Below, one piece after another: positions 1 to 64,000 of a stretch of 64,000 nucleotides of DNA. The position numbers were made by a program, and so were the translations under genes. The stretch's first letter is position 1, and each line of letters opens with the position of its first letter. Origin of the DNA: Dehalococcoidia bacterium (GTDB taxonomy: Bacteria; Chloroflexota; Dehalococcoidia; Lucifugimonadales; CBDCYU01); contig CBDCYU010000003.1 of assembly GCA_965224345.1 (NCBI GenBank), forward strand, positions 1,993,748-2,057,747. The letters run 5' to 3'. The notes beneath the pieces are model-generated. The model was not told the origin of the DNA. It searched no databases and saw only the letters and a list, made by a program, of their open reading frames with translations.

Positions 1-801
1 TTCGATCCCCACGAGCCCTGGGACCCGCCCGAGTACATGGTCAGGAGGTACGACCCGGAGTACGCGGGGGCCCCGATGCTGCACCCGAACTACGGCCTCT
101 CCAGCGACTACAGCGGGGCGGAGCTCCGCAACCTCCGGGCCCACTACGCAGCCGAGGTCGAGATGACGGACCGCTGGATCGGCCGCATACTGCAGAAGAT
201 CGACGACCTGGACCTGTGGCGCAGCTCCATCGTGGTATTCACGTCCGATCACGGGATAAGCATCGGAGAGCATGGCCGGACCGGAAAGTCCAACATCAGC
301 GAGAGGGACCAACGGGCGTGGCCCATCTACCCGGAGGTGGCCCACGTGCCCTACATGATCGCGGCCCCGGGCTTGGAGGGCGGTCGCAGCGTTCACCTGC
401 TGACGCAGCCACCGGACACACTGCCCACGCTGCTGGATATGGCGGGCATCCAGGCCGCGCCCCCGGCGCCCTTCCATGGCCGCTCCTTCGCACCTATCCT
501 ACGAGGCGAGAGCGACCAGCCGATTCGCGACTTCGCCATCACGGCGCAGCATCTGCGGCCGGATGGCGGCGCACGCCAGTCGTCGAGCTGGACGACTCCG
601 GTGCTCTACACCGAGAGGTGGGCCTACGCTCCCATCGGCGCCGGGGCCGGGCCGGAGCTGTACGACCTCGCCTCTGACCCCTGCGCCGAGTCCGACGTGG
701 CCTCGGAGCACCCCGGCGTGGTGGCCCAATTGCACGAGAGCCTGCTCGCGTGGCTGCGCAGCGTCGATGCCCCGGCGGAGGCCATCCAGGTCTTCGAGTA
801 G
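1..801 (+). CDS. Sulfatase-family hydrolase, C-terminal part (5' end outside window)
   Basis: Frame-1 ORF is open from base 1 to the stop at 799-801. The translation (FDPHEPWDPPEY...FTSDHGISIGEHGRTGK...LYDLASDPCE) matches the C-terminal half of type I sulfatases. Confidence 0.8.
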   Translation, partial: FDPHEPWDPPEYMVRRYDPEYAGAPMLHPNYGLSSDYSGAELRNLRAHYAAEVEMTDRWIGRILQKIDDLDLWRSSIVVFTSDHGISIGEHGRTGKSNISERDQRAWPIYPEVAHVPYMIAAPGLEGGRSVHLLTQPPDTLPTLLDMAGIQAAPPAPFHGRSFAPILRGESDQPIRDFAITAQHLRPDGGARQSSSWTTPVLYTERWAYAPIGAGAGPELYDLASDPCAESDVASEHPGVVAQLHESLLAWLRSVDAPAEAIQVFE

Positions 802-955
802 CGGGGCCGACGTGTGTCCCCCTTAGCCAACTCGTCCCGCACATGTTGGAGTCGCGGCCACTAGGGTACAATAGCCCTCTGCACACCCCGACACCGTGAG
901 AACCAAGACTGGCGGGCAGAGAGCGTTGGGATGATACAGAGATCCGGAGATTGGC

Positions 956-2167
956 TTGAAAGAGGCGAGGCGTGACGACGTCATATTGAGCCATCGTAAG
1001 CCCAGTAGACCCAAACGGGGCTACTTTCCGTTTAGTTTGGGCAAACGGGAACCGGACTCCTTCACGGTCGGGCCATACCAGGTTGGAATAATCATTCATG
1101 ACGGCATAGTAGAGTATGTCTTTGAAGGGGAGAAGAGGAGTCTTCCCGAAGGTGAGTTACAGACCTACATAGCTTCCACTGCGCCGTTCAAATTGATCTT
1201 TCGGTTCAAGGGCCCTGGCGGCCCCTCCCAACCGGACGACATCGAACTTGACCCGCCGCTCTTGACTGCCGACGGACAGCACCTCACGGGCCGGATTGAC
1301 CTCACGCTGTCGGTCATAACCCAGGGGTCTATGTTCGCATCAGTTATGCCCGAAGGCGCCCACCGCCTGTTGCAGCTGCTGGGGCTGGACGGCGATGTCA
1401 TCACAAAGTCCGACATTGCCGACGTGATCAAGGCCGAACTGCTACCCAGACTGCTGGCTGTCGACCTCCACGGATACACGGCTGACGAACTGCGTAGCAA
1501 CCGCGAACTGCTGCGAGATATCTCCGGCCCGCTCAAGACTGAGCTGGCCTCAACGATCGACCGGTTCGGCTTGCAGCTCGTCGACTTTCATGCGAATTGG
1601 GCACCGACACCCGAAAAGCCCTCACAACACGAGGGGTTCCGTCCTGCCGGCGCTGACATCCACGCAAGGGACGACGACGGCTTAATGTCCCTGCATGAGG
1701 CCGCTGCGCATGGCCATACCGAAGAGGCACTGGCGCTCTCCGCAGGTGATGATATCGACGCGAGGGGCCACATGGATTTGACGGCCCTCTACGCGGCAGC
1801 TTTGCGGGGTCGTACCGAAACCGTGAAGGCCCTCATCTCATCCGGCTCTGATATCAACGCGAGGGGCTACAGGGGTGCGACACCCCTCCACGCGGCGGCT
1901 GGGACTGGTCATATCGAAACGGCACTGGCACTCGTCTCCAAAGGCGCCGACATCAACGCGAGGAACGACGAGAACCTAACCCCCTTGCACGCGGCGGCTT
2001 GGCTTGGTCAAACCGAGACGGTCCTAGAGCTCATCTCCGCAGGCGCTGATATCAACGCAAGGAGCTACGGTGGCCAGACGCCCTTGGATTTGGCAAATGT
2101 GGGGGGCTACTCTGAAACGGTACTGGCGCTCATCTCCGCCGGTGCTGACCATGTCCGCGGCTGGTGA
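956..2167 (+). CDS. SPFH/band-7-like N-terminal domain fused to about 5 ankyrin repeats
   Basis: C-terminal half has repeated G.TPLHAAA..GH.E....L...GADINAR ankyrin units. N-terminal ~230 aa (GIIIHDGIVEYVFEGEKRSLPEG...TGRIDLTLSV...LVDFHANW) looks SPFH-like. Start is a TTG and uncertain. GC looks lower than the neighbours. Confidence 0.6.
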   Translation: MKEARRDDVILSHRKPSRPKRGYFPFSLGKREPDSFTVGPYQVGIIIHDGIVEYVFEGEKRSLPEGELQTYIASTAPFKLIFRFKGPGGPSQPDDIELDPPLLTADGQHLTGRIDLTLSVITQGSMFASVMPEGAHRLLQLLGLDGDVITKSDIADVIKAELLPRLLAVDLHGYTADELRSNRELLRDISGPLKTELASTIDRFGLQLVDFHANWAPTPEKPSQHEGFRPAGADIHARDDDGLMSLHEAAAHGHTEEALALSAGDDIDARGHMDLTALYAAALRGRTETVKALISSGSDINARGYRGATPLHAAAGTGHIETALALVSKGADINARNDENLTPLHAAAWLGQTETVLELISAGADINARSYGGQTPLDLANVGGYSETVLALISAGADHVRGW

Positions 2168-2431
2168 TCACCGGGGCGAGCCGCTGATGCAGCGGGGGAC
2201 AACTGAGGCCGCTGGCGTCGTCTCTAATTGAACATGGCGCCATAGGCAGGGAGGAACCAAAACGGCACTCATACCCGATGGCTGCTATCCAACTTTGTTC
2301 AAAGCCAAGCTAAGAAACTATCTCATAACCGTATCTGATCGCAGGAAAGTCCCTTTGACGGGCTCAGAACAAACAGCTGTTCCCTAACCCTCTCCCAGAC
2401 TTGAGAGAAGGGAGCTTGTAGGAGCAAGGCC

Positions 2432-4486
<2,055 letters not shown>

Positions 4487-4683
4487 TCAATGAACATGCG
4501 GGCTTGCTTGAACGCATGTACCGAAATATGCCAAGCACATTACATATCCATTGTATCACATTAGAGCCGTCTACGCCTTGCAAAACGGGGCCCGCGGCAG
4601 GGCTATTTTGCCGTCCGAAAACCCTCACGCCGCCCTTGTGCTCACCAATCTCCTGCGAGGGAGAGATAGGTTTGCTTCTGAGC

Positions 4684-4713
4684 TTGACAACGCGCCCGGT
4701 TGAGTGGTCAAAT
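4684..4713 (+). promoter_or_regulatory. Candidate sigma70-type promoter for the riboswitch/btu operon
   Basis: TTGACA at 4684-4689, 18-nt spacer, TCAAAT at 4708-4713, directly upstream of the riboswitch. Confidence 0.35.
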
Positions 4714-4715
4714 GC

Positions 4716-4950
4716 TGTCAGCGTGGCCTGCTGTGGCGCGGGCCAATATTCAAGTGGGGCGAAGGTGCCCAGCAGGGCGTAATAGGGGAAGCCGGTTAGA
4801 GTCCGGCGCTGTCCCGCAACGGTAGGCTCCGCCATGGCGGAGCAAGCCCGGTCCACTGCCTTCGTCCATGTTTTGGCCTTCGAGGATAAGGTACGAGCAT
4901 GGTTGGTTATCCGAGGCCCTGCATCTCTGTCGAGGCAGGGTCTTTCTTTT
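4716..4950 (+). promoter_or_regulatory. Cobalamin (B12) riboswitch with terminator expression platform
   Basis: Core AATAGGGGAAGCCGGTTAGAGTCCGGCGCTGTCCCGCAACGGTAGG (4781-4826) and a B12-box-like GTCCACTGCC (4851-4860) match the cobalamin riboswitch consensus. A terminator hairpin follows, then a B12-type ABC importer. Outer boundaries are approximate. Confidence 0.85.
4915..4950 (+). terminator. Intrinsic terminator (riboswitch OFF platform)
   Basis: Stem CCCTGC (4917-4922) pairs with GCAGGG (4935-4940), followed by TCTTTCTTTT (4941-4950), 50 nt before the btuF-like ATG. Confidence 0.6.
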
Positions 4951-5000
4951 GCCTTCATCCGCCGGGCGCCGCGTCCTCTACGGCCTGAGGAGCAGGCAAG

Positions 5001-5921
5001 ATGCGATTGAAGGCGGTTTCGACAGCGTTACTTCTAGCTCTCATCATGGCGCTGGCGGCGGGGGCCTGCGGCGACGCCGAACCCACCCCCGAACCGGCGG
5101 CACCCGCGCCTACGCCAACAGTCCAAGCGTTCCCGGTAACGGTTACCGACTCCAACGGAGAAGAGGTAACCTTCGACACCGCTCCACAGCGTATTGTCGC
5201 ATACGACTCGGCGGTGGTCGAGATCCTGTTCGCCATCGGAGAGGGCCACAGGCTGGCGGGGACCCATGACTTCGCCTCACATCCCCCGGAGGTGGCCGAC
5301 GTTCCCCGGGTGGGCGACGCCTTCACCCTCAATTTGGAGGCCATAGTCGCCCTGGAACCCGACCTGGTCTTCATCTTCTCCGAGGGGTTCAAGTCCGACC
5401 TGGAGCGGGCTGGCCTAAAGGTGCTGTACCAGAAGAGCCTGCAGGACGACCTCTCGCAGATCGCGGACAATATCCGGATGTGGGGGCGCATCACCGGGGG
5501 CGCTGCGCAGGCCGAGGCCTCCGCGGACGGCTTCCAGGAGCGCGTCGCCAGCATCAGAGCTGCGCTGACAGACCATCCGGGCGGGCTGTCGGTCTTCCAG
5601 GACGAGGGGGACCTCTGGACCCCTGGGCCCGACACGCTCATGGCCCGGGTGTTCGAGCTTCTGAAGCTTCAAAATATAGCCCACGATCTGACGGACTACG
5701 CGCAGCTCAGCCCGGAGGTGATCGTGGATAGAGATCCGGCGATCATAATCGCCTCCTACGGGGACACCCTCAGCACCAATCCCGCCTTCAGCGAGGTGTC
5801 CGCGATCAAGGAGGGCCGCGTCTATGTACCAGGCTCCGACGCCCTGAGCGTGGCGGGGCCGAGATTCATTCAGGGGATCGAGGACCTTGCCAAGTACGTC
5901 TACCCCGATCTGTTCGAGTAG
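5001..5921 (+). CDS. ABC transporter periplasmic/substrate-binding protein, BtuF/FhuD-like
   Basis: N-terminal signal peptide ending in a Cys (LAAGAC). Body resembles the PBP type 2 family (RIVAYDSAVVEILFAIGEG..., PDLVFIF). Sits behind the B12 riboswitch and before the FecCD permease. Confidence 0.8.
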   Translation: MRLKAVSTALLLALIMALAAGACGDAEPTPEPAAPAPTPTVQAFPVTVTDSNGEEVTFDTAPQRIVAYDSAVVEILFAIGEGHRLAGTHDFASHPPEVADVPRVGDAFTLNLEAIVALEPDLVFIFSEGFKSDLERAGLKVLYQKSLQDDLSQIADNIRMWGRITGGAAQAEASADGFQERVASIRAALTDHPGGLSVFQDEGDLWTPGPDTLMARVFELLKLQNIAHDLTDYAQLSPEVIVDRDPAIIIASYGDTLSTNPAFSEVSAIKEGRVYVPGSDALSVAGPRFIQGIEDLAKYVYPDLFE

Positions 5922-5933
5922 AGCGGCGCTTCA

Positions 5934-6983
5934 TTGAGGCCGTCGGCCCCGATGGTACGGCGTTACCCGTGGCGGCGGCTTTTGGCCGGCCTGGCCGTCG
6001 CGGCGGCGGCGGCCCTGCTGGCAGCCGGGATCGGGTCCGTCAGCATACCGCCGCTGGCCGTCCTACATCTGCTGGCGTCGAAGCTGCCCTTGGTCGACGC
6101 AGACTCCAGCTGGCCGGAGACGTGGGACACCATCGTGTGGCAGCTGAGGCTGCCCCGGATCCTCCTGGCCGCCATCGTGGGCGTGGCGCTGGCCATATCG
6201 GGAGCCACCTTCCAGGCCCTCTTCAGAAATCCCCTGGCCACACCATCGCTGATAGGGGTGTCGTCCGGTGCGGGGCTTGGCGCCACCATCGTCATGGTCA
6301 CGGGGGTACCCCTGGCGTTCCAGGGCGTCAGCCTCGTCCCGGTGGCCGCCTTCGCGGGCGGCTTGGCCGCGGTCAGCGCAGCATACTTCGTCTCACGCCG
6401 GACGGACGGCCTGCCTCTGACGTCTCTCATACTGGCGGGTGTGGCCATCGCCTACCTGGCCAACGCCGTCTCCAGCATGCTCCTGATACGGAGCGACCCC
6501 GACATTCGCCCGGTGCTCAGCTGGCTGCTGGGGGGATTCGCATCGGCGCAGTGGAAGCACAGCTACCTCTTGCTCCCATACCTGGCTCCCAGCATCGTCG
6601 TGGTGCTGGGATACTCCCGCGTACTGAACGTGCTGCAGCTGGACGAGGAGCACGCCCAGCAGCTCGGCGTCAACGTGGAGCGTACCAAGCTGGTGTTGAC
6701 GGCGGCGGCAACACTGGCCACGGCGGCCGCCGTCTCCTTCAGCGGCCTGATCGTCTTCGTGGGCCTCGTCGCCCCCCACTCCGTCCGGCTCATCTGGGGA
6801 GACGACAACCGGTTCCTGCTGCCCATGTCGGCCATCGTCGGGGCCGGCTTTCTCATACTGGCCGACCTTGCGGCCAGGACGGTCCTGAGCCCCACCGAGC
6901 TGCCTGTCGGCATCGTCACCGCCTTCTGCGGGGCTCCCTTCTTCCTGTACCTTCTGAAGCGGCGAAGGATCACGGGCTTCTGA
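5934..6983 (+). CDS. FecCD-family ABC permease (BtuC-like)
   Basis: Polytopic membrane protein with LRLPRILLAAIVGVALAISGATFQALFRNPLA and GIVTAFCGAPFFLYLL motifs. Start is either TTG 5934 or ATG 5952. Confidence 0.85.
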   Translation: MRPSAPMVRRYPWRRLLAGLAVAAAAALLAAGIGSVSIPPLAVLHLLASKLPLVDADSSWPETWDTIVWQLRLPRILLAAIVGVALAISGATFQALFRNPLATPSLIGVSSGAGLGATIVMVTGVPLAFQGVSLVPVAAFAGGLAAVSAAYFVSRRTDGLPLTSLILAGVAIAYLANAVSSMLLIRSDPDIRPVLSWLLGGFASAQWKHSYLLLPYLAPSIVVVLGYSRVLNVLQLDEEHAQQLGVNVERTKLVLTAAATLATAAAVSFSGLIVFVGLVAPHSVRLIWGDDNRFLLPMSAIVGAGFLILADLAARTVLSPTELPVGIVTAFCGAPFFLYLLKRRRITGF

Positions 6984-7804
6984 TGCGAGAGAAGGGCCTC
7001 TCTATGCTGGTGGTACAGGACCTGCACTTCGGGTACGGGTCCGAGGGGGTGCTGAGGGGCTTTGCGATGGAGGTGGGCCGGGGCGAGATGGTCGGCATAG
7101 TGGGCCCAAACGGGGTTGGCAAGACGACCATACTGCGACTGATCAGCGGGGTCCTGTCGCCCTCCCGGGGCCGCGTCTTCGTGGACGGCTCCGACATTAC
7201 GACGCTTACCGCCGCACAGCGGGGCCGGCTCGTCTCCGTCGTCCCCCAGAACCCCAGGCTTCCCCTGGGGTTCAAGCTCCTGGACCTGGTAATGATGGGG
7301 AGGAACCCGCACCTGGGACTGCTCCAGTGGGAGGGCGAGCGGGACGTGGAGGCCGCCCGGACGGCCATGGAGATGACAGGGCTCTGGCGCCTGGCGGACC
7401 GGGCCGTGGGCACGTTGTCCGGCGGCGAGCAGCAGCGCGCGGTGGTCGCCCTGGCGCTGACGCAGGAGGCCCCGGTGATGCTGCTGGACGAGCCCACCTC
7501 GAGCTTGGACCTTGCCCACCAGACGGGGATTCTGGACCTGGTGACCGAGGTGCAGCACCGCCTCAAGGGTACGGTGGTGATGGCGATCCACGATCTGACG
7601 CTGGCAGCCCAGTACTGCGACCGGCTGGTGATGCTGGCTGGCGGGCGAGAGTATGCCGACGGTGCCCCGCGCGACGTGCTTACCGAGGAGAACGTCTCCC
7701 ACGTCTACGGTGCCGAGGTGTTCATCCTGTCACATCCGCAGCGTGGGACGCCGGTGGTGCTGCCGCGCTCCGGCAAGGGCCTCGACTACGGTCCCGACGG
7801 CTGA
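6983..7804 (+). CDS. ABC transporter ATP-binding protein (BtuD/FepC-like)
   Basis: ATG overlaps the permease TGA (cttcTGATGcg). Walker A GPNGVGKTT, signature LSGGEQQR, Walker B MLLDEPTS. The upstream part of track ORF 5969..7804 overlaps the permease out of frame and is ignored. Confidence 0.88.
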   Translation: MREKGLSMLVVQDLHFGYGSEGVLRGFAMEVGRGEMVGIVGPNGVGKTTILRLISGVLSPSRGRVFVDGSDITTLTAAQRGRLVSVVPQNPRLPLGFKLLDLVMMGRNPHLGLLQWEGERDVEAARTAMEMTGLWRLADRAVGTLSGGEQQRAVVALALTQEAPVMLLDEPTSSLDLAHQTGILDLVTEVQHRLKGTVVMAIHDLTLAAQYCDRLVMLAGGREYADGAPRDVLTEENVSHVYGAEVFILSHPQRGTPVVLPRSGKGLDYGPDG

Positions 7805-7809
7805 GACGC

Positions 7810-8040
7810 TTACCCCAGCGAGACGCAGGTGTTGGTGCGGACCACGCCGGGAAGGGTGTGTATGGCGCTGACCACGACCTCGCTGATCTCGTTCAGGTCT
7901 TCCGCCTCGAGCACCGCCACCACGTCGTAGGGCCCCGTGACCCTATCGACCTGCAAGACTTGTCTCCGACCCCTCAGGGCGTCCACCAAGCCTCTAGAGT
8001 GACCCGCCGTCATTTCGATCAGGATATAGGCCTTAACCAT
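7810..8040 (-). CDS. Stand-alone Lrp/AsnC ligand-binding (RAM) domain protein, 76 aa
   Basis: MVKAYILIEMTAGHSRGLVDALRGRRQVLQVDRVTGPYDVVAVLEAEDLNEI... matches the AsnC-type effector domain, with no HTH. Start lies 15 nt after the groEL stop. The rest of track ORF 7810..8706 is antisense to groEL. Confidence 0.7.
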   Translation of the reverse strand: MVKAYILIEMTAGHSRGLVDALRGRRQVLQVDRVTGPYDVVAVLEAEDLNEISEVVVSAIHTLPGVVRTNTCVSLG

Positions 8041-8054
8041 GAGACTCCTCCGTC

Positions 8055-9656
8055 CTAATCGTCCCAGGGCTCGGGCAGCTTCATGGGATTGAGCTCGGTG
8101 ATCAGCGACTCCGTGGTCAAGACCATGCCCGCCACGCTGGCGGCGTTCTCCAAGGCCGACCTCGTCACCTTCGCCGGGTCCAAGATGCCCATTTCGAGCA
8201 TGTTGCCGAAGCGCTCGGCGTCGGCATCGAAGCCCCAGTCTCCCTCGCCCTTCTTGACGCCGTCCAGGATCACCTCGCCGGACAGACCGGCGTTGTCGGC
8301 TATCAGCTTTACGGGCGCGTCCACGGCGGAGAGGACGATCCGTACCCCCGTGCGCTCGTCGCCGTCGGCGTCGAGCCTGTCTGCGACGGTCTTGGCCGCC
8401 CGTATCAGGGATGTGCCGCCCCCGGCGACGATCCCTTCGTCCATAGCCGCGCGGGTTGCCGAGAGGGCGTCCTGCAGGCGCTCCTTCTTCTCGCGAAGCT
8501 CGCCCTCCGTCGCGGCGCCGACCCTCATCACCGACACGCCGCCGAAGAGCTTGGCCGCACGCTCCTCGAGCTTCTCGCGATCGTAGCTGGAGGTGGTGTC
8601 CTCCGCCTGGCGCCTCAGCTGGCCCACCCTCTCCTCTATCGCCCCGGAGTCTCCCGCCCCCTCGACGAAGACGGTGTCGTCCTTGTTGGAGATGATACGG
8701 CGGCACCTGCCCAGGTCCGATATGTCGGCGGAATCGAGATCGCGTCCGATGTCCTTGCTGATGACGGTCGCCCCCAGGAGGATCGACATGTCCTCCAGGA
8801 TGGCCTTCCGGCGGTCGCCGAAGGCGGGCGCCTTGATGGCCAGGCAGCTCAGGTTGCCCCTGACCTTGTTTACGACCAGGGTCGCCAGCGCCTCCCCCTC
8901 GATGTCCTCGCCGATGACGACGAGGCTCTTGCTCACGGGGTTCAACTTCTCCAGGAGCGGGAGAAGGTCCGACATGGAAGATATCTTCTCCGAGGTCAGC
9001 AGGACGTAGGGGTTGTCGATCTCGGCCACCATGCGGTCTTGGTCCGTAACGAAGTGCGGAGAGACGTAGCCCCTGTCGATCTCCATGCCCTCCACGTAGT
9101 CGACCTCGTAGTAAAGGCCCTGGGACTCCTCTACCGTCACGATCCCCTGACGGCCGACCTTGTCCAGCACCTCGCCGATCCTGGCTCCCATCTCGTCATC
9201 GTGCGCCGCCAGGGAGGCGACTTGGATGATCTGATCTTTACCCTGGACCGACTGCGCCATCCCCGCGATCTCTTGGCGAATGGCGTCTACCGCTCTGTCT
9301 ATGCCCCTCTTGAGCACCATGGGATTGGCGCCGGCGGTGACGTTCTTGAACCCCTCCTGGATCATGGCCCGCGCCAAGACCGTCGACGTTGTTGTGCCGT
9401 CGCCGACCACGTCGTTGGTCTTGATGGCCGCCTCCTTGAGGAGCTGGGCGCCCATGTTCTGGAAGGGCTCTTTCAGCTCTATGTCCCTGGCGATGGTGAC
9501 TCCGTCGCTGCACACGTGGGGAGCGCCGACCTCCTGTCCCAGGAGGACGTTGCGTCCGGTGGGCCCCAGGGTCGCTCCCACGGCCCTGACGACGGTGTCC
9601 ATGCCCAGGATCAGCTCGTGACGGGCATCGTCGCTGAATTGAAACTGCTTAGCCAT
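8055..9656 (-). CDS. groL: Chaperonin GroEL paralogue (60 kDa, divergent, no GGM tail)
   Basis: 533 aa with DGTTTSTVLA, IVTVEES, AVKAPAFGDRRKA-like (AIKAPAFGDRRKA) and GIVAGGG motifs. C-terminus ends ...MKLPEPWDD. No groES adjacent. Confidence 0.9.
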   Translation of the reverse strand: MAKQFQFSDDARHELILGMDTVVRAVGATLGPTGRNVLLGQEVGAPHVCSDGVTIARDIELKEPFQNMGAQLLKEAAIKTNDVVGDGTTTSTVLARAMIQEGFKNVTAGANPMVLKRGIDRAVDAIRQEIAGMAQSVQGKDQIIQVASLAAHDDEMGARIGEVLDKVGRQGIVTVEESQGLYYEVDYVEGMEIDRGYVSPHFVTDQDRMVAEIDNPYVLLTSEKISSMSDLLPLLEKLNPVSKSLVVIGEDIEGEALATLVVNKVRGNLSCLAIKAPAFGDRRKAILEDMSILLGATVISKDIGRDLDSADISDLGRCRRIISNKDDTVFVEGAGDSGAIEERVGQLRRQAEDTTSSYDREKLEERAAKLFGGVSVMRVGAATEGELREKKERLQDALSATRAAMDEGIVAGGGTSLIRAAKTVADRLDADGDERTGVRIVLSAVDAPVKLIADNAGLSGEVILDGVKKGEGDWGFDADAERFGNMLEMGILDPAKVTRSALENAASVAGMVLTTESLITELNPMKLPEPWDD

Positions 9657-9680
9657 CTATCTCACCTCGTGATTGATGTA

Positions 9681-11924
9681 CTACTGTCGTCCGTCGCCGC
9701 TCCCGATAGCCTTGGTCACTGCGCCGGGAGACATCGGGAGCTCGGTCAGTCTCACCCCGACCGCGTCGTATATGGCGTTGGAGAGCGCCGCCAGAGGCGG
9801 CACTATGGGCGCCTCGCCGACGCCACGCACCCCGAAGGGATGCCCCGGATTCGGCACCTCGATGAGGACCGAGTCTATCATCGGCACGTCGAGGCTGGTG
9901 GGCATCCGATAGTCGAGGAAGCTATTGTTGAGCATACGGCCGTCGTCGCTCATATAGTACTCCTCGTTGAGCGCCCAGCCGATCCCCTGGACGGTTCCGC
10001 CCTGCAGCTGCCCCTCGACGTAGCTCGGGTGTATGGCCGTGCCCGCGTCCTGGAAGGCGGTGTACCGTAGGATCTCTACCTTGCCGGTCTCCGGGTCGAC
10101 CTCCACGTCGACGATGTTGGCGGCATAAGAGCCGCTGGCGCCGCGGGGGTTCAGGCTGGCTTCGCCGACGACCGGCCCGCCGGTGTCGTTCAATGTCGGA
10201 GCCATCTCTCGGAGGGTGGTGCTAAGCTCGGGGTCCGACACGTGACGGAGCTCGCCGTCCTCGTACTCCACCTGCTCGGCAGGGACCTCCCACATCATGG
10301 CGGCCCGCTCGATGAGCTGTCGCTTGATGTCCTGGGCGGCCTCATAGGCGGCCCAGCCGGTCTTGAAGGCGACGCCGCTGCCGCCGGTATTGGACGTATA
10401 GCCGATGGTATCGGTGTCCGCCACTTGGGGGTTTACGTCCTCGACACGGATGCCCAGGACCTCTGCCAGCTGCTGGGCAATGGCCGTCCGGGAGCCGCCG
10501 ATGTCCATGGAGCCTTCCACCAGAATGACCGTACCGTCGGGGACCACAGTGGCCACCACGCTGGACGGACCGGTGTTGTTGCGCCAGAAGCCCATGGCCA
10601 CACCCCTGCCGCGGTTCTCCCCCTCCAGGGGGGTCGCGTAGTGGGGATGGGACCTGACCGCCTCCGCCGTCTCGAGCATTCCGATGGGGCCGTTGATGAC
10701 GCCGTCGACACGCCGCGTGCCCTCGCGGGCCCCGTTCATAACACGGAGCTCGACGGGATCCAGGCCGAGGTCGCCGCATATCTCGTCGATCAGCGTTTCC
10801 ACGGCGAAGGTGCCTATGGGCGCTCCGGGAGCGCGGTAGGCGCTGGTCTTCGTCTTATTGTCCACGACGTCGTAGCCGTCTATCTGGACGTTCTCGATGT
10901 CGTAGGACGAGAGCATGCAGGCGGTGGCGCCGCCCAGAGAGGAGCCCGGATAGGCGCCCGACTCGAAGGCGAGGCGCGCCTGCACCGCCTTGATACGGCC
11001 CTCCTCGGTCACGCCGATCTTGACCTTCACGTAGCTGCCGGAGGTCGGACCGGTGGCCTCAAAGACCTCGGCCCTGGTCATGGTCATCTTCACGGGGAGG
11101 CCGCTCTTCTTGGAGAGCAGGGCAGCCAACGGCTCCAGGTAGGCGCCCAGCTTGCCGCCGAACCCTCCGCCTATCTCCATGGGCACCACCTTGACCCTGG
11201 AGACCGGCAGGCCCAGGACCTTGGACGTGCTGTCCCTGACGCCGAAGTGTCCCTGGCTGCTGCACCATACCGTAAGACGGTCGTCCGGCGTCCACCAGGC
11301 GGTAGCGTTCTGGGGCTCGATGTAGCCCTGGTGCACGGACTTCGTGCGGAACTCGCGCTCGAATATCCGGTCGGCCTTCCGGAATCCCTTCTCAACGTCC
11401 CCCAACTTGAACTGCTGGTGGGCCGCTACGTTGGTCGCCTTCCCATTCTCGCCGGTTGTGATGTGATCGTGGAGGACCGGGGCGTCAGCCGCCATCGCGT
11501 CCTCGACGTTGGTCACCGAGGGCAGCACCTCGTACTCCACCTCGATGAGCGAGAGGGCCTCCTCGGCGTCGTGGGGGCTGACGGCGACCAGCGCGGCGAC
11601 GGGATGGCCCGTGAACAACACCTTGTCCGAGGCGAGCACCTTGTCACGGACAAATTTCGCGAGACCGTCGGAGACGGGCGCCAAGTCCTCCGAGACGACC
11701 ACCGCCCGTACGTCGGGGTGGGCCTCGGCCTTGCTCGTGTCGATGGACTTGATCCTCGCATGAGCGTGGGGGCTGCGCAGCACCTTGCCATGGATCAACC
11801 CGGGGAGCTGAACGTCAGCGCCATAGAGTGCCTTGCCGGTCACCTTGTCGACACCGTCATGCCTGATGGGACGCGTGCCGACGACCTTGTATCCACTCTT
11901 ATTCGTCCTAGTCTCTGTTGCCAT
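9681..11924 (-). CDS. Xanthine dehydrogenase/aldehyde oxidase-family molybdopterin-binding large subunit
   Basis: From ATG 11924: MATETRTNKSGYKVVGTRPIRHDGVDKVTGKALYGADV..., the typical N-terminus of the family, with GGGFGGK and later MoCo-binding blocks. The track ORF extension to 12191 is Arg/Pro-rich junk. Confidence 0.85.
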   Translation of the reverse strand: MATETRTNKSGYKVVGTRPIRHDGVDKVTGKALYGADVQLPGLIHGKVLRSPHAHARIKSIDTSKAEAHPDVRAVVVSEDLAPVSDGLAKFVRDKVLASDKVLFTGHPVAALVAVSPHDAEEALSLIEVEYEVLPSVTNVEDAMAADAPVLHDHITTGENGKATNVAAHQQFKLGDVEKGFRKADRIFEREFRTKSVHQGYIEPQNATAWWTPDDRLTVWCSSQGHFGVRDSTSKVLGLPVSRVKVVPMEIGGGFGGKLGAYLEPLAALLSKKSGLPVKMTMTRAEVFEATGPTSGSYVKVKIGVTEEGRIKAVQARLAFESGAYPGSSLGGATACMLSSYDIENVQIDGYDVVDNKTKTSAYRAPGAPIGTFAVETLIDEICGDLGLDPVELRVMNGAREGTRRVDGVINGPIGMLETAEAVRSHPHYATPLEGENRGRGVAMGFWRNNTGPSSVVATVVPDGTVILVEGSMDIGGSRTAIAQQLAEVLGIRVEDVNPQVADTDTIGYTSNTGGSGVAFKTGWAAYEAAQDIKRQLIERAAMMWEVPAEQVEYEDGELRHVSDPELSTTLREMAPTLNDTGGPVVGEASLNPRGASGSYAANIVDVEVDPETGKVEILRYTAFQDAGTAIHPSYVEGQLQGGTVQGIGWALNEEYYMSDDGRMLNNSFLDYRMPTSLDVPMIDSVLIEVPNPGHPFGVRGVGEAPIVPPLAALSNAIYDAVGVRLTELPMSPGAVTKAIGSGDGRQ

Positions 11925-12085
11925 GATAGGCTTCCTCACCGTCTGGTTTCGATATGGTATCGGGGGTAAATTGCGCCTTCGATTGTAACATAACGCGCCC
12001 CTCGATTTTGAGTGAGTAGGAGTCATCCCTCTCCCAAGAGCCTGGGTTTGCGGCTCGGAAGGCCGCCGCGAAGGTGAGGAGGGCC

Positions 12086-12655
12086 TCAGCACGCCTCCCC
12101 GGTCTCGGCGCCGGCGGCCAGCTGCGTCAGGAGAAGCGCCGTCGAGAGCTGGGCCCGCTCGATGAGGCGCCCGATCTGGATGAATCTCCACCCGTCGTCG
12201 CGGTACATCGTGGACTCGGCCAGGGTATAGTCGTCGTCATTGTCCATCTCCAGGCTGCCCATGGGAGGCTGCCGGTCCATGCTGTCGTAGATGCGGCTCC
12301 ACCCAAAGTAGACCTCTCGAATCGGGCGGTCCACCAGGGCCTCCGTCTGCAGGCGCCGTCGTGCGCACCAAGTCGGTGCCGCAGATGGCGACCCACGTTC
12401 CGTGGGGTGCGGAGACAGTCGATGGGGATGATTCGCTCGTCGGCCTCGTCGTCTCCGTAAACTGTAAAGGTTATTCCCTCGTTGGAGAAAGAGCGCGTGA
12501 CCCGCTCCTGAATGCTGCCGAGCTCTTCGGCCGAGAGCTGAGTCAGGGTCTCATGAAAGCTGCCGGCAATGCTCTCGGGGAGCCCCGTCCGGCAGGAACA
12601 TCTCATCGTATATGGCTGGGTCGAGATCATAGCCGTCGAAGTCCACGGCAGCCAC
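12086..12655 (-). pseudogene. Eroded remnant of a circularly permuted ATP-grasp gene plus alpha-E domain gene
   Basis: Three frames carry family-typical fragments. (a) VAAVDFDGYDLDPAIYDEMFLPDGAPREHCRQL, then a frameshift at a T-run. (b) HETLTQLSAEELGSIQERVTRSFSNEGITFTVYGDDEADERIIPIDCL. (c) TWVAICGTDLVR. Finally an alpha-E-like piece, YRDDGWRFIQIGRLIERAQLS. Confidence 0.55.
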
Positions 12656-12792
12656 CTATCCATCTCTCCCGGCGTCATGCCAAGCTGCCGTGATACTATC
12701 ACGCGTGTGACCGGACCGGGGATGCGGCACGGCAGCTGTCGCGCAGCATCCCCGCAACACCGCCTCAATGACTTACAGGGAAGGAGACGACC

Positions 12793-14211
12793 ATGAAGGA
12801 CAGAGAGCTTGCGTTTGCGCCCGCTCACCGGCTGGCGGAGCTGATAGCGCGAAAAGAAACGTCGCCGGTGGAGGTGACGGAGCTATTCATTCGCAGGATC
12901 GAAGGGCTTGACGCGGACCTCAACGCCTATCTCACGGTTGCGGCGGACGAGGCTCTCGGCTTCGCCAAGCTGGCGGAGCAGGCCGTCGTGGACGGCGAGC
13001 ATCTGGGCCCGCTGCACGGTGTGCCCATCTCCATCAAGGACCTGGAGGTAACCGCCGGCATCCGGACGACCTTCGGCTCTCTCATCTACCGTGACTACGT
13101 CCCCGACAGCGACTCGGGCGTCGTGAGACGGATCCGCAGCTCGGGAGCGGTGATCATGGGGAAGACCAACACGCCCGAGTTCGGCATGTCCGGCACCACG
13201 GAGAACCGGCTTGGGGACGCCTGCCGCAACCCGTGGGACACCTCGCGGACCACGGGCGGCTCCAGCGGCGGCTCCGCCGCGGCGGTGGCTGCGGGACTGT
13301 GCCCGCAGGCCACGGGCAGCGACGCCGGCGGCTCGATTCGCATCCCCGCCAGCTTCTGCGGCGTCTACGGCATAAAGCCCACGCTGGGGAGGGTGCCGCG
13401 CTTCGGAGGCGTGGCGCGCCCCAGCCCCAATCCGGTCTCTCAGCCGGGCCCAATAACCCGCACGGTGAGAGACGCCGCGTTGATGCTGCAGCTGCTGGCC
13501 GGGCCCGACGAGAACGACGTGATCACCATCCGGGAAGAGCCTCCGGACCTCCTGGCCGGCCTCGACGACGGGGTGGACGGCCTCCGGATTGCGTGGAGCC
13601 CGGACCTGGGCTTCGCCGCCGTCGACGGGGAGGTCTCCAGGATCACCGCCCAGGCCGCGGGCCTCTTCGAGGAGCTTGGCGCTGAGGTGGAGGAGACAGA
13701 CATCCGGCTGGACGACCCCTTCAACCAACTGAACGCCATCCCTCTGGCCAACGGGTACGCGTCATACGGACACCTCCACGAGGAGAGGCCATCTGACCTC
13801 AGCGGGCTCGTGCGGCGACGGCTGGATCTGGGCAAGCGGGTTACCGGCGCCGAGTACGCCCGGGCGCTGCGGTACCTGGAGCAGATGTGGCGTCAAGTAG
13901 AGCTGCTGATGGAGCGGTACGACCTGCTGGCGACTCCGACGATGGCGGTGCCCGCCTTCCCGGTCGGCGAACGGCCATCCAACATCGCCGGTCAAGAGGT
14001 AGAGGCCGACTGGGCCTTCAATCCCTTCAACCAGGTATTCAACATGACCCAGCAGCCCGCCGCGAGCATTCCCTGCGGGTTCACGGCCGGCGGCCTGCCC
14101 GTCGGTCTGCAGCTGGTTGGCCGGCTGGGGGAAGAGGCGACGGTGCTCCGGGCCTCCGCCGCCTTCGAGAGGCTGCGGCCCTGGGCGGACACCCTACCCC
14201 CGGTGAGCTAG
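12793..14211 (+). CDS. Amidase (amidase-signature family)
   Basis: 472 aa. AS signature GGSSGGSAAAVAAG...GSDAGGSIRIPASFCG. Good SD (AAGGAGA) before the ATG. Confidence 0.88.
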   Translation: MKDRELAFAPAHRLAELIARKETSPVEVTELFIRRIEGLDADLNAYLTVAADEALGFAKLAEQAVVDGEHLGPLHGVPISIKDLEVTAGIRTTFGSLIYRDYVPDSDSGVVRRIRSSGAVIMGKTNTPEFGMSGTTENRLGDACRNPWDTSRTTGGSSGGSAAAVAAGLCPQATGSDAGGSIRIPASFCGVYGIKPTLGRVPRFGGVARPSPNPVSQPGPITRTVRDAALMLQLLAGPDENDVITIREEPPDLLAGLDDGVDGLRIAWSPDLGFAAVDGEVSRITAQAAGLFEELGAEVEETDIRLDDPFNQLNAIPLANGYASYGHLHEERPSDLSGLVRRRLDLGKRVTGAEYARALRYLEQMWRQVELLMERYDLLATPTMAVPAFPVGERPSNIAGQEVEADWAFNPFNQVFNMTQQPAASIPCGFTAGGLPVGLQLVGRLGEEATVLRASAAFERLRPWADTLPPVS

Positions 14212-14393
14212 CGACGGCGCTCTAGGAGCTCCTGAAGGCGAGGACCAGAAGGTAGAGTGCTATGGGAAGCACAATCATCCAGAGGACCACGCGGGGCGAA
14301 AGCTTCATGGGCCGGCAGCTCCAGGCTCCTCCGCGCAGCGTCGGAGGCTGCGCGGCCAAAGTGAACGGACGCGATTCTATCATAGGGTGAGTC

Positions 14394-15221
14394 ATGGGAT
14401 ACAAGCTCATCGCTCTTGACGTCGACGGCACCATCTTGACGAACGAGCGCGGACTTGCGGACCGCACGCGGCTGGCCGTGGCCAGGGCCGCGAAGGCGGG
14501 CGCCGCCGTTACCCTTGCGACCGGCAGGATGTTCACGTCGGCCCGCCGGGCCAGCCGCCAGCTCGGCATCTCGACTCCCATCGCAACCTCCCAGGGGGCG
14601 CACGTCGCCGACCCCGCCAGCGGCGAGGTGCTCTACCACCTGCCGTTGAGCGAGCAGATGGCCCTGGACGCCCTGGCAGCGCTCCGCTCTTCGGACCTAG
14701 AAATCATGGCCTACCACGACGACGCGGTCTATGTTAAGGAGATGACGCCCTGGTCCGAAGCCTATGCCCAGCGCAACGGGACCGACGTCAGGGCCGTCGG
14801 GGACCTGGCGAGCGTCGCGGGACGGGGACTTACGCGCCTGGTGGTCGTCGGGGACGAAGAGGAGATCCGGCTCCTGGAGAGCGCCCTCATCCCCAGGATA
14901 GGCTCGAGGCTGTACGTCACGAGGTCGCTCCCTCACTTCTGCGAGATACTGCACCCTGAGGGGGGCAAGGACAGGGCGCTGGCGTGGCTGTGCCGCCGCC
15001 TGGGCGTGCAGAGAGGCGAGACCGTGGCCTTTGGCAACGGCTACAACGACGTGCGCATGCTCAGGTGGGCCGGTCTGGGCGTTGCGGTGGCGGACGCCGT
15101 CCCCGAGGTGCTGGAGGCCGCGGACAGGGTCGCTCCACCCACCGAAGAGGACGGGGTGGCCCAGGTGTTGGAGCAGCTCCTGGACCAGGGCCTAATCGGC
15201 GAGGACAGCCGCTCCGGCTAG
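14394..15221 (+). CDS. Cof-type HAD-IIB phosphatase
   Basis: KLIALDVDGTIL motif I, ATGR, and GNGYNDVRML motif IV. Confidence 0.82.
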   Translation: MGYKLIALDVDGTILTNERGLADRTRLAVARAAKAGAAVTLATGRMFTSARRASRQLGISTPIATSQGAHVADPASGEVLYHLPLSEQMALDALAALRSSDLEIMAYHDDAVYVKEMTPWSEAYAQRNGTDVRAVGDLASVAGRGLTRLVVVGDEEEIRLLESALIPRIGSRLYVTRSLPHFCEILHPEGGKDRALAWLCRRLGVQRGETVAFGNGYNDVRMLRWAGLGVAVADAVPEVLEAADRVAPPTEEDGVAQVLEQLLDQGLIGEDSRSG

Positions 15222-15224
15222 CGC

Positions 15225-15311
15225 CTAGCTTTCCGGGGCCTGTATCTCACCGACTTCCTGACCGCGGAGACCTTCCTGAGTGTAGGAAACCTGGAACAGG
15301 TACTTGGGCAT
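15225..15311 (-). pseudogene. 28-codon remnant resembling the N-terminus of a GYD-domain protein
   Basis: Strong SD (AGGAGGGTGGCA) then ATG. MPKYLFQVSYTQEGLRG... matches GYD N-termini but stops after 28 codons, abutting the HAD gene end. Confidence 0.25.
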
Positions 15312-15388
15312 TGCCACCCTCCTGACGCGATAACCATTCGGACCCCGGTCGCAAACAGGTACGACCTGGAAGCCGATCGCAACTCAGC

Positions 15389-16174
15389 TTAACGAGACTC
15401 GAGGAAGCCGGAGACTAGGCGTGCTATCTCGTCGGGGCGCTCCAGTATCAGGAGGTGGCCCGCGTCCTCCACGACGTGGAGGCTGGAGGACGGTACTCGG
15501 GCGGCGAGCTCGGCCCCGTGGGAGGGGGGCACGATGCGGTCGCCGTCGGCGACGATGACGAGCGTCTCGGACCTGATGCGATGGAGCCGCTTGCTGAGGC
15601 CCTTGTCGGGGATGGGCCACAGGAACCTGGCGACGGTGCTGAGGGCTCGGGCCCGCTCGATGCCCATGCGGGCGCGGTCCTCGTCGCTATCGGGATCGGG
15701 CATGGCCTCCATGGCGATGGCCGACTCGGGGTCGTTGAACAGCAACCCTCGCAGCTCGTCCGCGGGGGTGGCGAAGTAGTCAGCGCCGGGGTCGTCGTCG
15801 AGCCACAGGCCGGCGGGCGACGCCAGCACCAGCCTGCCGACACGCTCAGGACGGATCGCCGCCATCTCCGCGGCGATCATCGCTCCGAAGAAGTGTCCCA
15901 TGACGTTGGGAGAGTCCAGTCCCAGGGCGTCGAGTAGGTCGAAGTGGTAGAGGGTCAGGTCGAGAACGTCGTCGATGGCGTCGAGGCCGCCGGCTTCAGT
16001 GAAGCCTGGATGCAGGGGGGCGTACACGCTGTAGCGCTGGGCGAGGCGGGCCAGCAACGGGGGCCAGCCGCCGTAGCCGAAGGCGCCGTGCAGGTAGACC
16101 AGCGGCTCGCCATCGCCGGAGCGCGCGACCTGGACCGGCGCGGGTCCGACCTGGACTTCCAGCATCTCAACCAT
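15389..16174 (-). CDS. Alpha/beta-hydrolase-fold protein lacking the canonical nucleophile
   Basis: Fold motifs HGAFGYGGW, VLASPAG, acid (DGDRIVP) and His (DAGHLL) are present. The nucleophile elbow reads GHFFG instead of GxSxG. Start chosen at ATG 16174 (GGAGG SD). Alternatives are 16192 or 16165. Confidence 0.7.
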   Translation of the reverse strand: MVEMLEVQVGPAPVQVARSGDGEPLVYLHGAFGYGGWPPLLARLAQRYSVYAPLHPGFTEAGGLDAIDDVLDLTLYHFDLLDALGLDSPNVMGHFFGAMIAAEMAAIRPERVGRLVLASPAGLWLDDDPGADYFATPADELRGLLFNDPESAIAMEAMPDPDSDEDRARMGIERARALSTVARFLWPIPDKGLSKRLHRIRSETLVIVADGDRIVPPSHGAELAARVPSSSLHVVEDAGHLLILERPDEIARLVSGFLESR

Positions 16175-17594
16175 GGCTGTCGCCTCCGACACCGGCCACG
16201 ACCGCCCGCTCCTCCAGTGGCTTCGGCCACCACCGATCGTCGTACTCGGCCCACATGTCCCGCACGTGGGGCAGGACCTCCGTGGCGAAGAGCTCGGTGT
16301 TCTTCATGGTGAGGTCCTTGGGCATGCTGCCGATCTGCAGCAGCACCATGAGGTGGCCGACCCTCAGCCCCTCCACTGCCTTCGTCAGGTTCTCGATCAC
16401 GGTCTTGGGGCTGCCGGCGATGACGTACCCGTCGTCCACGAAGTCCTTCCAGGTCAGGCTCTTGCGCTTCTGGGTGGCAGCCGACCCGACCTGGCTGTAC
16501 GCGCCGGTGCGCATGGTCCGGATGGTCCGGTACCCGGGTGCGTCGGCGAACCCCTCGAAGACGTGCAGGCACTTCTTGTAGAAGTAGTCGACGTGGGGGC
16601 CGTAGTCGATCTCGGCCTGCTCGTCGGTCTCGGAGACGGCCACAAGCTGGAGGAAGCCGGCCCGGTAGGGGTTGTCGTCGACGCCTAGGGAAGGTCTGAA
16701 CAACTGAGGGTATCTCGTATGTGATGGACAGTAAGTGGACTGTCCGAGGTGTTTCTTCCTCCTACCGTGTGTCGATGAGGTCTTGTGGTCCTGAAACGGC
16801 TCTGCTAAGGCGTATCTACGTTCGTTTGTCCAGCTTGGGCGCACTTCGCCCTCGTCAGGCTGCCAAGTACTGCTCCGCCCTTATCAAGTTCGTCATCCCC
16901 AGTAGCAACATCAGTCGTTGCGTGTTCTTTGCCAACCCTCGGTAACGCACCTTGGCGTATCCGAAGTGCCGCTTCACGTACAGGAACGGATGCTCCACCT
17001 TCGCCCTGGTCGACGCCTTGCGCTTCTCCATAAGCGCCTCATAGCTTCCCGGCTCCAGCTGCCGACGTCTCCCGGGTCTCATCGCTACCTGCCAGTCCAC
17101 ATCCAACTCGCGATTCTCCAATCGCTTGTCGACTCCCTGATACCCCGCATCGCCCCACACCCGTTTCTCTCCACCGTGCAGCAGCCGGTGAGCCTCCGTC
17201 ACGTCATGAACGTTCGCAGGTGTCGTTCTTACGCTATGTACTACTCCCGTCTCAGCGTCCGCACCGACGTGTACCTTCATCCCGAAGTGCCACTCATTCC
17301 CCTTCTTCGTCTGACGCATCTCAGGGTCTCGCTTACCTGCACGATTCTTCGTTGACGATGGCGCCTCAATGATGCTCGCGTCCACGATCGTTCCCTCCCG
17401 AAGCCGCAGCCCCTGGGACTCCAGATGACGGTTGATCTCCTCGAACAGACCCTGTCCCAACTCGTGCTCTTCCAGCAGATGGCGGAAGTTCAGGACCGTC
17501 GTCTCGTCCGGGAGCGGGCCCGACAGCCTCAACCCTACGAACCGTCTCACCGACTCGACCTCGTAGAGCATGTCCTCCATACCAGGATCACTGA

Positions 17595-18441
17595 GAGGGT
17601 GTTTGCAAAGTCTTGAACTTGTACTAAACTTGATGAATGAGCCGCAAATCGTACCCCAGCGACCTGACGGACGAACAGTGGGAGATCCTCGGCCCCCTAC
17701 TCCCACCAGCCAAGCCCGGAGGCCGGCCCCGTACAGTGGACCTGCGGGAGGTAGTGAACGGCATCCTGTATTTGCTTCGGAGCGGATGCCCCTGGCGGAT
17801 GGTCCCGCACGATCTGCCTCCCTGGCAGACCCTGTACAAATACTTCCGCAGTTGGACCATAGATGGAACGTGGGAACGAGTCAATGAGACGCTACGCCCC
17901 TGCGTCCGAGAGGCCGAAGGTAGAAATCCTACTCCCAGCGCAGCGATCATAGATAGCCAGAGCGTGAAGACGACTGAAAAAGGGGGCCTCGTGGCTATGA
18001 TGCTGGTAAGAAGATCAACGGTCGAAAGCGACACGTCATCGTAGATACCATGGGCTTGCTGTTGGCGGTGGTGGTGCATCCTGCCAATATCCAAGACCGA
18101 GATGGGGCGAGGCTGGTCATCGATAAATTGATAGGACGATTCCCACGCCTGCGACTCATCTGGGCTGACGCTGGCTACAGCGGCCAGTTGGTGGACTGGG
18201 TGATGTCCATGTCGGGCTGGGTCTTGGAGATCGTCAAGCGTCCCAGGGCCAGCCATCAGTTTGAGGTGCTGCCACGCAGGTGGGTGGTTGAGCGAACACT
18301 GGCGTGGCTGGGACGTTGTCGCCGGTTGAGCAAGGACTATGAAGCCCTGACCGGTACAACGGAAGCGTGGCTGCACATAGCTGCGATTCATCTCATGCTC
18401 CGACGCTTAGCTCCGTCATGATGTACTTCGAAAACACCCTC
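17595..18441 (+). mobile_element. 847-bp IS5-family element (IS427/IS1031-like), copy 1, nested in the IS5-like element
   Basis: IRs GAGGGTGTTTGCAAAGT / GAGGGTGTTTTCGAAGT (reverse complement of the right end). Flanked by TGA (17592-17594) and TAA (18442-18444). Two overlapping transposase ORFs. Confidence 0.88.
17637..18421 (+). CDS. IS5-family transposase OrfA/OrfAB (programmed -1 frameshift)
   Basis: OrfA 17637..18044 ([19 protein letters not shown]...). The OrfB frame is open from 17978 to 18421 ([44 protein letters not shown]...). Slippery GAAAAAG at 17976-17982. Confidence 0.85.
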
Positions 18442-19466
18442 TAAGGTTGTAGAACATCTGCACGCAGTGAATCCGCAGCATCACAGACAACTCATAGGGT
18501 CGCCGGCCCCGGCCTGCCCTGGGATAGAACGGGCGGATGCGTTCTACGAGCTGTTCCCAAGGGATCAGACCGTCCATGCGCTCCAGGAATATCTCCCGCC
18601 GGGTCTTGCGCTTCTTGCTCTCGTACTCCAAGTCGGCAAATGTTGGCTGGTCCATCGTGTCTTCACCCCAAACATCTCTGCTTTGTGTATGGCATAGTAC
18701 TATGCCACAACACACCAGAACTTGTTCAGAGTATCCCTAGATTGTCCATCTCCTTCCAGAACCCGTCCATGACCTGGATGCCGCGCTTGTACCCGGAGTA
18801 GCTCAAATAGCAGTAGACGTAGTCCATACGGCTGGTCCACTCCCAGGTCTCGACGCTGCCGCCGCCGGGGATCCAGACGGGCGGATGGGGCTTCTGCAGG
18901 GGCCGCGGCCAGATGTTGACGTACCGCACCTGGTTGTGCTTTCCGTTGAAGGCGAAGGGCTCCGGCTCGGTCCACGCCTTGATGACGAGGTCGTGGGCCT
19001 CGTAGTACTTCTCCCGCAGGGTCGAGGGGTTCTGGCCATAGGCGAAGTTGGTGTCCATGGAAGTCCCGACAGGCATGCCCGCCACCAGCCTACCACCGCT
19101 GGCTACGTCCAGCATGGCGAACTCCTCCGCCACCCTGATGGGAGGGTTGTAGAGGGCCAGGCTGTTGCCGAGGACGATGATGGCGGCGTTGGTGGTGCGC
19201 CGGGTCATCATGGCGGCCATGATGTTGGGCGACGGCATGATGCCGTAGCCATTGTTGTGGTGCTCGTTGACGCAGACGCCGTCGAAGCCCACCTGGTCGG
19301 CGAACTCCAGCTCGTCCAGGTACTCGTTGTAGAGGTGGTGCGCCTTCTCAGGATCGAAGAGGTGGCTGGGGATGTCGACCCAGACGCTCCGATAGTTGTC
19401 CTGGAAGTCCGCCGGCAGGTGGCGATAGGGCATGAGGTGAAACCAGCTGACCTTCATATCCAGCTC

Positions 19467-20804
19467 CTAATCTTCGGCCTTGTCGCGTCCCTCGAACCAG
19501 AAGTATCCGTCCTCATCTCTCCGCGCCCGGTCTCCGCTGATGTACCACCCCTTGCGGAACCTGGCGTTGTAGCGGCCTTCATCGTCCCAATAGCCCCGGA
19601 ACATCGACGGCCAGCCGGGACGCACCGCCAGATGGCCCTGGACCGACGGGTCCATCACGACCTCGTAGTCGTCGTCCAAGACCGCAGCCTCGACGCCGGG
19701 TGTGGGCTGTCCCATCGAGCCGGCGGGGGCGTCCGCTCCGGGCTGGCCCGCGATAAGCACGGCTCCCGTCTCGGTCTGCGCCCAAGTGCTTCGCGGCGTC
19801 GAGCCGAAGACCCGTTCCGCCCAGTCAGCGGTTGCCTTGCCGGCGTGGCCGCCGACGGTGTAGAGAGAGCGGAGGCTCGATGTGTCGTACCGTTCCAGCA
19901 CCTCCTCGCCGCTCCCCATCAGCATGTCCAGCGCCGCGGGTGCAGTGTACCACACTGTCACCCTGTTCCTTCGGATAGCCTCGTACCATCCCTCCGGGTC
20001 GAAGCCGTCCTCGTAGACCAGCTGAGTGACGCCGTTGGTCCACGGCGCCAGCACCCCGCATGAGGTCCCGGTGACGAAGCCGGGGTCCGCCGTGCACCAG
20101 TAGACGTCGTCGTCCCTGAGACCCAGGACCAACCGGCCGTTGGAGCGGTGCTGGGCGACCGCCGCCTGGCAGTGAAGGACGCCCTTCGCCGCTCCCGCGC
20201 CGCCGGAGGTGTAGTGGAGCAGGGCATGGTCGTACTGGCTCATGGGCTCGACCTCGAAGTCGAGGGGAGACTTGCTCATCTCCTCGACGTAGCTCAGGTC
20301 CGCCATGTCCAGGGGGCCGAAGCCGCGGTCGGGCCTATCGGCCACCACGATGTGCTGGAGGTCCCACAGCTCCGGTATGTGCGGCGCTATCCGCCTGCGG
20401 AGATGAGGTTGGGCAACCAGCACCTTGCAGCGCGCCTGTTGCAGTCTGTGCTTGACCGCCTCCGGGGCGAGGCCTGAGAACAGGGGGGCTGCTATGGCGC
20501 CGGTCTTCAGCGTGCCCAGCAGGGCGACGTACAGCTCCGGGACCCGGGTCATGTAGGTGAAGACGGGGTCGCCTTTCCCGATGCCGAGGCTCATCAGCAC
20601 GTGGGCGAACTGGTTGGTCAGCCGCTTGAGCTGTCCGAAGGTGTAAGTCTCCCGCTCCCCCGACGCACCCTGCCACATCAGCGCCGTCTTGTCTCGGAGG
20701 CGGCCGTTGGCGTGTCGGTCGATGGCTTCGTGGGCGATGTTCAGGCGCCCGCCCGGGAGCCAGGCCAAGGCGCGGTACATCTCGTCCCAGGGGGATTCCG
20801 CCAA
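19467..20804 (-). CDS. Adenylate-forming (AMP-binding/acyl-CoA synthetase-like) enzyme, N-terminal domain only
   Basis: Motifs YTSGGAGAAKG, YWCTADPGFVTG and GDRARRDEDGYFWFEGR. The ORF stops right after the hinge GRxD, so the ~110-aa C-terminal subdomain is missing. The stop is 9 nt from the LLM ATG. Confidence 0.75.
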   Translation of the reverse strand: MAESPWDEMYRALAWLPGGRLNIAHEAIDRHANGRLRDKTALMWQGASGERETYTFGQLKRLTNQFAHVLMSLGIGKGDPVFTYMTRVPELYVALLGTLKTGAIAAPLFSGLAPEAVKHRLQQARCKVLVAQPHLRRRIAPHIPELWDLQHIVVADRPDRGFGPLDMADLSYVEEMSKSPLDFEVEPMSQYDHALLHYTSGGAGAAKGVLHCQAAVAQHRSNGRLVLGLRDDDVYWCTADPGFVTGTSCGVLAPWTNGVTQLVYEDGFDPEGWYEAIRRNRVTVWYTAPAALDMLMGSGEEVLERYDTSSLRSLYTVGGHAGKATADWAERVFGSTPRSTWAQTETGAVLIAGQPGADAPAGSMGQPTPGVEAAVLDDDYEVVMDPSVQGHLAVRPGWPSMFRGYWDDEGRYNARFRKGWYISGDRARRDEDGYFWFEGRDKAED

Positions 20805-20878
20805 CGATCACCTCTCGGCGGCAGTGTCGGAGCAGCCGCGGCGCCATTATACGATGGATCTGGGGTCGCAAAAAGTGA

Positions 20879-20907
20879 TTGACAGTGTTGGGGGCCGATG
20901 CTAGCAT
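20879..20907 (+). promoter_or_regulatory. Candidate promoter, distal copy
   Basis: TTGACA (20879-20884), 17-nt spacer, TAGCAT (20902-20907), inside repeat unit 1. Confidence 0.4.
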
Positions 20908-20947
20908 CGCTGTTATCGTTAGATGGATCTGGGGTCGCAAAAAGTGA

Positions 20948-20976
20948 TTGACAGTGTTGGGGGCCGATGCTAGCAT
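20948..20976 (+). promoter_or_regulatory. Candidate promoter, proximal copy, for the DUF1501 gene
   Basis: Identical TTGACA-17-TAGCAT inside repeat unit 2, 48 nt upstream of ATG 21024. Confidence 0.45.
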
Positions 20977-21023
20977 CGCTGTTATCGTTACGGGAAGGGA
21001 AGCCTCAGCTGAGGTTCGAAGCT

Positions 21024-22175
21024 ATGGCAGGTAACGGAAAGCCTCCGGTTCTGGTGGTCGTACAGCTCTCGGGCGGCAACGACTTCATGAACACCATCGT
21101 CCCCTACGCCAGCCCCGTCTACCACGACGTGAGGAAGAAGATCAAGGTCGAGCAGGACGAGGTGCTGCCCATCGACGACTCCATCGGGTTCAACCCCAAC
21201 CTGGCGCCCCTCAAGGAGATGTACGACGCGGGCGACGTGGCTATCGTACAGGGCATCGGCTTCCCGGACTCCGACCGGTCCCACTTCCGCGCCATGGATA
21301 TCTGGCACACCTGCGAGCCCAGGAGGATCGTGCTGGAGGGTTGGCTGGGCAAGACGATTCGGGAGCTGGACCCCAACAAGGAGAACGTGCTCACGGGCGT
21401 CAACATCGGCCGCGGGCTTCCGAGGGCGTTGACCGCCGCCGGCGTCCCGGTGGCATCGGTGGGCGACCTGGACAGCTTTGGACTCATGACCGGCATCTCC
21501 GAGGAGGCAGAGCGCACGGAGGCCTTGGACGTCTTCAAGGAGATGTACAGCCCGGCCATCGGATCAGGGCCCGTCATGGAGTTCTTGGCCAACACCGGGG
21601 AGGACGTGCTGAGAGGCCAGGACATGCTGGCGGAGGTGCCGGGCAGGTACAGCTCGGACGTGGAGTACGCTGACAACGCTTTCGCCAAGAGCCTCCGCGA
21701 CGTCGCCCGCGTGCACCTGGCCGACGTCGGGGCACGGGTCCTCTACACCTCCCAGGGCGGCTACGACACCCACGCCAACGAGATGCCGCTACATCCCCCA
21801 CTGCTGCGGGACCTGTCCCGGGGCATCATGGACTTCTTCCAGGACCTCAGGGACCACCAGGCCTCGGAGGAGGTCGTGATGATGGTCTTCACCGAGTTCG
21901 GGCGCAGAATGCACGACAACGGCAGCGGCACCGACCACGGCACCGGCGGGGGCGCCTTCATCATCGGCGACAGGGTGATGGGCGGCCTCTACTCGGAGTA
22001 CCCGTCGATGAAGCGGGAGCGGTGGGCCCGGGGCGAGGACCTCGAGCACACCTACGACTTCCGCGGCTTGTACTCGACCGTCCTCCAGCAGTGGTTGGGA
22101 GTAGAGGCGGCACCCATCGTCAACGGCGCCTTCGAGCAGATCGAGCCGTTCGTCGCCACCGGCCGAGCCGGCTAG
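21024..22175 (+). CDS. DUF1501 (sulfatase/alkaline-phosphatase-like) protein, no Tat signal
   Basis: MAGNGKPPVLVVVQLSGGNDFMNTIVPY...GIGFPDSDRSHFRAMDIWHT...GWLGK...GTDHGTGG are typical DUF1501 blocks. GAGG SD before ATG 21024. Confidence 0.82.
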   Translation: MAGNGKPPVLVVVQLSGGNDFMNTIVPYASPVYHDVRKKIKVEQDEVLPIDDSIGFNPNLAPLKEMYDAGDVAIVQGIGFPDSDRSHFRAMDIWHTCEPRRIVLEGWLGKTIRELDPNKENVLTGVNIGRGLPRALTAAGVPVASVGDLDSFGLMTGISEEAERTEALDVFKEMYSPAIGSGPVMEFLANTGEDVLRGQDMLAEVPGRYSSDVEYADNAFAKSLRDVARVHLADVGARVLYTSQGGYDTHANEMPLHPPLLRDLSRGIMDFFQDLRDHQASEEVVMMVFTEFGRRMHDNGSGTDHGTGGGAFIIGDRVMGGLYSEYPSMKRERWARGEDLEHTYDFRGLYSTVLQQWLGVEAAPIVNGAFEQIEPFVATGRAG

Positions 22176-22334
22176 AGGGCCTCACTCTCCCCAAGTTCGA
22201 GGCTGTCCTGAAGTCCCACTCAAGCCCAGTGGGAGGGGAGCGCTTGCGGCACTAGCACGCCCCGAATGTCGAGGGCACGTTGCGCCGCCGCCCAGGTTGG
22301 CACAGGGAGAGACGACAGTGAACGTAGGCATCTG

Positions 22335-24059
22335 ATGCTTACCAATCTCACCATTCGCAACTTCAAGGCGCTTGGAGAAGTCGACATAGAGTTGGGAAGC
22401 CCAGTAGTCTTCATCGGGCCCAACAACTCCGGTAAGACATCGGCCATGCAAGCCCTGGCGCTCTGGGACATCGGGCTGAAGCGCTGGAACGAAAGGCGGT
22501 TTCGCAACAGCACGCCGGAGAGGCGCCCCGGCGTCACCGTCAATCGCCGCGACCTCGTTGCCATACCTGTGCCGAATGCACGTCTGCTATGGAATGGCCT
22601 CCACGTGCGGAACATAGTGAGGAATAACGGGCAAACTACCCAGAACATCAGGGTCGAAATCGTAGTAGAGGGAGTTACCCACAGCGAAGCATGGAAATGT
22701 GGGCTGGAGTTCGACTACGCCAACGAGGAGTCCTTCTATTGTCGCCCGCTCAGGCTCAGCGAAGGCCGTGTCCCACCCAGAATGCCCATCCCGGAGAAGG
22801 CCGCGGGGGTGAGAATAGCGTTCCTTCCTCCCATGTCGGGTCTCGCGGCAACGGAGACGCGCCTAGACGCGGGGGCGGTGAACGTGCGAATCGGCGAGGG
22901 GCGCACGGCCGAGGTGCTCCGCAATCTCTGTTCTCGCATCGAGTCGGAGCGCCCCGATCAGTGGGATAGGCTCGTATCCCAGATACGCGCCCTGTTCGGG
23001 GCCGAGCTCGGTACTCCCCAGTACGTCGCTGAGCGGGGGGAGATCGTCATGAGCTACAGGGAGAAAGGCGTAAGGCTGGACCTCTCTTCCAGCGGGAGGG
23101 GCTTGCAGCAGACCCTGCTCATACTAGCATACATGTACGCCAACCCAGGCACCGTCCTCCTGCTGGACGAGCCCGACGCTCATCTTGAGATACTCCGCCA
23201 GCGCCAGATATATCGACTGATAACGGAAGTTGCTTCAGAGAGCGGCAGTCAGATGATCGCGGCAAGCCACTCTGAGATACTCCTGAACGAGGCTGCCGAC
23301 AGAGACATGGTGATTGCCTTCGTTGGGAGACCGCATCGAATCGATGACCGCGGAAGCCAGGTCAGAAAGTCCCTCATAGACATCGGGTTCGACCACTACT
23401 ACCAAGCTGAACAGACCGGATGGGTGCTCTATCTGGAGGGCTCTACGGACCTAGCGGTCCTGCAGGCCTTCGCTCGGCGACTGGAGCACGAGAGGGCCAT
23501 CGAGGCTCTCGAGAGCCCCTTCATTCACTATGTCGGGAATCAACCGCCAAAGGTGCTTGACCATTACTTTGGCCTGAGGGAGGCGCTCCCTAAGCTACGT
23601 GGCATAGCTATCCTCGACAGATTGGAGATCGCCCCTCCTGATAGCGGCCCCCTGGAGCTCTTGACCTGGGAGCGGCGTGAAATCGAGAGCTACTTCTGTT
23701 CCCGGCGTACCCTCGAAAACTATGCGCGGGCGTTGGCAGAGTCCGAAACGCCGGGGGCCCTATTTGCGCCGCTCGAAGTGAAGAGACGCTTGGAGGTGAT
23801 GCATGGGGCTATCCGGGATGTCGAAGACGCGATGGAAACCCTGGGTAGAGGCTCCCCTTGGCAGGGCGACGCTAAGGTAAGCGATGAGTTCCTGGCTCCC
23901 CTTTTTAGGACCTACTTCCGAGAGCTCGGCCTGCCGAATCTGATGAATAAGAAGGACTTCTACGAGCTGGTCAGACATGTCCCTGACGATGAGATCGAGC
24001 CCGACATTAGCGCAAAGCTAGACGCCATCGCGCGGGCCGCGGACAGCGCCGAACCCTGA
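22335..24059 (+). CDS. ABC/OLD-type AAA ATPase fused to a Toprim/DUF4435-like C-terminal module (defence candidate)
   Basis: N-terminus: LTIRNFKALGEVDIELGSPVVFIGPNNSGKTS (Walker A), SSSGRGLQQ, LLLDEPDAHLE (Walker B), ASHSE. C-terminus: WVLYLEGSTDLAVLQAF, GIAILDRLE, TWERREIESYF. GC looks lower than the flanks. Confidence 0.6.
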   Translation: MLTNLTIRNFKALGEVDIELGSPVVFIGPNNSGKTSAMQALALWDIGLKRWNERRFRNSTPERRPGVTVNRRDLVAIPVPNARLLWNGLHVRNIVRNNGQTTQNIRVEIVVEGVTHSEAWKCGLEFDYANEESFYCRPLRLSEGRVPPRMPIPEKAAGVRIAFLPPMSGLAATETRLDAGAVNVRIGEGRTAEVLRNLCSRIESERPDQWDRLVSQIRALFGAELGTPQYVAERGEIVMSYREKGVRLDLSSSGRGLQQTLLILAYMYANPGTVLLLDEPDAHLEILRQRQIYRLITEVASESGSQMIAASHSEILLNEAADRDMVIAFVGRPHRIDDRGSQVRKSLIDIGFDHYYQAEQTGWVLYLEGSTDLAVLQAFARRLEHERAIEALESPFIHYVGNQPPKVLDHYFGLREALPKLRGIAILDRLEIAPPDSGPLELLTWERREIESYFCSRRTLENYARALAESETPGALFAPLEVKRRLEVMHGAIRDVEDAMETLGRGSPWQGDAKVSDEFLAPLFRTYFRELGLPNLMNKKDFYELVRHVPDDEIEPDISAKLDAIARAADSAEP

Positions 24060-24066
24060 GGCTGCG

Positions 24067-25143
24067 TCAGGCAGGGGCCGGCACCTCTACCGCGATGGAG
24101 TGGACGGAGTTGTTGGCGTAACCGCGGAAGTTCCAGGGAACCTTGATGGGCTGGGTGTTGCCCGCGGAGTCCGTTGCCCTGGACATGAGCACGAAGTGGC
24201 CCGAGGTCGCCGCGTCCCACCGGAGCCTCCACCGCCTCCAGGCGCCCGGTGCCTCGGGGCCGAAGAGCTCGGCCTCCCGCCAGCTCTCTCCCCCGTCGAT
24301 GCTCAACTCCACCCTCGCTATCGGACCCTCCCCGGACCAGGCGGCTCCCTCGACCGTGTACCCTCCACGCCTCACGACCTCGCCGTGCCGGGGCGTGGTT
24401 ATCAGCGACTTCACCTTCAGCGACGTCACCGGCTCCCATCGAGCCTGGGCCTCTCCGCTGGGGATGTAGACGTAGCGGCGGCTCTGGAAGAAGCCCTCGA
24501 AGGGCTCCGCCAGCAGGGTGAGCCGGCGCAGCCACTTCACGGAGGCCATGCCGTACCAGCCGGGGACGACCAGCCGGAGCGGATAGCCGTGAACGGGCCG
24601 AAGGGGCTCCCCGTTCATCCGGTAGGCCACGAGGGTGTCGCGGTGCATCGCCTTCTCCAGGGGGAGGCTCCTGGCGAACCTGACCTCCACCGTCTCTCCT
24701 TCCTCTTCCTCCTCGCCCACGTCGGCCCCCTCGCAGAGCACCTCCACGGCCCCCCGCTTGGGCCCCGCCTTGGAGAGCAGGTCCCTCAGGGAGACGCCGG
24801 TCCACTCCGCGTTGCCCACCGCACCGTGGAGGAAGCCGATCCCCTCCGCCGGAGGCGTCATGTACGACCGGCTGTTGCCCGCGCACTCCAGGGTTATCGC
24901 CATCGACCTGCCGGGCATCGACGCCAAGTCCTGCAGGCTCAGATCCAGGGGATGGTCCACCTCGCCGTCGACGATGAGCCGCCAGGCGGCGTCTCCCTGG
25001 GGAATATCCGAGAAGTGACTCCGGCCGTAGAAACGCTCCGTCGGCGTGGTCCACGAGTCCAGGCTAGGCAGCAGCGCCTCCCTGGCGTCGGGGTTTTTCG
25101 AGACGACCCTCCGGTGGCTGGCTTCTCCCCTGTTGGATGCCAT
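24067..25143 (-). CDS. Sulfite oxidase-family molybdopterin oxidoreductase
   Basis: ITLECAGNSR (MoCo-binding Cys), HGYPLRLVVPGWYGMASVKWL, and a C-terminal Ig-like dimerisation domain. No signal peptide. Confidence 0.85.
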   Translation of the reverse strand: MASNRGEASHRRVVSKNPDAREALLPSLDSWTTPTERFYGRSHFSDIPQGDAAWRLIVDGEVDHPLDLSLQDLASMPGRSMAITLECAGNSRSYMTPPAEGIGFLHGAVGNAEWTGVSLRDLLSKAGPKRGAVEVLCEGADVGEEEEEGETVEVRFARSLPLEKAMHRDTLVAYRMNGEPLRPVHGYPLRLVVPGWYGMASVKWLRRLTLLAEPFEGFFQSRRYVYIPSGEAQARWEPVTSLKVKSLITTPRHGEVVRRGGYTVEGAAWSGEGPIARVELSIDGGESWREAELFGPEAPGAWRRWRLRWDAATSGHFVLMSRATDSAGNTQPIKVPWNFRGYANNSVHSIAVEVPAPA

Positions 25144-25144
25144 A

Positions 25145-25882
25145 TCACATGTCCCTCCGCATCAAGCTGAAGGTCTGGCCCGTGGGGCCCACGTCGGGCT
25201 GGGTCGCCAGGAACAGCGCCATGGGCACGAGGTCCTCCGGCTGCTTCACCCACTCGCTATCGATGCCGAAGACCGATCCGGGCCTGCCGGCCGACCCCCT
25301 TGCCATCTCGGTCAGCACCGGTCCCGGGACCAGCTCGTTCACGCTGATGTTGTGCTCCCATAGCTCCTGGGCGAGGATGCGCGTGAGCATCCACAGGGCA
25401 GCCTTGGAGGCGCCGTAGGCCGACCCTCCCACTCGGCCCCGGTGGCCGTTGCCGGAGCCGATAGTGATGACCTTCCCTGCGCCTCGACGCTTGAGGTGCG
25501 GGATGGTCGCCCTGACGCAGTAGTAGGCCCCCATCAGATTGACGTCTATCGTTGCGCGCCAGTCGGCGACGTCGCTCTCCTCCACCTTCCGGCCACGGTC
25601 GAGGCTGGCGCCGGCGTTCACCACCAGGATGTCCAGGCCTCCGAGCTCGTCGACCGCCGTCTGGACCATCCTGTCGACGGAGTCCCAGTCGGTCACGTCT
25701 GCCTCGATGGCCAGCCCCTTGCCGTTGCCCTCGTCGATACGCCGAGCCGTATCCCGGATCTCGTCGACGGTGCGGGCTGCGCAGCAGACGGAGGCTCCCT
25801 CTTGGCCGTACGCCAAGGCGATGGCCCTCCCAATCCCGCGGCCTGCGCCCGTTACGATAGCTACCTTCCCTTCCAGCTGCAT
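25145..25882 (-). CDS. SDR-family oxidoreductase
   Basis: TGAGRGIG cofactor motif, NAG, and YGASKAAL catalytic motif. 245 aa. Confidence 0.88.
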   Translation of the reverse strand: MQLEGKVAIVTGAGRGIGRAIALAYGQEGASVCCAARTVDEIRDTARRIDEGNGKGLAIEADVTDWDSVDRMVQTAVDELGGLDILVVNAGASLDRGRKVEESDVADWRATIDVNLMGAYYCVRATIPHLKRRGAGKVITIGSGNGHRGRVGGSAYGASKAALWMLTRILAQELWEHNISVNELVPGPVLTEMARGSAGRPGSVFGIDSEWVKQPEDLVPMALFLATQPDVGPTGQTFSLMRRDM

Positions 25883-25898
25883 GGCCCTTCCTCTTGCC

Positions 25899-26650
25899 CT
25901 ACTCGTCCATCTCGCCGCGAATCAGTGATCTGACCAGGGGCAGAACGTCAGACGCGACCCGTCGGCACTCCTCGACGTGAGGGTAGCCCGACAGGATGAA
26001 CTCGTCCCTATCCACATCAGGTAGACGTCCGACTGGCGGCCCGCCAGCGCCAGGGCCCTATCGGACGCGCCGCCCAAGTAGAACCTCGGTCCGTCCCCAC
26101 CGGGGCTGGGAGAACACACGGCGCCGTTCAGATTGACGTACTCGCCCTGAAAGGTCACCGGCCCCGGGGAGCGCCACAGCGCGCGGCAGGCGCCGATGAA
26201 CTCCTCGAACCTGGCGTAGCGGTCGCCGTGGCTGCTGGCGTCTCCCATCCGCTCGTAGTCGCCCTGAATGCCGCCGGGGACGACGTTGATATCGAGCCTG
26301 CCGCCGGTTATCTCGTCCAGCGTGGCTGCCATCTGTGCGAACAGCCCCGTAGAGATAAAGCCGGGGCGGACCGCGACCAGGAAGCGTATCCTGTCGGTGA
26401 CGGCCCCCAGCGCCGTCACCGTAGTCCACGTTTCGGCCAGCGGGGCGCCCTCGTCGAAGAGCCCGTTAGTGAACCTCGTCGGGATCAGAAGCGAGTTGAA
26501 GCCCAGCTCCTCCGCCGTCTCCACCACCCGTCTCAGATACTCGAAGGTCGGCGGCCTCTCGGCCCGATGCGTACCGATGTGAGCGCCGTCTCCGTCGATG
26601 GGTATGAACCAGTCGAACAGGGGATCAGGCCTCTGGGAGGAACCGGCCAC
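25899..26650 (-). pseudogene. LLM-class flavin oxidoreductase with internal deletion and frameshift
   Basis: About 213 aa of good LLM sequence (FDWFIPIDGDGAHIG...RQSDVYLMW) runs directly into the family C-terminus DRDEFILSGYPHVEECRRVASDVLPLVRSL in another frame (stop 25899-25901). About 80-100 aa of the middle are missing. Confidence 0.6.
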
Positions 26651-26810
26651 GTGTGAGTACCTCGGGAAGCTGCTGCCTGGGTAGGCTCAGCCTTGGTGGT
26701 GGTAGTCAGCCAATGTTCGGAACGTGATCCCTTCACGATGGCTGGCACAATGGACGAAAGCTATACGAAAAAATCGGAACCGTCAAGAGAACGATTGGCA
26801 CGTCGCCTTA

Positions 26811-28079
26811 TCACGCCGCCGGACCCTCGCGCCGACGATCCAGGAGGGCGTAGATGGCCTGCGGAGGCGCCAATAGAGCGGCCACAGCCACGAGGGCCGT
26901 GCGGACGGTCACGGCTGTCGCCAACACTCCCATCGCCGGACCGGTCGCTGTCTGGCCCAAGGCGTCAGCCTGGGCCCTCATGGAGAAGACGGTGGCCCGG
27001 ACTCTTGACTCCAGCTGCGAGCTGGTCCAGGCCTCGCCAATCGGTCCGCCGACTCTCAGGGCGAGTCGATACGCCAGGTAGGCCGCGATGGCCACTCCGA
27101 AGCTTCCGGTAAGGGCGAGCACCAGGGTGCTGGCGATGGCGCATGCGTTCAGCACGGAGAGAAGCCGCACGGCGGCCTGCGAGTCGTCTACGTCGACGGT
27201 GCGGCGCACGGCTTCCATGGCGACGACTCCGAGCAGCAGGGCCGCGGCGTCGATGAGCCCCCACCACGCTACCGGCTCCAGGAGCGGCAGCTCGGGCAGG
27301 CTGAAGTCGGCGATAGTCAGCAGATGCAAGTTCCAGAACCGGTCGATGGGCTCGCTGGATGCGCCGTAGAAGAGGCCGATGGCGAGAATGGCAACCAGCG
27401 TCGGCCGGCGCCGAACGATCCTCGCGCCGGCGGCGAAGGTCCGGGCCGTCGCCGCCCACGACGTTACGTCGCCCCGGGCCGCCGGCCGGAAGCCCTCCTC
27501 AGGCATGGTGAGGGCCATGACCAGCCCCAGCACGATGTAGATCGAGCCACCCGCGACCAGGGGAAGGGCCAGGTCTGGTACGGGAAGGCCAACGTATCCG
27601 CTGGCGAGGGCTACGCCCGCCGCGATGCCGACGATGCTCCCTATCTGAGCGGCCTGCGACCCCCTGAGAAATACCCGCCCTACCCGACCGGCGCCGATCT
27701 CGTCCGCAATCCAGGCCTGCCTCGCCCCGGAATCGAACGTCGAGCCGACTCCCCAGAGGACCTGGGCGACGAGGATCACTCCGAACATAGGGAACAGGCC
27801 CTCGATGATGAACCCGGCGCCGACGAGGAATGTGCCGACGATCACGGAAAGCCGCCTGCCGTAGACGTCTGCGACAACACCGGTGGGAACCTCAAACAGG
27901 AAGGCCGAGACCTCCAGCACGGTGCCGACGAGGATGAGCTCCAGCGGATTGAGACCGGCCTCCACGATGCGGTACACGGAGGCCACGACCGCGTACATGG
28001 CGAACGCGGCGGCTCCGAAGCCCTGGACAACCAGGTAGACGGGCGCCGCCTCGAGTCTCCGAATCCGAACGACAGCCAT
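26811..28079 (-). CDS. MFS transporter
   Basis: 422 aa with about 12 predicted TM helices. GVVADVYGRRLS motif in loop 2-3. Confidence 0.85.
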   Translation of the reverse strand: MAVVRIRRLEAAPVYLVVQGFGAAAFAMYAVVASVYRIVEAGLNPLELILVGTVLEVSAFLFEVPTGVVADVYGRRLSVIVGTFLVGAGFIIEGLFPMFGVILVAQVLWGVGSTFDSGARQAWIADEIGAGRVGRVFLRGSQAAQIGSIVGIAAGVALASGYVGLPVPDLALPLVAGGSIYIVLGLVMALTMPEEGFRPAARGDVTSWAATARTFAAGARIVRRRPTLVAILAIGLFYGASSEPIDRFWNLHLLTIADFSLPELPLLEPVAWWGLIDAAALLLGVVAMEAVRRTVDVDDSQAAVRLLSVLNACAIASTLVLALTGSFGVAIAAYLAYRLALRVGGPIGEAWTSSQLESRVRATVFSMRAQADALGQTATGPAMGVLATAVTVRTALVAVAALLAPPQAIYALLDRRREGPAA

Positions 28080-28105
28080 TGGGTTATGCTACAAGAGCAA
28101 CCAGG

Positions 28106-28132
28106 AGAGGGCGACCCGTCGGGTCGCCCTCT
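28106..28132. repeat. Perfect 12-bp-arm palindrome in the MFS/ADH divergent region
   Basis: AGAGGGCGACCC gtc GGGTCGCCCTCT, 27 nt upstream of the MFS start codon. Confidence 0.8.
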
Positions 28133-28227
28133 AAAAGAAGATCGAGTGGGGGGCTACCAGTGAGCAGGCTCCTAGACAGAACTGCCCAGCTTCTGGTTTC
28201 ATTGTAGCCGGTATGATGGACGGGCGG

Positions 28228-28248
28228 CCAGACAGTAGGACTGTCTGG
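28228..28248. repeat. Perfect 9-bp-arm palindrome upstream of the ADH gene
   Basis: CCAGACAGT agg ACTGTCTGG, 57 nt upstream of ATG 28305. Confidence 0.8.
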
Positions 28249-28304
28249 GGCGCCGCCGGCAGCAGCCAAGTAGATTCCCATTCAGCAGCAGGAGGTGGAG
28301 ACTC

Positions 28305-29390
28305 ATGGCAAGCCAGGTCAAAGGGATAATAGCCGGATCGGCCGGAGCGCCGGTCGCTCTCGAGGACATTCTCGTGCCCGATCCGGGGCCCGGCGAGGCG
28401 CTGGTGAGGGTGCAGGCCTGTGGCGTATGCCACACCGACCTTCACTACCGTGAAGGCGTGATCGGGGACGATTTCCCGTTCCTGCTGGGCCACGAGGCGG
28501 CCGGGGTCGTCGAGGCGGTTGGAGAGGGTGTGACCAACGTTGCGGCCGGTGACTTCGTCATCATCGCGTGGCGCGCCCCCTGCGGCAGCTGCCGCTCCTG
28601 CCTTCGGGGCCGCCCCTGGTACTGCTTCGACAGCAGGAACGCGGCGCAGCCGATGACCCTCGCCGACGGGAGCCCCCTCTCTCCGGCGCTGGGAATCGGC
28701 GCCTTCACGGAGCTGACGCTGGTCCACGCAAGCCAGGCGGTGAAGGTGGACCCGGCGGCGTCAGCCGCGGCGGCCGGACTCGTGGGCTGCGGGATCATGG
28801 CGGGGCTCGGCGCCGCCATCAACACCGGCGGCGTGACCCGGGGCGACTCGGTCGCGGTCTTCGGCTGTGGAGGCGTGGGAGACGCCGCCATCGCGGGCTC
28901 GCGCCTCGCCGGCGCCCACACCATCATCGCCGTCGATATCGACGACAGGAAGCTGGAGTGGGCCAAAGGATTCGGCGCCACGGATACGATCAACTCCACC
29001 GAGACGGACCCCATAGACGCCATCCGCGAGCTCACGGGAGGCAACGGGGTCGATGTCGCTATCGAGGCGGTCGGCAACCCGGCCACCTACGAGCAGGCCT
29101 TCTTCTCACGGGACCTCGCCGGAACGGTGGTGCTGGTCGGCGTCCCCAGCCCCGACATGAAGATCGAGCTCTCGTTGCTGGAGGTGTTCGGAAGGGGCGG
29201 CGCGCTCAAGTCGTCCTGGTACGGAGACTGCCTGCCCACAAGGGACTTTCCCCTGTACATCGACCTGTATCTCCAGGGCCGCCTGGACCTGGACGGCTTT
29301 GTGTCCGAGACCATCTCGCTGGAGGACGTGGAGGAGGCGTTCCACAGGATGGAGCGCGGCGAGGTGCTGCGCTCGGTGGTGATGATGTAG
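28305..29390 (+). CDS. Class III zinc alcohol dehydrogenase, S-(hydroxymethyl)mycothiol/glutathione dehydrogenase-like
   Basis: [34 protein letters not shown], and [12 protein letters not shown] Rossmann motif. Confidence 0.88.
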
Positions 29391-29424
29391 CCGTGGGAAA
29401 GAGGATCCGCGGTGGAGCACCCAG

Positions 29425-29445
29425 GGAACACCCTGTCGGTGTTCC
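29425..29445 (+). terminator. Terminator-like hairpin after the ADH gene
   Basis: GGAACACC ctgtc GGTGTTCC, 35 nt after the stop. No U-tract. Confidence 0.35.
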
Positions 29446-29469
29446 GCCGGAGGCTAGGAGCAGGTATTC

Positions 29470-29499
29470 TTGACATGGGCGCTTTGCGCTTGGTACCAT
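29470..29499 (+). promoter_or_regulatory. Candidate promoter of the thrC-like operon
   Basis: TTGACA (29470-29475), 18-nt spacer, TACCAT (29494-29499). Confidence 0.35.
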
Positions 29500-29600
29500 C
29501 GCCAAGCTGGAAAGCACGGCCTCGCCCCCACTGAGTCGAGGCTCCCGTCCCCATCCCCTGAGAGTTGCTGAGGAGTGGTTGCTTGACCCACATCACGTGT

Positions 29601-30803
<1,203 letters not shown>

Positions 30804-30888
30804 CGGTACGGCATAGGGAGCCACCGCATGGCCGGACGTGAGAGCCGGGTGCGGGCACGGCTATGCAGTGTCTCACAGGGGGTAGCTC

Positions 30889-31131
30889 ATGGCCAATAAG
30901 AGAGTCAGATTCACCTTTCCCAAGGACCTGATAACCGAGTCGATCATCTACCAGCTTGGGCACAAGTTCGAGGTGGTCACCAACATCCGAAGGGCTGACG
31001 TCCGAGAAGACATGGGTTGGGTAGTCCTGGAGCTGGAGGGTGAGGACTGCGAGATCTCCAAGGGTCTCGACTGGGTGCGCGACGCCGGAGTCAGGGTGGA
31101 CCCGGTGGCGGGCGACGTGGTCGAGGGATAG
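30889..31131 (+). CDS. NIL-domain protein (80 aa)
   Basis: RVRFTFPKDLITESIIYQLGHKFEVVTNIRRADVREDMGWVVLELEGE resembles the NIL (MetN C-terminal-like) ferredoxin-fold domain. Confidence 0.6.
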   Translation: MANKRVRFTFPKDLITESIIYQLGHKFEVVTNIRRADVREDMGWVVLELEGEDCEISKGLDWVRDAGVRVDPVAGDVVEG

Positions 31132-31228
31132 GTGGCTTAGACAGCTGACCGGTGAGAATCCGCCTTGGAGCCAGGAGATCCCGGCTGTCAAGGAGAGCAA
31201 CGCGAGGATAGATGGAGGGTCTTACGAC

Positions 31229-31504
31229 ATGAGTGTAACTGTCAGGATTCCGACTCCCCTTCGCAGGGTGACCAACGGACAGGACAAGGTCATAGTCGGT
31301 GAGGGAACGTTGGCCGAGATAGTCGGGTTGCTCGATGCCCAGTATCCGGGGATCAGGGAGCGCCTCTGCGACGAGACGGGTGAGCTGCGGAACTTCGTCA
31401 ACGTCTACGTCAACGGGGAGGATGTCCGATTCCTCCAGGGCTTGGAGAGCCGGGTCAAGGCTGGCGACGAGATCAGCATCGTTCCTGCCGTCGCCGGCGG
31501 CTGA
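31229..31504 (+). CDS. ThiS/MoaD-family sulfur-carrier protein (91 aa, C-terminal GG)
   Basis: GGAGGG SD, then MSVTVRIPTPLRRVTNGQDKV...VNGEDVRFLQGLESRVKAGDEISIVPAVAGG. Beta-grasp pattern ending in Gly-Gly. Confidence 0.8.
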   Translation: MSVTVRIPTPLRRVTNGQDKVIVGEGTLAEIVGLLDAQYPGIRERLCDETGELRNFVNVYVNGEDVRFLQGLESRVKAGDEISIVPAVAGG

Positions 31505-31516
31505 GGCGCCCGTCCC

Positions 31517-32677
31517 TTATCGGGACGGTCTCCTCTGCGCCATCAGCCACTTGCGCCGCTGGACGCGGCGGGTCTCTTGGTCCGGCGGCGTGAACGCAGC
31601 GTGGAACCCACTTCTATACTCCTCGAACCGCCCTTCCGCTATTGCGGCGCGCATCTCCTCCATGAGCCTCAGGACGAAGCGCAGGTTGTGGATCGTGGCC
31701 AGCCGGTAGGCCAGTAGCTCCCTGGCCTTGAAGAGGTGGTGCAGATAGGCTGCTGAGAAGGCGCCGCACGTGTAGCAGTCGCACCCGTCTTCTATGGGAC
31801 CTTCCCGGCTCCTGTAGGGGGCCTTGTCCACGTTGAGCCTTCCCTCCCGCACGAAGAGGGAGCCATTGCGGGCGATACGGGTGGGAAGGACGCAGTCGAA
31901 CATGTCGATGCCGCGGGCCACGCCCTCCACCAGGTCCTCCGGCGATCCCACCCCCATGAGGTAGCGGGGACGGTCCGCGGGCAGCAGGCCGGCCGTGACC
32001 TCCGCAGCCTCGTACATCTGCTCCTTCGACTCGCCCACGCTCAGGCCCCCGATGGCATATCCCGGGAAGTCCAGCCGTGTGATCGCCTCGGCGGACCGCC
32101 GGCGCAGGTCCGGGAACAGCCCGCCCTGTACGATGCCGAATAGGGTCTGGTCCCATCGGGAGTGGGCCTCTCGGCAGCGGGCGGCCCAACGGCTCGTGCG
32201 GTCCACAGCCTCCTGCACCGTCGAGCGGTCGGCGTCTGACGGTACGCACACGTCCAGGGGCATCACTATGTCCGCGCCAAGGCCTTCCTGGTAGGCGATG
32301 GCCGCCTCCGGGGTGAACTCGTGCATGCTGCCGTCTACGTGGGACTTGAACAGCGCTCCCCGCTCGCTGAGCTTTCGCAGATGCTCCAGGCTGAAGACCT
32401 GGAAGCCCCCGCTGTCGGTGAGTATGGGTCCGCTCCATCCCATCATGGAGTGGAGTCCGCCGAGCTTCCTGACGATCTCTACCCCGGGCCTCAGGTAGAG
32501 GTGGTAGGTATTGGCCAAGACGATGGAGGCGCCCACGCCTCTGAGGTCCCTGGGGTCCAGGGCCTTCACGGAGCCCAGGGTGGCCACGGGCATGAACACG
32601 GGCGTCGGCAGCTCCCCGTGCGCCGTTCGTACGATGCCCGTTCTGGCCTTGCCGTCGCTGTGGTGTACCTCGAACAT
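31517..32677 (-). CDS. tgt: tRNA-guanine transglycosylase (queuine tRNA-ribosyltransferase)
   Basis: 386 aa. GELPTPVFMPVAT, LTDSGGFQ, and the zinc site CDCYTC...H. Confidence 0.93.
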   Translation of the reverse strand: MFEVHHSDGKARTGIVRTAHGELPTPVFMPVATLGSVKALDPRDLRGVGASIVLANTYHLYLRPGVEIVRKLGGLHSMMGWSGPILTDSGGFQVFSLEHLRKLSERGALFKSHVDGSMHEFTPEAAIAYQEGLGADIVMPLDVCVPSDADRSTVQEAVDRTSRWAARCREAHSRWDQTLFGIVQGGLFPDLRRRSAEAITRLDFPGYAIGGLSVGESKEQMYEAAEVTAGLLPADRPRYLMGVGSPEDLVEGVARGIDMFDCVLPTRIARNGSLFVREGRLNVDKAPYRSREGPIEDGCDCYTCGAFSAAYLHHLFKARELLAYRLATIHNLRFVLRLMEEMRAAIAEGRFEEYRSGFHAAFTPPDQETRRVQRRKWLMAQRRPSR

Positions 32678-32686
32678 GGCTCCCGC

Positions 32687-33535
32687 TCAGCCACGGATGC
32701 CTTGGACTACCAGCAGGACTCCCAATGCGAACAGGACCACCAACAGGAGCCTCAGAAGCGACGAGCCCGCGACCCGTTCTGCCAGTCGAGCGCCCACCTG
32801 GGCACCTGCTATGAAGCCGATTCCGGCCCACAGGAAGGTCGGCTCGATGTGGCCGAGCAGCATGTAGACGACCGCGCCAGCGGCCCCGTAGAAGGAAAGG
32901 GCGAATAGCGAGGTCGCCACGGCCACCCGAACTGGGAAGTTGAAGAATTGCACCAACACCGGCGTCCGGATCGGGCCTCCGGCTATTCCGAAGAAGCTGG
33001 AGATGAACCCCAGCACGAGATTGAATACCGTTGCGGCCGGCTCGTTGAACCTGTATTTGAACACACGGCCGTCCTTGGCAACGATTCGCCGACCTCCATG
33101 GGCGGCATCTGCCGCCGCGTCGTCGGTCCCGCCGCCGCTCTCGCCCGGGTTGGGTCGCACCAGCATCAGGACGGACAGCCCGACCAGCAGCACTCCGAAC
33201 AGTATCTTGAAGATGCTCCCGCTCACCATTGACACGACGAAGGGAGCGATCACGGAGCCCGGCATAGCCGCGGCAGCGAACAGGACGCCGCTCCTGAGGT
33301 CGATCAGCCCCGACTTGCGGTAGACCTGGGTTCCCGATATTCCGGTCACCGTGACCAGGGCCAGGGACGTCCCCGCCGCAACGGCAGGCTCCAACCCTAT
33401 GAAGACCAGCACCGGGCTGAAGATGAAGCCGCCGCCCGCTCCCACCATCGCCCCGTAGGCGGCGGTGCCGAATCCCAGCAGAAACAGCGAGATAGGCTCC
33501 ACGAACCCCTGGAGCAACTGCGGAAGAGATTCCAC
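32687..33535 (-). CDS. TauE/SafE (TSUP) family sulfite/anion exporter
   Basis: Repeated GxGGG membrane motifs (MVGAGGGFIFSP, GIAGGPIRTPVL). Start set at GTG 33535, 9 nt after the aroKB stop. The track ORF extension overlaps aroB. Confidence 0.72.
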   Translation of the reverse strand: MESLPQLLQGFVEPISLFLLGFGTAAYGAMVGAGGGFIFSPVLVFIGLEPAVAAGTSLALVTVTGISGTQVYRKSGLIDLRSGVLFAAAAMPGSVIAPFVVSMVSGSIFKILFGVLLVGLSVLMLVRPNPGESGGGTDDAAADAAHGGRRIVAKDGRVFKYRFNEPAATVFNLVLGFISSFFGIAGGPIRTPVLVQFFNFPVRVAVATSLFALSFYGAAGAVVYMLLGHIEPTFLWAGIGFIAGAQVGARLAERVAGSSLLRLLLVVLFALGVLLVVQGIRG

Positions 33536-33543
33536 GGCTTGGG

Positions 33544-35196
33544 CTACTGCGACAACCGCGTCAACGTCTCTTGCACCAGGCCCAGGGGAACGTCGCTCCT
33601 GACGGTAGCCTTTCCGATCTCGTCCAGCAGCACCCAGCGAAGCGCCCCGCCCGCGACCTTCTTGTCCGAGAGCATCGCCTGGGAGAGCGCCTCCGGGTCC
33701 ACGCCGGGACACCTGAGGGGCAGGCCGATCCCCTCCAGGACAGCCTTCTGACGCTCCATATCATCTTTCGACATCATACCCATCGCCGTACCGATGTGGG
33801 CCGCTCCCATCATGCCGACACTCACGGCCTCCCCGTGGAGGTAGCGGGCGTACCCTGTGACCGCCTCGATGGCATGCCCTATGGTGTGGCCGTAGTTCAG
33901 CAGGATCCTTATGCCCAGCGTCTCCCGTTCGTCCTGCGACACGACGTTGGCCTTGATTGCCACGCTGCGCCGGATCACGTCGGTGGCAGCCCTCTGCTCC
34001 AGGGAGAGGATCGTCTCGCGCTGCCCCTCGAAGGTCGCGAACAGATCGGCGTCGAGGATCAAGCCATGCTTTACAGCCTCCGCCCATCCCGATACGAGCT
34101 CTCGCCGCGGCAGCGTTTTGAGCGCCGTGACGTCGGCCAAGACGAACTTCGGCTGGTAGAAGGCGCCCACAAGGTTCTTGCCCTGCGGCAGGTCGACGGC
34201 GACCTTGCCTCCGACGGATGCGTCCATCATCGCCAGCATGCTGGTGGGCACCTGGGCGAAGGGCATCCCCCGCACATAGGTCGCCGCGGCGAATCCCGCC
34301 AGGTCCCCAACCATGCCGCCGCCAACCGCCAGCACGAGGTCGGACCGCTCGGCCTTCCGTCCGGCGAGCCACCCGTAGACGTGCTGGGCCGACTCCAGGG
34401 TCTTGCTCTGCTCTCCCGGGTCCAATAGGAGCATGTGTGCCGGTATCCCGGACGACTCCAGGGCTGCCTGGGCGCGGCGCGCCTGCCGGAATGCGCCCTC
34501 GTCGCTGACGATGTACGCCGTTCCGGGAGACAGTCTCTCCTTGACACGCTCTCCGAGACTGTCGAGGATGTTCCATCCGACCCAGACAGGATAGTCGCCG
34601 GAGGAGGTCTTGACCAGTGCTGCCAGGTCGCCGTCCTCGCGGCCGCTGACCGCGCCGCCGGACCCGGCAAGCACCCTCCATCCCCTGACCACCTCGTCCG
34701 CCGCCTCGGAGGGCGTCAGGCTGTCGGTGTGGACGGTCCAGTGGGCCAGGCTGTAGCTGGGCTGGCGCTCGGCCTTCAGGGTGCGTATCCTCTTCGCGGG
34801 GTCGGCGTCCGCCAGCATGGGCCGGGCTGCCGGATCCTCCTCTTCCGAAGACTGCTTCAGAAGCCGCTGCCGGATGGTCTCCGGCCTGGCCTCCAAGCAC
34901 ACGACGAGGCCATTGGACTCCATCACCCTGCGGTTTCGCGGGTCCACGGGCACCCCGCCGCCGGTCGATATGACTTGCTCCGTACCCTGGGCGGCGCTGG
35001 ACAGACGGTCCCGCTCCAGGCGTCGAAAGTGCCGCTCCCCCAGCGTGGAGAAGATCGCCTCGATGGACGTTCCTTCGCCGCCGGATATCACCTCGTCTAT
35101 GTCGACGAAGCGCCAACCCAGCTGCTGGGCCACTATCCGCCCGACAGTGGTCTTCCCTGAGCCGGAGAACCCGGTGATGAATATGTTCGACTTCAA
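33544..35196 (-). CDS. aroK-aroB: Bifunctional shikimate kinase / 3-dehydroquinate synthase
   Basis: N-terminus: NIFITGFSGSGKTTVGR (AroK Walker A). C-terminus: GGGMVGDLAGFAAATYVRGMPFAQVPTS, GHTIGHAIE (AroB). TTG start overlaps the aroE stop (CTTGA). Confidence 0.85.
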   Translation of the reverse strand: MKSNIFITGFSGSGKTTVGRIVAQQLGWRFVDIDEVISGGEGTSIEAIFSTLGERHFRRLERDRLSSAAQGTEQVISTGGGVPVDPRNRRVMESNGLVVCLEARPETIRQRLLKQSSEEEDPAARPMLADADPAKRIRTLKAERQPSYSLAHWTVHTDSLTPSEAADEVVRGWRVLAGSGGAVSGREDGDLAALVKTSSGDYPVWVGWNILDSLGERVKERLSPGTAYIVSDEGAFRQARRAQAALESSGIPAHMLLLDPGEQSKTLESAQHVYGWLAGRKAERSDLVLAVGGGMVGDLAGFAAATYVRGMPFAQVPTSMLAMMDASVGGKVAVDLPQGKNLVGAFYQPKFVLADVTALKTLPRRELVSGWAEAVKHGLILDADLFATFEGQRETILSLEQRAATDVIRRSVAIKANVVSQDERETLGIRILLNYGHTIGHAIEAVTGYARYLHGEAVSVGMMGAAHIGTAMGMMSKDDMERQKAVLEGIGLPLRCPGVDPEALSQAMLSDKKVAGGALRWVLLDEIGKATVRSDVPLGLVQETLTRLSQ

Positions 35197-36167
35197 GGCG
35201 CCTCCACGGTGCGAGAGGGCGGCAGGCGCCCATCGGCCAGCGCCTTCCGGGCAGCCGTGAACATCGCCTGTATCGGGGCCTTCCTCCCTGTCCAGAGCTC
35301 GAAGGATGCGGCGCCTTGGTAGACGAGCATCGAAAGCCCTCCCAGTGTACTTGCGCCGGCGCGGGCCGCCTCCATCAGCAGAGGCGTTTCGGCAGGATTG
35401 TACACCATGTCGTAGACCAGGGAGGTCGACGGCGCCAGCCGTGCATCGATTGGCGCGCGGCCCTGGGAATCGCTGTGCACCATCCCTATCGAGGTGCAGT
35501 TGACGATGATGTCGGCGGCCAGACATGCCCTGGCCAGATGGCCGCCCTCGATGGGTACGGCCTTCACGTCCTTCGCCAGCTCACCCAGGTCCCGGACGAG
35601 GGATTCCGCCCGGCTGACGGTCCTGTTGGCGATGATGATGGAAGCCGCGCCCTCCCCCGCAAGAGCGAACACCGCGGCCCGGCCCGCGCCGCCGGCGCCC
35701 AACACCAGGACCCTCTTCCCCCGGGGCTCCACGCCGCCGCTCTCGCGGAGGGCCCTGATGAACCCGCCGGCATCGGTGTTGTACCCGGTCAGACGCCCCT
35801 GATCCTTCACAATCGTATTCACGGCGCCGATCCGCTTCGCCCAGGGCTCGACCTCGTCGATCAAGCTCATCACGGCCTCCTTGTGGGGCACCGTAACGTT
35901 GGCCCCCAGGAAGGCGTCGCTCCGCAGCTTCCGTATCTCGGAGGCGAGATCATTGGGCGGCGTAGACCACGCATCGTATCGGACCGGCAGCGAATGGTAG
36001 TCGAAGGCGGCCTGCTGGAAGGCCGGCGATATCGAGTGAGCCAGCGGATAGCCGAATATACCAGCGTATTGGGTCTTGAGCTCCTCCTTCACTTCTTGAA
36101 CATGCCTCCCAACAGCAGGGTTCTCTCCACTTGGCCTCTCGTTCGCAGGACGCGGCTTGGGTTCCAA
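35193..36167 (-). CDS. aroE: Shikimate dehydrogenase
   Basis: YAGIFGYPLAHSISPAFQQAAF, NVTVPHK, GAGGAGRA. The true start may be GTG 36092 (GGGAGG SD). Confidence 0.88.
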   Translation of the reverse strand: MEPKPRPANERPSGENPAVGRHVQEVKEELKTQYAGIFGYPLAHSISPAFQQAAFDYHSLPVRYDAWSTPPNDLASEIRKLRSDAFLGANVTVPHKEAVMSLIDEVEPWAKRIGAVNTIVKDQGRLTGYNTDAGGFIRALRESGGVEPRGKRVLVLGAGGAGRAAVFALAGEGAASIIIANRTVSRAESLVRDLGELAKDVKAVPIEGGHLARACLAADIIVNCTSIGMVHSDSQGRAPIDARLAPSTSLVYDMVYNPAETPLLMEAARAGASTLGGLSMLVYQGAASFELWTGRKAPIQAMFTAARKALADGRLPPSRTVEAP

Positions 36168-36336
36168 CGGTAGTATATCAGCGAGCCGTCGGGGTCGGCT
36201 GTACGAGGATCGAGTCGGTGCAAACTCCGGTCAAATCCGCTGGGCCGCTACGTTGAAACTCCAAATTAGACGCTGCTACGATTGCACCATCACGGCTGGT
36301 CTCTCCAGGGGAGCGACCGGAGTTAGGACGGAAGCC

Positions 36337-36960
36337 ATGGTCGATACGAAGGCCGATTTCGATCTGTTGGTCGACCAGATCCACTCGTGCACCCTCTGCA
36401 GTCTGTCGGAGAAACGGACCAACGCGGTGCCCGGGGAAGGGTCTCGTGCGGCTGACATCATGTTCATAGGGGAGGGACCGGGGTTCTACGAAGACCGCGA
36501 TGGCCGTCCCTTCGTCGGCCCCGCCGGGCACTTCCTCGACGAGCTCCTGGCCTCCATCGACCTCAGCAGGCAGGATGTCTACATAACCAACATGGTCAAG
36601 TGCCGTCCGCCCAATAACCGGGACCCGCTGCCCGGCGAGATACGCGCGTGCCAGCCCTATCTGGACAGCCAGATCGACCTTATCTCACCCAAGGTCATCG
36701 TGACCCTGGGGCGGTTCTCCTTCGGTAAGCTCTTCCCGGGCGAGTCGATAAGCAGGGCACGGGGCAAGCCCCGCAGGTGGAAAGAGATCATGGTCTACCC
36801 GATGTACCATCCCGCTGCCGCGCTGCACAATCCGACGTTGCGCCCGGTGATAGAGGGCGACTTCAGCCGGCTACCGTCCCTCGTAGACCAGGTTGTCGGG
36901 GAGCCCGCCGCCGAGAGCCCCACTCGGCAAGAAGCGGAACAGCTGAGCCTGTTCCAGTAG
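36337..36960 (+). CDS. Family-4 uracil-DNA glycosylase
   Basis: CTLCSL...VPGEG...IMFIGEGPGFYEDRDGRPFVGPAG and YHPAAAL motifs. ATG at 36337 within track ORF 36157..36960. Confidence 0.88.
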   Translation: MVDTKADFDLLVDQIHSCTLCSLSEKRTNAVPGEGSRAADIMFIGEGPGFYEDRDGRPFVGPAGHFLDELLASIDLSRQDVYITNMVKCRPPNNRDPLPGEIRACQPYLDSQIDLISPKVIVTLGRFSFGKLFPGESISRARGKPRRWKEIMVYPMYHPAAALHNPTLRPVIEGDFSRLPSLVDQVVGEPAAESPTRQEAEQLSLFQ

Positions 36961-36973
36961 GACCCCCTCTCAA

Positions 36974-36994
36974 TCTCCCCCTGCGAGGGGGAGA
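36974..36994 (+). terminator. Hairpin after the UDG gene
   Basis: TCTCCCCCT gcg AGGGGGAGA, 14 nt after the stop. An 18-bp palindrome TCCTTCTCCGGAGAAGGA follows at 37022-37039. Confidence 0.4.
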
Positions 36995-37110
36995 AGTGGG
37001 TTTGCTCCTCAAGCTGGCAACTCCTTCTCCGGAGAAGGAATAGGGTGAGGGTGATAGCCGTTCGCTGACCGGGGTTGGCGCATGCCTGAGAGCTCAGCCA
37101 GCGTGGAAAA

Positions 37111-37143
37111 AGTCCCCTTTCCCATCTTGTGGGAGAGGGGACT
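37111..37143 (-). terminator. Intrinsic terminator of the 748-aa membrane protein gene (bidirectional shape)
   Basis: 14-bp stem AGTCCCCTTTCCCA / TGGGAGAGGGGACT (one G-U pair), 5-nt loop. Flanked by A-run on the plus strand (T-run on the minus strand) and TTT on the other side. Confidence 0.6.
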
Positions 37144-37205
37144 TTCGAAGAGGGGTCCTACACTCCGCCCGGCGCGCGGACGCTTCCACCGTCGAGGCGT
37201 TGCCT

Positions 37206-39452
37206 CTAGTCGTCGGCGGCGCCCGGCTCAGGAGCGGGGGTCGGCCGCAATGAGGTGAAGAAGCTGTAGAGCTTCCCATGGGCCCCTATCCAGCTCCTGT
37301 CGCGGATGGTCGACTCACCGATCACCGGATGGTTGTTGACCCGGAGGGTGGTGGAGCCCTTATCGACGATCACCCCGACCCGACGCCAGAAGAACTTGAA
37401 CGATACCTCCTCCAACCCCGGCAATCCCAGCTCTCTACCAGAGACCAGGTTCCTGCACAGGAGCTTCAGACTCGTCCGGCGCTCAAAGCTGCCGAAGTCC
37501 GCAACCGGCTCGTCCTTGTCGTTATACAGGTAGCCGTAGGGCTTGGCTCGGGTGATCCAGTAGACGAAGGCGACGATCAGGGCGAGCAGCAACGCCGAGG
37601 ACACCGCCACAGGAACCCAAGAGGGGACCTCGAAGGAGGAGGCAGGGACCGGCTGAGGCGCTACCACCGGAGGCGATACCACTACGATCGGAGGAGTCAC
37701 CGGCGCGGGCGGTGCCGCACCGGGCTCCCGGACAGGCCTCTCCCTCACAATCCGCACCGGGCGCGGAGGCGACTCCGAGGTGACGATGACCGGCTCCGGC
37801 GCCGGTATCGTATGCACTACCACGTTGGACTTCTGCTCCACCATGGGCGTCCATATCGTCGAGGGCTCGGTGGAGAGGGTGTACTGCCGGCCGGCGTACT
37901 CCGTGTTCATCTCGAAGCTCAGCGAGTGCTGTCCGGACTCTTCGGGGGTGAAGAAGACGTCGAAGTACCACGCACGGCCATCGCTCAGCTGGTCGACCGG
38001 CACCACTTCAACCTTTCCAGGCCGCTCGGCGCTGGAGGCTATGATCGGGAGCAGCTCGTCCGACGCTAGGGCAAACGTCTGTCCGGCGACGTAGGACTCT
38101 ATCGTTGCAACCTGGGTCCTGACCCCCGTTTCGACCTGCCCGGTCTGCAGCCAGCTGACCCGGATTGTGGGGAACTCCCCGGTGGTGAGGTAAGCATGGC
38201 TGGTCAACTTGTATGAGACGTCCTGCCACGTCAGCTCCAGCTCCACCTGGTGCTCGCCCTGTTCTGTCAGGGGCGAGATCGTAGTGGAGTAGTAGCCGTC
38301 ACTCGCAACAGCGTCGCCGGCGACGCCGTCGTCGTTCAGGTCGTACGCGAACACCTTACCGCCTGGAGAGGTGATGCGCGCCACTATGGAGACGGAGTCG
38401 AGTACCGTCAGCCCCTGCTGGTCTGTCGCGTAGGCGACGATCGCCGTGGGCTCGTTGAGGGGAATGGTCCCCATGTCGCTCATGGCCACACCGAGCCCGT
38501 TTACCGCGTAGCTCCAAGCGGACACCACTCCGCTGGCGCCCCGTATGTCCACCTTCCAATTACCCGGGTCCGGGTCCATCAGGTGCCACATCACCACGTG
38601 CGGCGCCTCGATCACAGAGGAGACGGACCGGTCTCCACTCGATGTCTCCCGCCCCGTTGGGTTGTTCAGCCGGAAGGAGCCGGAGCTGTCGTCCCTGAAG
38701 AATATGAGCTTCGCTTCGCTGGTTCCCGGTGGAATGCCGATGGAGTACGATACGACGCTGTCGGAAGGGAGCAGCGTCTCGTTGACTGGATCCAGGAGCC
38801 CTTTGGCTCCCTCCTTGAAGATCAGGTCCGACAGGCTTATGAAGCCCTCGGGGACCGAAAGTGGAATCGACTCGCCTCCCGAGCCCTTGGACACCGTGTC
38901 CAGGAACCGGGTCACCTGGGGCGAGGCCCCCGGCAGGCTGAGACCGACGATGGGCCATCCGTTCTCCGCGAACAACGAGGCCGTCGGTCCGAGGCGATGA
39001 GCGGCCTCATCCAGGTCGCTTGTGGGAGTGCCGCCTGAGACTACGTAGACGGTGGAGCCGCGGGCTGCCCGGTGGCTCCCCAGCAGGTTGAAGGTTGCGG
39101 TCAGTGCGGTCACCATGTCGGGGTCGCGCCTGGCTACGATGGACGCCAGACGGTCCTCGATGGAGCTTCGAGACGCCTTGAACTCCGGATCCTCGGAGGG
39201 AAGCGGTCCAAGCGCCTCCGCCGGCTGGTCCGCGGCGATGAAGAGGAAGGGCTGCCCATCGCTCAGGGACGCTACCAGGGAGCTCACGGACCATGCCAGG
39301 TCCAGACCTCCCCGGGTCTCGGCCACGACCTGCCGATCGGTTAAGATGACCACCATCTGCTCGGAGCGTGACGAGGCCAGCGCCGATTGACTACCGACGC
39401 CGAAGAGAGTGAAGATGGCTATGAGGACTAGACCTAGTTTTATTTTGTACAT
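37206..39452 (-). CDS. Large signal-peptide protein: VWA-like (MIDAS-less) plus beta-rich ectodomain, Pro-rich linker, one TM helix, FHA-like cytoplasmic tail
   Basis: Signal MYKIKLGLVLIAIFTLFGVGSQSALA. TM helix VPVAVSSALLLALIVAFVYWI. 115-aa tail with ...STTLRVNNHPVIGESTIRDRSWIGAHGKLYSF. Domain calls are tentative. Confidence 0.5.
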   Translation of the reverse strand: MYKIKLGLVLIAIFTLFGVGSQSALASSRSEQMVVILTDRQVVAETRGGLDLAWSVSSLVASLSDGQPFLFIAADQPAEALGPLPSEDPEFKASRSSIEDRLASIVARRDPDMVTALTATFNLLGSHRAARGSTVYVVSGGTPTSDLDEAAHRLGPTASLFAENGWPIVGLSLPGASPQVTRFLDTVSKGSGGESIPLSVPEGFISLSDLIFKEGAKGLLDPVNETLLPSDSVVSYSIGIPPGTSEAKLIFFRDDSSGSFRLNNPTGRETSSGDRSVSSVIEAPHVVMWHLMDPDPGNWKVDIRGASGVVSAWSYAVNGLGVAMSDMGTIPLNEPTAIVAYATDQQGLTVLDSVSIVARITSPGGKVFAYDLNDDGVAGDAVASDGYYSTTISPLTEQGEHQVELELTWQDVSYKLTSHAYLTTGEFPTIRVSWLQTGQVETGVRTQVATIESYVAGQTFALASDELLPIIASSAERPGKVEVVPVDQLSDGRAWYFDVFFTPEESGQHSLSFEMNTEYAGRQYTLSTEPSTIWTPMVEQKSNVVVHTIPAPEPVIVTSESPPRPVRIVRERPVREPGAAPPAPVTPPIVVVSPPVVAPQPVPASSFEVPSWVPVAVSSALLLALIVAFVYWITRAKPYGYLYNDKDEPVADFGSFERRTSLKLLCRNLVSGRELGLPGLEEVSFKFFWRRVGVIVDKGSTTLRVNNHPVIGESTIRDRSWIGAHGKLYSFFTSLRPTPAPEPGAADD

Positions 39453-39608
39453 TTCTCAAACCCCACTTAGATGCATACCCAATATTGACGTGGGGTAGTT
39501 GGGCGAGTCAATGCGATTTGGGTCGTGCTTTCGACCAAATCGGAGCAGCTCGGCCCTTCAATTTCCAAACCTATTCCAGGCTAGGGCTGTACCCAAACCA
39601 AAGCCGGT

Positions 39609-40727
39609 TTAGGGCGTGGCAGCGTACCTCTTCAGCGCCCTGTCATCCAGCTCTACACCGAGGCCCGGACCGGTCGGCGGTATTATGTAGCCGTTCTCCC
39701 ACCTGACCGGCTCCTTCAGCAGCTCTGCGTGCAGACCGCCCCAAGTCTGGATGCCCTCCTGAATAAGGAAGTTGGGGCTGCAGACGTCCACCTGTATATT
39801 GGCAGCGCCGCCGATGGGGCCGCCGTACATGTGAGGCGCGATCTGCGCGTAGTGCCCCTCCGCCATTGCGGCGATCTTCTTGGCCTCCAGTATTCCCCCG
39901 GTGATCGTCAGGTCCATCTGCAGGATGGTCGCTGCCTGCCTCTCCAGCAGCTCCACGAATTCGAACTTGGTCAGCAGGCGCTCGCCGGTGGCGATGGGAA
40001 TGGTCGTGGACTGCGCCACCCGCGCCATCTCCTTGATGTTCTCGGGAGCGACCGGCTCCTCGAACCAGAGCGGGTCGTACTCCTCGACCCGCCTGGCGAA
40101 CCGGATGGCGCTGTTGGTGTTGAACTGTCCATGAGTGCCGATGAGGATGTCGCACCTGTCCCCCACGGCCTCGCGGATGGCCCGTATGACCTCTTCCGCA
40201 TACCTGAGAGTCTCCAGTCGGTCGGGTGTCCTGGGATCGACGGGGTCCAGCTTCACGGCGGTGTAGCCCTGATCGACGTATTTCAGGGCCAGCTCGCCAA
40301 CCCGCTTTGGCTCGTCGCCGAGCCTGAACTCCGACAGGTACGAGTAGGCCCTCAGCTTCTCGTGGAACACTCCGCCCAGCAGATTGTAGATGGGTTGACC
40401 GAGCGCCTTGCCCACAATATCCCAGCACGCCATCTCTATGGCGCTCATCACCGGCGTGGTGATGGGGCCCGAGTGCCGGGCGCCCTGGCCTTCGTAGATC
40501 TCCCACCAGAGCTTCTCGATGCGAAAGGGGTCCGAGCCGATGACGAAGCGCTCCCCCAGGTCCTTGATGAGCTCCACGGCCACGTGGGTCAATCGATTGT
40601 GGTAGGTGCACTCGCCGGCCCCCTCAATCCCCTCGTCGGTCACCAGCTTCAGAAATATCCACCTAGGGCCTCCCCTGCTGGGAGGCGGATTCTCAACGAC
40701 GTAGGTCTTGACGTCGACGATCTTCAT
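39609..40727 (-). CDS. Enolase-superfamily dehydratase, D-galactonate dehydratase-like
   Basis: MKIVDVKTYVVENPPP...RWIFLKLVTDEGIEGAGEC and metal ligand blocks (KLDP..., EEP..., ATGE). Confidence 0.85.
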   Translation of the reverse strand: MKIVDVKTYVVENPPPSRGGPRWIFLKLVTDEGIEGAGECTYHNRLTHVAVELIKDLGERFVIGSDPFRIEKLWWEIYEGQGARHSGPITTPVMSAIEMACWDIVGKALGQPIYNLLGGVFHEKLRAYSYLSEFRLGDEPKRVGELALKYVDQGYTAVKLDPVDPRTPDRLETLRYAEEVIRAIREAVGDRCDILIGTHGQFNTNSAIRFARRVEEYDPLWFEEPVAPENIKEMARVAQSTTIPIATGERLLTKFEFVELLERQAATILQMDLTITGGILEAKKIAAMAEGHYAQIAPHMYGGPIGGAANIQVDVCSPNFLIQEGIQTWGGLHAELLKEPVRWENGYIIPPTGPGLGVELDDRALKRYAATP

Positions 40728-40741
40728 CTCTCACTCCTAAC

Positions 40742-40763
40742 CCTCTCCCAAGTCTGGGTGAGG
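40742..40763 (-). terminator. Hairpin between the sulfatase stop and the enolase SD
   Basis: CCTCTCCCA agtc TGGGTGAGG (8 of 9 pairs). The AGGAG SD of the downstream gene follows on the minus strand. Confidence 0.3.
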
Positions 40764-40766
40764 ACA

Positions 40767-42377
40767 CTACTCGTGTGTGCGAGGGCTTATCGGCCAGGAG
40801 AGGACGCCGCATCGACGCGACCACTCGTCGTGCAGCTTGGACATCTCCTGGACCCTGGCGCGGTTGCCGTGGCTGAGGTCCTTCAGCTCGGTCCTGTCCT
40901 CCTCCATGTCGTAGAGCTCCCAGTCCTGCCCGTGCTGAGCGACCAGCTTCCACTGCCCCGACCGGACAGCCCGATTGCCCTCGTGCTCCCAGAACATCGT
41001 CTGCTCCCGCGACCATGGCTTCCCGTCGATAGTCGGCAGGAAGCTCTCTCCCTCCAGGGGGGTTATCTGGCGGCCGTCGAGCTCCTGGGGATAGGCTGCG
41101 CCCGCGGCGTCTATGCACGTCGCGAAGATGTCGATCACCTGGACGGGCTCCGCCACTGTCCCGCCGCGGTCGATCCGCTCCGGCCAGGAGACGATGAAGG
41201 GCGTCGATATGCCGCCCTCGTGGACCCAGTGCTTGAAGAGCCTGAAGGGCGAGTTGCTGGCGTTGGCCCATTGGATATCGTAGCTCATGAAGGTGTCGTC
41301 GGGGCCGGGCCGCAACGCCGGAATGTTGCCGACGGTCATCGGCCGTCCGTCCCGCGTCGGTCTGTCGTACCGGTGGAGGTGAGGCTGGCTCGAGTCCTCC
41401 TTCAGAAGCTCGGCGCACCCGCCGTTGTCCGACAGGAACATCACGATGGTGTTGTCCTCCGCGCCCATCTCCCGTACCTTGGCCATGACTCGTCCGATCC
41501 CCTGGTCCATCCGGTCTATCTGCGCCGCGTACACTGCCATGCGCAGGGCCTCCCACTCTCGGTTGGGCGCCTCCTCCCACGGCGAGACATCGGAATGCCG
41601 CGGCGAGATCGGCCACCTGGAGTCCAGGATGCCCAGCCCCTTGAGCTCCTCGTGGCGGCCCGTCCGAAGATCGTCCCAGCCGTTGGCGTAGCTGCCCTCG
41701 TACCTGGCGATGTCCTCCTCCAGGGCGTGCAGCGGCCAGTGGGGCGCAGTATAGCTCAGGTACAGGAAGAAAGGCTTCCCTGTTGTCGTGTCCCCCTCCA
41801 GCATCGAGACGGCGTTGTCGCTGAGGGCGTCCGTCAGGTAGAAGTCGTCGGACTCGGGCCGGACGAACCGTTCGTCTCGCATCAGGCTGACCGGATTGAA
41901 GTAGCTGCCGCCCCCGTCGACGGTGCCGAAGTAGCGCTCGAACCCACGCTGGGTAGGCAGCGGGTGCGAGTCGTCCCCGGGCGTTCCCGGCCCCTCGACG
42001 ACGGAGCGGTTGCCCAGGCTGTACTCTCCCCCCGCGTGCCACTTGCCCGACATCAGCGTGGTGTAGCCGGAGGCGCGGAGCACCTCCGCGATGGTGACGC
42101 AGCTCTCGTTGAGGAACCCTCGGTACGAAGGGTATCCCAGGTCTCTGACCATGTGGCCGACCCCGGCCTGGTGCGGGTTGAGGCCGGTCAGCAGCGCCGC
42201 CCGCGACGGGCAGCAACGCGCCATGTTGTACATCTGGGAGAAGCGCAGCCCCCTTCCGGCGAGCCGGTCCAGATTGGGGGTGCGTATCTCCGAGCCGTAG
42301 CAGCCGATGTCCGAGAAACCCATGTCATCGGCCAGTATCAGAATGATGTTGGGACGTTCATACGACCCTTGTCTCAT
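40767..42377 (-). CDS. Arylsulfatase (Cys-type formylglycine sulfatase)
   Basis: PNIILILADDMGFSDIGCYG, CCPSRAALLTG FGly motif, and SDNGG. 536 aa, no signal peptide. Confidence 0.9.
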   Translation of the reverse strand: MRQGSYERPNIILILADDMGFSDIGCYGSEIRTPNLDRLAGRGLRFSQMYNMARCCPSRAALLTGLNPHQAGVGHMVRDLGYPSYRGFLNESCVTIAEVLRASGYTTLMSGKWHAGGEYSLGNRSVVEGPGTPGDDSHPLPTQRGFERYFGTVDGGGSYFNPVSLMRDERFVRPESDDFYLTDALSDNAVSMLEGDTTTGKPFFLYLSYTAPHWPLHALEEDIARYEGSYANGWDDLRTGRHEELKGLGILDSRWPISPRHSDVSPWEEAPNREWEALRMAVYAAQIDRMDQGIGRVMAKVREMGAEDNTIVMFLSDNGGCAELLKEDSSQPHLHRYDRPTRDGRPMTVGNIPALRPGPDDTFMSYDIQWANASNSPFRLFKHWVHEGGISTPFIVSWPERIDRGGTVAEPVQVIDIFATCIDAAGAAYPQELDGRQITPLEGESFLPTIDGKPWSREQTMFWEHEGNRAVRSGQWKLVAQHGQDWELYDMEEDRTELKDLSHGNRARVQEMSKLHDEWSRRCGVLSWPISPRTHE

Positions 42378-42462
42378 GGCTGCCTCCCACTCTGTTCTAC
42401 TATAAAGGCAAGCTCACGGCGGCTTGCCCCAGGACTCTCACAACGGCGTCGGTTCAGTCTCA

Positions 42463-43309
42463 GAGGGTGTTTTCAAAGTACATCATGACGGAGCTAAGCG
42501 TCGGAGCATGAGATGAATCGCAGCTATGTGCAGCCACGCTTCCGTTGTATCGGTCAAGGCTTCATAGTCCTTGCTCAACCGGCGACAACGTCCCAGCCAC
42601 GCCAGTGTTCGCTCAACCACCCACCTGCGTGGCAGCACCTCAAACTGATGGCTGGCCCTGGGACGCTTGACGATCTCCAAGACCCAGCCCGACATGGACA
42701 TCACCCAGTCCACCAACTGGCCGCTGTAGCCAGCGTCAGCCCAGATGAGTCGCAGGCGTGGGAATCGTCCTATCAATTTATCGATGACCAGCCTCGCCCC
42801 ATCTCGGTCTTGGATATTGGCAGGATGCACCACCACCGCCAACAGCAAGCCCATGGTATCTACGATGACGTGTCGCTTTCGACCGTTGATCTTCTTACCA
42901 GCATCATAGCCACGAGGCCCCCTTTTTCAGTCGTCTTCACGCTCTGGCTATCTATGATCGCTGCGCTGGGAGTAGGATTTCTACCTTCGGCCTCTCGGAC
43001 GCAGGGGCGTAGCGTCTCATTGACTCGTTCCCACGTTCCATCTATGGTCCAACTGCGGAAGTATTTGTACAGGGTCTGCCAGGGAGGCAGATCGTGCGGG
43101 ACCATCCGCCAGGGGCATCCGCTCCGAAGCAAATACAGGATGCCGTTCACTACCTCCCGCAGGTCCACTGTACGGGGCCGGCCTCCGGGCTTGGCTGGTG
43201 GGAGTAGGGGGCCGAGGATCTCCCACTGTTCGTCCGTCAGGTCGCTGGGGTACGATTTGCGGCTCATTCATCAAGTTTAGTACAAGTTCAAGACTTTGCA
43301 AACACCCTC
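42463..43309 (-). mobile_element. 847-bp IS5-family element (IS427/IS1031-like), copy 2, inverted relative to copy 1
   Basis: Same IRs and ORFs as 17595-18441. Flanked by TCA (42460-42462) and TTA (43310-43312). At least 3 single-base differences from copy 1 in the parts compared by eye. Confidence 0.88.
42483..43267 (-). CDS. IS5-family transposase OrfA/OrfAB (programmed -1 frameshift), copy 2
   Basis: OrfA 43267..42860 is identical in protein to copy 1. OrfB 42854..42483 differs by one residue (LTDTTEAW versus LTGTTEAW). Confidence 0.85.
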
Positions 43310-44172
43310 TTAGGGGCGAAAGACCCCAAGCGGTAGAAGTCGATGGCGTTGTCGCAGAAGAGCTTACGGAGCTCGGCGTCCGACGCTCCCCCCACAGCCC
43401 ACCGCAACGCCTCCACCCATTCGGCGTGCTCCGCCGCCCGTAAGACCACGGGCCAGTCGCTGCCGAAGACGACCCTGTCGGGGCCGAAGCTCTCGATCAC
43501 GTGGTCGACGTATGGCCTCAGGTCCTGCCGACGCCAGTGCTCCGTATCGGCCTCCGTGACCAAGCCGGATATCTTGCAGTGAACGTTCCCCATATCCGCC
43601 AGCTCGCGAATCTCCGACCTCCACGGCTCCAGCATCCGACCGGCGATGTCCGGCTTGCCGATATGGTCCAGGATGAACCTCACACCGGGGCACCGGCGCA
43701 CCATCTCGATGGCGTCTGCCAGCTGCGAGTGGTTGATGCAGATGTCGAAGCTGAAGCCGTACCGCTCCAGAAGCCGGACTCCCTCGATGAAGCCTGGCTG
43801 TACGCAGAAGCCGATGGGATGCGGCTGGATCAGGCGCCTGACCCCCTTCACCCGGGGTATCTCCACCAGCCGCTCCAGAACCTCCGCCGAGGCGGCGCCG
43901 TCCTCCAAGGGCGCCGACGCGACTATGCCCTCCAACCTCGGCTCATCGGCTATCAGCGACGCAACCCACATGGCCTCATCGACCTCGTTGCCATGGGCCA
44001 CGTCGGCTTCCAGGAACACGATCTTGTCGACGGGAACATCCCCAATGGCGACCCTATAGCTCTCCGGCGTGTAGGGCCTGTTCAACAGTGGGATCTCGTC
44101 GAGCCACGGATACCGCAGGTTGCCGGTGTCCCACAGGTGAACGTGAGTATCGACGATGCCGAAGTCAAGCAT
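43288..44172 (-). CDS. Amidohydrolase_2-family hydrolase, L-fuconolactonase-like (3' end replaced by IS sequence)
   Basis: IVDTHVHLWD...YPWL, HIGKPD, SDWPV motifs. The last 7 codons (KRVFAKS) are read from the IS terminal repeat. Confidence 0.8.
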   Translation of the reverse strand: MLDFGIVDTHVHLWDTGNLRYPWLDEIPLLNRPYTPESYRVAIGDVPVDKIVFLEADVAHGNEVDEAMWVASLIADEPRLEGIVASAPLEDGAASAEVLERLVEIPRVKGVRRLIQPHPIGFCVQPGFIEGVRLLERYGFSFDICINHSQLADAIEMVRRCPGVRFILDHIGKPDIAGRMLEPWRSEIRELADMGNVHCKISGLVTEADTEHWRRQDLRPYVDHVIESFGPDRVVFGSDWPVVLRAAEHAEWVEALRWAVGGASDAELRKLFCDNAIDFYRLGSFAPKRVFAKS

Positions 44173-44225
44173 ATCCAGCCTCCCTCAGCCCACTTCCCGC
44201 GAGTCATCCCGCGCCTCGCTGCCGG

Positions 44226-45434
44226 TCACGGCTTCACGACGACCTTGGAGGTCATGAAGGGGTGCAGGGCGCAGGAGTAGCGGACCTCCCCGGGGCTGTC
44301 GAATCTAAAGGCAAAGGCGCCGCCGGGCGCGATGACTCCCGAGTCGAACCCCTCCGAGTCCGACGTTACCGTATGCGGTACGCCATCCACGTTGACCCAC
44401 GTCAGGGTCTCGCCGACCTGGATCTCCCTGACCCCGAAGCCGAAGTTCTCGATAGCCACGGCGCCGGCGCCGTCAGCGCGGGTGAGCCGGTGCATCTCCT
44501 CTGAATCGGCTGCCGGAGGCACACGGCTGTTCCACATACTGAACACCCCCAGCGGGTTCTCCACCCACACCCACGCGTGGATCATCCAGCCATAGGCGGG
44601 GACCCAGATCCCGCCCGACGCCTCGCACCCCTCCGCGGTAGCGGAGCGAGAGGCTGACAGGGGGCCGGTGCACAGGCTGTAGTGTACATGCCAGTTGTCC
44701 AGCGGACCGGCGAAGGCGTCGGGATGCTCCGGGCTGACCAGTGGGATCGGCAGGACGAACGCCGTGCCCATCAGCTCCATCTCCCCGGACTCGCCTGTGG
44801 CGTACAGCAGTATCTCGGGCTCCGAGGGATTGAACTCCACGTCGAGGCTTCGCCCCGCGTGAACGTAATGGGTCCCCATGTTGGGCACCTCGTCGGTGGT
44901 CTTGACGAAGCCGTCGGCAAGGGCCGCGTCGATGTCCCGATACCTCTCGGTGGACTCTCGCACCTCGTCAAGCTGCCGTACCAGGGTTGCCAGCTCTTCC
45001 CGTGACATCCGGACCTCTTCCAATGGGCCCCCGCTCTCGTGCAGCTCCTTGAGCTGGGCGTAGGATATGGGAACGCGCACCTGCTCCTCGCGCGGCCCCT
45101 CTACCAGGGTCGTGACCACTCGGCCGCCCACCTCCTCCAGCACGTAGTGGGAGAAGCCGTGAGAGCCTCCGGCTCGCACCAGGGGACCCTCGGGAGGAGC
45201 GGCGTCGGACCCCGGGAACGCATCGGACCAATCGAGCCAGCTTGGTATCGTCAGACGCGCCGGCTGGTTGGCCGCGGCAGGATCGGCCCGGGGCGTCGCA
45301 GTGGGGACCGATGTCGGCGTGGCCGGCGCCGGAGTGGCTGCCGGTTCGCCGGAGCAGACCGCCAACAGAAACGCCGCCGCCAACGCCGCGGCGGCGAGCA
45401 AAGCCCCTGTGAGGCATCCCATCGGCGACTTCAA
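44226..45434 (-). CDS. Secreted/lipoprotein with C-terminal type-1 copper (cupredoxin) domain
   Basis: Signal with Cys (FLLAVCSG). C-terminus: VNVDGVPHTVTSD...YSCALHPFMTSKVVV gives His, Cys-x2-His-x2-Met ligands. Middle ~250 aa unassigned. Confidence 0.7.
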   Translation of the reverse strand: MKSPMGCLTGALLAAAALAAAFLLAVCSGEPAATPAPATPTSVPTATPRADPAAANQPARLTIPSWLDWSDAFPGSDAAPPEGPLVRAGGSHGFSHYVLEEVGGRVVTTLVEGPREEQVRVPISYAQLKELHESGGPLEEVRMSREELATLVRQLDEVRESTERYRDIDAALADGFVKTTDEVPNMGTHYVHAGRSLDVEFNPSEPEILLYATGESGEMELMGTAFVLPIPLVSPEHPDAFAGPLDNWHVHYSLCTGPLSASRSATAEGCEASGGIWVPAYGWMIHAWVWVENPLGVFSMWNSRVPPAADSEEMHRLTRADGAGAVAIENFGFGVREIQVGETLTWVNVDGVPHTVTSDSEGFDSGVIAPGGAFAFRFDSPGEVRYSCALHPFMTSKVVVKP

Positions 45435-45563
45435 GTCCAGCGTCCCATCTGTCCCATATCGGGAGACCGCCTGCCATCGCCCAGCCCGGACATGGCAACG
45501 ATAGCACCCTGACAGACTCAGATCCCATCGTGTCGACTAGCATACCACGACCCGGGTAACAGC

Positions 45564-45592
45564 TTGGCAGTTTACGCGAAGGCGTGTACGAT
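45564..45592 (+). promoter_or_regulatory. Candidate promoter of the DUF1800 cluster
   Basis: TTGGCA, 17-nt spacer, TACGAT, 58 nt upstream of ATG 45650 (AGGGAGGG SD). Confidence 0.35.
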
Positions 45593-45649
45593 AGCGTCTA
45601 TCTAATCGGTGGACATAACAGTCTCGAAAGATAGTCAGGGAGGGCCGCC

Positions 45650-47113
45650 ATGGCCACGAAGACTCAGACCACAAAAGACACCTCTCGCGGGCAGATGGCC
45701 CATCTCCTCAGGAGGGCGGGCTTCGGAGCAACCCCCGACGAGCTGGACCGGGCGATGGAGGCCGGCTACGAGGTCACCGTGAAGGATCTGCTGGACCCCG
45801 GACCTCCCGACGTCCTGCCGGAAGACCTGATCCGCCGGTACCACATAGACCAGTCGGAGCTGCGCGGCTCCGGCGCGGCGGGCTCGTACTGGGTCTACCG
45901 CATGGTCATGACCGGCTCCCCCTTGCGGGAGAAGATATGTCTCTTCTGGCACCGGGTCTTTGCCACGGCGGCGACGAAGCTGATCCAGTCCAGGCCCCTT
46001 ATGAACCAGATAGAGATGTTCCGCCAGTACGGGATGGGCAGCCTGCGGGACCTCCTGGTCCAGCTCTCCCGCGATCCCGCCATGATCATGTGGCTGGACA
46101 ACCAAGACAATCACAAGGGCTCCATCAACGAGAACTACGGCAGGGAGATCCTGGAGCTCTTCTCCATGGGCGTCGGCAGCTACACCGAGGACGACATCAA
46201 GGAGTGCGCCAGGGCCTTTACCGGATGGCGCGTCGTCAACCCCGACTACATGTCCATCAAGATGCGCAACAACACCGCCCGGCCCTTCGGCTACATGTCG
46301 TGGCAGTTCGAGTACGACGATGACGACCACGACCACGGCCAGAAGACCTTCCTGGGCGAGACCGGGGACTTCAACGGCGAGGACGCCGTCGACATCATCT
46401 GCAAGCAAGAGGCCACGGCCAGGTTCATATCCAGGCACCTCTACCACTATTTCGTAGCCGACGAGGAGCCCGTTCCCCAGTGGCCCCACACCCTGCCCCG
46501 GGACCCGGAGGCCATCGACGTCATGACCGCGGCTTACTTCGACTCCGGCTACAGCATCGAGGCGATGCTGAGGGCTATGTTCAACTCCGACTTCTTCAAG
46601 TCTGAGGCCTCGCACTTCGCCAGGACCAAGAGCCCCGCGGAGATGGTGGTCGGCGCGATGCGGCTCGCCGGCGGCCTGGAGATACCCAGCAGCGAGACCT
46701 ACGCGGCGGCGGGCGCCTGCGGCGGCATGGGCCAGGGACTCCTGGCCCCTCCCAGCGTCGAGGGGTGGCAGGGCGGCAGCGAGTGGATCAACACCGGGGC
46801 CTACGTGCAGCGCCTCAACTTCGTCGGCAAGACGCTCAGCGATCCCAACAAGCCGGGCGTGAGGGTTGTCATCGACCGCGTCGCCCGGTCGGCGCGCGGC
46901 TCTACGCTCTCGCCGGAAGAGCTGGTCGACTCGTGCCTGGAGGTGCTGGGGCCGATGAGGGTGCTGGACTCGACCCGCAGCAGCCTCATCGACTACGCGG
47001 CGAGGTACGGCCCCCTGCGCTTCGCCGATCAGCGGGAGGCGTCCAGGGCCGACGAGGCCATCGTTGCCGTCATCCAGCTGATCGTCTCCACGCAGGAGTA
47101 CCAGCTGGTGTAG
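45650..47113 (+). CDS. DUF1800 family protein
   Basis: AHLLRRAGFGATPDEL, LFWHRVFAT, NENYGREILELFSMGVGSYTEDDIKECARAFTGW. Confidence 0.85.
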   Translation: MATKTQTTKDTSRGQMAHLLRRAGFGATPDELDRAMEAGYEVTVKDLLDPGPPDVLPEDLIRRYHIDQSELRGSGAAGSYWVYRMVMTGSPLREKICLFWHRVFATAATKLIQSRPLMNQIEMFRQYGMGSLRDLLVQLSRDPAMIMWLDNQDNHKGSINENYGREILELFSMGVGSYTEDDIKECARAFTGWRVVNPDYMSIKMRNNTARPFGYMSWQFEYDDDDHDHGQKTFLGETGDFNGEDAVDIICKQEATARFISRHLYHYFVADEEPVPQWPHTLPRDPEAIDVMTAAYFDSGYSIEAMLRAMFNSDFFKSEASHFARTKSPAEMVVGAMRLAGGLEIPSSETYAAAGACGGMGQGLLAPPSVEGWQGGSEWINTGAYVQRLNFVGKTLSDPNKPGVRVVIDRVARSARGSTLSPEELVDSCLEVLGPMRVLDSTRSSLIDYAARYGPLRFADQREASRADEAIVAVIQLIVSTQEYQLV

Positions 47114-47144
47114 GGGCAGCCGCACCCACCGGGAGATTGACGAT

Positions 47145-48152
47145 ATGACTACGACCACCTTCGCCTTGAAGTACGTTGACAACGTCGGCTTCGCCGCCGA
47201 CCAGGGAGGGCGCGGCTTCCTGATGCCCACGGCCATGGTGCCGAGGGGCGACGGGAGGATCTTCGTCGCCAGCCGCAGCAACAATACGGCGCGCACCATC
47301 GTCGGCATCCAGGCGGTAACCCGCCGCCACGACTTCTTCGGACAGATCGGGGGCTACGGCAGCGACCCCGGCCAGATGATATGGCCGTCGGCTCTGGCCC
47401 TGGACAGCGAGGACAACCTGTACCTGGCCGACGACTTCCTGGACCGGATCACCGTGTACGATGGGGAGGGCGAGGTCGTCTCGACCTGGGGCGCCAAGGG
47501 TTCGGGCGACGGCCAGATCGACGGCCCATCGGGCCTCCTCTTCGACAGCGAAGACAACCTGTTGGTGGTGGACCACAAGAACCACCGTATCCAGAGGTTC
47601 ACCAAAGACGGCAGGTACCTGTCCCAGTGGGGCTCCTTCGGCAGCGGCCCCGGCCAGTTCAACCTACCCTGGGGCATCGCCCAGGACGGGGACGGCAATG
47701 TCTACGTCGCCGACTGGCGCAACGACCGCATCCAGAAGCTCACCCCCGAAGGCGACTTCCTCGCCGCCTTCGGAACGCCCGGCGACGGCGACGGTCAGCT
47801 CAATAGACCGTCCGGCGTAGGCGTCGACTCGGAAGGCAACGTCTACGTCGCCGACTGGGGCAACCAGCGCGTGCAGGTGCTGGACCCGGAGGGCGTTTTC
47901 CTTCAGAAGCTGAGGGGCGAGGCGACGCTCAACCCCTGGGCGCTGGAGTACCTGGACGCCCAGGCGGACGAGAACGAAGCCCGCGCCACCTTCGTTCCAG
48001 TCTACGACGTCGACACCGCCGATCCCAACGAGACCTCGGCGCGAATCGAGCCCTACTTCTGGGACCCGGTGAGCGTCGTCCTGGATGACGAGGACAGGCT
48101 CTATGTCCTGGAGGTGTGCAGGCACCGCTTCCAGATCTACGAGAGAGCGTGA
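47145..48152 (+). CDS. NHL-repeat beta-propeller protein
   Basis: Six units of the type G.G.GQ...P.G...D..GN.YVAD..N.RIQ. Confidence 0.85.
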   Translation: MTTTTFALKYVDNVGFAADQGGRGFLMPTAMVPRGDGRIFVASRSNNTARTIVGIQAVTRRHDFFGQIGGYGSDPGQMIWPSALALDSEDNLYLADDFLDRITVYDGEGEVVSTWGAKGSGDGQIDGPSGLLFDSEDNLLVVDHKNHRIQRFTKDGRYLSQWGSFGSGPGQFNLPWGIAQDGDGNVYVADWRNDRIQKLTPEGDFLAAFGTPGDGDGQLNRPSGVGVDSEGNVYVADWGNQRVQVLDPEGVFLQKLRGEATLNPWALEYLDAQADENEARATFVPVYDVDTADPNETSARIEPYFWDPVSVVLDDEDRLYVLEVCRHRFQIYERA

Positions 48153-48205
48153 GGCCGCAGAAGGCTCTCTCGGCTGGAACATCCAGGCAAAGGAAAAGGA
48201 AACCC

Positions 48206-48646
48206 ATGGGCGTCTTCAGTGTACGAATCGAAGTGGGCAGTCCGATCGATCCAGTCTTTTCCGAGATGGATCTGCTGGTGGATGCCGGCGCTGATTTCTC
48301 CATGCTGCCTACTTCCCTATTGGAGGGCGCCCTGGGACTGTCGCCGACAGAAGGAGACAGGGAGACTTTCGAGCTTGCTGATGGGAGTAAGCGTGAATAC
48401 AGCATCGGGGAAGTGCGCTTTAGGTATGGAGACAGGGAGCGAACCACCCCCGTGGTATTCGGGCCGGAGAATGTCTACATCCTGGGGGCGGTTTCCCTAC
48501 AGAGCTTGGGGCTGATCGCGGACACTACGCGCCACACGCTTATCCCTTCTCCGAGATTCCACCTTGGGTTTCAGACCATCGTGAGAGTCGGCGGGAATAG
48601 CCTCATAAGGACTGGCTCCCGCGCAATTGGACACATATTCTCATAG
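48206..48646 (+). CDS. Retropepsin-like (clan AA) aspartic protease, 146 aa
   Basis: LLVDAGADFSMLP (D-A-G-A active-site loop), then ILGAVSLQSLGLIAD flap/dimer motif. Confidence 0.6.
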   Translation: MGVFSVRIEVGSPIDPVFSEMDLLVDAGADFSMLPTSLLEGALGLSPTEGDRETFELADGSKREYSIGEVRFRYGDRERTTPVVFGPENVYILGAVSLQSLGLIADTTRHTLIPSPRFHLGFQTIVRVGGNSLIRTGSRAIGHIFS

Positions 48647-48655
48647 GAGAAGCAA

Positions 48656-49789
48656 ATGGACGCTAACACAGAGGGCAAGAAACTCGTCGTCGTGCAGCTT
48701 TCGGGCGGGAACGACTACCTGAACTGCATCGTCCCGTACGACGACCCCCGCTACGTGGACAGCCGCCCCAACGTGCGCATCACGGGGGACAGGGTGATAC
48801 CCCTTGACGGGGGATACGGCCTCAACCCGGGCATGCAGCCGATCAAAGAACTGTACGACGCGGGCAAGGTCGCCGTCATCCACGGCGTCGGCTATCCGGA
48901 GCCCAACCGCTCCCACTTCCGCTCGATGGACATCTGGCACACGGCGGAGCCCTCCAAGCTGGGAGCCGAGGGCTGGCTCGGCAACGCCGTGAACCAGATG
49001 CACCCCAAGGGAGACAACGTCGTGGCGGCGGTCAACTTCGGGGCGGCCCTGCCGCGGGCCCTCGTCGCCAAGGGAGCCCCCGTGGCGTCCGTGACCGACC
49101 TGGAGGACTACGGGCTCATGACCTACAAGGACGCCCAGGACCAGCGCGACGAGGCCCTGGGCGTGTTCAGGGACATGTACACGCAGGCCATCGGCAGCGG
49201 CCCGGTGATGGACTTCCTAAGCCAGACAGGCCTGGCCGCTCTCAGGGGGGCCGACATCCTCGGCACCGTGCCGGGCAAGTACTCCTCCACGGTGGAGTAC
49301 GCCTCGAACTCCTTCGCCGAGAGCATGAAGGGAGCCGCCCAGGTGCTGCAGGCAGACGTCGGCACCCGCATCTGCTACACCTCCCACGGCAGCTTCGACG
49401 CCCACACCAACGGCATCGCCCTCCAGGAGGGCCTCCTCCGAGACGTGTCCGGCGGCATCCACGACTTCTACTCGGACATGAGGGAGCACGGCGAGAGCGA
49501 CGACGTGCTCATCTTCGTCTTCTCCGAGTTCGGGCGGCGGGTGAGGGACAACGGCAACGGCACGGACCACGGCTCCGGCGGCGTGGCCTTCCTCATCGGC
49601 GACGGGGTGAGGGGCGGACACTACAGCGAGTATCCGTCGCTGGACGCGGACAAGCTGATCGAGGGCGACCTGGCCTTCAACCTGGACTTCCGCGGCCTGT
49701 ACACGGAGATCCTCGAAGACTGGATGCGCCTCGACGCCAAGCCGATCGTTCAGGGAGAGTACGACAAGGTCGGCTTCCTGAGGAACTGA
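48656..49789 (+). CDS. DUF1501 protein, no Tat signal (paralogue of 21024..22175)
   Basis: KKLVVVQLSGGNDYLNCIVPY...GVGYPEPNRSHFRSMDIWHT...GTDHGSGG. Confidence 0.85.
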   Translation: MDANTEGKKLVVVQLSGGNDYLNCIVPYDDPRYVDSRPNVRITGDRVIPLDGGYGLNPGMQPIKELYDAGKVAVIHGVGYPEPNRSHFRSMDIWHTAEPSKLGAEGWLGNAVNQMHPKGDNVVAAVNFGAALPRALVAKGAPVASVTDLEDYGLMTYKDAQDQRDEALGVFRDMYTQAIGSGPVMDFLSQTGLAALRGADILGTVPGKYSSTVEYASNSFAESMKGAAQVLQADVGTRICYTSHGSFDAHTNGIALQEGLLRDVSGGIHDFYSDMREHGESDDVLIFVFSEFGRRVRDNGNGTDHGSGGVAFLIGDGVRGGHYSEYPSLDADKLIEGDLAFNLDFRGLYTEILEDWMRLDAKPIVQGEYDKVGFLRN

Positions 49790-49891
49790 GCCCGGTTCCT
49801 CGGACTAGTACCAGCTCAGCACCTTCTCCGCAAAGTCGATCCTATCGAGCGCGCCGGGGTCGATGTCCGATACGGGGAGGACCCTCCACGT

Positions 49892-51214
49892 CTATGTGGC
49901 GAGGTCCAGCACCTCGAGGGTCGCGTCCCCCGACTCGTGGCGGGCGATGGCTGCGATACGGGCGTCGTTGGGTCCCCACTCCATCGCCAATATCTCGCCG
50001 TTGGATGGGACGGTCTGGAAGGGCCGGTCCAGTGCGATCCGGCCCTCCTCGGTTAAGCCGTAGACCCTGAGCACACTGATGCCCTGACCGGCCGGCTCCG
50101 TTGCCACCACCAGCTTCGAGCCCCTGGGTGAGAGGGACATGAGGGCGGGAGCCCTACCCGGTGTCCCAAGCAAGCCGACCTCAGACAGGGCTTGGGCGTC
50201 AAACAGCTGGACCGGATCGGCGCCCAGCTCCTTCAGGAAGAAGCCCGTTACGGCGCGGTTGCCTGCCTGATCGGGCTGAGTGGTGGAGAAGTAGTACACC
50301 GCATCGCCGGACGCGGTCCAGGCTGCGACGACGCGGCTCTTCGAGACGACGTCTTCGACTCCCGTGGCCAGGTCGACCACCCCGGCGGTGTCCCATGACA
50401 CCAGGAACTTGCTCCCGTCGGGGGACCATCGCAGGGCCTCCGGCAGTGAGAAGTTGCCTGGTCCGTACTCGGGGTCCGCCTCCGCATCCCAGAAGTCGAA
50501 GGGCCCGTGGCGGGACAGGACCTTGTCGGTCTCTGCGTCGACCACGACGACGTAGCTGATCCGGGAGCCGTGCCCGCACCACTGCACCTCTATCAAGGCG
50601 ATGCGAGAGCCATCGGGCGACCACTCGGGCCACGCGTAGATGGGACGGAACTCGTAGGTGGAGTTGAAGACGGTCCGCTCCTCTCCCTCCAGCGTGGCGA
50701 CGTTCAGCGAGGAGCCGCCAGGCGTCAGGTAGGCGAACTTGGAGCCGTCGGGTGACCATCGGGCTCCCAGGGCGGGCACAACGGTGCCGAGGCTCGCGCC
50801 GTCGGCATCCACGCCTCGCGTTGCCACTATCTGCCCCCAGTCGGTCCGCACCAGGCCGTGGTAGAGGATGGGCCGCTCCGGAAGGGCCGGCCCCGTGAGG
50901 ACGGCGACAGGCGGCGGCGCGAGAGTGGCGGTCGGTGGCGGCGAAGGCTGGGGCATGGCGGCAGGCGGCGACGGCGGAGGTACGGGCGTGACAGTCGGCG
51001 ATGCGGGTGGGGGAACAGGGGCGGCGATGGGAGGTGAGGGCGAGGGCTCGGAGGTTGCGACCGGTGGCCGAGGCGAGGCCGTAGGCTCCGGCGTTCCCCT
51101 ATGGCATGCGGTGAGCAACGCCCCCGGAATAATGCAGACGAGGAGGAGCAGACCGACGGCCATTCCTCTACGGATGTCCGCCCTCAGGTCATCCCGCATG
51201 TCAACGGAGCCCAC
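49892..51214 (-). CDS. Lipoprotein with Pro-rich linker and TolB/PD40-type beta-propeller
   Basis: Lipobox LLTAC. About 70 aa of Pro-rich repeats. Repeated WSPDGSK/R motifs. Start codon uncertain. Confidence 0.7.
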   Translation of the reverse strand: MGSVDMRDDLRADIRRGMAVGLLLLVCIIPGALLTACHRGTPEPTASPRPPVATSEPSPSPPIAAPVPPPASPTVTPVPPPSPPAAMPQPSPPPTATLAPPPVAVLTGPALPERPILYHGLVRTDWGQIVATRGVDADGASLGTVVPALGARWSPDGSKFAYLTPGGSSLNVATLEGEERTVFNSTYEFRPIYAWPEWSPDGSRIALIEVQWCGHGSRISYVVVVDAETDKVLSRHGPFDFWDAEADPEYGPGNFSLPEALRWSPDGSKFLVSWDTAGVVDLATGVEDVVSKSRVVAAWTASGDAVYYFSTTQPDQAGNRAVTGFFLKELGADPVQLFDAQALSEVGLLGTPGRAPALMSLSPRGSKLVVATEPAGQGISVLRVYGLTEEGRIALDRPFQTVPSNGEILAMEWGPNDARIAAIARHESGDATLEVLDLAT

Positions 51215-51232
51215 TTTGCCCGCCGGCCCGTT

Positions 51233-52375
51233 TCAACCCACGAGGTGGTGCTTCAGGGCGTCCTCGTCCAGCTCCACGCCGAGACCGGGACCCTCCGGCG
51301 GCGTGATGTAGCCGTTCTCGAACAGGATCGGCTCCTTGAAGATCATCTTATGAAGGGGCCCCTGGTTCGCCTCCTGGATGAGGAAGTTTGGCGAGCAAGT
51401 GTCCACCTGTATCGCCGCGGCGGCGGCGATGGGCCCGCAGGCCATGTGCGGCGCGATCACCGCGTAGTGCGCCTCCGCAATGGCCGCGATCTTCTTCGCC
51501 TCCAGGATGCCGCCGCACTGTCCGACGTCCAGCTGTATGATCTGGGCCGCCTGCTTCTCCAGCACCTCGGCGAACTCGTACTTGGTAACCAGCCTCTCGC
51601 CGGTGGCTATGGGGATGCTGGTATGGGCAGCCACCCTGGCCATCTCATCGACGTTCTCCGGCGGCACCGGCTCCTCGAACCAGAAGGGGGAGTACTCCTC
51701 CAGGCGCCTGGCGACGCGGATGGCGCTGTAGGTGGTCAGCTGGCCGTGGGTGCCGATCCCGACCTCCAGCTCGTTGCCGACGGCGTCGCGGATGCTCTCG
51801 AAGATCTTCGCCGCGTGGGCGATCTCCGACAGGGGTATGTCGCGGGGTATCGGGTACAGGGGCATGAAGGGGTCTAGCTTGCAGGCCGAGTTGCCCTCCG
51901 CCAGCAGCTGGGCCGCGATCTCCCCAGCCCGCTCAGGATGCTCCCTGAACCCGCCCTCGGGCATGTAGGCGTAGGCCCTGAGCTTGTCATGGTACCTGCC
52001 TCCCAGGAGGTTGTAGATGGGCTGGCCCGCCACCTTGCCCGCAATGTCCCAGCAGGCGATCTCGATGGCGCTCAACGCCGGGGTGAAGTGGAGGCTCGGG
52101 TGGCGGAAGTCATGCTTGGAGCCGAAGGCCTTCTGCCACATCTTCTCGATGTTGATGGGGTTCTCGCCAACGACGAACTGGCGTCCGATCTCCTCGATGA
52201 GGTTGATCTGCGACTTCAAGTCGTCGAGATTGGAAGAGTATGTGTTGCCGGTGATTCGCTCGCCAAGGCCCGTGATCCCCTCGTCTGTCATGACCTCCAC
52301 AAAGAGCAGGTATCTGCCTCCCCTGTAGGGCGGCTCGTTCTCAACTACCATGGTCCGCAGGTCAACTACCTTCAA
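51233..52375 (-). CDS. Enolase-superfamily dehydratase, D-galactonate dehydratase-like (paralogue)
   Basis: TTG start after GAGGAGGG SD gives MKVVDLRTMVVENEPPYRGGRYLLFVEVMTDEGITGLGE, collinear with 39609..40727. Confidence 0.82.
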   Translation of the reverse strand: MKVVDLRTMVVENEPPYRGGRYLLFVEVMTDEGITGLGERITGNTYSSNLDDLKSQINLIEEIGRQFVVGENPINIEKMWQKAFGSKHDFRHPSLHFTPALSAIEIACWDIAGKVAGQPIYNLLGGRYHDKLRAYAYMPEGGFREHPERAGEIAAQLLAEGNSACKLDPFMPLYPIPRDIPLSEIAHAAKIFESIRDAVGNELEVGIGTHGQLTTYSAIRVARRLEEYSPFWFEEPVPPENVDEMARVAAHTSIPIATGERLVTKYEFAEVLEKQAAQIIQLDVGQCGGILEAKKIAAIAEAHYAVIAPHMACGPIAAAAAIQVDTCSPNFLIQEANQGPLHKMIFKEPILFENGYITPPEGPGLGVELDEDALKHHLVG

Positions 52376-52524
52376 CTTGCCCTCCTCGACGTGTCGTCCG
52401 CTCCAGGGAGAAGAAGCGCTCGGCTCCCTTCGACGGCGATTATCGCACGAATCAAGAGGTGGCGTGCCAGCCCCTTCCAACTGTTATGATAACCTGTACA
52501 AGACTGTCTCAGAGGTGCGACCAG

Positions 52525-53541
52525 ATGAACGAGCAAAACGTCAATCAACGGGTCGCCCTGGCCGCGCGGCCGGTGGGCTATCCCAAGGAGTCGGACTTCT
52601 CCATCGTAGAGGAACCGATACCCGAGGTCCGGGATGGGCAGGTGCTGGTAAGGACACTCTGGCTATCCCTGGACCCCTACGAGCGCGGCCGGATGAACGA
52701 GGCCCAGACCTACGCGTCCTCCGTACCCATCGGAGGAACGATGGTTGGAGGCACGGTCGGCAGGGTTGTGTCCAGCAGAAGGGACGACCTGCCGGTTGGC
52801 GAGTACGTCGAGGGGTCCCTGGGCTGGCAGGCCTACGCCGTATCGGAAGGCCACAACCTCAGGAGGGTGGACCACGGCGTAGCTCCCATCTCGACGGCAC
52901 TGGGGGTCCTGGGCATGCCGGGGCTCACCGCCTATTTCGGCCTCTTCGAAGTGGGATGCCCGGAGCCGGGCGACACGGTCGTAGTATCCGCCGCGTCGGG
53001 CGCCGTGGGCGCAGTAGTCGGCCAGCTGGCCAAGATAGCCGGTTGCCGCGTGGTGGGCATCGCCGGGACCCAGCAGAAGATCGACTACATAGTCGACGAG
53101 CTGGGCTTCGACAGCGGAGTCAGCTACAAGGGTCCCGGCTTTCGCGGCGACCTAGCCGCAGCCTGCCCCGAGGGGGTCGACGTATACTTCGATAACGTCG
53201 GCGGCGACGTTACGGACGCCGTCATCGACCTGATGGCGGACCGGGGCCGCGTGGCGTTGTGCGGACAGATATCCCAGTACAACCTGGCGGAGCCGGAGAT
53301 GGGTCCCAGGAACCTGCGCTCCCTGGTCGGGAAGCAGGTGAGGATCGAGGGCTTCCTCGTGTACCAGTTCGCCGGCAGGGCGGAGGCGGCGCGCCTCCGG
53401 CTCACCCGGTGGCTCCTGGACGGCAGGCTGAAGTACCGCGAGGACGTCGTCGAAGGGCTGACCAACGCCCCCAGGGCGCTCATCGGAATGATGCACGGAG
53501 GGAACTTCGGCAAGCTCCTGGTCAAGGTATCGGAGGAGTAG
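52525..53541 (+). CDS. MDR-family NADP-dependent oxidoreductase (YncB/PTGR1-like)
   Basis: LAARPVGYPKESDF...LSLDPYERGRMN, AASGAVGAVVGQLAK. ATG 52525 after AGAGGTG. Confidence 0.85.
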   Translation: MNEQNVNQRVALAARPVGYPKESDFSIVEEPIPEVRDGQVLVRTLWLSLDPYERGRMNEAQTYASSVPIGGTMVGGTVGRVVSSRRDDLPVGEYVEGSLGWQAYAVSEGHNLRRVDHGVAPISTALGVLGMPGLTAYFGLFEVGCPEPGDTVVVSAASGAVGAVVGQLAKIAGCRVVGIAGTQQKIDYIVDELGFDSGVSYKGPGFRGDLAAACPEGVDVYFDNVGGDVTDAVIDLMADRGRVALCGQISQYNLAEPEMGPRNLRSLVGKQVRIEGFLVYQFAGRAEAARLRLTRWLLDGRLKYREDVVEGLTNAPRALIGMMHGGNFGKLLVKVSEE

Positions 53542-53599
53542 CCAAAGCCACTCCGGCTCCATCACACCCACCCCAGCCCTCTCCCATCAAGGAGGAACC

Positions 53600-54097
53600 G
53601 TGGCCGAACTCTACGGCGGCGTCGAGGCCGGCGGCACTCACTTCGTGTGCGCGACGGGCGCCGGGCCGGACGATGTGCGGACGGAGGCCGTCTTCCCGAC
53701 CACCACGCCGGCCGAGACGACGGCCCGGGTCGTTGACTTCCTTCTGTCGGGAGAGCGGGTTGCGGCCGTGGGCATCGGCTCCTTCGGACCGGTGGACCTG
53801 GACCGGTCCTCCGCCGGCTACGGCCGGATCACCTCCACCCCGAAGCCCGGGTGGAGCAACACCGACATCGTCGGCGCAGTCCGCGAGTCGATTCAGGTCC
53901 CCGTGGGATTCGACACGGACGTGAACGCGGCGGCCCTATCCGAGCACCTGTGGGGCGCCGCCTTCGAAAGAGCCGGCGTTGGCTCCAACGTCAGTATACT
54001 TACGATTCCTCACATAGGTTGGTTCGTGGTGGGAGGGTGCTTCATGGCGATGACCGTGCTGCAGCTCATCCCCCGCTTGAACAGGTCCAAAGGCTAG
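53600..54097 (+). pseudogene. ROK-family fructokinase-like gene truncated after about 119 codons
   Basis: YGGVEAGGTHFVCA...GIGSFGPVDL...GFDTDVNAAALSEHLWGAA is a ROK N-terminal half. From about 53957 the ORF runs into unrelated, lower-GC sequence. Confidence 0.65.
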
Positions 54098-54161
54098 ATG
54101 CGAGACCGACGACACTCCTGCCGGCCAGTTAGGGAGGACGCTTACGCCGGATATCAACAAC

Positions 54162-57100
54162 ATGAATGGAGAGAAAATGATCAGTACACGAGCGACAAGA
54201 TACGGGACCCTGTTGAGCGTCGTCCTTGCGCTGGCCCTTATGATGGCCCTCGCGGCCTGCGAGACGGCGACCCCGGATGGGACTCCCGGCTCGCTCCTCG
54301 AGCGAGAAGCGACGCAGGAGGCCGGACCCTCGGCAACCGACCCAACCCCAACCCCCTCGCTCCTCGAGCGGGCAGCTGAGCGAGAAGCGACCCCGGAGGC
54401 CGGACCCTCGGCAACCGACCCAACCCCGACATCGGCAGCCGACCCAACCATAACCGTGGATGAAGCCGCCGAACTCGACCGCGCCGCCCTGGTCGCCCTC
54501 TACGAAGCCACCGGCGGCGACGGCTGGACCGACAACGCTAACTGGCTCAGCGACTCCCCCATCGGCCAGTGGAGCGGCGTGACCGTCCACGCCACCGGGC
54601 GGGTCGCCGCCCTGGCCCTTACCGGCAACAACCTCGTTGGGACCGTGCCCCCGGAGCTCGGCTCCCTGACCGCCTTGGCCCAGATCGACCTGGGCGGGAA
54701 CCGGCTGGACGGCTGCCTGCCAGCCAACCTGCGAGGCCAACTGAACATCCCCGGTTCGGACCTGGCCGGGCTGCCCTTCTGCGCCGGCGACCGCGACGCC
54801 CTGGTCGCCCTCTACGAAGCCACCGGCGGCGATAGCTGGACCGACAACGACGGCTGGCTCAGCGACTCCCCCATCGGCCAGTGGTACGGCGTGACCGCCG
54901 ACGACTCCGGGCAGGTCACCGCCCTGGGCCTCAACGACAACAACCTCGTCGGGACCGTGCCCCCGGATCTCAGCGCCCTGACCGCCCTGATCCTGCTGGA
55001 CCTGGGCGGGAACCGGCTGGACGGCTGCGTGCCGGTCGATCTGTATGCTCGAGACCAACTGGACGTCCGCCCGCTTGGGCGCGCCCCCAACCCGCCTCTG
55101 GCGCAGACCTCGGCGGCGACCGACAAGGACGCGCTTCTGGCCATCTTCAACGCCACCGACGACCCCAGCTGGGACGACAGCGGCACCTGGGCTGGCCGCG
55201 CCCCCATAGGGGAGTGGGAGGGCGTAACCACCGACGAGGCCGGCCGCGTCGTCCAGCTCATCGTCATCTTGGGCGGAGCGGAGATTCCGCCCGAGGTCGG
55301 CCACCTCACCGGCCTGACGACCCTGATGCTGGGCGGCGTGAGCGGGGAGATTCCCCCGGAGTTGGGCTATCTCGAAAACCTGACGACCCTGGCGCTGGGC
55401 GGCGTGAGCGGGGAGATTCCGCCGGAGTTGGGCAACCTCGGAAACCTGACGACCCTGGCGCTGGGCGGCGTGAGCCGGGAGATTCGGAGTGAACTGGAGA
55501 TTCTGCCGGAACAGAGCAGGTTCTTCTCCTGGGCGGAGCGTGACCTGGCCGGCAACCAGTTGTGCGGAAAGCTGCCGCCCGAGCTGGGCGGCCTTGCCAA
55601 CCTCACCCGACTTTTCCTCGGCGGCAACCAGTTGAGCGGATGGATTCCCCCCGAGCTGGGCAGCGCCGCCCGTCTGCAATATCTGGACCTGAAAGGGAAC
55701 TGGCTGACCGGAGGGTTGCCGCCGGAGCTGGGCAGCCTCGAAAGCCTGCGAGCTCTGAACCTGGCCGACAACCAGTTGACCGGGGAGCTGCCGCCGGAGT
55801 TGGGCAGCCTCGCCAGCCTGGAACAGTTGTACCTCCAGAACAACCAGCTGACCGGGGAGATACCCGCGCGGAGTTGGAAAACCTCGCCTTCACCCTGGGA
55901 TATCTCAGAATCTCCGAGAACCGGCTTGGCGGATGTATATCCGACCTCCTGAGAGACTACGTGTCTTACTCCGGCGGCGAGATTCCGGTATGCACTCCCG
56001 AAGACCATCCCGGCGACACCGAGGCGCTGATTGCCCTGCATACTGCCTGGGGCCAGCCCGCCCTCGGCAACTGGCTGAGCCGGGAGCCCATCGGCGAGTG
56101 GCAAGGCGTTTCCGTAGACGCCACTGGCCGCGTCGCAGCCTTGGACCTGCACAGGCAGAGATTTAGATTGACCGGGAGGCAGGAAGTTGGATTGACCGGG
56201 GAGCTGCCGGCAGAGTTGGGCAACCTTGCCAGCCTGCGAGCTCTGAACCTGGCCGAGAACGACCTGACCGGGGAGCTGCCGGCGGAGTTGGGCAGCCTCG
56301 CCAGCCTGGAACGGTTGTACCTCCAGAACAACCAGTTGACCGGGGAGATACCGCCGGAGTTGGGCAATCTCTCCAACCTGCGGTCACTGGACCTCAACTA
56401 TAACGGGCTGACCGGGGAGATACCGCCGGAACTGGGCCATCTGATGACCAGCGTGAGGTCCAAAATCGACAGAGCAAACATCTGGATAACAGGGGTGAAG
56501 TGGGCCTCTGTCAGCGGCGGGTGGGGACACTCCTGCGGGGTGAAGACCGACGGCTCCGTCGCTTGCTGGGGCAATGACGAACATGGCCAGGCCACGCCGC
56601 CGGCCGGGGAGTTCGCCTCCGTCAGCGCCGGGGCGATCCACACCTGCGGGGTGAAGCGGAACGGCTCCGTTGCCTGCTGGGGCAATGACAACTATGGCCA
56701 CCAAGCCACGCCGCCGGCCGGGGAGTTCGCCTCCGTCAGCGCCGGGGGGTACCACGCCTGCGGGGTGAAGACCGACGGCTCCGTCGCCTGCTGGGGCGAT
56801 AACGAACATGGCAAGGCCACGCCGCCGGCCGGGGAGTTCGCCTCCGTCAGCGCCGGGTGGGCACACTCCTGCGGGGTGAAGCGGGACGGCTCCGTCGCCT
56901 GCTGGGGCGAAGACGGATTTTTTCGCAAGGCCACGCCGCCAGCCGGGGAGTTCGCCTCCGTCAGCGGCGTCGGGCGCGAGCACACCTGCGGGGTGAAGCG
57001 GGACGGCTCCGTCGCCTGCTGGGGCAGTGACCATAATGGCTCGGCCACATCGCCGGGCGGGGAGTTCGCCTCCGTCAGCGCCGGGCTCAGCCACACCTGC

Positions 57101-57295
57101 GGGGTGAAGCGGGACGGTTCCGTCGCCTGCTGGGGCGGTAACAGATATGGCGCGGCCACGTCGCCGGCCGGAGAGTTCGTCTCCGTCAGCGCCGGGGGGA
57201 AACACACCTGCGGGGTGAAGCGGGACGGCTCCGTCGCCTGCTGGGGCAATGACGAATATGGCAAGGCCACGCCGTGGGGAGAGGATGAATCATAG
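54162..57295 (+). pseudogene. LRR-RCC1 fusion lipoprotein gene (about 1040 aa) interrupted by a frameshift near 55862-55872
   Basis: Lipobox LAAC. Four cap+LRR modules (D..ALVALYEATGG..W......WLSD.PIGQW.GVT). After the frame change, seven RCC1-like blades (ASVSAG..H.CGVKRDGSVACWG). Track ORFs 54162..55952 and 55562..57295 join at GEIP|AELENL. Confidence 0.7.
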
Positions 57296-57319
57296 CCGAG
57301 GTACGGAACCCCGCCCCAA

Positions 57320-57343
57320 TCCCCTCCCGTCTACGGGAGGGGA
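57320..57343. repeat. 10-bp-stem GC-rich hairpin inside the insertion that ends the LRR-RCC1 ORF
   Basis: TCCCCTCCCG tcta CGGGAGGGGA. Confidence 0.8.
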
Positions 57344-57364
57344 CGCGCGCGAGCGCAGCGATGC

Positions 57365-57439
57365 GCGGGGTATTACCACAGCTGCGGGGTGAAGCGGGAC
57401 AGCTCCATCGCCTGCTGGGGCTCGGGATTCCAATACTAG
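57365..57439 (+). pseudogene. Orphaned terminal RCC1 blade, in frame with the upstream ORF beyond its stop
   Basis: AGYYHSCGVKRDSSIACWGSGFQY* is read in the same frame as 55562..57295, 69 nt after its TAG. Confidence 0.6.
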
Positions 57440-57469
57440 CCTCAGGGCTGCCGCAAGCGGACTGGGAGC

Positions 57470-59345
57470 CCCAGATTCCCCACCTAGATAAGAGAAAGAC
57501 CTCGTTGGCGCCCGCCACGAAGGGGGCTAAGATGTTTCTTGACCAAGAGAAACGATCACCAACGAGGTGCAGCTATTATGAAGCAAGGCTTACTGGCATT
57601 CCAGTACGAGCAGGAGAAGGGCTCGACGGGTATGACGGGGCTGTCCGGCCTGATGACGTACGTGGAGTTGATGGACGCAGCGGGTTTAAGGTCATCGGTA
57701 GAGCGCCACGTGAGACTGCGGGAGAGAGGTCAGGGCTGGACGGACAGCCAGATGATCATCTCGCTGATGCTGCTGAACTTGGCAGGCGGCGAGTCGGTGT
57801 CCGACCTTGATCTCCTTGAGAAGGACAGAGGGTTGTGCAGGATGCTTCGAGAGTTCGAGACCTGTGGTATGCGTCTCAGCGAGCGCAGGGCGTTGGAGAA
57901 GAGATGGCGAGTCGAGCGTCGTCGGAGCGTGCCGTCGGAGTCTGCGGTGTTCCGGTATCTGGAGAGGTTCCATGACGCGGGCGAGGAGGCGATGCGGGAA
58001 GCTCAGAGAGCATTCATACCTGCTCCCAATGGAGCTATGAAGGGTCTGTGCAAGGTGAACGCCGCCCTGGTGGGCTTCGCGCAGAGCCGTTCGCCTCAGA
58101 CCGAGGCCACTCTGGACATGGATGCCACACTGGTGGAGACGCGCAAGCAGGAGGCGCTCCCAGCTACAAGAAGTACAGGGCGTACCAGCCGCTGACCACC
58201 TACTGGTCAGAGGCCGAGTTGATCGTGCATTCGGAGTTTCGGGACGGCAACGTACCTGCGGGCCATCAGCAGTTGCGAGTGTTGATTGAAGCGCTGGGCC
58301 GTCTGCCTGCGGGGGTGGAGAAGGTGATGCTGAGGTCGGATACGGCGGGGTACCAGCGGGAGTTGCTGCGGTACTGCGCGGAGGGTAGAGACGAGCGGTT
58401 CGGGGTGATTGAGTTCGCGGTTGGGGTCGACGTGACGACGGAGTTCCGCCGTGCGGTGTCCGAGGTCGCCGAGCAAGACTGGCAGACGCTGTACCGCAAA
58501 CTTGGGGAGCATCGTGTGGACACGGGTCAGCAGTGGGCTGATGTGAACTTCGTGCCCAACTGGATAGGGCACTCCAAGAACAGCCCTGAGTATCGGTTCA
58601 TAGCTGCCAGGGAGCGGTTGATCGAACAGCCTCTGCCGGGGATGGAGGGGCAGATGGAGCTTCCGTTCCCCGCGATGGAGCTGTCCAACAGAGGCTGGTA
58701 CAAGGTCTTCGGCGTGGTGACCAACCGGAGCATTGCGGCAGATGAGTTGATCTGGTGGTCGAGACAGAGGTGCGGCAAGGGCGAGGAGGTCCACAGCGTT
58801 GTGAAGAGTGACTTGGCTGGGGGCCGGATGCCGTCGGGGCTGTTCGGGGCCAACGCCGCATGGTGGGCCATATCGGTGCTGGCCTTCAACCTGAACTCTG
58901 CCATGAAGCGGCACGTGTTGGGCGAACAGTGGGTGGGCAAGCGTCTGAAGGCGGTGCGCTTCGCCCTGATCGCCCTACCGGGCCGTGTGATGCGTCACGC
59001 CAAGAGGTTGATCATCCGTCTGGCCCGGGGCCATCCCTCATACGAGTTGCTGCTCAGGGCGCGGCAGAGGATATTGGCGCTGGCTGCCGAGCCGTATCGA
59101 GCATAGGCGACCCTCCCTGGAGCATCGGTTTGTAGGCGGCTCTGCCGAGTTGCCAGGCTCGGCCATGCCTTCTTTGGCCTGAGAACAGCCATAATTGGCA
59201 GCGAACCGCTGCCGATACCCTCAAAGACGGCACCCGAAACCCTGTCCGATGCCCGATCATGTCATGCGTCACCCTTGGTCGACACCCGGACACCCCCTGA
59301 AAGCACACCAAGCAGCTCCCAACCATGTCAGGTGGGGAATCAGGG
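57470..59345 (+). mobile_element. IS1380-like insertion sequence (tentative family)
   Basis: Terminal IRs CCCAGATTCCCCACCT (57470-57485) and its near-complement AGGTGGGGAATCAGGG (59330-59345), one mismatch. No target duplication seen. Confidence 0.6.
57578..59106 (+). pseudogene. DDE transposase (IS1380-like) with a frameshift near 58150-58165
   Basis: LDMDATLVETRKQEA (frame A) continues as SYKKYRAYQPL...LRSDTAGYQRELL...RCGKGEEVHSVVKSDL (frame B). The D, D, E regions are present. Confidence 0.65.
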
Positions 59346-59460
59346 TCGTACATCTCCTATTGCCTTAGCCGCTTCAGTAGGATAAGTTATCGTAACTCGG
59401 ATGGAGACAGCGCCAAGCCTTGAGTGAAGCGCCCGTACCCGGCGCAGCCAGGAGGAGACT

Positions 59461-61800
59461 ATGACTACGGCAGTGTTCGGATCCAGCATCAAGCGACGGG
59501 AGGACCCGCGCCTCATCACGGGGCAGGGCAACTACGTCGACGACATCAAGCTGATCGGCATGCTACACATGGTGATCGTGCGGAGCCCCCACGCCCACGC
59601 AAATATCAGGGGGATCGACGCCTCAGCGGCGCAAGCGGTGGACGGCGTGGTCGCGGTGTTCACTGGCGAGGAGCTCCAGGAGCAGCTGGGATCGCTTCCC
59701 GTGGGCTGGGTCGTGCCCGATACGAAGGAGGTGCCCCACCCGCCCCTGGCCGTCGGAAGAGTCAGGTACGTGGGGGACGCCGTCGCGGCCGTTGTGGCCA
59801 CAGATCCGGCCACCGCCGACGATGCGGCCGCCCTCGTCGACGTCGACTACGAGCCCCTGCCAGCCGTCGTGTCCATGCAGGACGCCGTCAGGGACGGCGC
59901 CCCGCAGCTCCACGACGACGCTCCCGGCAACATCGCCTTCGAGTGGGAGGTTGGAGGCGGCGACTGCGACCAGGCGGCGTCGGAGGCCGACGTCGTCGTC
60001 AAGCAGCAGCTGGTGAACCAGCGGCTCATCCCCAACGCCATGGAGACCCGGGGAGTGGTATCCGACTACAACACAGGCACCAACCATCTGACCGTGTGGA
60101 CATCCACGCAGATACCCCACCTGGTGCGCCTGCTGATGGCCCTGGTCACCGGCCATCCTGAGCACCAGCTCCGGGTGATCGCCCCCGACGTAGGAGGCGC
60201 GTTCGGCAGCAAGCTCTACCTATACGCGGAAGAGGTCATCACCGCCATGGTCGCCAAGCGGCTGGCGCGTCCGGTTAAGTGGATCGAGCAGCGCACGGAG
60301 GGCTACCTGGCCACGACCCACGGGCGGGACCACGTCAGCGACGTGGAGATCATGGGGAACAGGGACGGTACGATCACCGGGCTCAGGGCCACGACCTACT
60401 CGAACATGGGCGGGTACCTCTCGACCTTCGCGCCTCTGATCCCAACATACCTCTACGGCCTGATGTTCGTCGGCTGCTACGACTTCCCCAACGTCTCCTG
60501 CAAAGTCATAGCGCCCTTCACCAACACGACGCCGGTGGACGCCTACCGCGGCGCCGGACGCCCCGAGGCGACCTACCTCATCGAGCGCATGGTGGACATG
60601 TTCTCCGCCGAGATCGGCATGGACCCCGCAGAGGTGCGCCGCAAGAACTTCATCCCGCCCTTCGACGACGGCTACGAGATACCCACCGGCGTCGCATACG
60701 ACAGCGGGAACTACGAGGGAGCCCTGGACAGGGCCCTGGAGGTAGCGGGCTACTCCCAGCTCCGACAGGAGCAGGAGAGGGCCAGGGCCGAGGGCCGATA
60801 CCTGGGCATCGGGCTGGCCAGCTACGTGGAGATATGCGGAGGAGCCCCCTCCGCCATTGCCACGACCCTGGGCGCCAGGGCGGGCCTGTGGGAGAGCTCC
60901 CTCGTGCGGGTCCATCCCACGGGCAAGGTCACGGTCTTCACGGGCTCCTCCGCCCACGGCCAGGGGCATGAGACGACCTTCAGCCAGCTGGCGGCCTCGG
61001 AGCTGGGGGTGCCGGTGGAGGACGTGGAGGTCGTCCACGGAGATACGCAGCAGGTCCAGTTCGGGCCCGGCACCTTCGGCAGCAGGAGCGCCGCCGTCGG
61101 CGGCGGCGCCATCTTCCTGAGCGTCTCCAAGATCAAGGACAAGGCCAAGAAGCTGGCCGCCCACCTCCTGGAGGCCGCCGAAGAGGACATCGTGTACGAG
61201 GACGGAAAGCTCTTCGTACAGGGCGCCCCGGCGGAGGCCAAGAGCATCCAGGACATAGCCCTCGCCGCCCACGTCTACAGCGAGGCGCTGCCCGAGGGCA
61301 TGGAGCCCGGCCTGGAGGCCACCAGCTACTTCGATCCCTCGAACTTCACGTGGCCCTTCGGCACCCACATAGCGGTCGTCGAGATCGAGCCCGATACCGG
61401 CGAGGTGGAGCTCGTCAGGTACGTTGGCGTGGACGACGTCGGCAACGTGATCAACCCGATGATCGTCGACGGCATGGTCCACGGAGGCATCGCACAGGGC
61501 GTCGGCCAGGCGCTGCAGGAGGAGGCCATCTACGACGACAGCGGCCAGCTGCTGACCGGCAGCATGATGGACTACGCGGTGCCCACGGCCGAGGGGTTCC
61601 CCATGTACGAGACAGACCGGACGGTGACCCCCACGCAGGTCAATCCGATGGGTGTCAAGGGCGCGGGGGAGACGGCCACCATCGCGGCCTCGCCCGCGGT
61701 CATCAACGCCGTGGTCGACGCGCTGTCGACCCTGGGCGTGCGCCACCTGGACATGCCGGCGAAGTCCGAGAAGGTGTGGCGCCTGATACACGGGTCATAG
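59461..61800 (+). CDS. CoxL-like (form II type) molybdopterin large subunit of the XDH/CODH family
   Basis: SIKRREDPRLITGQGNYVDDI N-terminus. Active-site loop reads VDAYRGAGRPEA (the AYRGAGR variant, not the form I motif as I recall it). 779 aa. Confidence 0.85.
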   Translation: MTTAVFGSSIKRREDPRLITGQGNYVDDIKLIGMLHMVIVRSPHAHANIRGIDASAAQAVDGVVAVFTGEELQEQLGSLPVGWVVPDTKEVPHPPLAVGRVRYVGDAVAAVVATDPATADDAAALVDVDYEPLPAVVSMQDAVRDGAPQLHDDAPGNIAFEWEVGGGDCDQAASEADVVVKQQLVNQRLIPNAMETRGVVSDYNTGTNHLTVWTSTQIPHLVRLLMALVTGHPEHQLRVIAPDVGGAFGSKLYLYAEEVITAMVAKRLARPVKWIEQRTEGYLATTHGRDHVSDVEIMGNRDGTITGLRATTYSNMGGYLSTFAPLIPTYLYGLMFVGCYDFPNVSCKVIAPFTNTTPVDAYRGAGRPEATYLIERMVDMFSAEIGMDPAEVRRKNFIPPFDDGYEIPTGVAYDSGNYEGALDRALEVAGYSQLRQEQERARAEGRYLGIGLASYVEICGGAPSAIATTLGARAGLWESSLVRVHPTGKVTVFTGSSAHGQGHETTFSQLAASELGVPVEDVEVVHGDTQQVQFGPGTFGSRSAAVGGGAIFLSVSKIKDKAKKLAAHLLEAAEEDIVYEDGKLFVQGAPAEAKSIQDIALAAHVYSEALPEGMEPGLEATSYFDPSNFTWPFGTHIAVVEIEPDTGEVELVRYVGVDDVGNVINPMIVDGMVHGGIAQGVGQALQEEAIYDDSGQLLTGSMMDYAVPTAEGFPMYETDRTVTPTQVNPMGVKGAGETATIAASPAVINAVVDALSTLGVRHLDMPAKSEKVWRLIHGS

Positions 61801-61806
61801 GTCGTC

Positions 61807-61830
61807 CCCTCTCCCAGGTCCGGGAGAGGG
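61807..61830 (+). terminator. Hairpin directly after the coxL-like stop
   Basis: CCCTCTCCC aggtcc GGGAGAGGG, perfect 9-bp stem. Confidence 0.4.
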
Positions 61831-61857
61831 TTGGAAGACTCCGTAAGCTCGACATGG

Positions 61858-61879
61858 CCGCCCCGACCCGTCGGGGCGG
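61858..61879 (+). terminator. Second hairpin after the coxL-like gene
   Basis: CCGCCCCGA cccg TCGGGGCGG followed by TCTTTA. Confidence 0.4.
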
Positions 61880-61897
61880 TCTTTACGAAGGGACGCC

Positions 61898-62785
61898 GTG
61901 CAGGCAGAGGAAGCGGACCCGATCAGGGAGATCCTCGACGGGTTGGCGTCAGAGAGCTACGTCGCTGACGCGTCGATAGCCACGTCCATCTACATGGCCC
62001 AAGCCCTTGAGCGCCCCCTGCTCATCGAGGGCCGCGCCGGTGTCGGCAAGACCGAGGTCGCCAACGTAATGGCCCGGCTCCTGGACACGAAGCTCATCCG
62101 TCTCCAGTGCTACGAGGGGCTGGACGTTACGACGGCCCTCTACGAGTGGAACTACCCCAAACAGCTCCTGTGGATCAAGCTGGACGAGCGGAGCAGGCGC
62201 ACAGCCGAGGAGAAGGAGGCGCAGATATTCGACAAGGAGTTCCTCCTGGAGCGCCCGCTGCTGGCTGCCCTCACGCAGAGGGATAAGGCCCCGGTGCTGC
62301 TGATAGACGAGATCGACCGGGCCGACGACGAGTTCGAGGCGTTCCTGCTGGAGGTGCTGTCCGAGTTCCAGGTGACCATCCCCGAGCTCGGCACCATCCG
62401 CGCGGCGCACCGCCCGTTCGTGGTGCTCACCTCCAACCGGTCGCGAGACCTGTCCGACGCCCTCAGACGGCGATGCCTCTACCTATGGATCGACTACCCC
62501 GATCTCGACAAGGAGCTCCGCATCGTCCGGGCGAAGGTGCCGGGCATCGAGGAGAACCTCGCCCGGCAGGCCTGCCGCTTCGTGGAGAGGGCCAGGGAGC
62601 TCGACCTGGGCAAGTCGCCGGGCGTGTCCGAGACCCTCGACTGGACCAAGGCTATGGTCATACTTAGCCTGGACCGCCTGGACCGGCACAACGTGGAGAG
62701 GACGCTGGGAGCCCTGATAAAGGACGCTGACGACCTGGACCGGTTTCGAGAGAGCGCCATCGACGAGATCATCAGCAGGATATGA
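61898..62785 (+). CDS. MoxR-class AAA+ ATPase (CoxD-like)
   Basis: GTG start. LIEGRAGVGKTE Walker A, VLLIDEIDRAD Walker B, VVLTSNR sensor. Confidence 0.82.
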   Translation: MQAEEADPIREILDGLASESYVADASIATSIYMAQALERPLLIEGRAGVGKTEVANVMARLLDTKLIRLQCYEGLDVTTALYEWNYPKQLLWIKLDERSRRTAEEKEAQIFDKEFLLERPLLAALTQRDKAPVLLIDEIDRADDEFEAFLLEVLSEFQVTIPELGTIRAAHRPFVVLTSNRSRDLSDALRRRCLYLWIDYPDLDKELRIVRAKVPGIEENLARQACRFVERARELDLGKSPGVSETLDWTKAMVILSLDRLDRHNVERTLGALIKDADDLDRFRESAIDEIISRI

Positions 62786-62793
62786 GGTAGACC

Positions 62794-64000
62794 ATGGCCA
62801 GACTTGCGGGCAAACGGGCGGTGATGGAGATGCTGAGGGCCGAGGGTGTCGAGTACATCTTCGGGAACCCCGGCACCAGCGAGGGGCCTCTTATCGACGC
62901 CCTCGAGGATTTCCCCGAGATGACATACGTCCTCGCCGTCCAAGAGGGAGCGGCCATGGGCATGGCCGACGGCTACGCGCGCTCCACGGGCAAGCCCTCT
63001 TTCGTCAACCTGCACATCCAAACAGGGCTGGCCAACGGCCTCAGCCTGCTCCACAACGCCAGCGAGAGCGGGACCCCCATGGTCCTGACCTCCTGCAACA
63101 ACGACGTGCGCAAGCTGGCCGAGGGGCGTACGGACCTCGTCGAGATGACGAGGCAGTTCACCAAGTGGAGCGCCGAGGTCACTCACCCGGAGCAGGTGCC
63201 CGCGGTCCTTCGCCGCGCCTTCAACGAGGCCAAGACCCCGCCCACGGGCCCGGTATACGTCGCCTTCTCCGCCAATGCCCTGGACGACGAGGCGGAGGTT
63301 GAGATCGTTCCTTCGTCCCAGGGCTACTTTCGCACGGCCCCCGACGCCGTCGCCATAGACAAGGCCAGCCGGATGCTGGAGGAGGCCGAGAGGCCGGTGA
63401 TGCTGGTCGGCGAGAGGCTGGCCCATTCCCGGGGGACGGCCGAGGCGGTGAGGGTCGCGGAGATCGTCGGCGCCAGGGTCTACGCGCCCTTCTACTCGGA
63501 AATGAACTTCCCCAGCGGCCACCCGCAGTTCCTGGGGCCGGCCAGCGGCCTGCTGCCGGCCGGCAGGGCACTGCTATCGTCGTCGGACGTCGTCCTCTGC
63601 GTGGGCGCCAACGTCTCGTCGGGATACTTCTACACCTCGGGCCGGGCTCTGGACCGCGACACTGGACTCATCCACGTCGACTCCGACCCGCGAGAGGTGG
63701 GGAGGAGCGAGCCTACCGACCTGGGCATCATCGCCGACCCCAAGACTGCCCTGGCGCACCTGGCGGACAGCCTGGAGTCCAACATGACGGGCTCCGCCCG
63801 GGAGGCGGCCAAGGGGCGCGCCGCCGCCGCCGCCGAGGAGAAGCAGGCCCAGAAGCAGGCGTGGGCAAAACGGCTGCGGCAGCGGTGGAGCCTCTCTCCC
63901 ATGTCGACCGAGCGCATGATGACCGAGGTCGCCGGGGTACTGCCCGGAGACGCCATTATCGCGGACGACTCCGTCACCACGCGGGCCTCCGTCCAGGGAG
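62794..64000 (+). CDS. Thiamine-diphosphate enzyme (acetolactate synthase/benzoylformate decarboxylase family), 3' end outside window
   Basis: My own translation from ATG 62794: MARLAGKRAVMEMLRAEGVEYIFGNPGTSEGPLIDAL...VQEGAAMGMADGYARSTGKPSFVNLH. Open to the end of the window. Not in the ORF track because no stop is reached. Confidence 0.8.
   Translation, partial: MARLAGKRAVMEMLRAEGVEYIFGNPGTSEGPLIDALEDFPEMTYVLAVQEGAAMGMADGYARSTGKPSFVNLHIQTGLANGLSLLHNASESGTPMVLTSCNNDVRKLAEGRTDLVEMTRQFTKWSAEVTHPEQVPAVLRRAFNEAKTPPTGPVYVAFSANALDDEAEVEIVPSSQGYFRTAPDAVAIDKASRMLEEAERPVMLVGERLAHSRGTAEAVRVAEIVGARVYAPFYSEMNFPSGHPQFLGPASGLLPAGRALLSSSDVVLCVGANVSSGYFYTSGRALDRDTGLIHVDSDPREVGRSEPTDLGIIADPKTALAHLADSLESNMTGSAREAAKGRAAAAAEEKQAQKQAWAKRLRQRWSLSPMSTERMMTEVAGVLPGDAIIADDSVTTRASVQG

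Follow-up and report, generated by a model that had tools for sequence, protein, structure and literature searches.

A solitary gene for a fused ABC ATPase-Toprim protein in Dehalococcoidia: a probable single-gene anti-phage system of the OLD/PARIS superfamily

The window, i.e., the whole 64,000-nucleotide stretch of Dehalococcoidia DNA analysed here, carries a gene in which an ABC-type ATPase is joined to a Toprim-like domain. Its product is probably a stand-alone Toprim nuclease under ATP control, related to the OLD/PARIS superfamily and belonging to it. By analogy with characterised members of this superfamily, an anti-phage role is the most likely one, as a single-gene system of the abortive-infection type. 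The gene belongs to an unnamed, horizontally spread subfamily of a known kind. The initial annotation had suggested an undescribed variant; the subfamily indeed lacks a name, but fused forms of PARIS and Class 1 OLD proteins encoded by one gene have already been described, and sister families go by the name "ATP-dependent nuclease" in public annotation.

Gene and genomic setting

22335..24059 (+), coding sequence of the fused ABC ATPase-Toprim protein, 574 aa plus stop (open reading frame listing, start by homologue alignment)
22176..22334 (+), upstream intergenic region of 159 bp, with a weak AGG some 8 nt ahead of the start codon

The open reading frame list gives 22266..24059 (+), which corresponds to 597 aa counted from the first ATG. 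Since all homologues begin with MLT, the ATG at 22335 is regarded as the true start. No sigma-70-like promoter was matched in the 159-bp upstream region. In the promoter and terminator scan, promoter-like sites were absent and a single terminator-like site turned up, which does not exceed chance expectation. The stop codon ends at 24059, and a gap of 7 bp separates it from a convergent gene (24067..25143, -) for a molybdopterin protein of the sulfite-oxidase family (Pfam Oxidored_molyb and Mo-co_dimer). This spacing had been reported by the initial annotation and was verified, as was the lower GC content of the gene (59.7% versus 65.1% in the 10-kb flanks). The window copy is located among ordinary metabolic genes. 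It is complete and uninterrupted, its translation contains all the motifs, and the AlphaFold model of the full protein reaches a mean pLDDT of 89.7.

The N-terminal ATPase

22335..23336 (+), ABC-type ATPase, residues 1-334 (Pfam, PADLOC, PDB, Foldseek)
22416-22442 (+), Walker A GPNNSGKTS, residues 28-36 (translation; K34 100% conserved)
23085-23111 (+), ABC signature-like SSSGRGLQQ, residues 251-259 (translation; G256 and Q259 100% conserved)
23157-23189 (+), Walker B/D-loop LLLDEPDAHLE, residues 275-285 with D278, E279 and H283 (translation; E279 100%, D278 96% conserved)
23262-23276 (+), H-loop ASHSE, residues 310-314 (translation; H312 97% conserved)

The ATPase domain has all catalytic motifs intact. 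The 574-aa reading frame, the Walker A, signature and Walker B motifs and the ASHSE sequence all lie where they had first been placed. Residue conservation refers to 120 close homologues together with as many as 140 sequences representing 50%-identity clusters. Pfam matches above the curated cut-offs were obtained for AAA_21 (3.9e-18) and AAA_15 (1.1e-17), the two families that the initial annotation had named for profile searches. In PADLOC, where the comparison consists of HMM profile matches, the ATPase matched NsnB, AriA, mad3, GajA, Old and AbiLi. The Class 1 OLD protein 6p74 is the best PDB sequence match of the window protein and also its best full-length Foldseek match, where GajA, PtuA and Rad50 were found as well. 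Aligned over their full length, OLD and GajA cover about 650 columns; for GajA the range is 640-680, with E 4e-12 to 1e-11 over about 660-680. The AlphaFold model shows a compact, beta-rich insert with three helices that separates Walker A from the signature motif.

Weak NCBIfam and PDB matches to transporter nucleotide-binding domains, confined to the signature and Walker B region, raise the question of whether the protein is the ATPase subunit of an ABC transporter. This reading was rejected and is effectively refuted: the NCBIfam transporter matches score well short of the curated cut-offs, genes for a permease or a binding protein are not conserved in the vicinity, the best matches belong to the OLD, GajA, PtuA and Rad50 class, and a Toprim domain is fused to the ATPase.

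The C-terminal Toprim half

23337..23417 (+), two-helix linker between ATPase and Toprim, residues 335-361 (secondary structure of the models)
23418..23699 (+), Toprim core, residues 362-455 (model, Foldseek, AriAB HMM matches of relatives, hhalign)
23421-23450 (+), Toprim motif 1 WVLYLEGSTD, residues 363-372, end of beta1 (translation)
23601-23627 (+), Toprim motif 2 GIAILDRLE, residues 423-431, end of beta3 (translation)
23664-23696 (+), Toprim motif 3 TWERREIESYF, residues 444-454, just after beta4 (translation)
23700..24056 (+), C-terminal helical bundle, residues 456-574 (helices in the model)

The C-terminal half is assigned to the Toprim fold on the basis of a modest and indirect similarity. 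The assignment draws on structural matches to OLD and AriB, on profile matches of relatives to AriAB (14 of 51) and to the OLD-like Toprim family (3 of 51), and on nearly invariant acidic residues. The model of this half (pLDDT 94.5) has the beta-alpha-beta topology of a Toprim domain, and its predicted core runs beta1, alpha, alpha, beta2, alpha, beta3, beta4, giving four strands. The five top Foldseek matches are the OLD C-terminal region (6njx/6njw/6njv; E 4.5e-3, probability 0.98-1.0) and AriB (8ux9_A, E 7e-3, and 8v46_D). Overall, the structural E-values are marginal (4.5e-3 to 0.1). Against the viral structures of BFVD, nothing below E 0.2 was found.

Profile searches see the domain in relatives rather than in the window protein. 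The window C-terminus has no Pfam or PADLOC match even at E<=10, including PF20469 (OLD-like_TOPRIM) and PF14491 (DUF4435), and the full-length window protein matches the PADLOC AriAB model through its ATPase only. Among the 51 relatives, the fused AriAB model of PADLOC matches 14 C-termini (best E 5.4e-7) in one consistent register, at profile positions 491-561 of 694. The AriB model of PADLOC and Pfam PF20469 each match three (for PF20469, best E 1.8e-4). PF14491 is absent from the 25 families listed, of 27 found in these relatives, and RloB (PF13707) is not among the reported matches. A profile of the 51 C-termini, compared with PDB sequences, yielded only spurious bile-acid-receptor matches (E>0.01). 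Of the Toprim/DUF4435 resemblance first proposed, the Toprim part has gained support from Foldseek and from the relatives' AriAB matches, but Pfam DUF4435 matched neither the window protein at E<=10 nor any relative among the families listed.

The three acidic motifs described by the initial annotation are present in the C-terminal part, and their acidic residues are 95-98% conserved. In motif 1, E368 (97%) and D372 (98%) stand out; the motif aligns in hhalign with "VLLVEGKTE" of P2 Old and "LLIVEGxSD" of the sister family described below. Motif 2 keeps D428 (95%), and it aligns with "RDRDD" of the sister family. Its position 430 is Leu or Ile, a hydrophobic residue in place of the usual second Asp of DxD, and position 431 is D or E in 61%. 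The missing canonical second Asp speaks against a nuclease reading. Motif 3 (W445, E449, E451 and Y453, 94-98%; E449 97%, E451 96%) aligns with "WRRRHIENY" of the sister family and lies inside the AriAB-profile match of relatives. The helical bundle carries K539 (96%) and is homologous to the sister family to the very end.

A degenerate Toprim domain serving for regulation or binding alone, or a window copy that no longer functions, would account for the Leu/Ile at the second Asp, for the failure of the Pfam Toprim and DUF4435 models to recognise the domain and for split copies in close relatives. Such a relic is nevertheless highly unlikely, given the confident structure model and a window copy with all its motifs. 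E368, D372, D428, E449, E451 and K539 are 95-98% conserved across cluster representatives, which implies selection on a putative metal site.

Comparison with known systems

Class 1 OLD proteins, such as P2 Old and the Thermus scotoductus OLD (6P74), are the closest in layout. Like the window protein, they are single polypeptides of about 530-590 aa with an N-terminal ABC ATPase followed by a C-terminal Toprim domain and a helical region. Their genes stand alone, without helicase, reverse-transcriptase or other partner, and typically do not lie beside defence genes; the window family is likewise stand-alone, without a conserved partner, and usually outside defence islands. With P2 Old, the hhalign alignment is collinear into the Toprim glutamate, yet its probability is 39%. 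The window family differs from Class 1 OLD in its short ATPase insert (in the model, the beta-rich region and three helices), which may take the place of the OLD dimerisation domain, in the D-R-hydrophobic sequence replacing DxD, and in the PF20469 profile, which does not score the window protein and scores the three relatives weakly.

A sister family (alignment A7) was recognised in Enterobacteria, Pseudomonas and Burkholderia, where proteins of about 598 aa are named "AAA family ATPase / ATP-dependent nuclease". Over the full length, it aligns with the window family at 100% hhalign probability (E 1e-49, 531 columns, 23% identity), and the C-terminal domains alone at 98.5%. Both families share the motif order VEGxSD, D-R, ENY, and in both the C-terminus is invisible to Pfam. 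In contrast to the window family, the sister family retains the canonical DRD(D) motif. In an E. coli P2-like prophage, its gene occupies the cargo slot between the baseplate gene gpV and gpS; members of the window family, by comparison, are mostly solitary genes on the chromosome. The full-length sister-family profile matched AriA and OLD in the PDB, not AriB, and its C-terminal profile gave one chance match there. A tblastn search of its C-terminus against plasmids returned chance matches only. No Pfam DUF4435 annotation was found for the L088 and L086 families.

PARIS pairs the ABC ATPase AriA with AriB, a DUF4435 Toprim tRNA nuclease, and a merged single-gene AriAB form has been described. 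The window protein shares with PARIS an AAA_15/21 ATPase and a Toprim domain, and AriB is among its top structural matches. Its acidic residues are spaced like E26, D30, D88 and E122 of AriB, with the same E-x3-D spacing in E26/D30 and E368/D372. In addition, the Type I restriction-modification (R-M) context of several relatives fits the role of PARIS as a sensor of anti-restriction proteins. Differences exist as well: the window protein has no DUF4435 (PF14491) match at E<=10, it has 574 aa compared with 694 positions in the AriAB profile, and D88-x-E90 of AriB corresponds to D428-R-L. Under the published merged-PARIS thresholds (80 and 20 bits), a merged-PARIS call may be made through the ATPase alone.

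Gabija GajA, a Class 2 OLD protein, has the same ATPase and Toprim architecture, and its ATPase is matched in PADLOC. Class 2 proteins are larger than those of Class 1 and carry an extra helical insert in the Toprim domain; by size, the window protein falls in the Class 1 range. A GajA/GajB system was rejected, as no GajB/UvrD helicase partner is conserved beside the gene and no helicase gene occurs within the window. Further systems, namely the PrrC/RloC anticodon nucleases, rloA/rloB and AbiLi/AbiLii, also sit in Type I R-M operons. PrrC is a latent nuclease backing up restriction. AbiLi, which forms an ATPase and RloB-type Toprim pair with AbiLii, is likewise matched through its ATPase in PADLOC. 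In rloA/rloB and AbiLi/AbiLii, however, two genes encode what is fused in the window protein.

The initial annotation had described the gene as a fused, compact relative of OLD and PARIS systems, and this description is supported. The three outcomes that would have spoken against it, i.e., missing Toprim similarity, poorly conserved acidic motifs and homologues consistently embedded in metabolic operons, were not borne out.

Distribution and neighbourhoods of the family

Among representative genomes of 185,579 species, at least 573 relatives were found, which indicates a patchy distribution. Databases label the family merely as "AAA family ATPase", with at least 8000 matches in 726 clusters at 50% identity. 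Homologues 63-93% identical occur in about 13 phyla, several of them in genomes of sponge symbionts; a literature search found no sponge-specific description of the window family. Mean identity is 70.9% between phyla and 75.1% within phyla, and the nearest neighbour belongs to the same phylum in 63 of 77 cases. A cross-phylum identity of 65-78% is unusually high for a defence gene and, against a defence reading, could reflect a conserved cellular role. The GC content of the gene is below that of its flanks in 71 of 78 loci (Wilcoxon p 1e-11). A 57%-identical copy sits on a prophage contig with tail genes. Against plasmids, tblastn of the window protein found only distant ATPase relatives (<26% identity). 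In close strains, near-identical copies appear to be interrupted by frameshifts, as a dispensable gene would be.

Across 80 loci, no conserved partner gene or synteny was found, and 132 immediate neighbours match 125 different Pfam families. Most homologues sit among ordinary metabolic genes and not in defence islands. This also counts against a defence reading, yet it is a stated hallmark of Class 1 OLD. No single metabolic operon recurs, and a substantial minority lies in Type I R-M operons or beside other defence genes. At least 15 of the 80 loci adjoin defence genes, and eight are embedded in Type I R-M operons; in several loci the gene stands between hsdS and hsdR. Of the relatives examined, the two closest (77-78% identity) are placed beside hsdR or flanked by hsdS and a remnant of hsdR. 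Type IIG R-M, PDC-M02B, PDC-S01, HEC-01A, PDC-M24B and a PDC-M54A-like gene are the other defence neighbours, and a UvrD-fusion gene is a neighbour in one locus (L024).

These surroundings bear on two further explanations. The first considers the protein a housekeeping or genome-maintenance ATPase-Toprim of repair, recombination or the cell cycle, either of the RecF/RecN/SbcC type or resembling Cran1, an archaeal OLD-family ATPase with a cell-cycle function and not a defence one. Besides the Cran1 precedent, the very high sequence conservation would suit such a role, as would the weak RecF, Rad50 and SMC similarity of the ATPase head (NCBIfam, PDB) and the placement of most copies among housekeeping and metabolic genes, in one locus (L114) near recO/recR/dnaX. 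A housekeeping gene would, however, hardly be so patchily distributed, lack conserved synteny, remain consistently below its flanks in GC or be nearly as similar between phyla as within them. Copies within R-M operons and on prophages and frameshifted copies in near-identical strains point the same way, and the explanation is regarded as improbable.

In the second explanation, the gene is a selfish module, for addiction or as a toxin, that is carried along by Type I R-M cassettes and mobile elements; its nuclease would kill cells losing the element, without any dedicated sensing of phage. Pfam describes AAA_21 as a "putative AbiEii toxin" domain, and the gene is embedded in hsd operons. It persists in two loci (L110 and L109) while the hsd genes decay, and genes for the toxins HigB and Zeta occur in the vicinity in L109 and L112. 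Nonetheless, no cognate antitoxin or small partner is conserved alongside, and most copies are solitary, chromosomal and apparently stable in their lineages, with the 63 of 77 same-phylum nearest neighbours mentioned above. A selfish module therefore seems quite unlikely.

Proposed mode of action

For the preferred reading, a single-gene anti-phage system, P2 Old, TsOLD, GajA and AriA/AriB serve as models for a proposed mechanism. The ATPase part would oligomerise and serve as sensor and switch, keeping the nuclease inactive until an infection cue appears. A phage anti-restriction protein is a candidate for this cue, in view of the Type I R-M operons that hold some of the relatives and of PARIS as a precedent; another phage product is a further candidate. 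The putative two-metal Toprim site would then cut nucleic acid and stop phage growth. Cleavage might consist of DNA nicking or exonuclease activity, as in OLD, or be directed at tRNA, as in AriB.

A more far-reaching scenario, which is doubtful as a whole, concerns the clade of about 70% identity. It would represent a defence gene passed horizontally among about 13 phyla, with members in sponge symbionts, that once stood as X in an hsdM-hsdS-X-hsdR operon. There it would have acted as a guard sensing phage anti-restriction and firing a modified Toprim domain with D-R-hydrophobic for DxD. It would now often be found alone after decay of the hsd genes, and the clade, having a trigger and a substrate of its own, would form a distinct "fifth class" within the OLD/PARIS superfamily.

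Implications

Broad phage defence by a Class 1 OLD protein alone is listed as an open question, for which the window clade or its sister in the E. coli P2-like prophage provide testable candidates. The repeated placement between hsdS and hsdR leads to the directly testable hypothesis that the nuclease serves as a backup of Type I restriction. As the Pfam Toprim and DUF4435 models miss the nuclease half of the family, censuses of defence systems probably under-count or mislabel it. Furthermore, with 63-93% identity between phyla and several carriers among sponge symbionts, the family is a clear marker of recent gene exchange between phyla.

The gene and its surroundings

The gene lies in an open reading frame at 22266..24059 on the plus strand. 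Its start was placed at the ATG at 22335 in the homologue alignment because every homologue begins at MLT. The 574-aa product proposed in the initial annotation is real, and translation recovered all the motifs listed there at their expected places:

22335-24059, plus strand, candidate fused ABC ATPase and Toprim protein, 574 aa
Residues 28-36, GPNNSGKTS, Walker A
Residues 251-259, SSSGRGLQQ, ABC signature-like motif
Residues 275-285, LLLDEPDAHLE, Walker B
Residues 310-314, ASHSE, H-loop
Residues 363-372, WVLYLEGSTD, Toprim-region motif
Residues 423-431, GIAILDRLE, Toprim-region motif
Residues 444-454, TWERREIESYF, Toprim-region motif

The description of a low-GC gene among unrelated neighbours also held. 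GC content is 59.7% against 65.1% in the 10-kb flanks, and a convergent gene of the molybdopterin sulfite-oxidase family has its stop 7 bp from the gene's end, as had been noted. A DUF1501 protein is encoded upstream, and downstream the sulfite oxidase is accompanied by a short-chain dehydrogenase and a luciferase-like monooxygenase. IS4/IS5 transposase genes are found 4-5 kb upstream. None of these is functionally related to the gene. Other features of the window are the following:

4746-4877, plus strand, cobalamin riboswitch RF00174
16855-18715, cluster of IS4/IS5-family transposase genes and fragments: a DDE_Tnp_1 gene (minus strand), a DUF4096 and DDE_Tnp_1 pair split over two ORFs (plus strand) and a DUF772-like fragment
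25922-26650, minus strand, luciferase-like monooxygenase ORF, 242 aa

Another luciferase-like monooxygenase ORF (243 aa) adjoins the IS cluster and covers no more than the first half of the Pfam model; an IS insertion may have truncated it. The ORF at 25922-26650 matches profile positions 5-192 of 314 only and may be truncated or frameshifted. The riboswitch (54.4 bits, gathering score 31.5) is the sole Rfam match in the window, and no tRNA genes were found across the 64 kb.

An ABC ATPase fused to a predicted Toprim domain

The protein is very probably an ATPase joined to a Toprim nuclease. Residues 1-334 are an ABC-type ATPase. The Pfam families AAA_21 (3.9e-18) and AAA_15 (1.1e-17) both exceed their curated cut-offs, and PADLOC matches this half to the ATPase parts of NsnB, AriA, mad3, GajA, Old and AbiLi. 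NCBIfam transporter and RecF matches are far under their cut-offs. The top PDB sequence match of the protein is the Class 1 OLD nuclease of Thermus scotoductus (TsOLD, 6p74). Within the family, K34, E174, G256, Q259 and E279 never vary and H312 is kept in 97% of members, so the ATPase is under selection as an enzyme.

The C-terminus (residues about 336-574) searched alone has no Pfam or PADLOC match even at E<=10. A representative search with it returned 726 clusters, and in every full-length match, a protein of 550-630 aa, the domain spans residues ~335-575; given this constant position, it is always fused to this ATPase. The expected profile likeness to Toprim/DUF4435 was only partly recovered: it is missing for the window C-terminus itself but present in some of the 51 relatives scanned. 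The PADLOC model of fused PARIS, AriAB, matches 14 of their C-termini (best 5.4e-7), while AriB and Pfam OLD-like_TOPRIM match three each (the latter at best 1.8e-4). In the four members examined, the AriAB match places beta3 through the 'REIENY' motif on profile positions 491-561 of 694 in identical register. An hhalign comparison of the family with P2 Old is collinear, running from the ATPase C-lobe into 'VLLVEGKTE', which aligns with 'VLYLEGSTD' (probability 39%, E 3e-4).

AlphaFold2 models built with the 51-sequence alignment reached a pLDDT of 89.7 at full length and 94.5 for the C-terminus alone. The modelled C-terminus runs strand 363-367, two helices, strand 397-399, helix, strands 422-427 and 440-444, and a five-helix bundle; its predicted topology is that of a Toprim-type core. 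Foldseek ranked TsOLD first (E 1e-14) and GajA second for the full-length model, with alignments of about 650-680 columns. For the C-terminal model, the C-terminal region of Xanthomonas OLD came first (6njx/6njw/6njv, E 4.5e-3 to 6e-3, probability 0.98-1.0), followed by AriB (8ux9_A, E 7e-3; 8v46_D, E 0.1) and, further down, GajA. Chain 8ux9_A is AriB, since chain B (464 aa) is AriA. These C-terminal E-values are marginal, yet no unrelated structure ranks above OLD and AriB.

The acidic motifs are conserved among homologues, as anticipated. Candidate catalytic residues are E368 (97%), D372 (98%), D428 (95%), E449 (97%), E451 (96%) and K539 (96%). The published metal ligands of AriB are E26, D30, D88, E90 and E122; the window protein likewise has an E-x3-D pair, an Asp ~60 residues further on, and a Glu shortly after beta4. 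In contrast to the Toprim DxD, the second acidic residue is Leu/Ile in the family, and a D/E one position further on occurs in only 61% of representatives.

Sister families

Scanning viral contigs turned up further fused proteins: those of L088-L096 are about 598 aa long, and L086 has one of 693 aa. Their C-termini score 20-33 bits with the family's C-terminal HMM and carry the motifs LLIVEGxSDERFL, SIRDRDD and WRRRHIENY. Profile-profile comparison of window and sister families gave 98.5% for the C-terminal domains (E 2.7e-15, 203 columns) and 100% at full length (E 1e-49, 531 columns, 23% identity); by these alignments, the two families are homologous along the whole protein.

The 598-aa family is frequent in Pseudomonas, Burkholderia and Enterobacteria under the labels 'AAA family ATPase' or 'ATP-dependent nuclease', and its C-terminus likewise has no Pfam annotation. 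In E. coli EC931 (NZ_CP049118.1), for instance, a P2-like prophage carries a 598-aa gene (L106, 9001-10797) with no label beyond 'AAA family ATPase', flanked by the genes of baseplate protein V and the virion-morphogenesis protein, which is a phage cargo-gene position. The 693-aa family, from Actinobacteria and others, resembles the 598-aa one. The sister-family homology therefore makes the window gene part of a broad single-gene ATPase-Toprim set; current Pfam models miss the nuclease half of these proteins.

Distribution, transfer and possible decay

The window family is large and its sequence strongly conserved. It has at least 8000 database matches, of which the best 120 are all 70-78% identical to the window protein and about 580 aa long. 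At least 573 relatives occur in one-genome-per-species bacterial and archaeal genomes. The best 80 of these belong to Acidobacteriota, Chloroflexota, Latescibacterota, Alpha- and Gammaproteobacteria, Binatota, Gemmatimonadota, Nitrospirota, Nitrospinota, Rhodothermota, Desulfobacterota, Spirochaetota, Planctomycetota and Actinomycetota. Identity averages 75.1% within phyla and 70.9% between them, where it ranges over 63-93% and one or two top pairs may reflect differing taxonomic labels. Such sequence identities are incompatible with vertical descent across phyla. At 71 of 78 loci the homologue is poorer in GC than its flanks, with a mean difference of -3.5 points (Wilcoxon p 1e-11). Several source bins (APA_bin, SB066x) represent symbionts that live in the sponges Aplysina aerophoba and Ircinia ramosa; for many other carriers, we infer a sponge origin from record names only.

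Among assemblies 97-100% identical to the window gene, one has it split into residues 1-180 and 182-574 and another into 1-310 and 325-574, and in a third the start ATG is changed and a 597-aa product is called (proteins P0391/P0395, P0392/P0396 and P0394 of the window protein's cluster). These copies may reflect real decay or long-read indel error.

Genomic context of homologues

No neighbour conserved across homologue loci was found. The 132 immediate neighbours match 125 different Pfam families, mostly metabolic, and defence settings are a clear minority; the expected defence neighbourhoods recur but do not predominate. In 8 of 80 loci the gene lies within or directly beside a Type I R-M operon (hsdM, hsdS, gene, hsdR), and in three of these hsdR begins 1-72 bp past it. 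A Type IIG R-M enzyme adjoins it in loci L051 and L068. Other adjoining defence genes are PDC-M02B, PDC-S01, HEC-01A, PDC-M24B, a PDC-M55A/NsnB-like ATPase, a UvrD-fusion protein and, in five loci, a PDC-M54A-like 1517-aa protein. The latter, conserved at about this length, ends 4-74 bp upstream of the gene (L001, 5374-9924; L003, L005, L013, L048). It has no Pfam match at 1e-5 and a partial PADLOC match to PDC-M54A (2e-18), and could be a defence partner or neighbour that is not yet characterised.

The closest relatives of the window gene show the same tendency. P0002 (78% identity) has hsdR 25 bp downstream, P0003 (77%) has hsdS on one side and a 99-aa hsdR remnant on the other, and P0005 (77%) occupies the same chromosomal slot as P0003, where DUF1828 lies upstream of it and an Eco57I-type R-M enzyme is encoded 3 kb off. 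These contexts suggest that the gene was brought in by a Type I R-M cassette which has since decayed. Two related Chloroflexota genomes (L110, 4733-9067; L109, 6438-10125) share a slot (Lactamase_B ... epimerase) holding hsdS, a 330-aa ORF, the gene and a 99-aa hsdR remnant in one, and DUF1828, the gene and a 118-aa ORF in the other. The arrangement resembles a Type I R-M island in decay, with the ATPase-Toprim gene as a survivor.

Further relatives sit among ordinary genes. At L111, a metallo-beta-lactamase-fold gene (8737-9621, Pfam Anti-Pycsar_Apyc1) overlaps the homologue's 3' end by 4 bp, with sulfatase genes around. A 57%-identical copy closes a prophage tail module on a viral contig (L083): a tape-measure protein, an NlpC/P60 peptidase and a 1093-aa host-specificity-like tail protein lie upstream (1-9000) and a C5 cytosine methyltransferase downstream (13581-15392), which places it in a prophage accessory region.

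Proposed mechanism and classification

Two predicted catalytic modules in one polypeptide are under purifying selection; the gene behaves as a mobile, partner-less one and recurs beside defence genes. A defence role is probable. By analogy with known systems, the ABC ATPase would oligomerise and serve as sensor and switch, holding the Toprim site in check until a phage cue. The two-metal centre would then stop the infection by cutting either DNA, like OLD and GajA, or tRNA, like AriB. Two-gene PARIS sets its nuclease free; a fused protein cannot, so its activation would have to be conformational. An anti-restriction protein is a plausible candidate trigger, given the embedding in Type I R-M operons.

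The overall reading as an OLD/PARIS-like defence candidate is supported. The gene would work like single-gene (Class 1-type) OLD proteins and merged PARIS, with which its architecture and context group it, and the earlier hint of a wholly undescribed variant was overstated. By sequence profile, the protein falls outside both PF20469 and PF14491, and its DxD motif is different. An unnamed subfamily inside the OLD/PARIS superfamily is the description that fits it best. The family is worth pursuing for the annotation gap it exposes, for its spread between phyla, including sponge-symbiont genomes, and for the hypothesis that it may guard Type I R-M systems.
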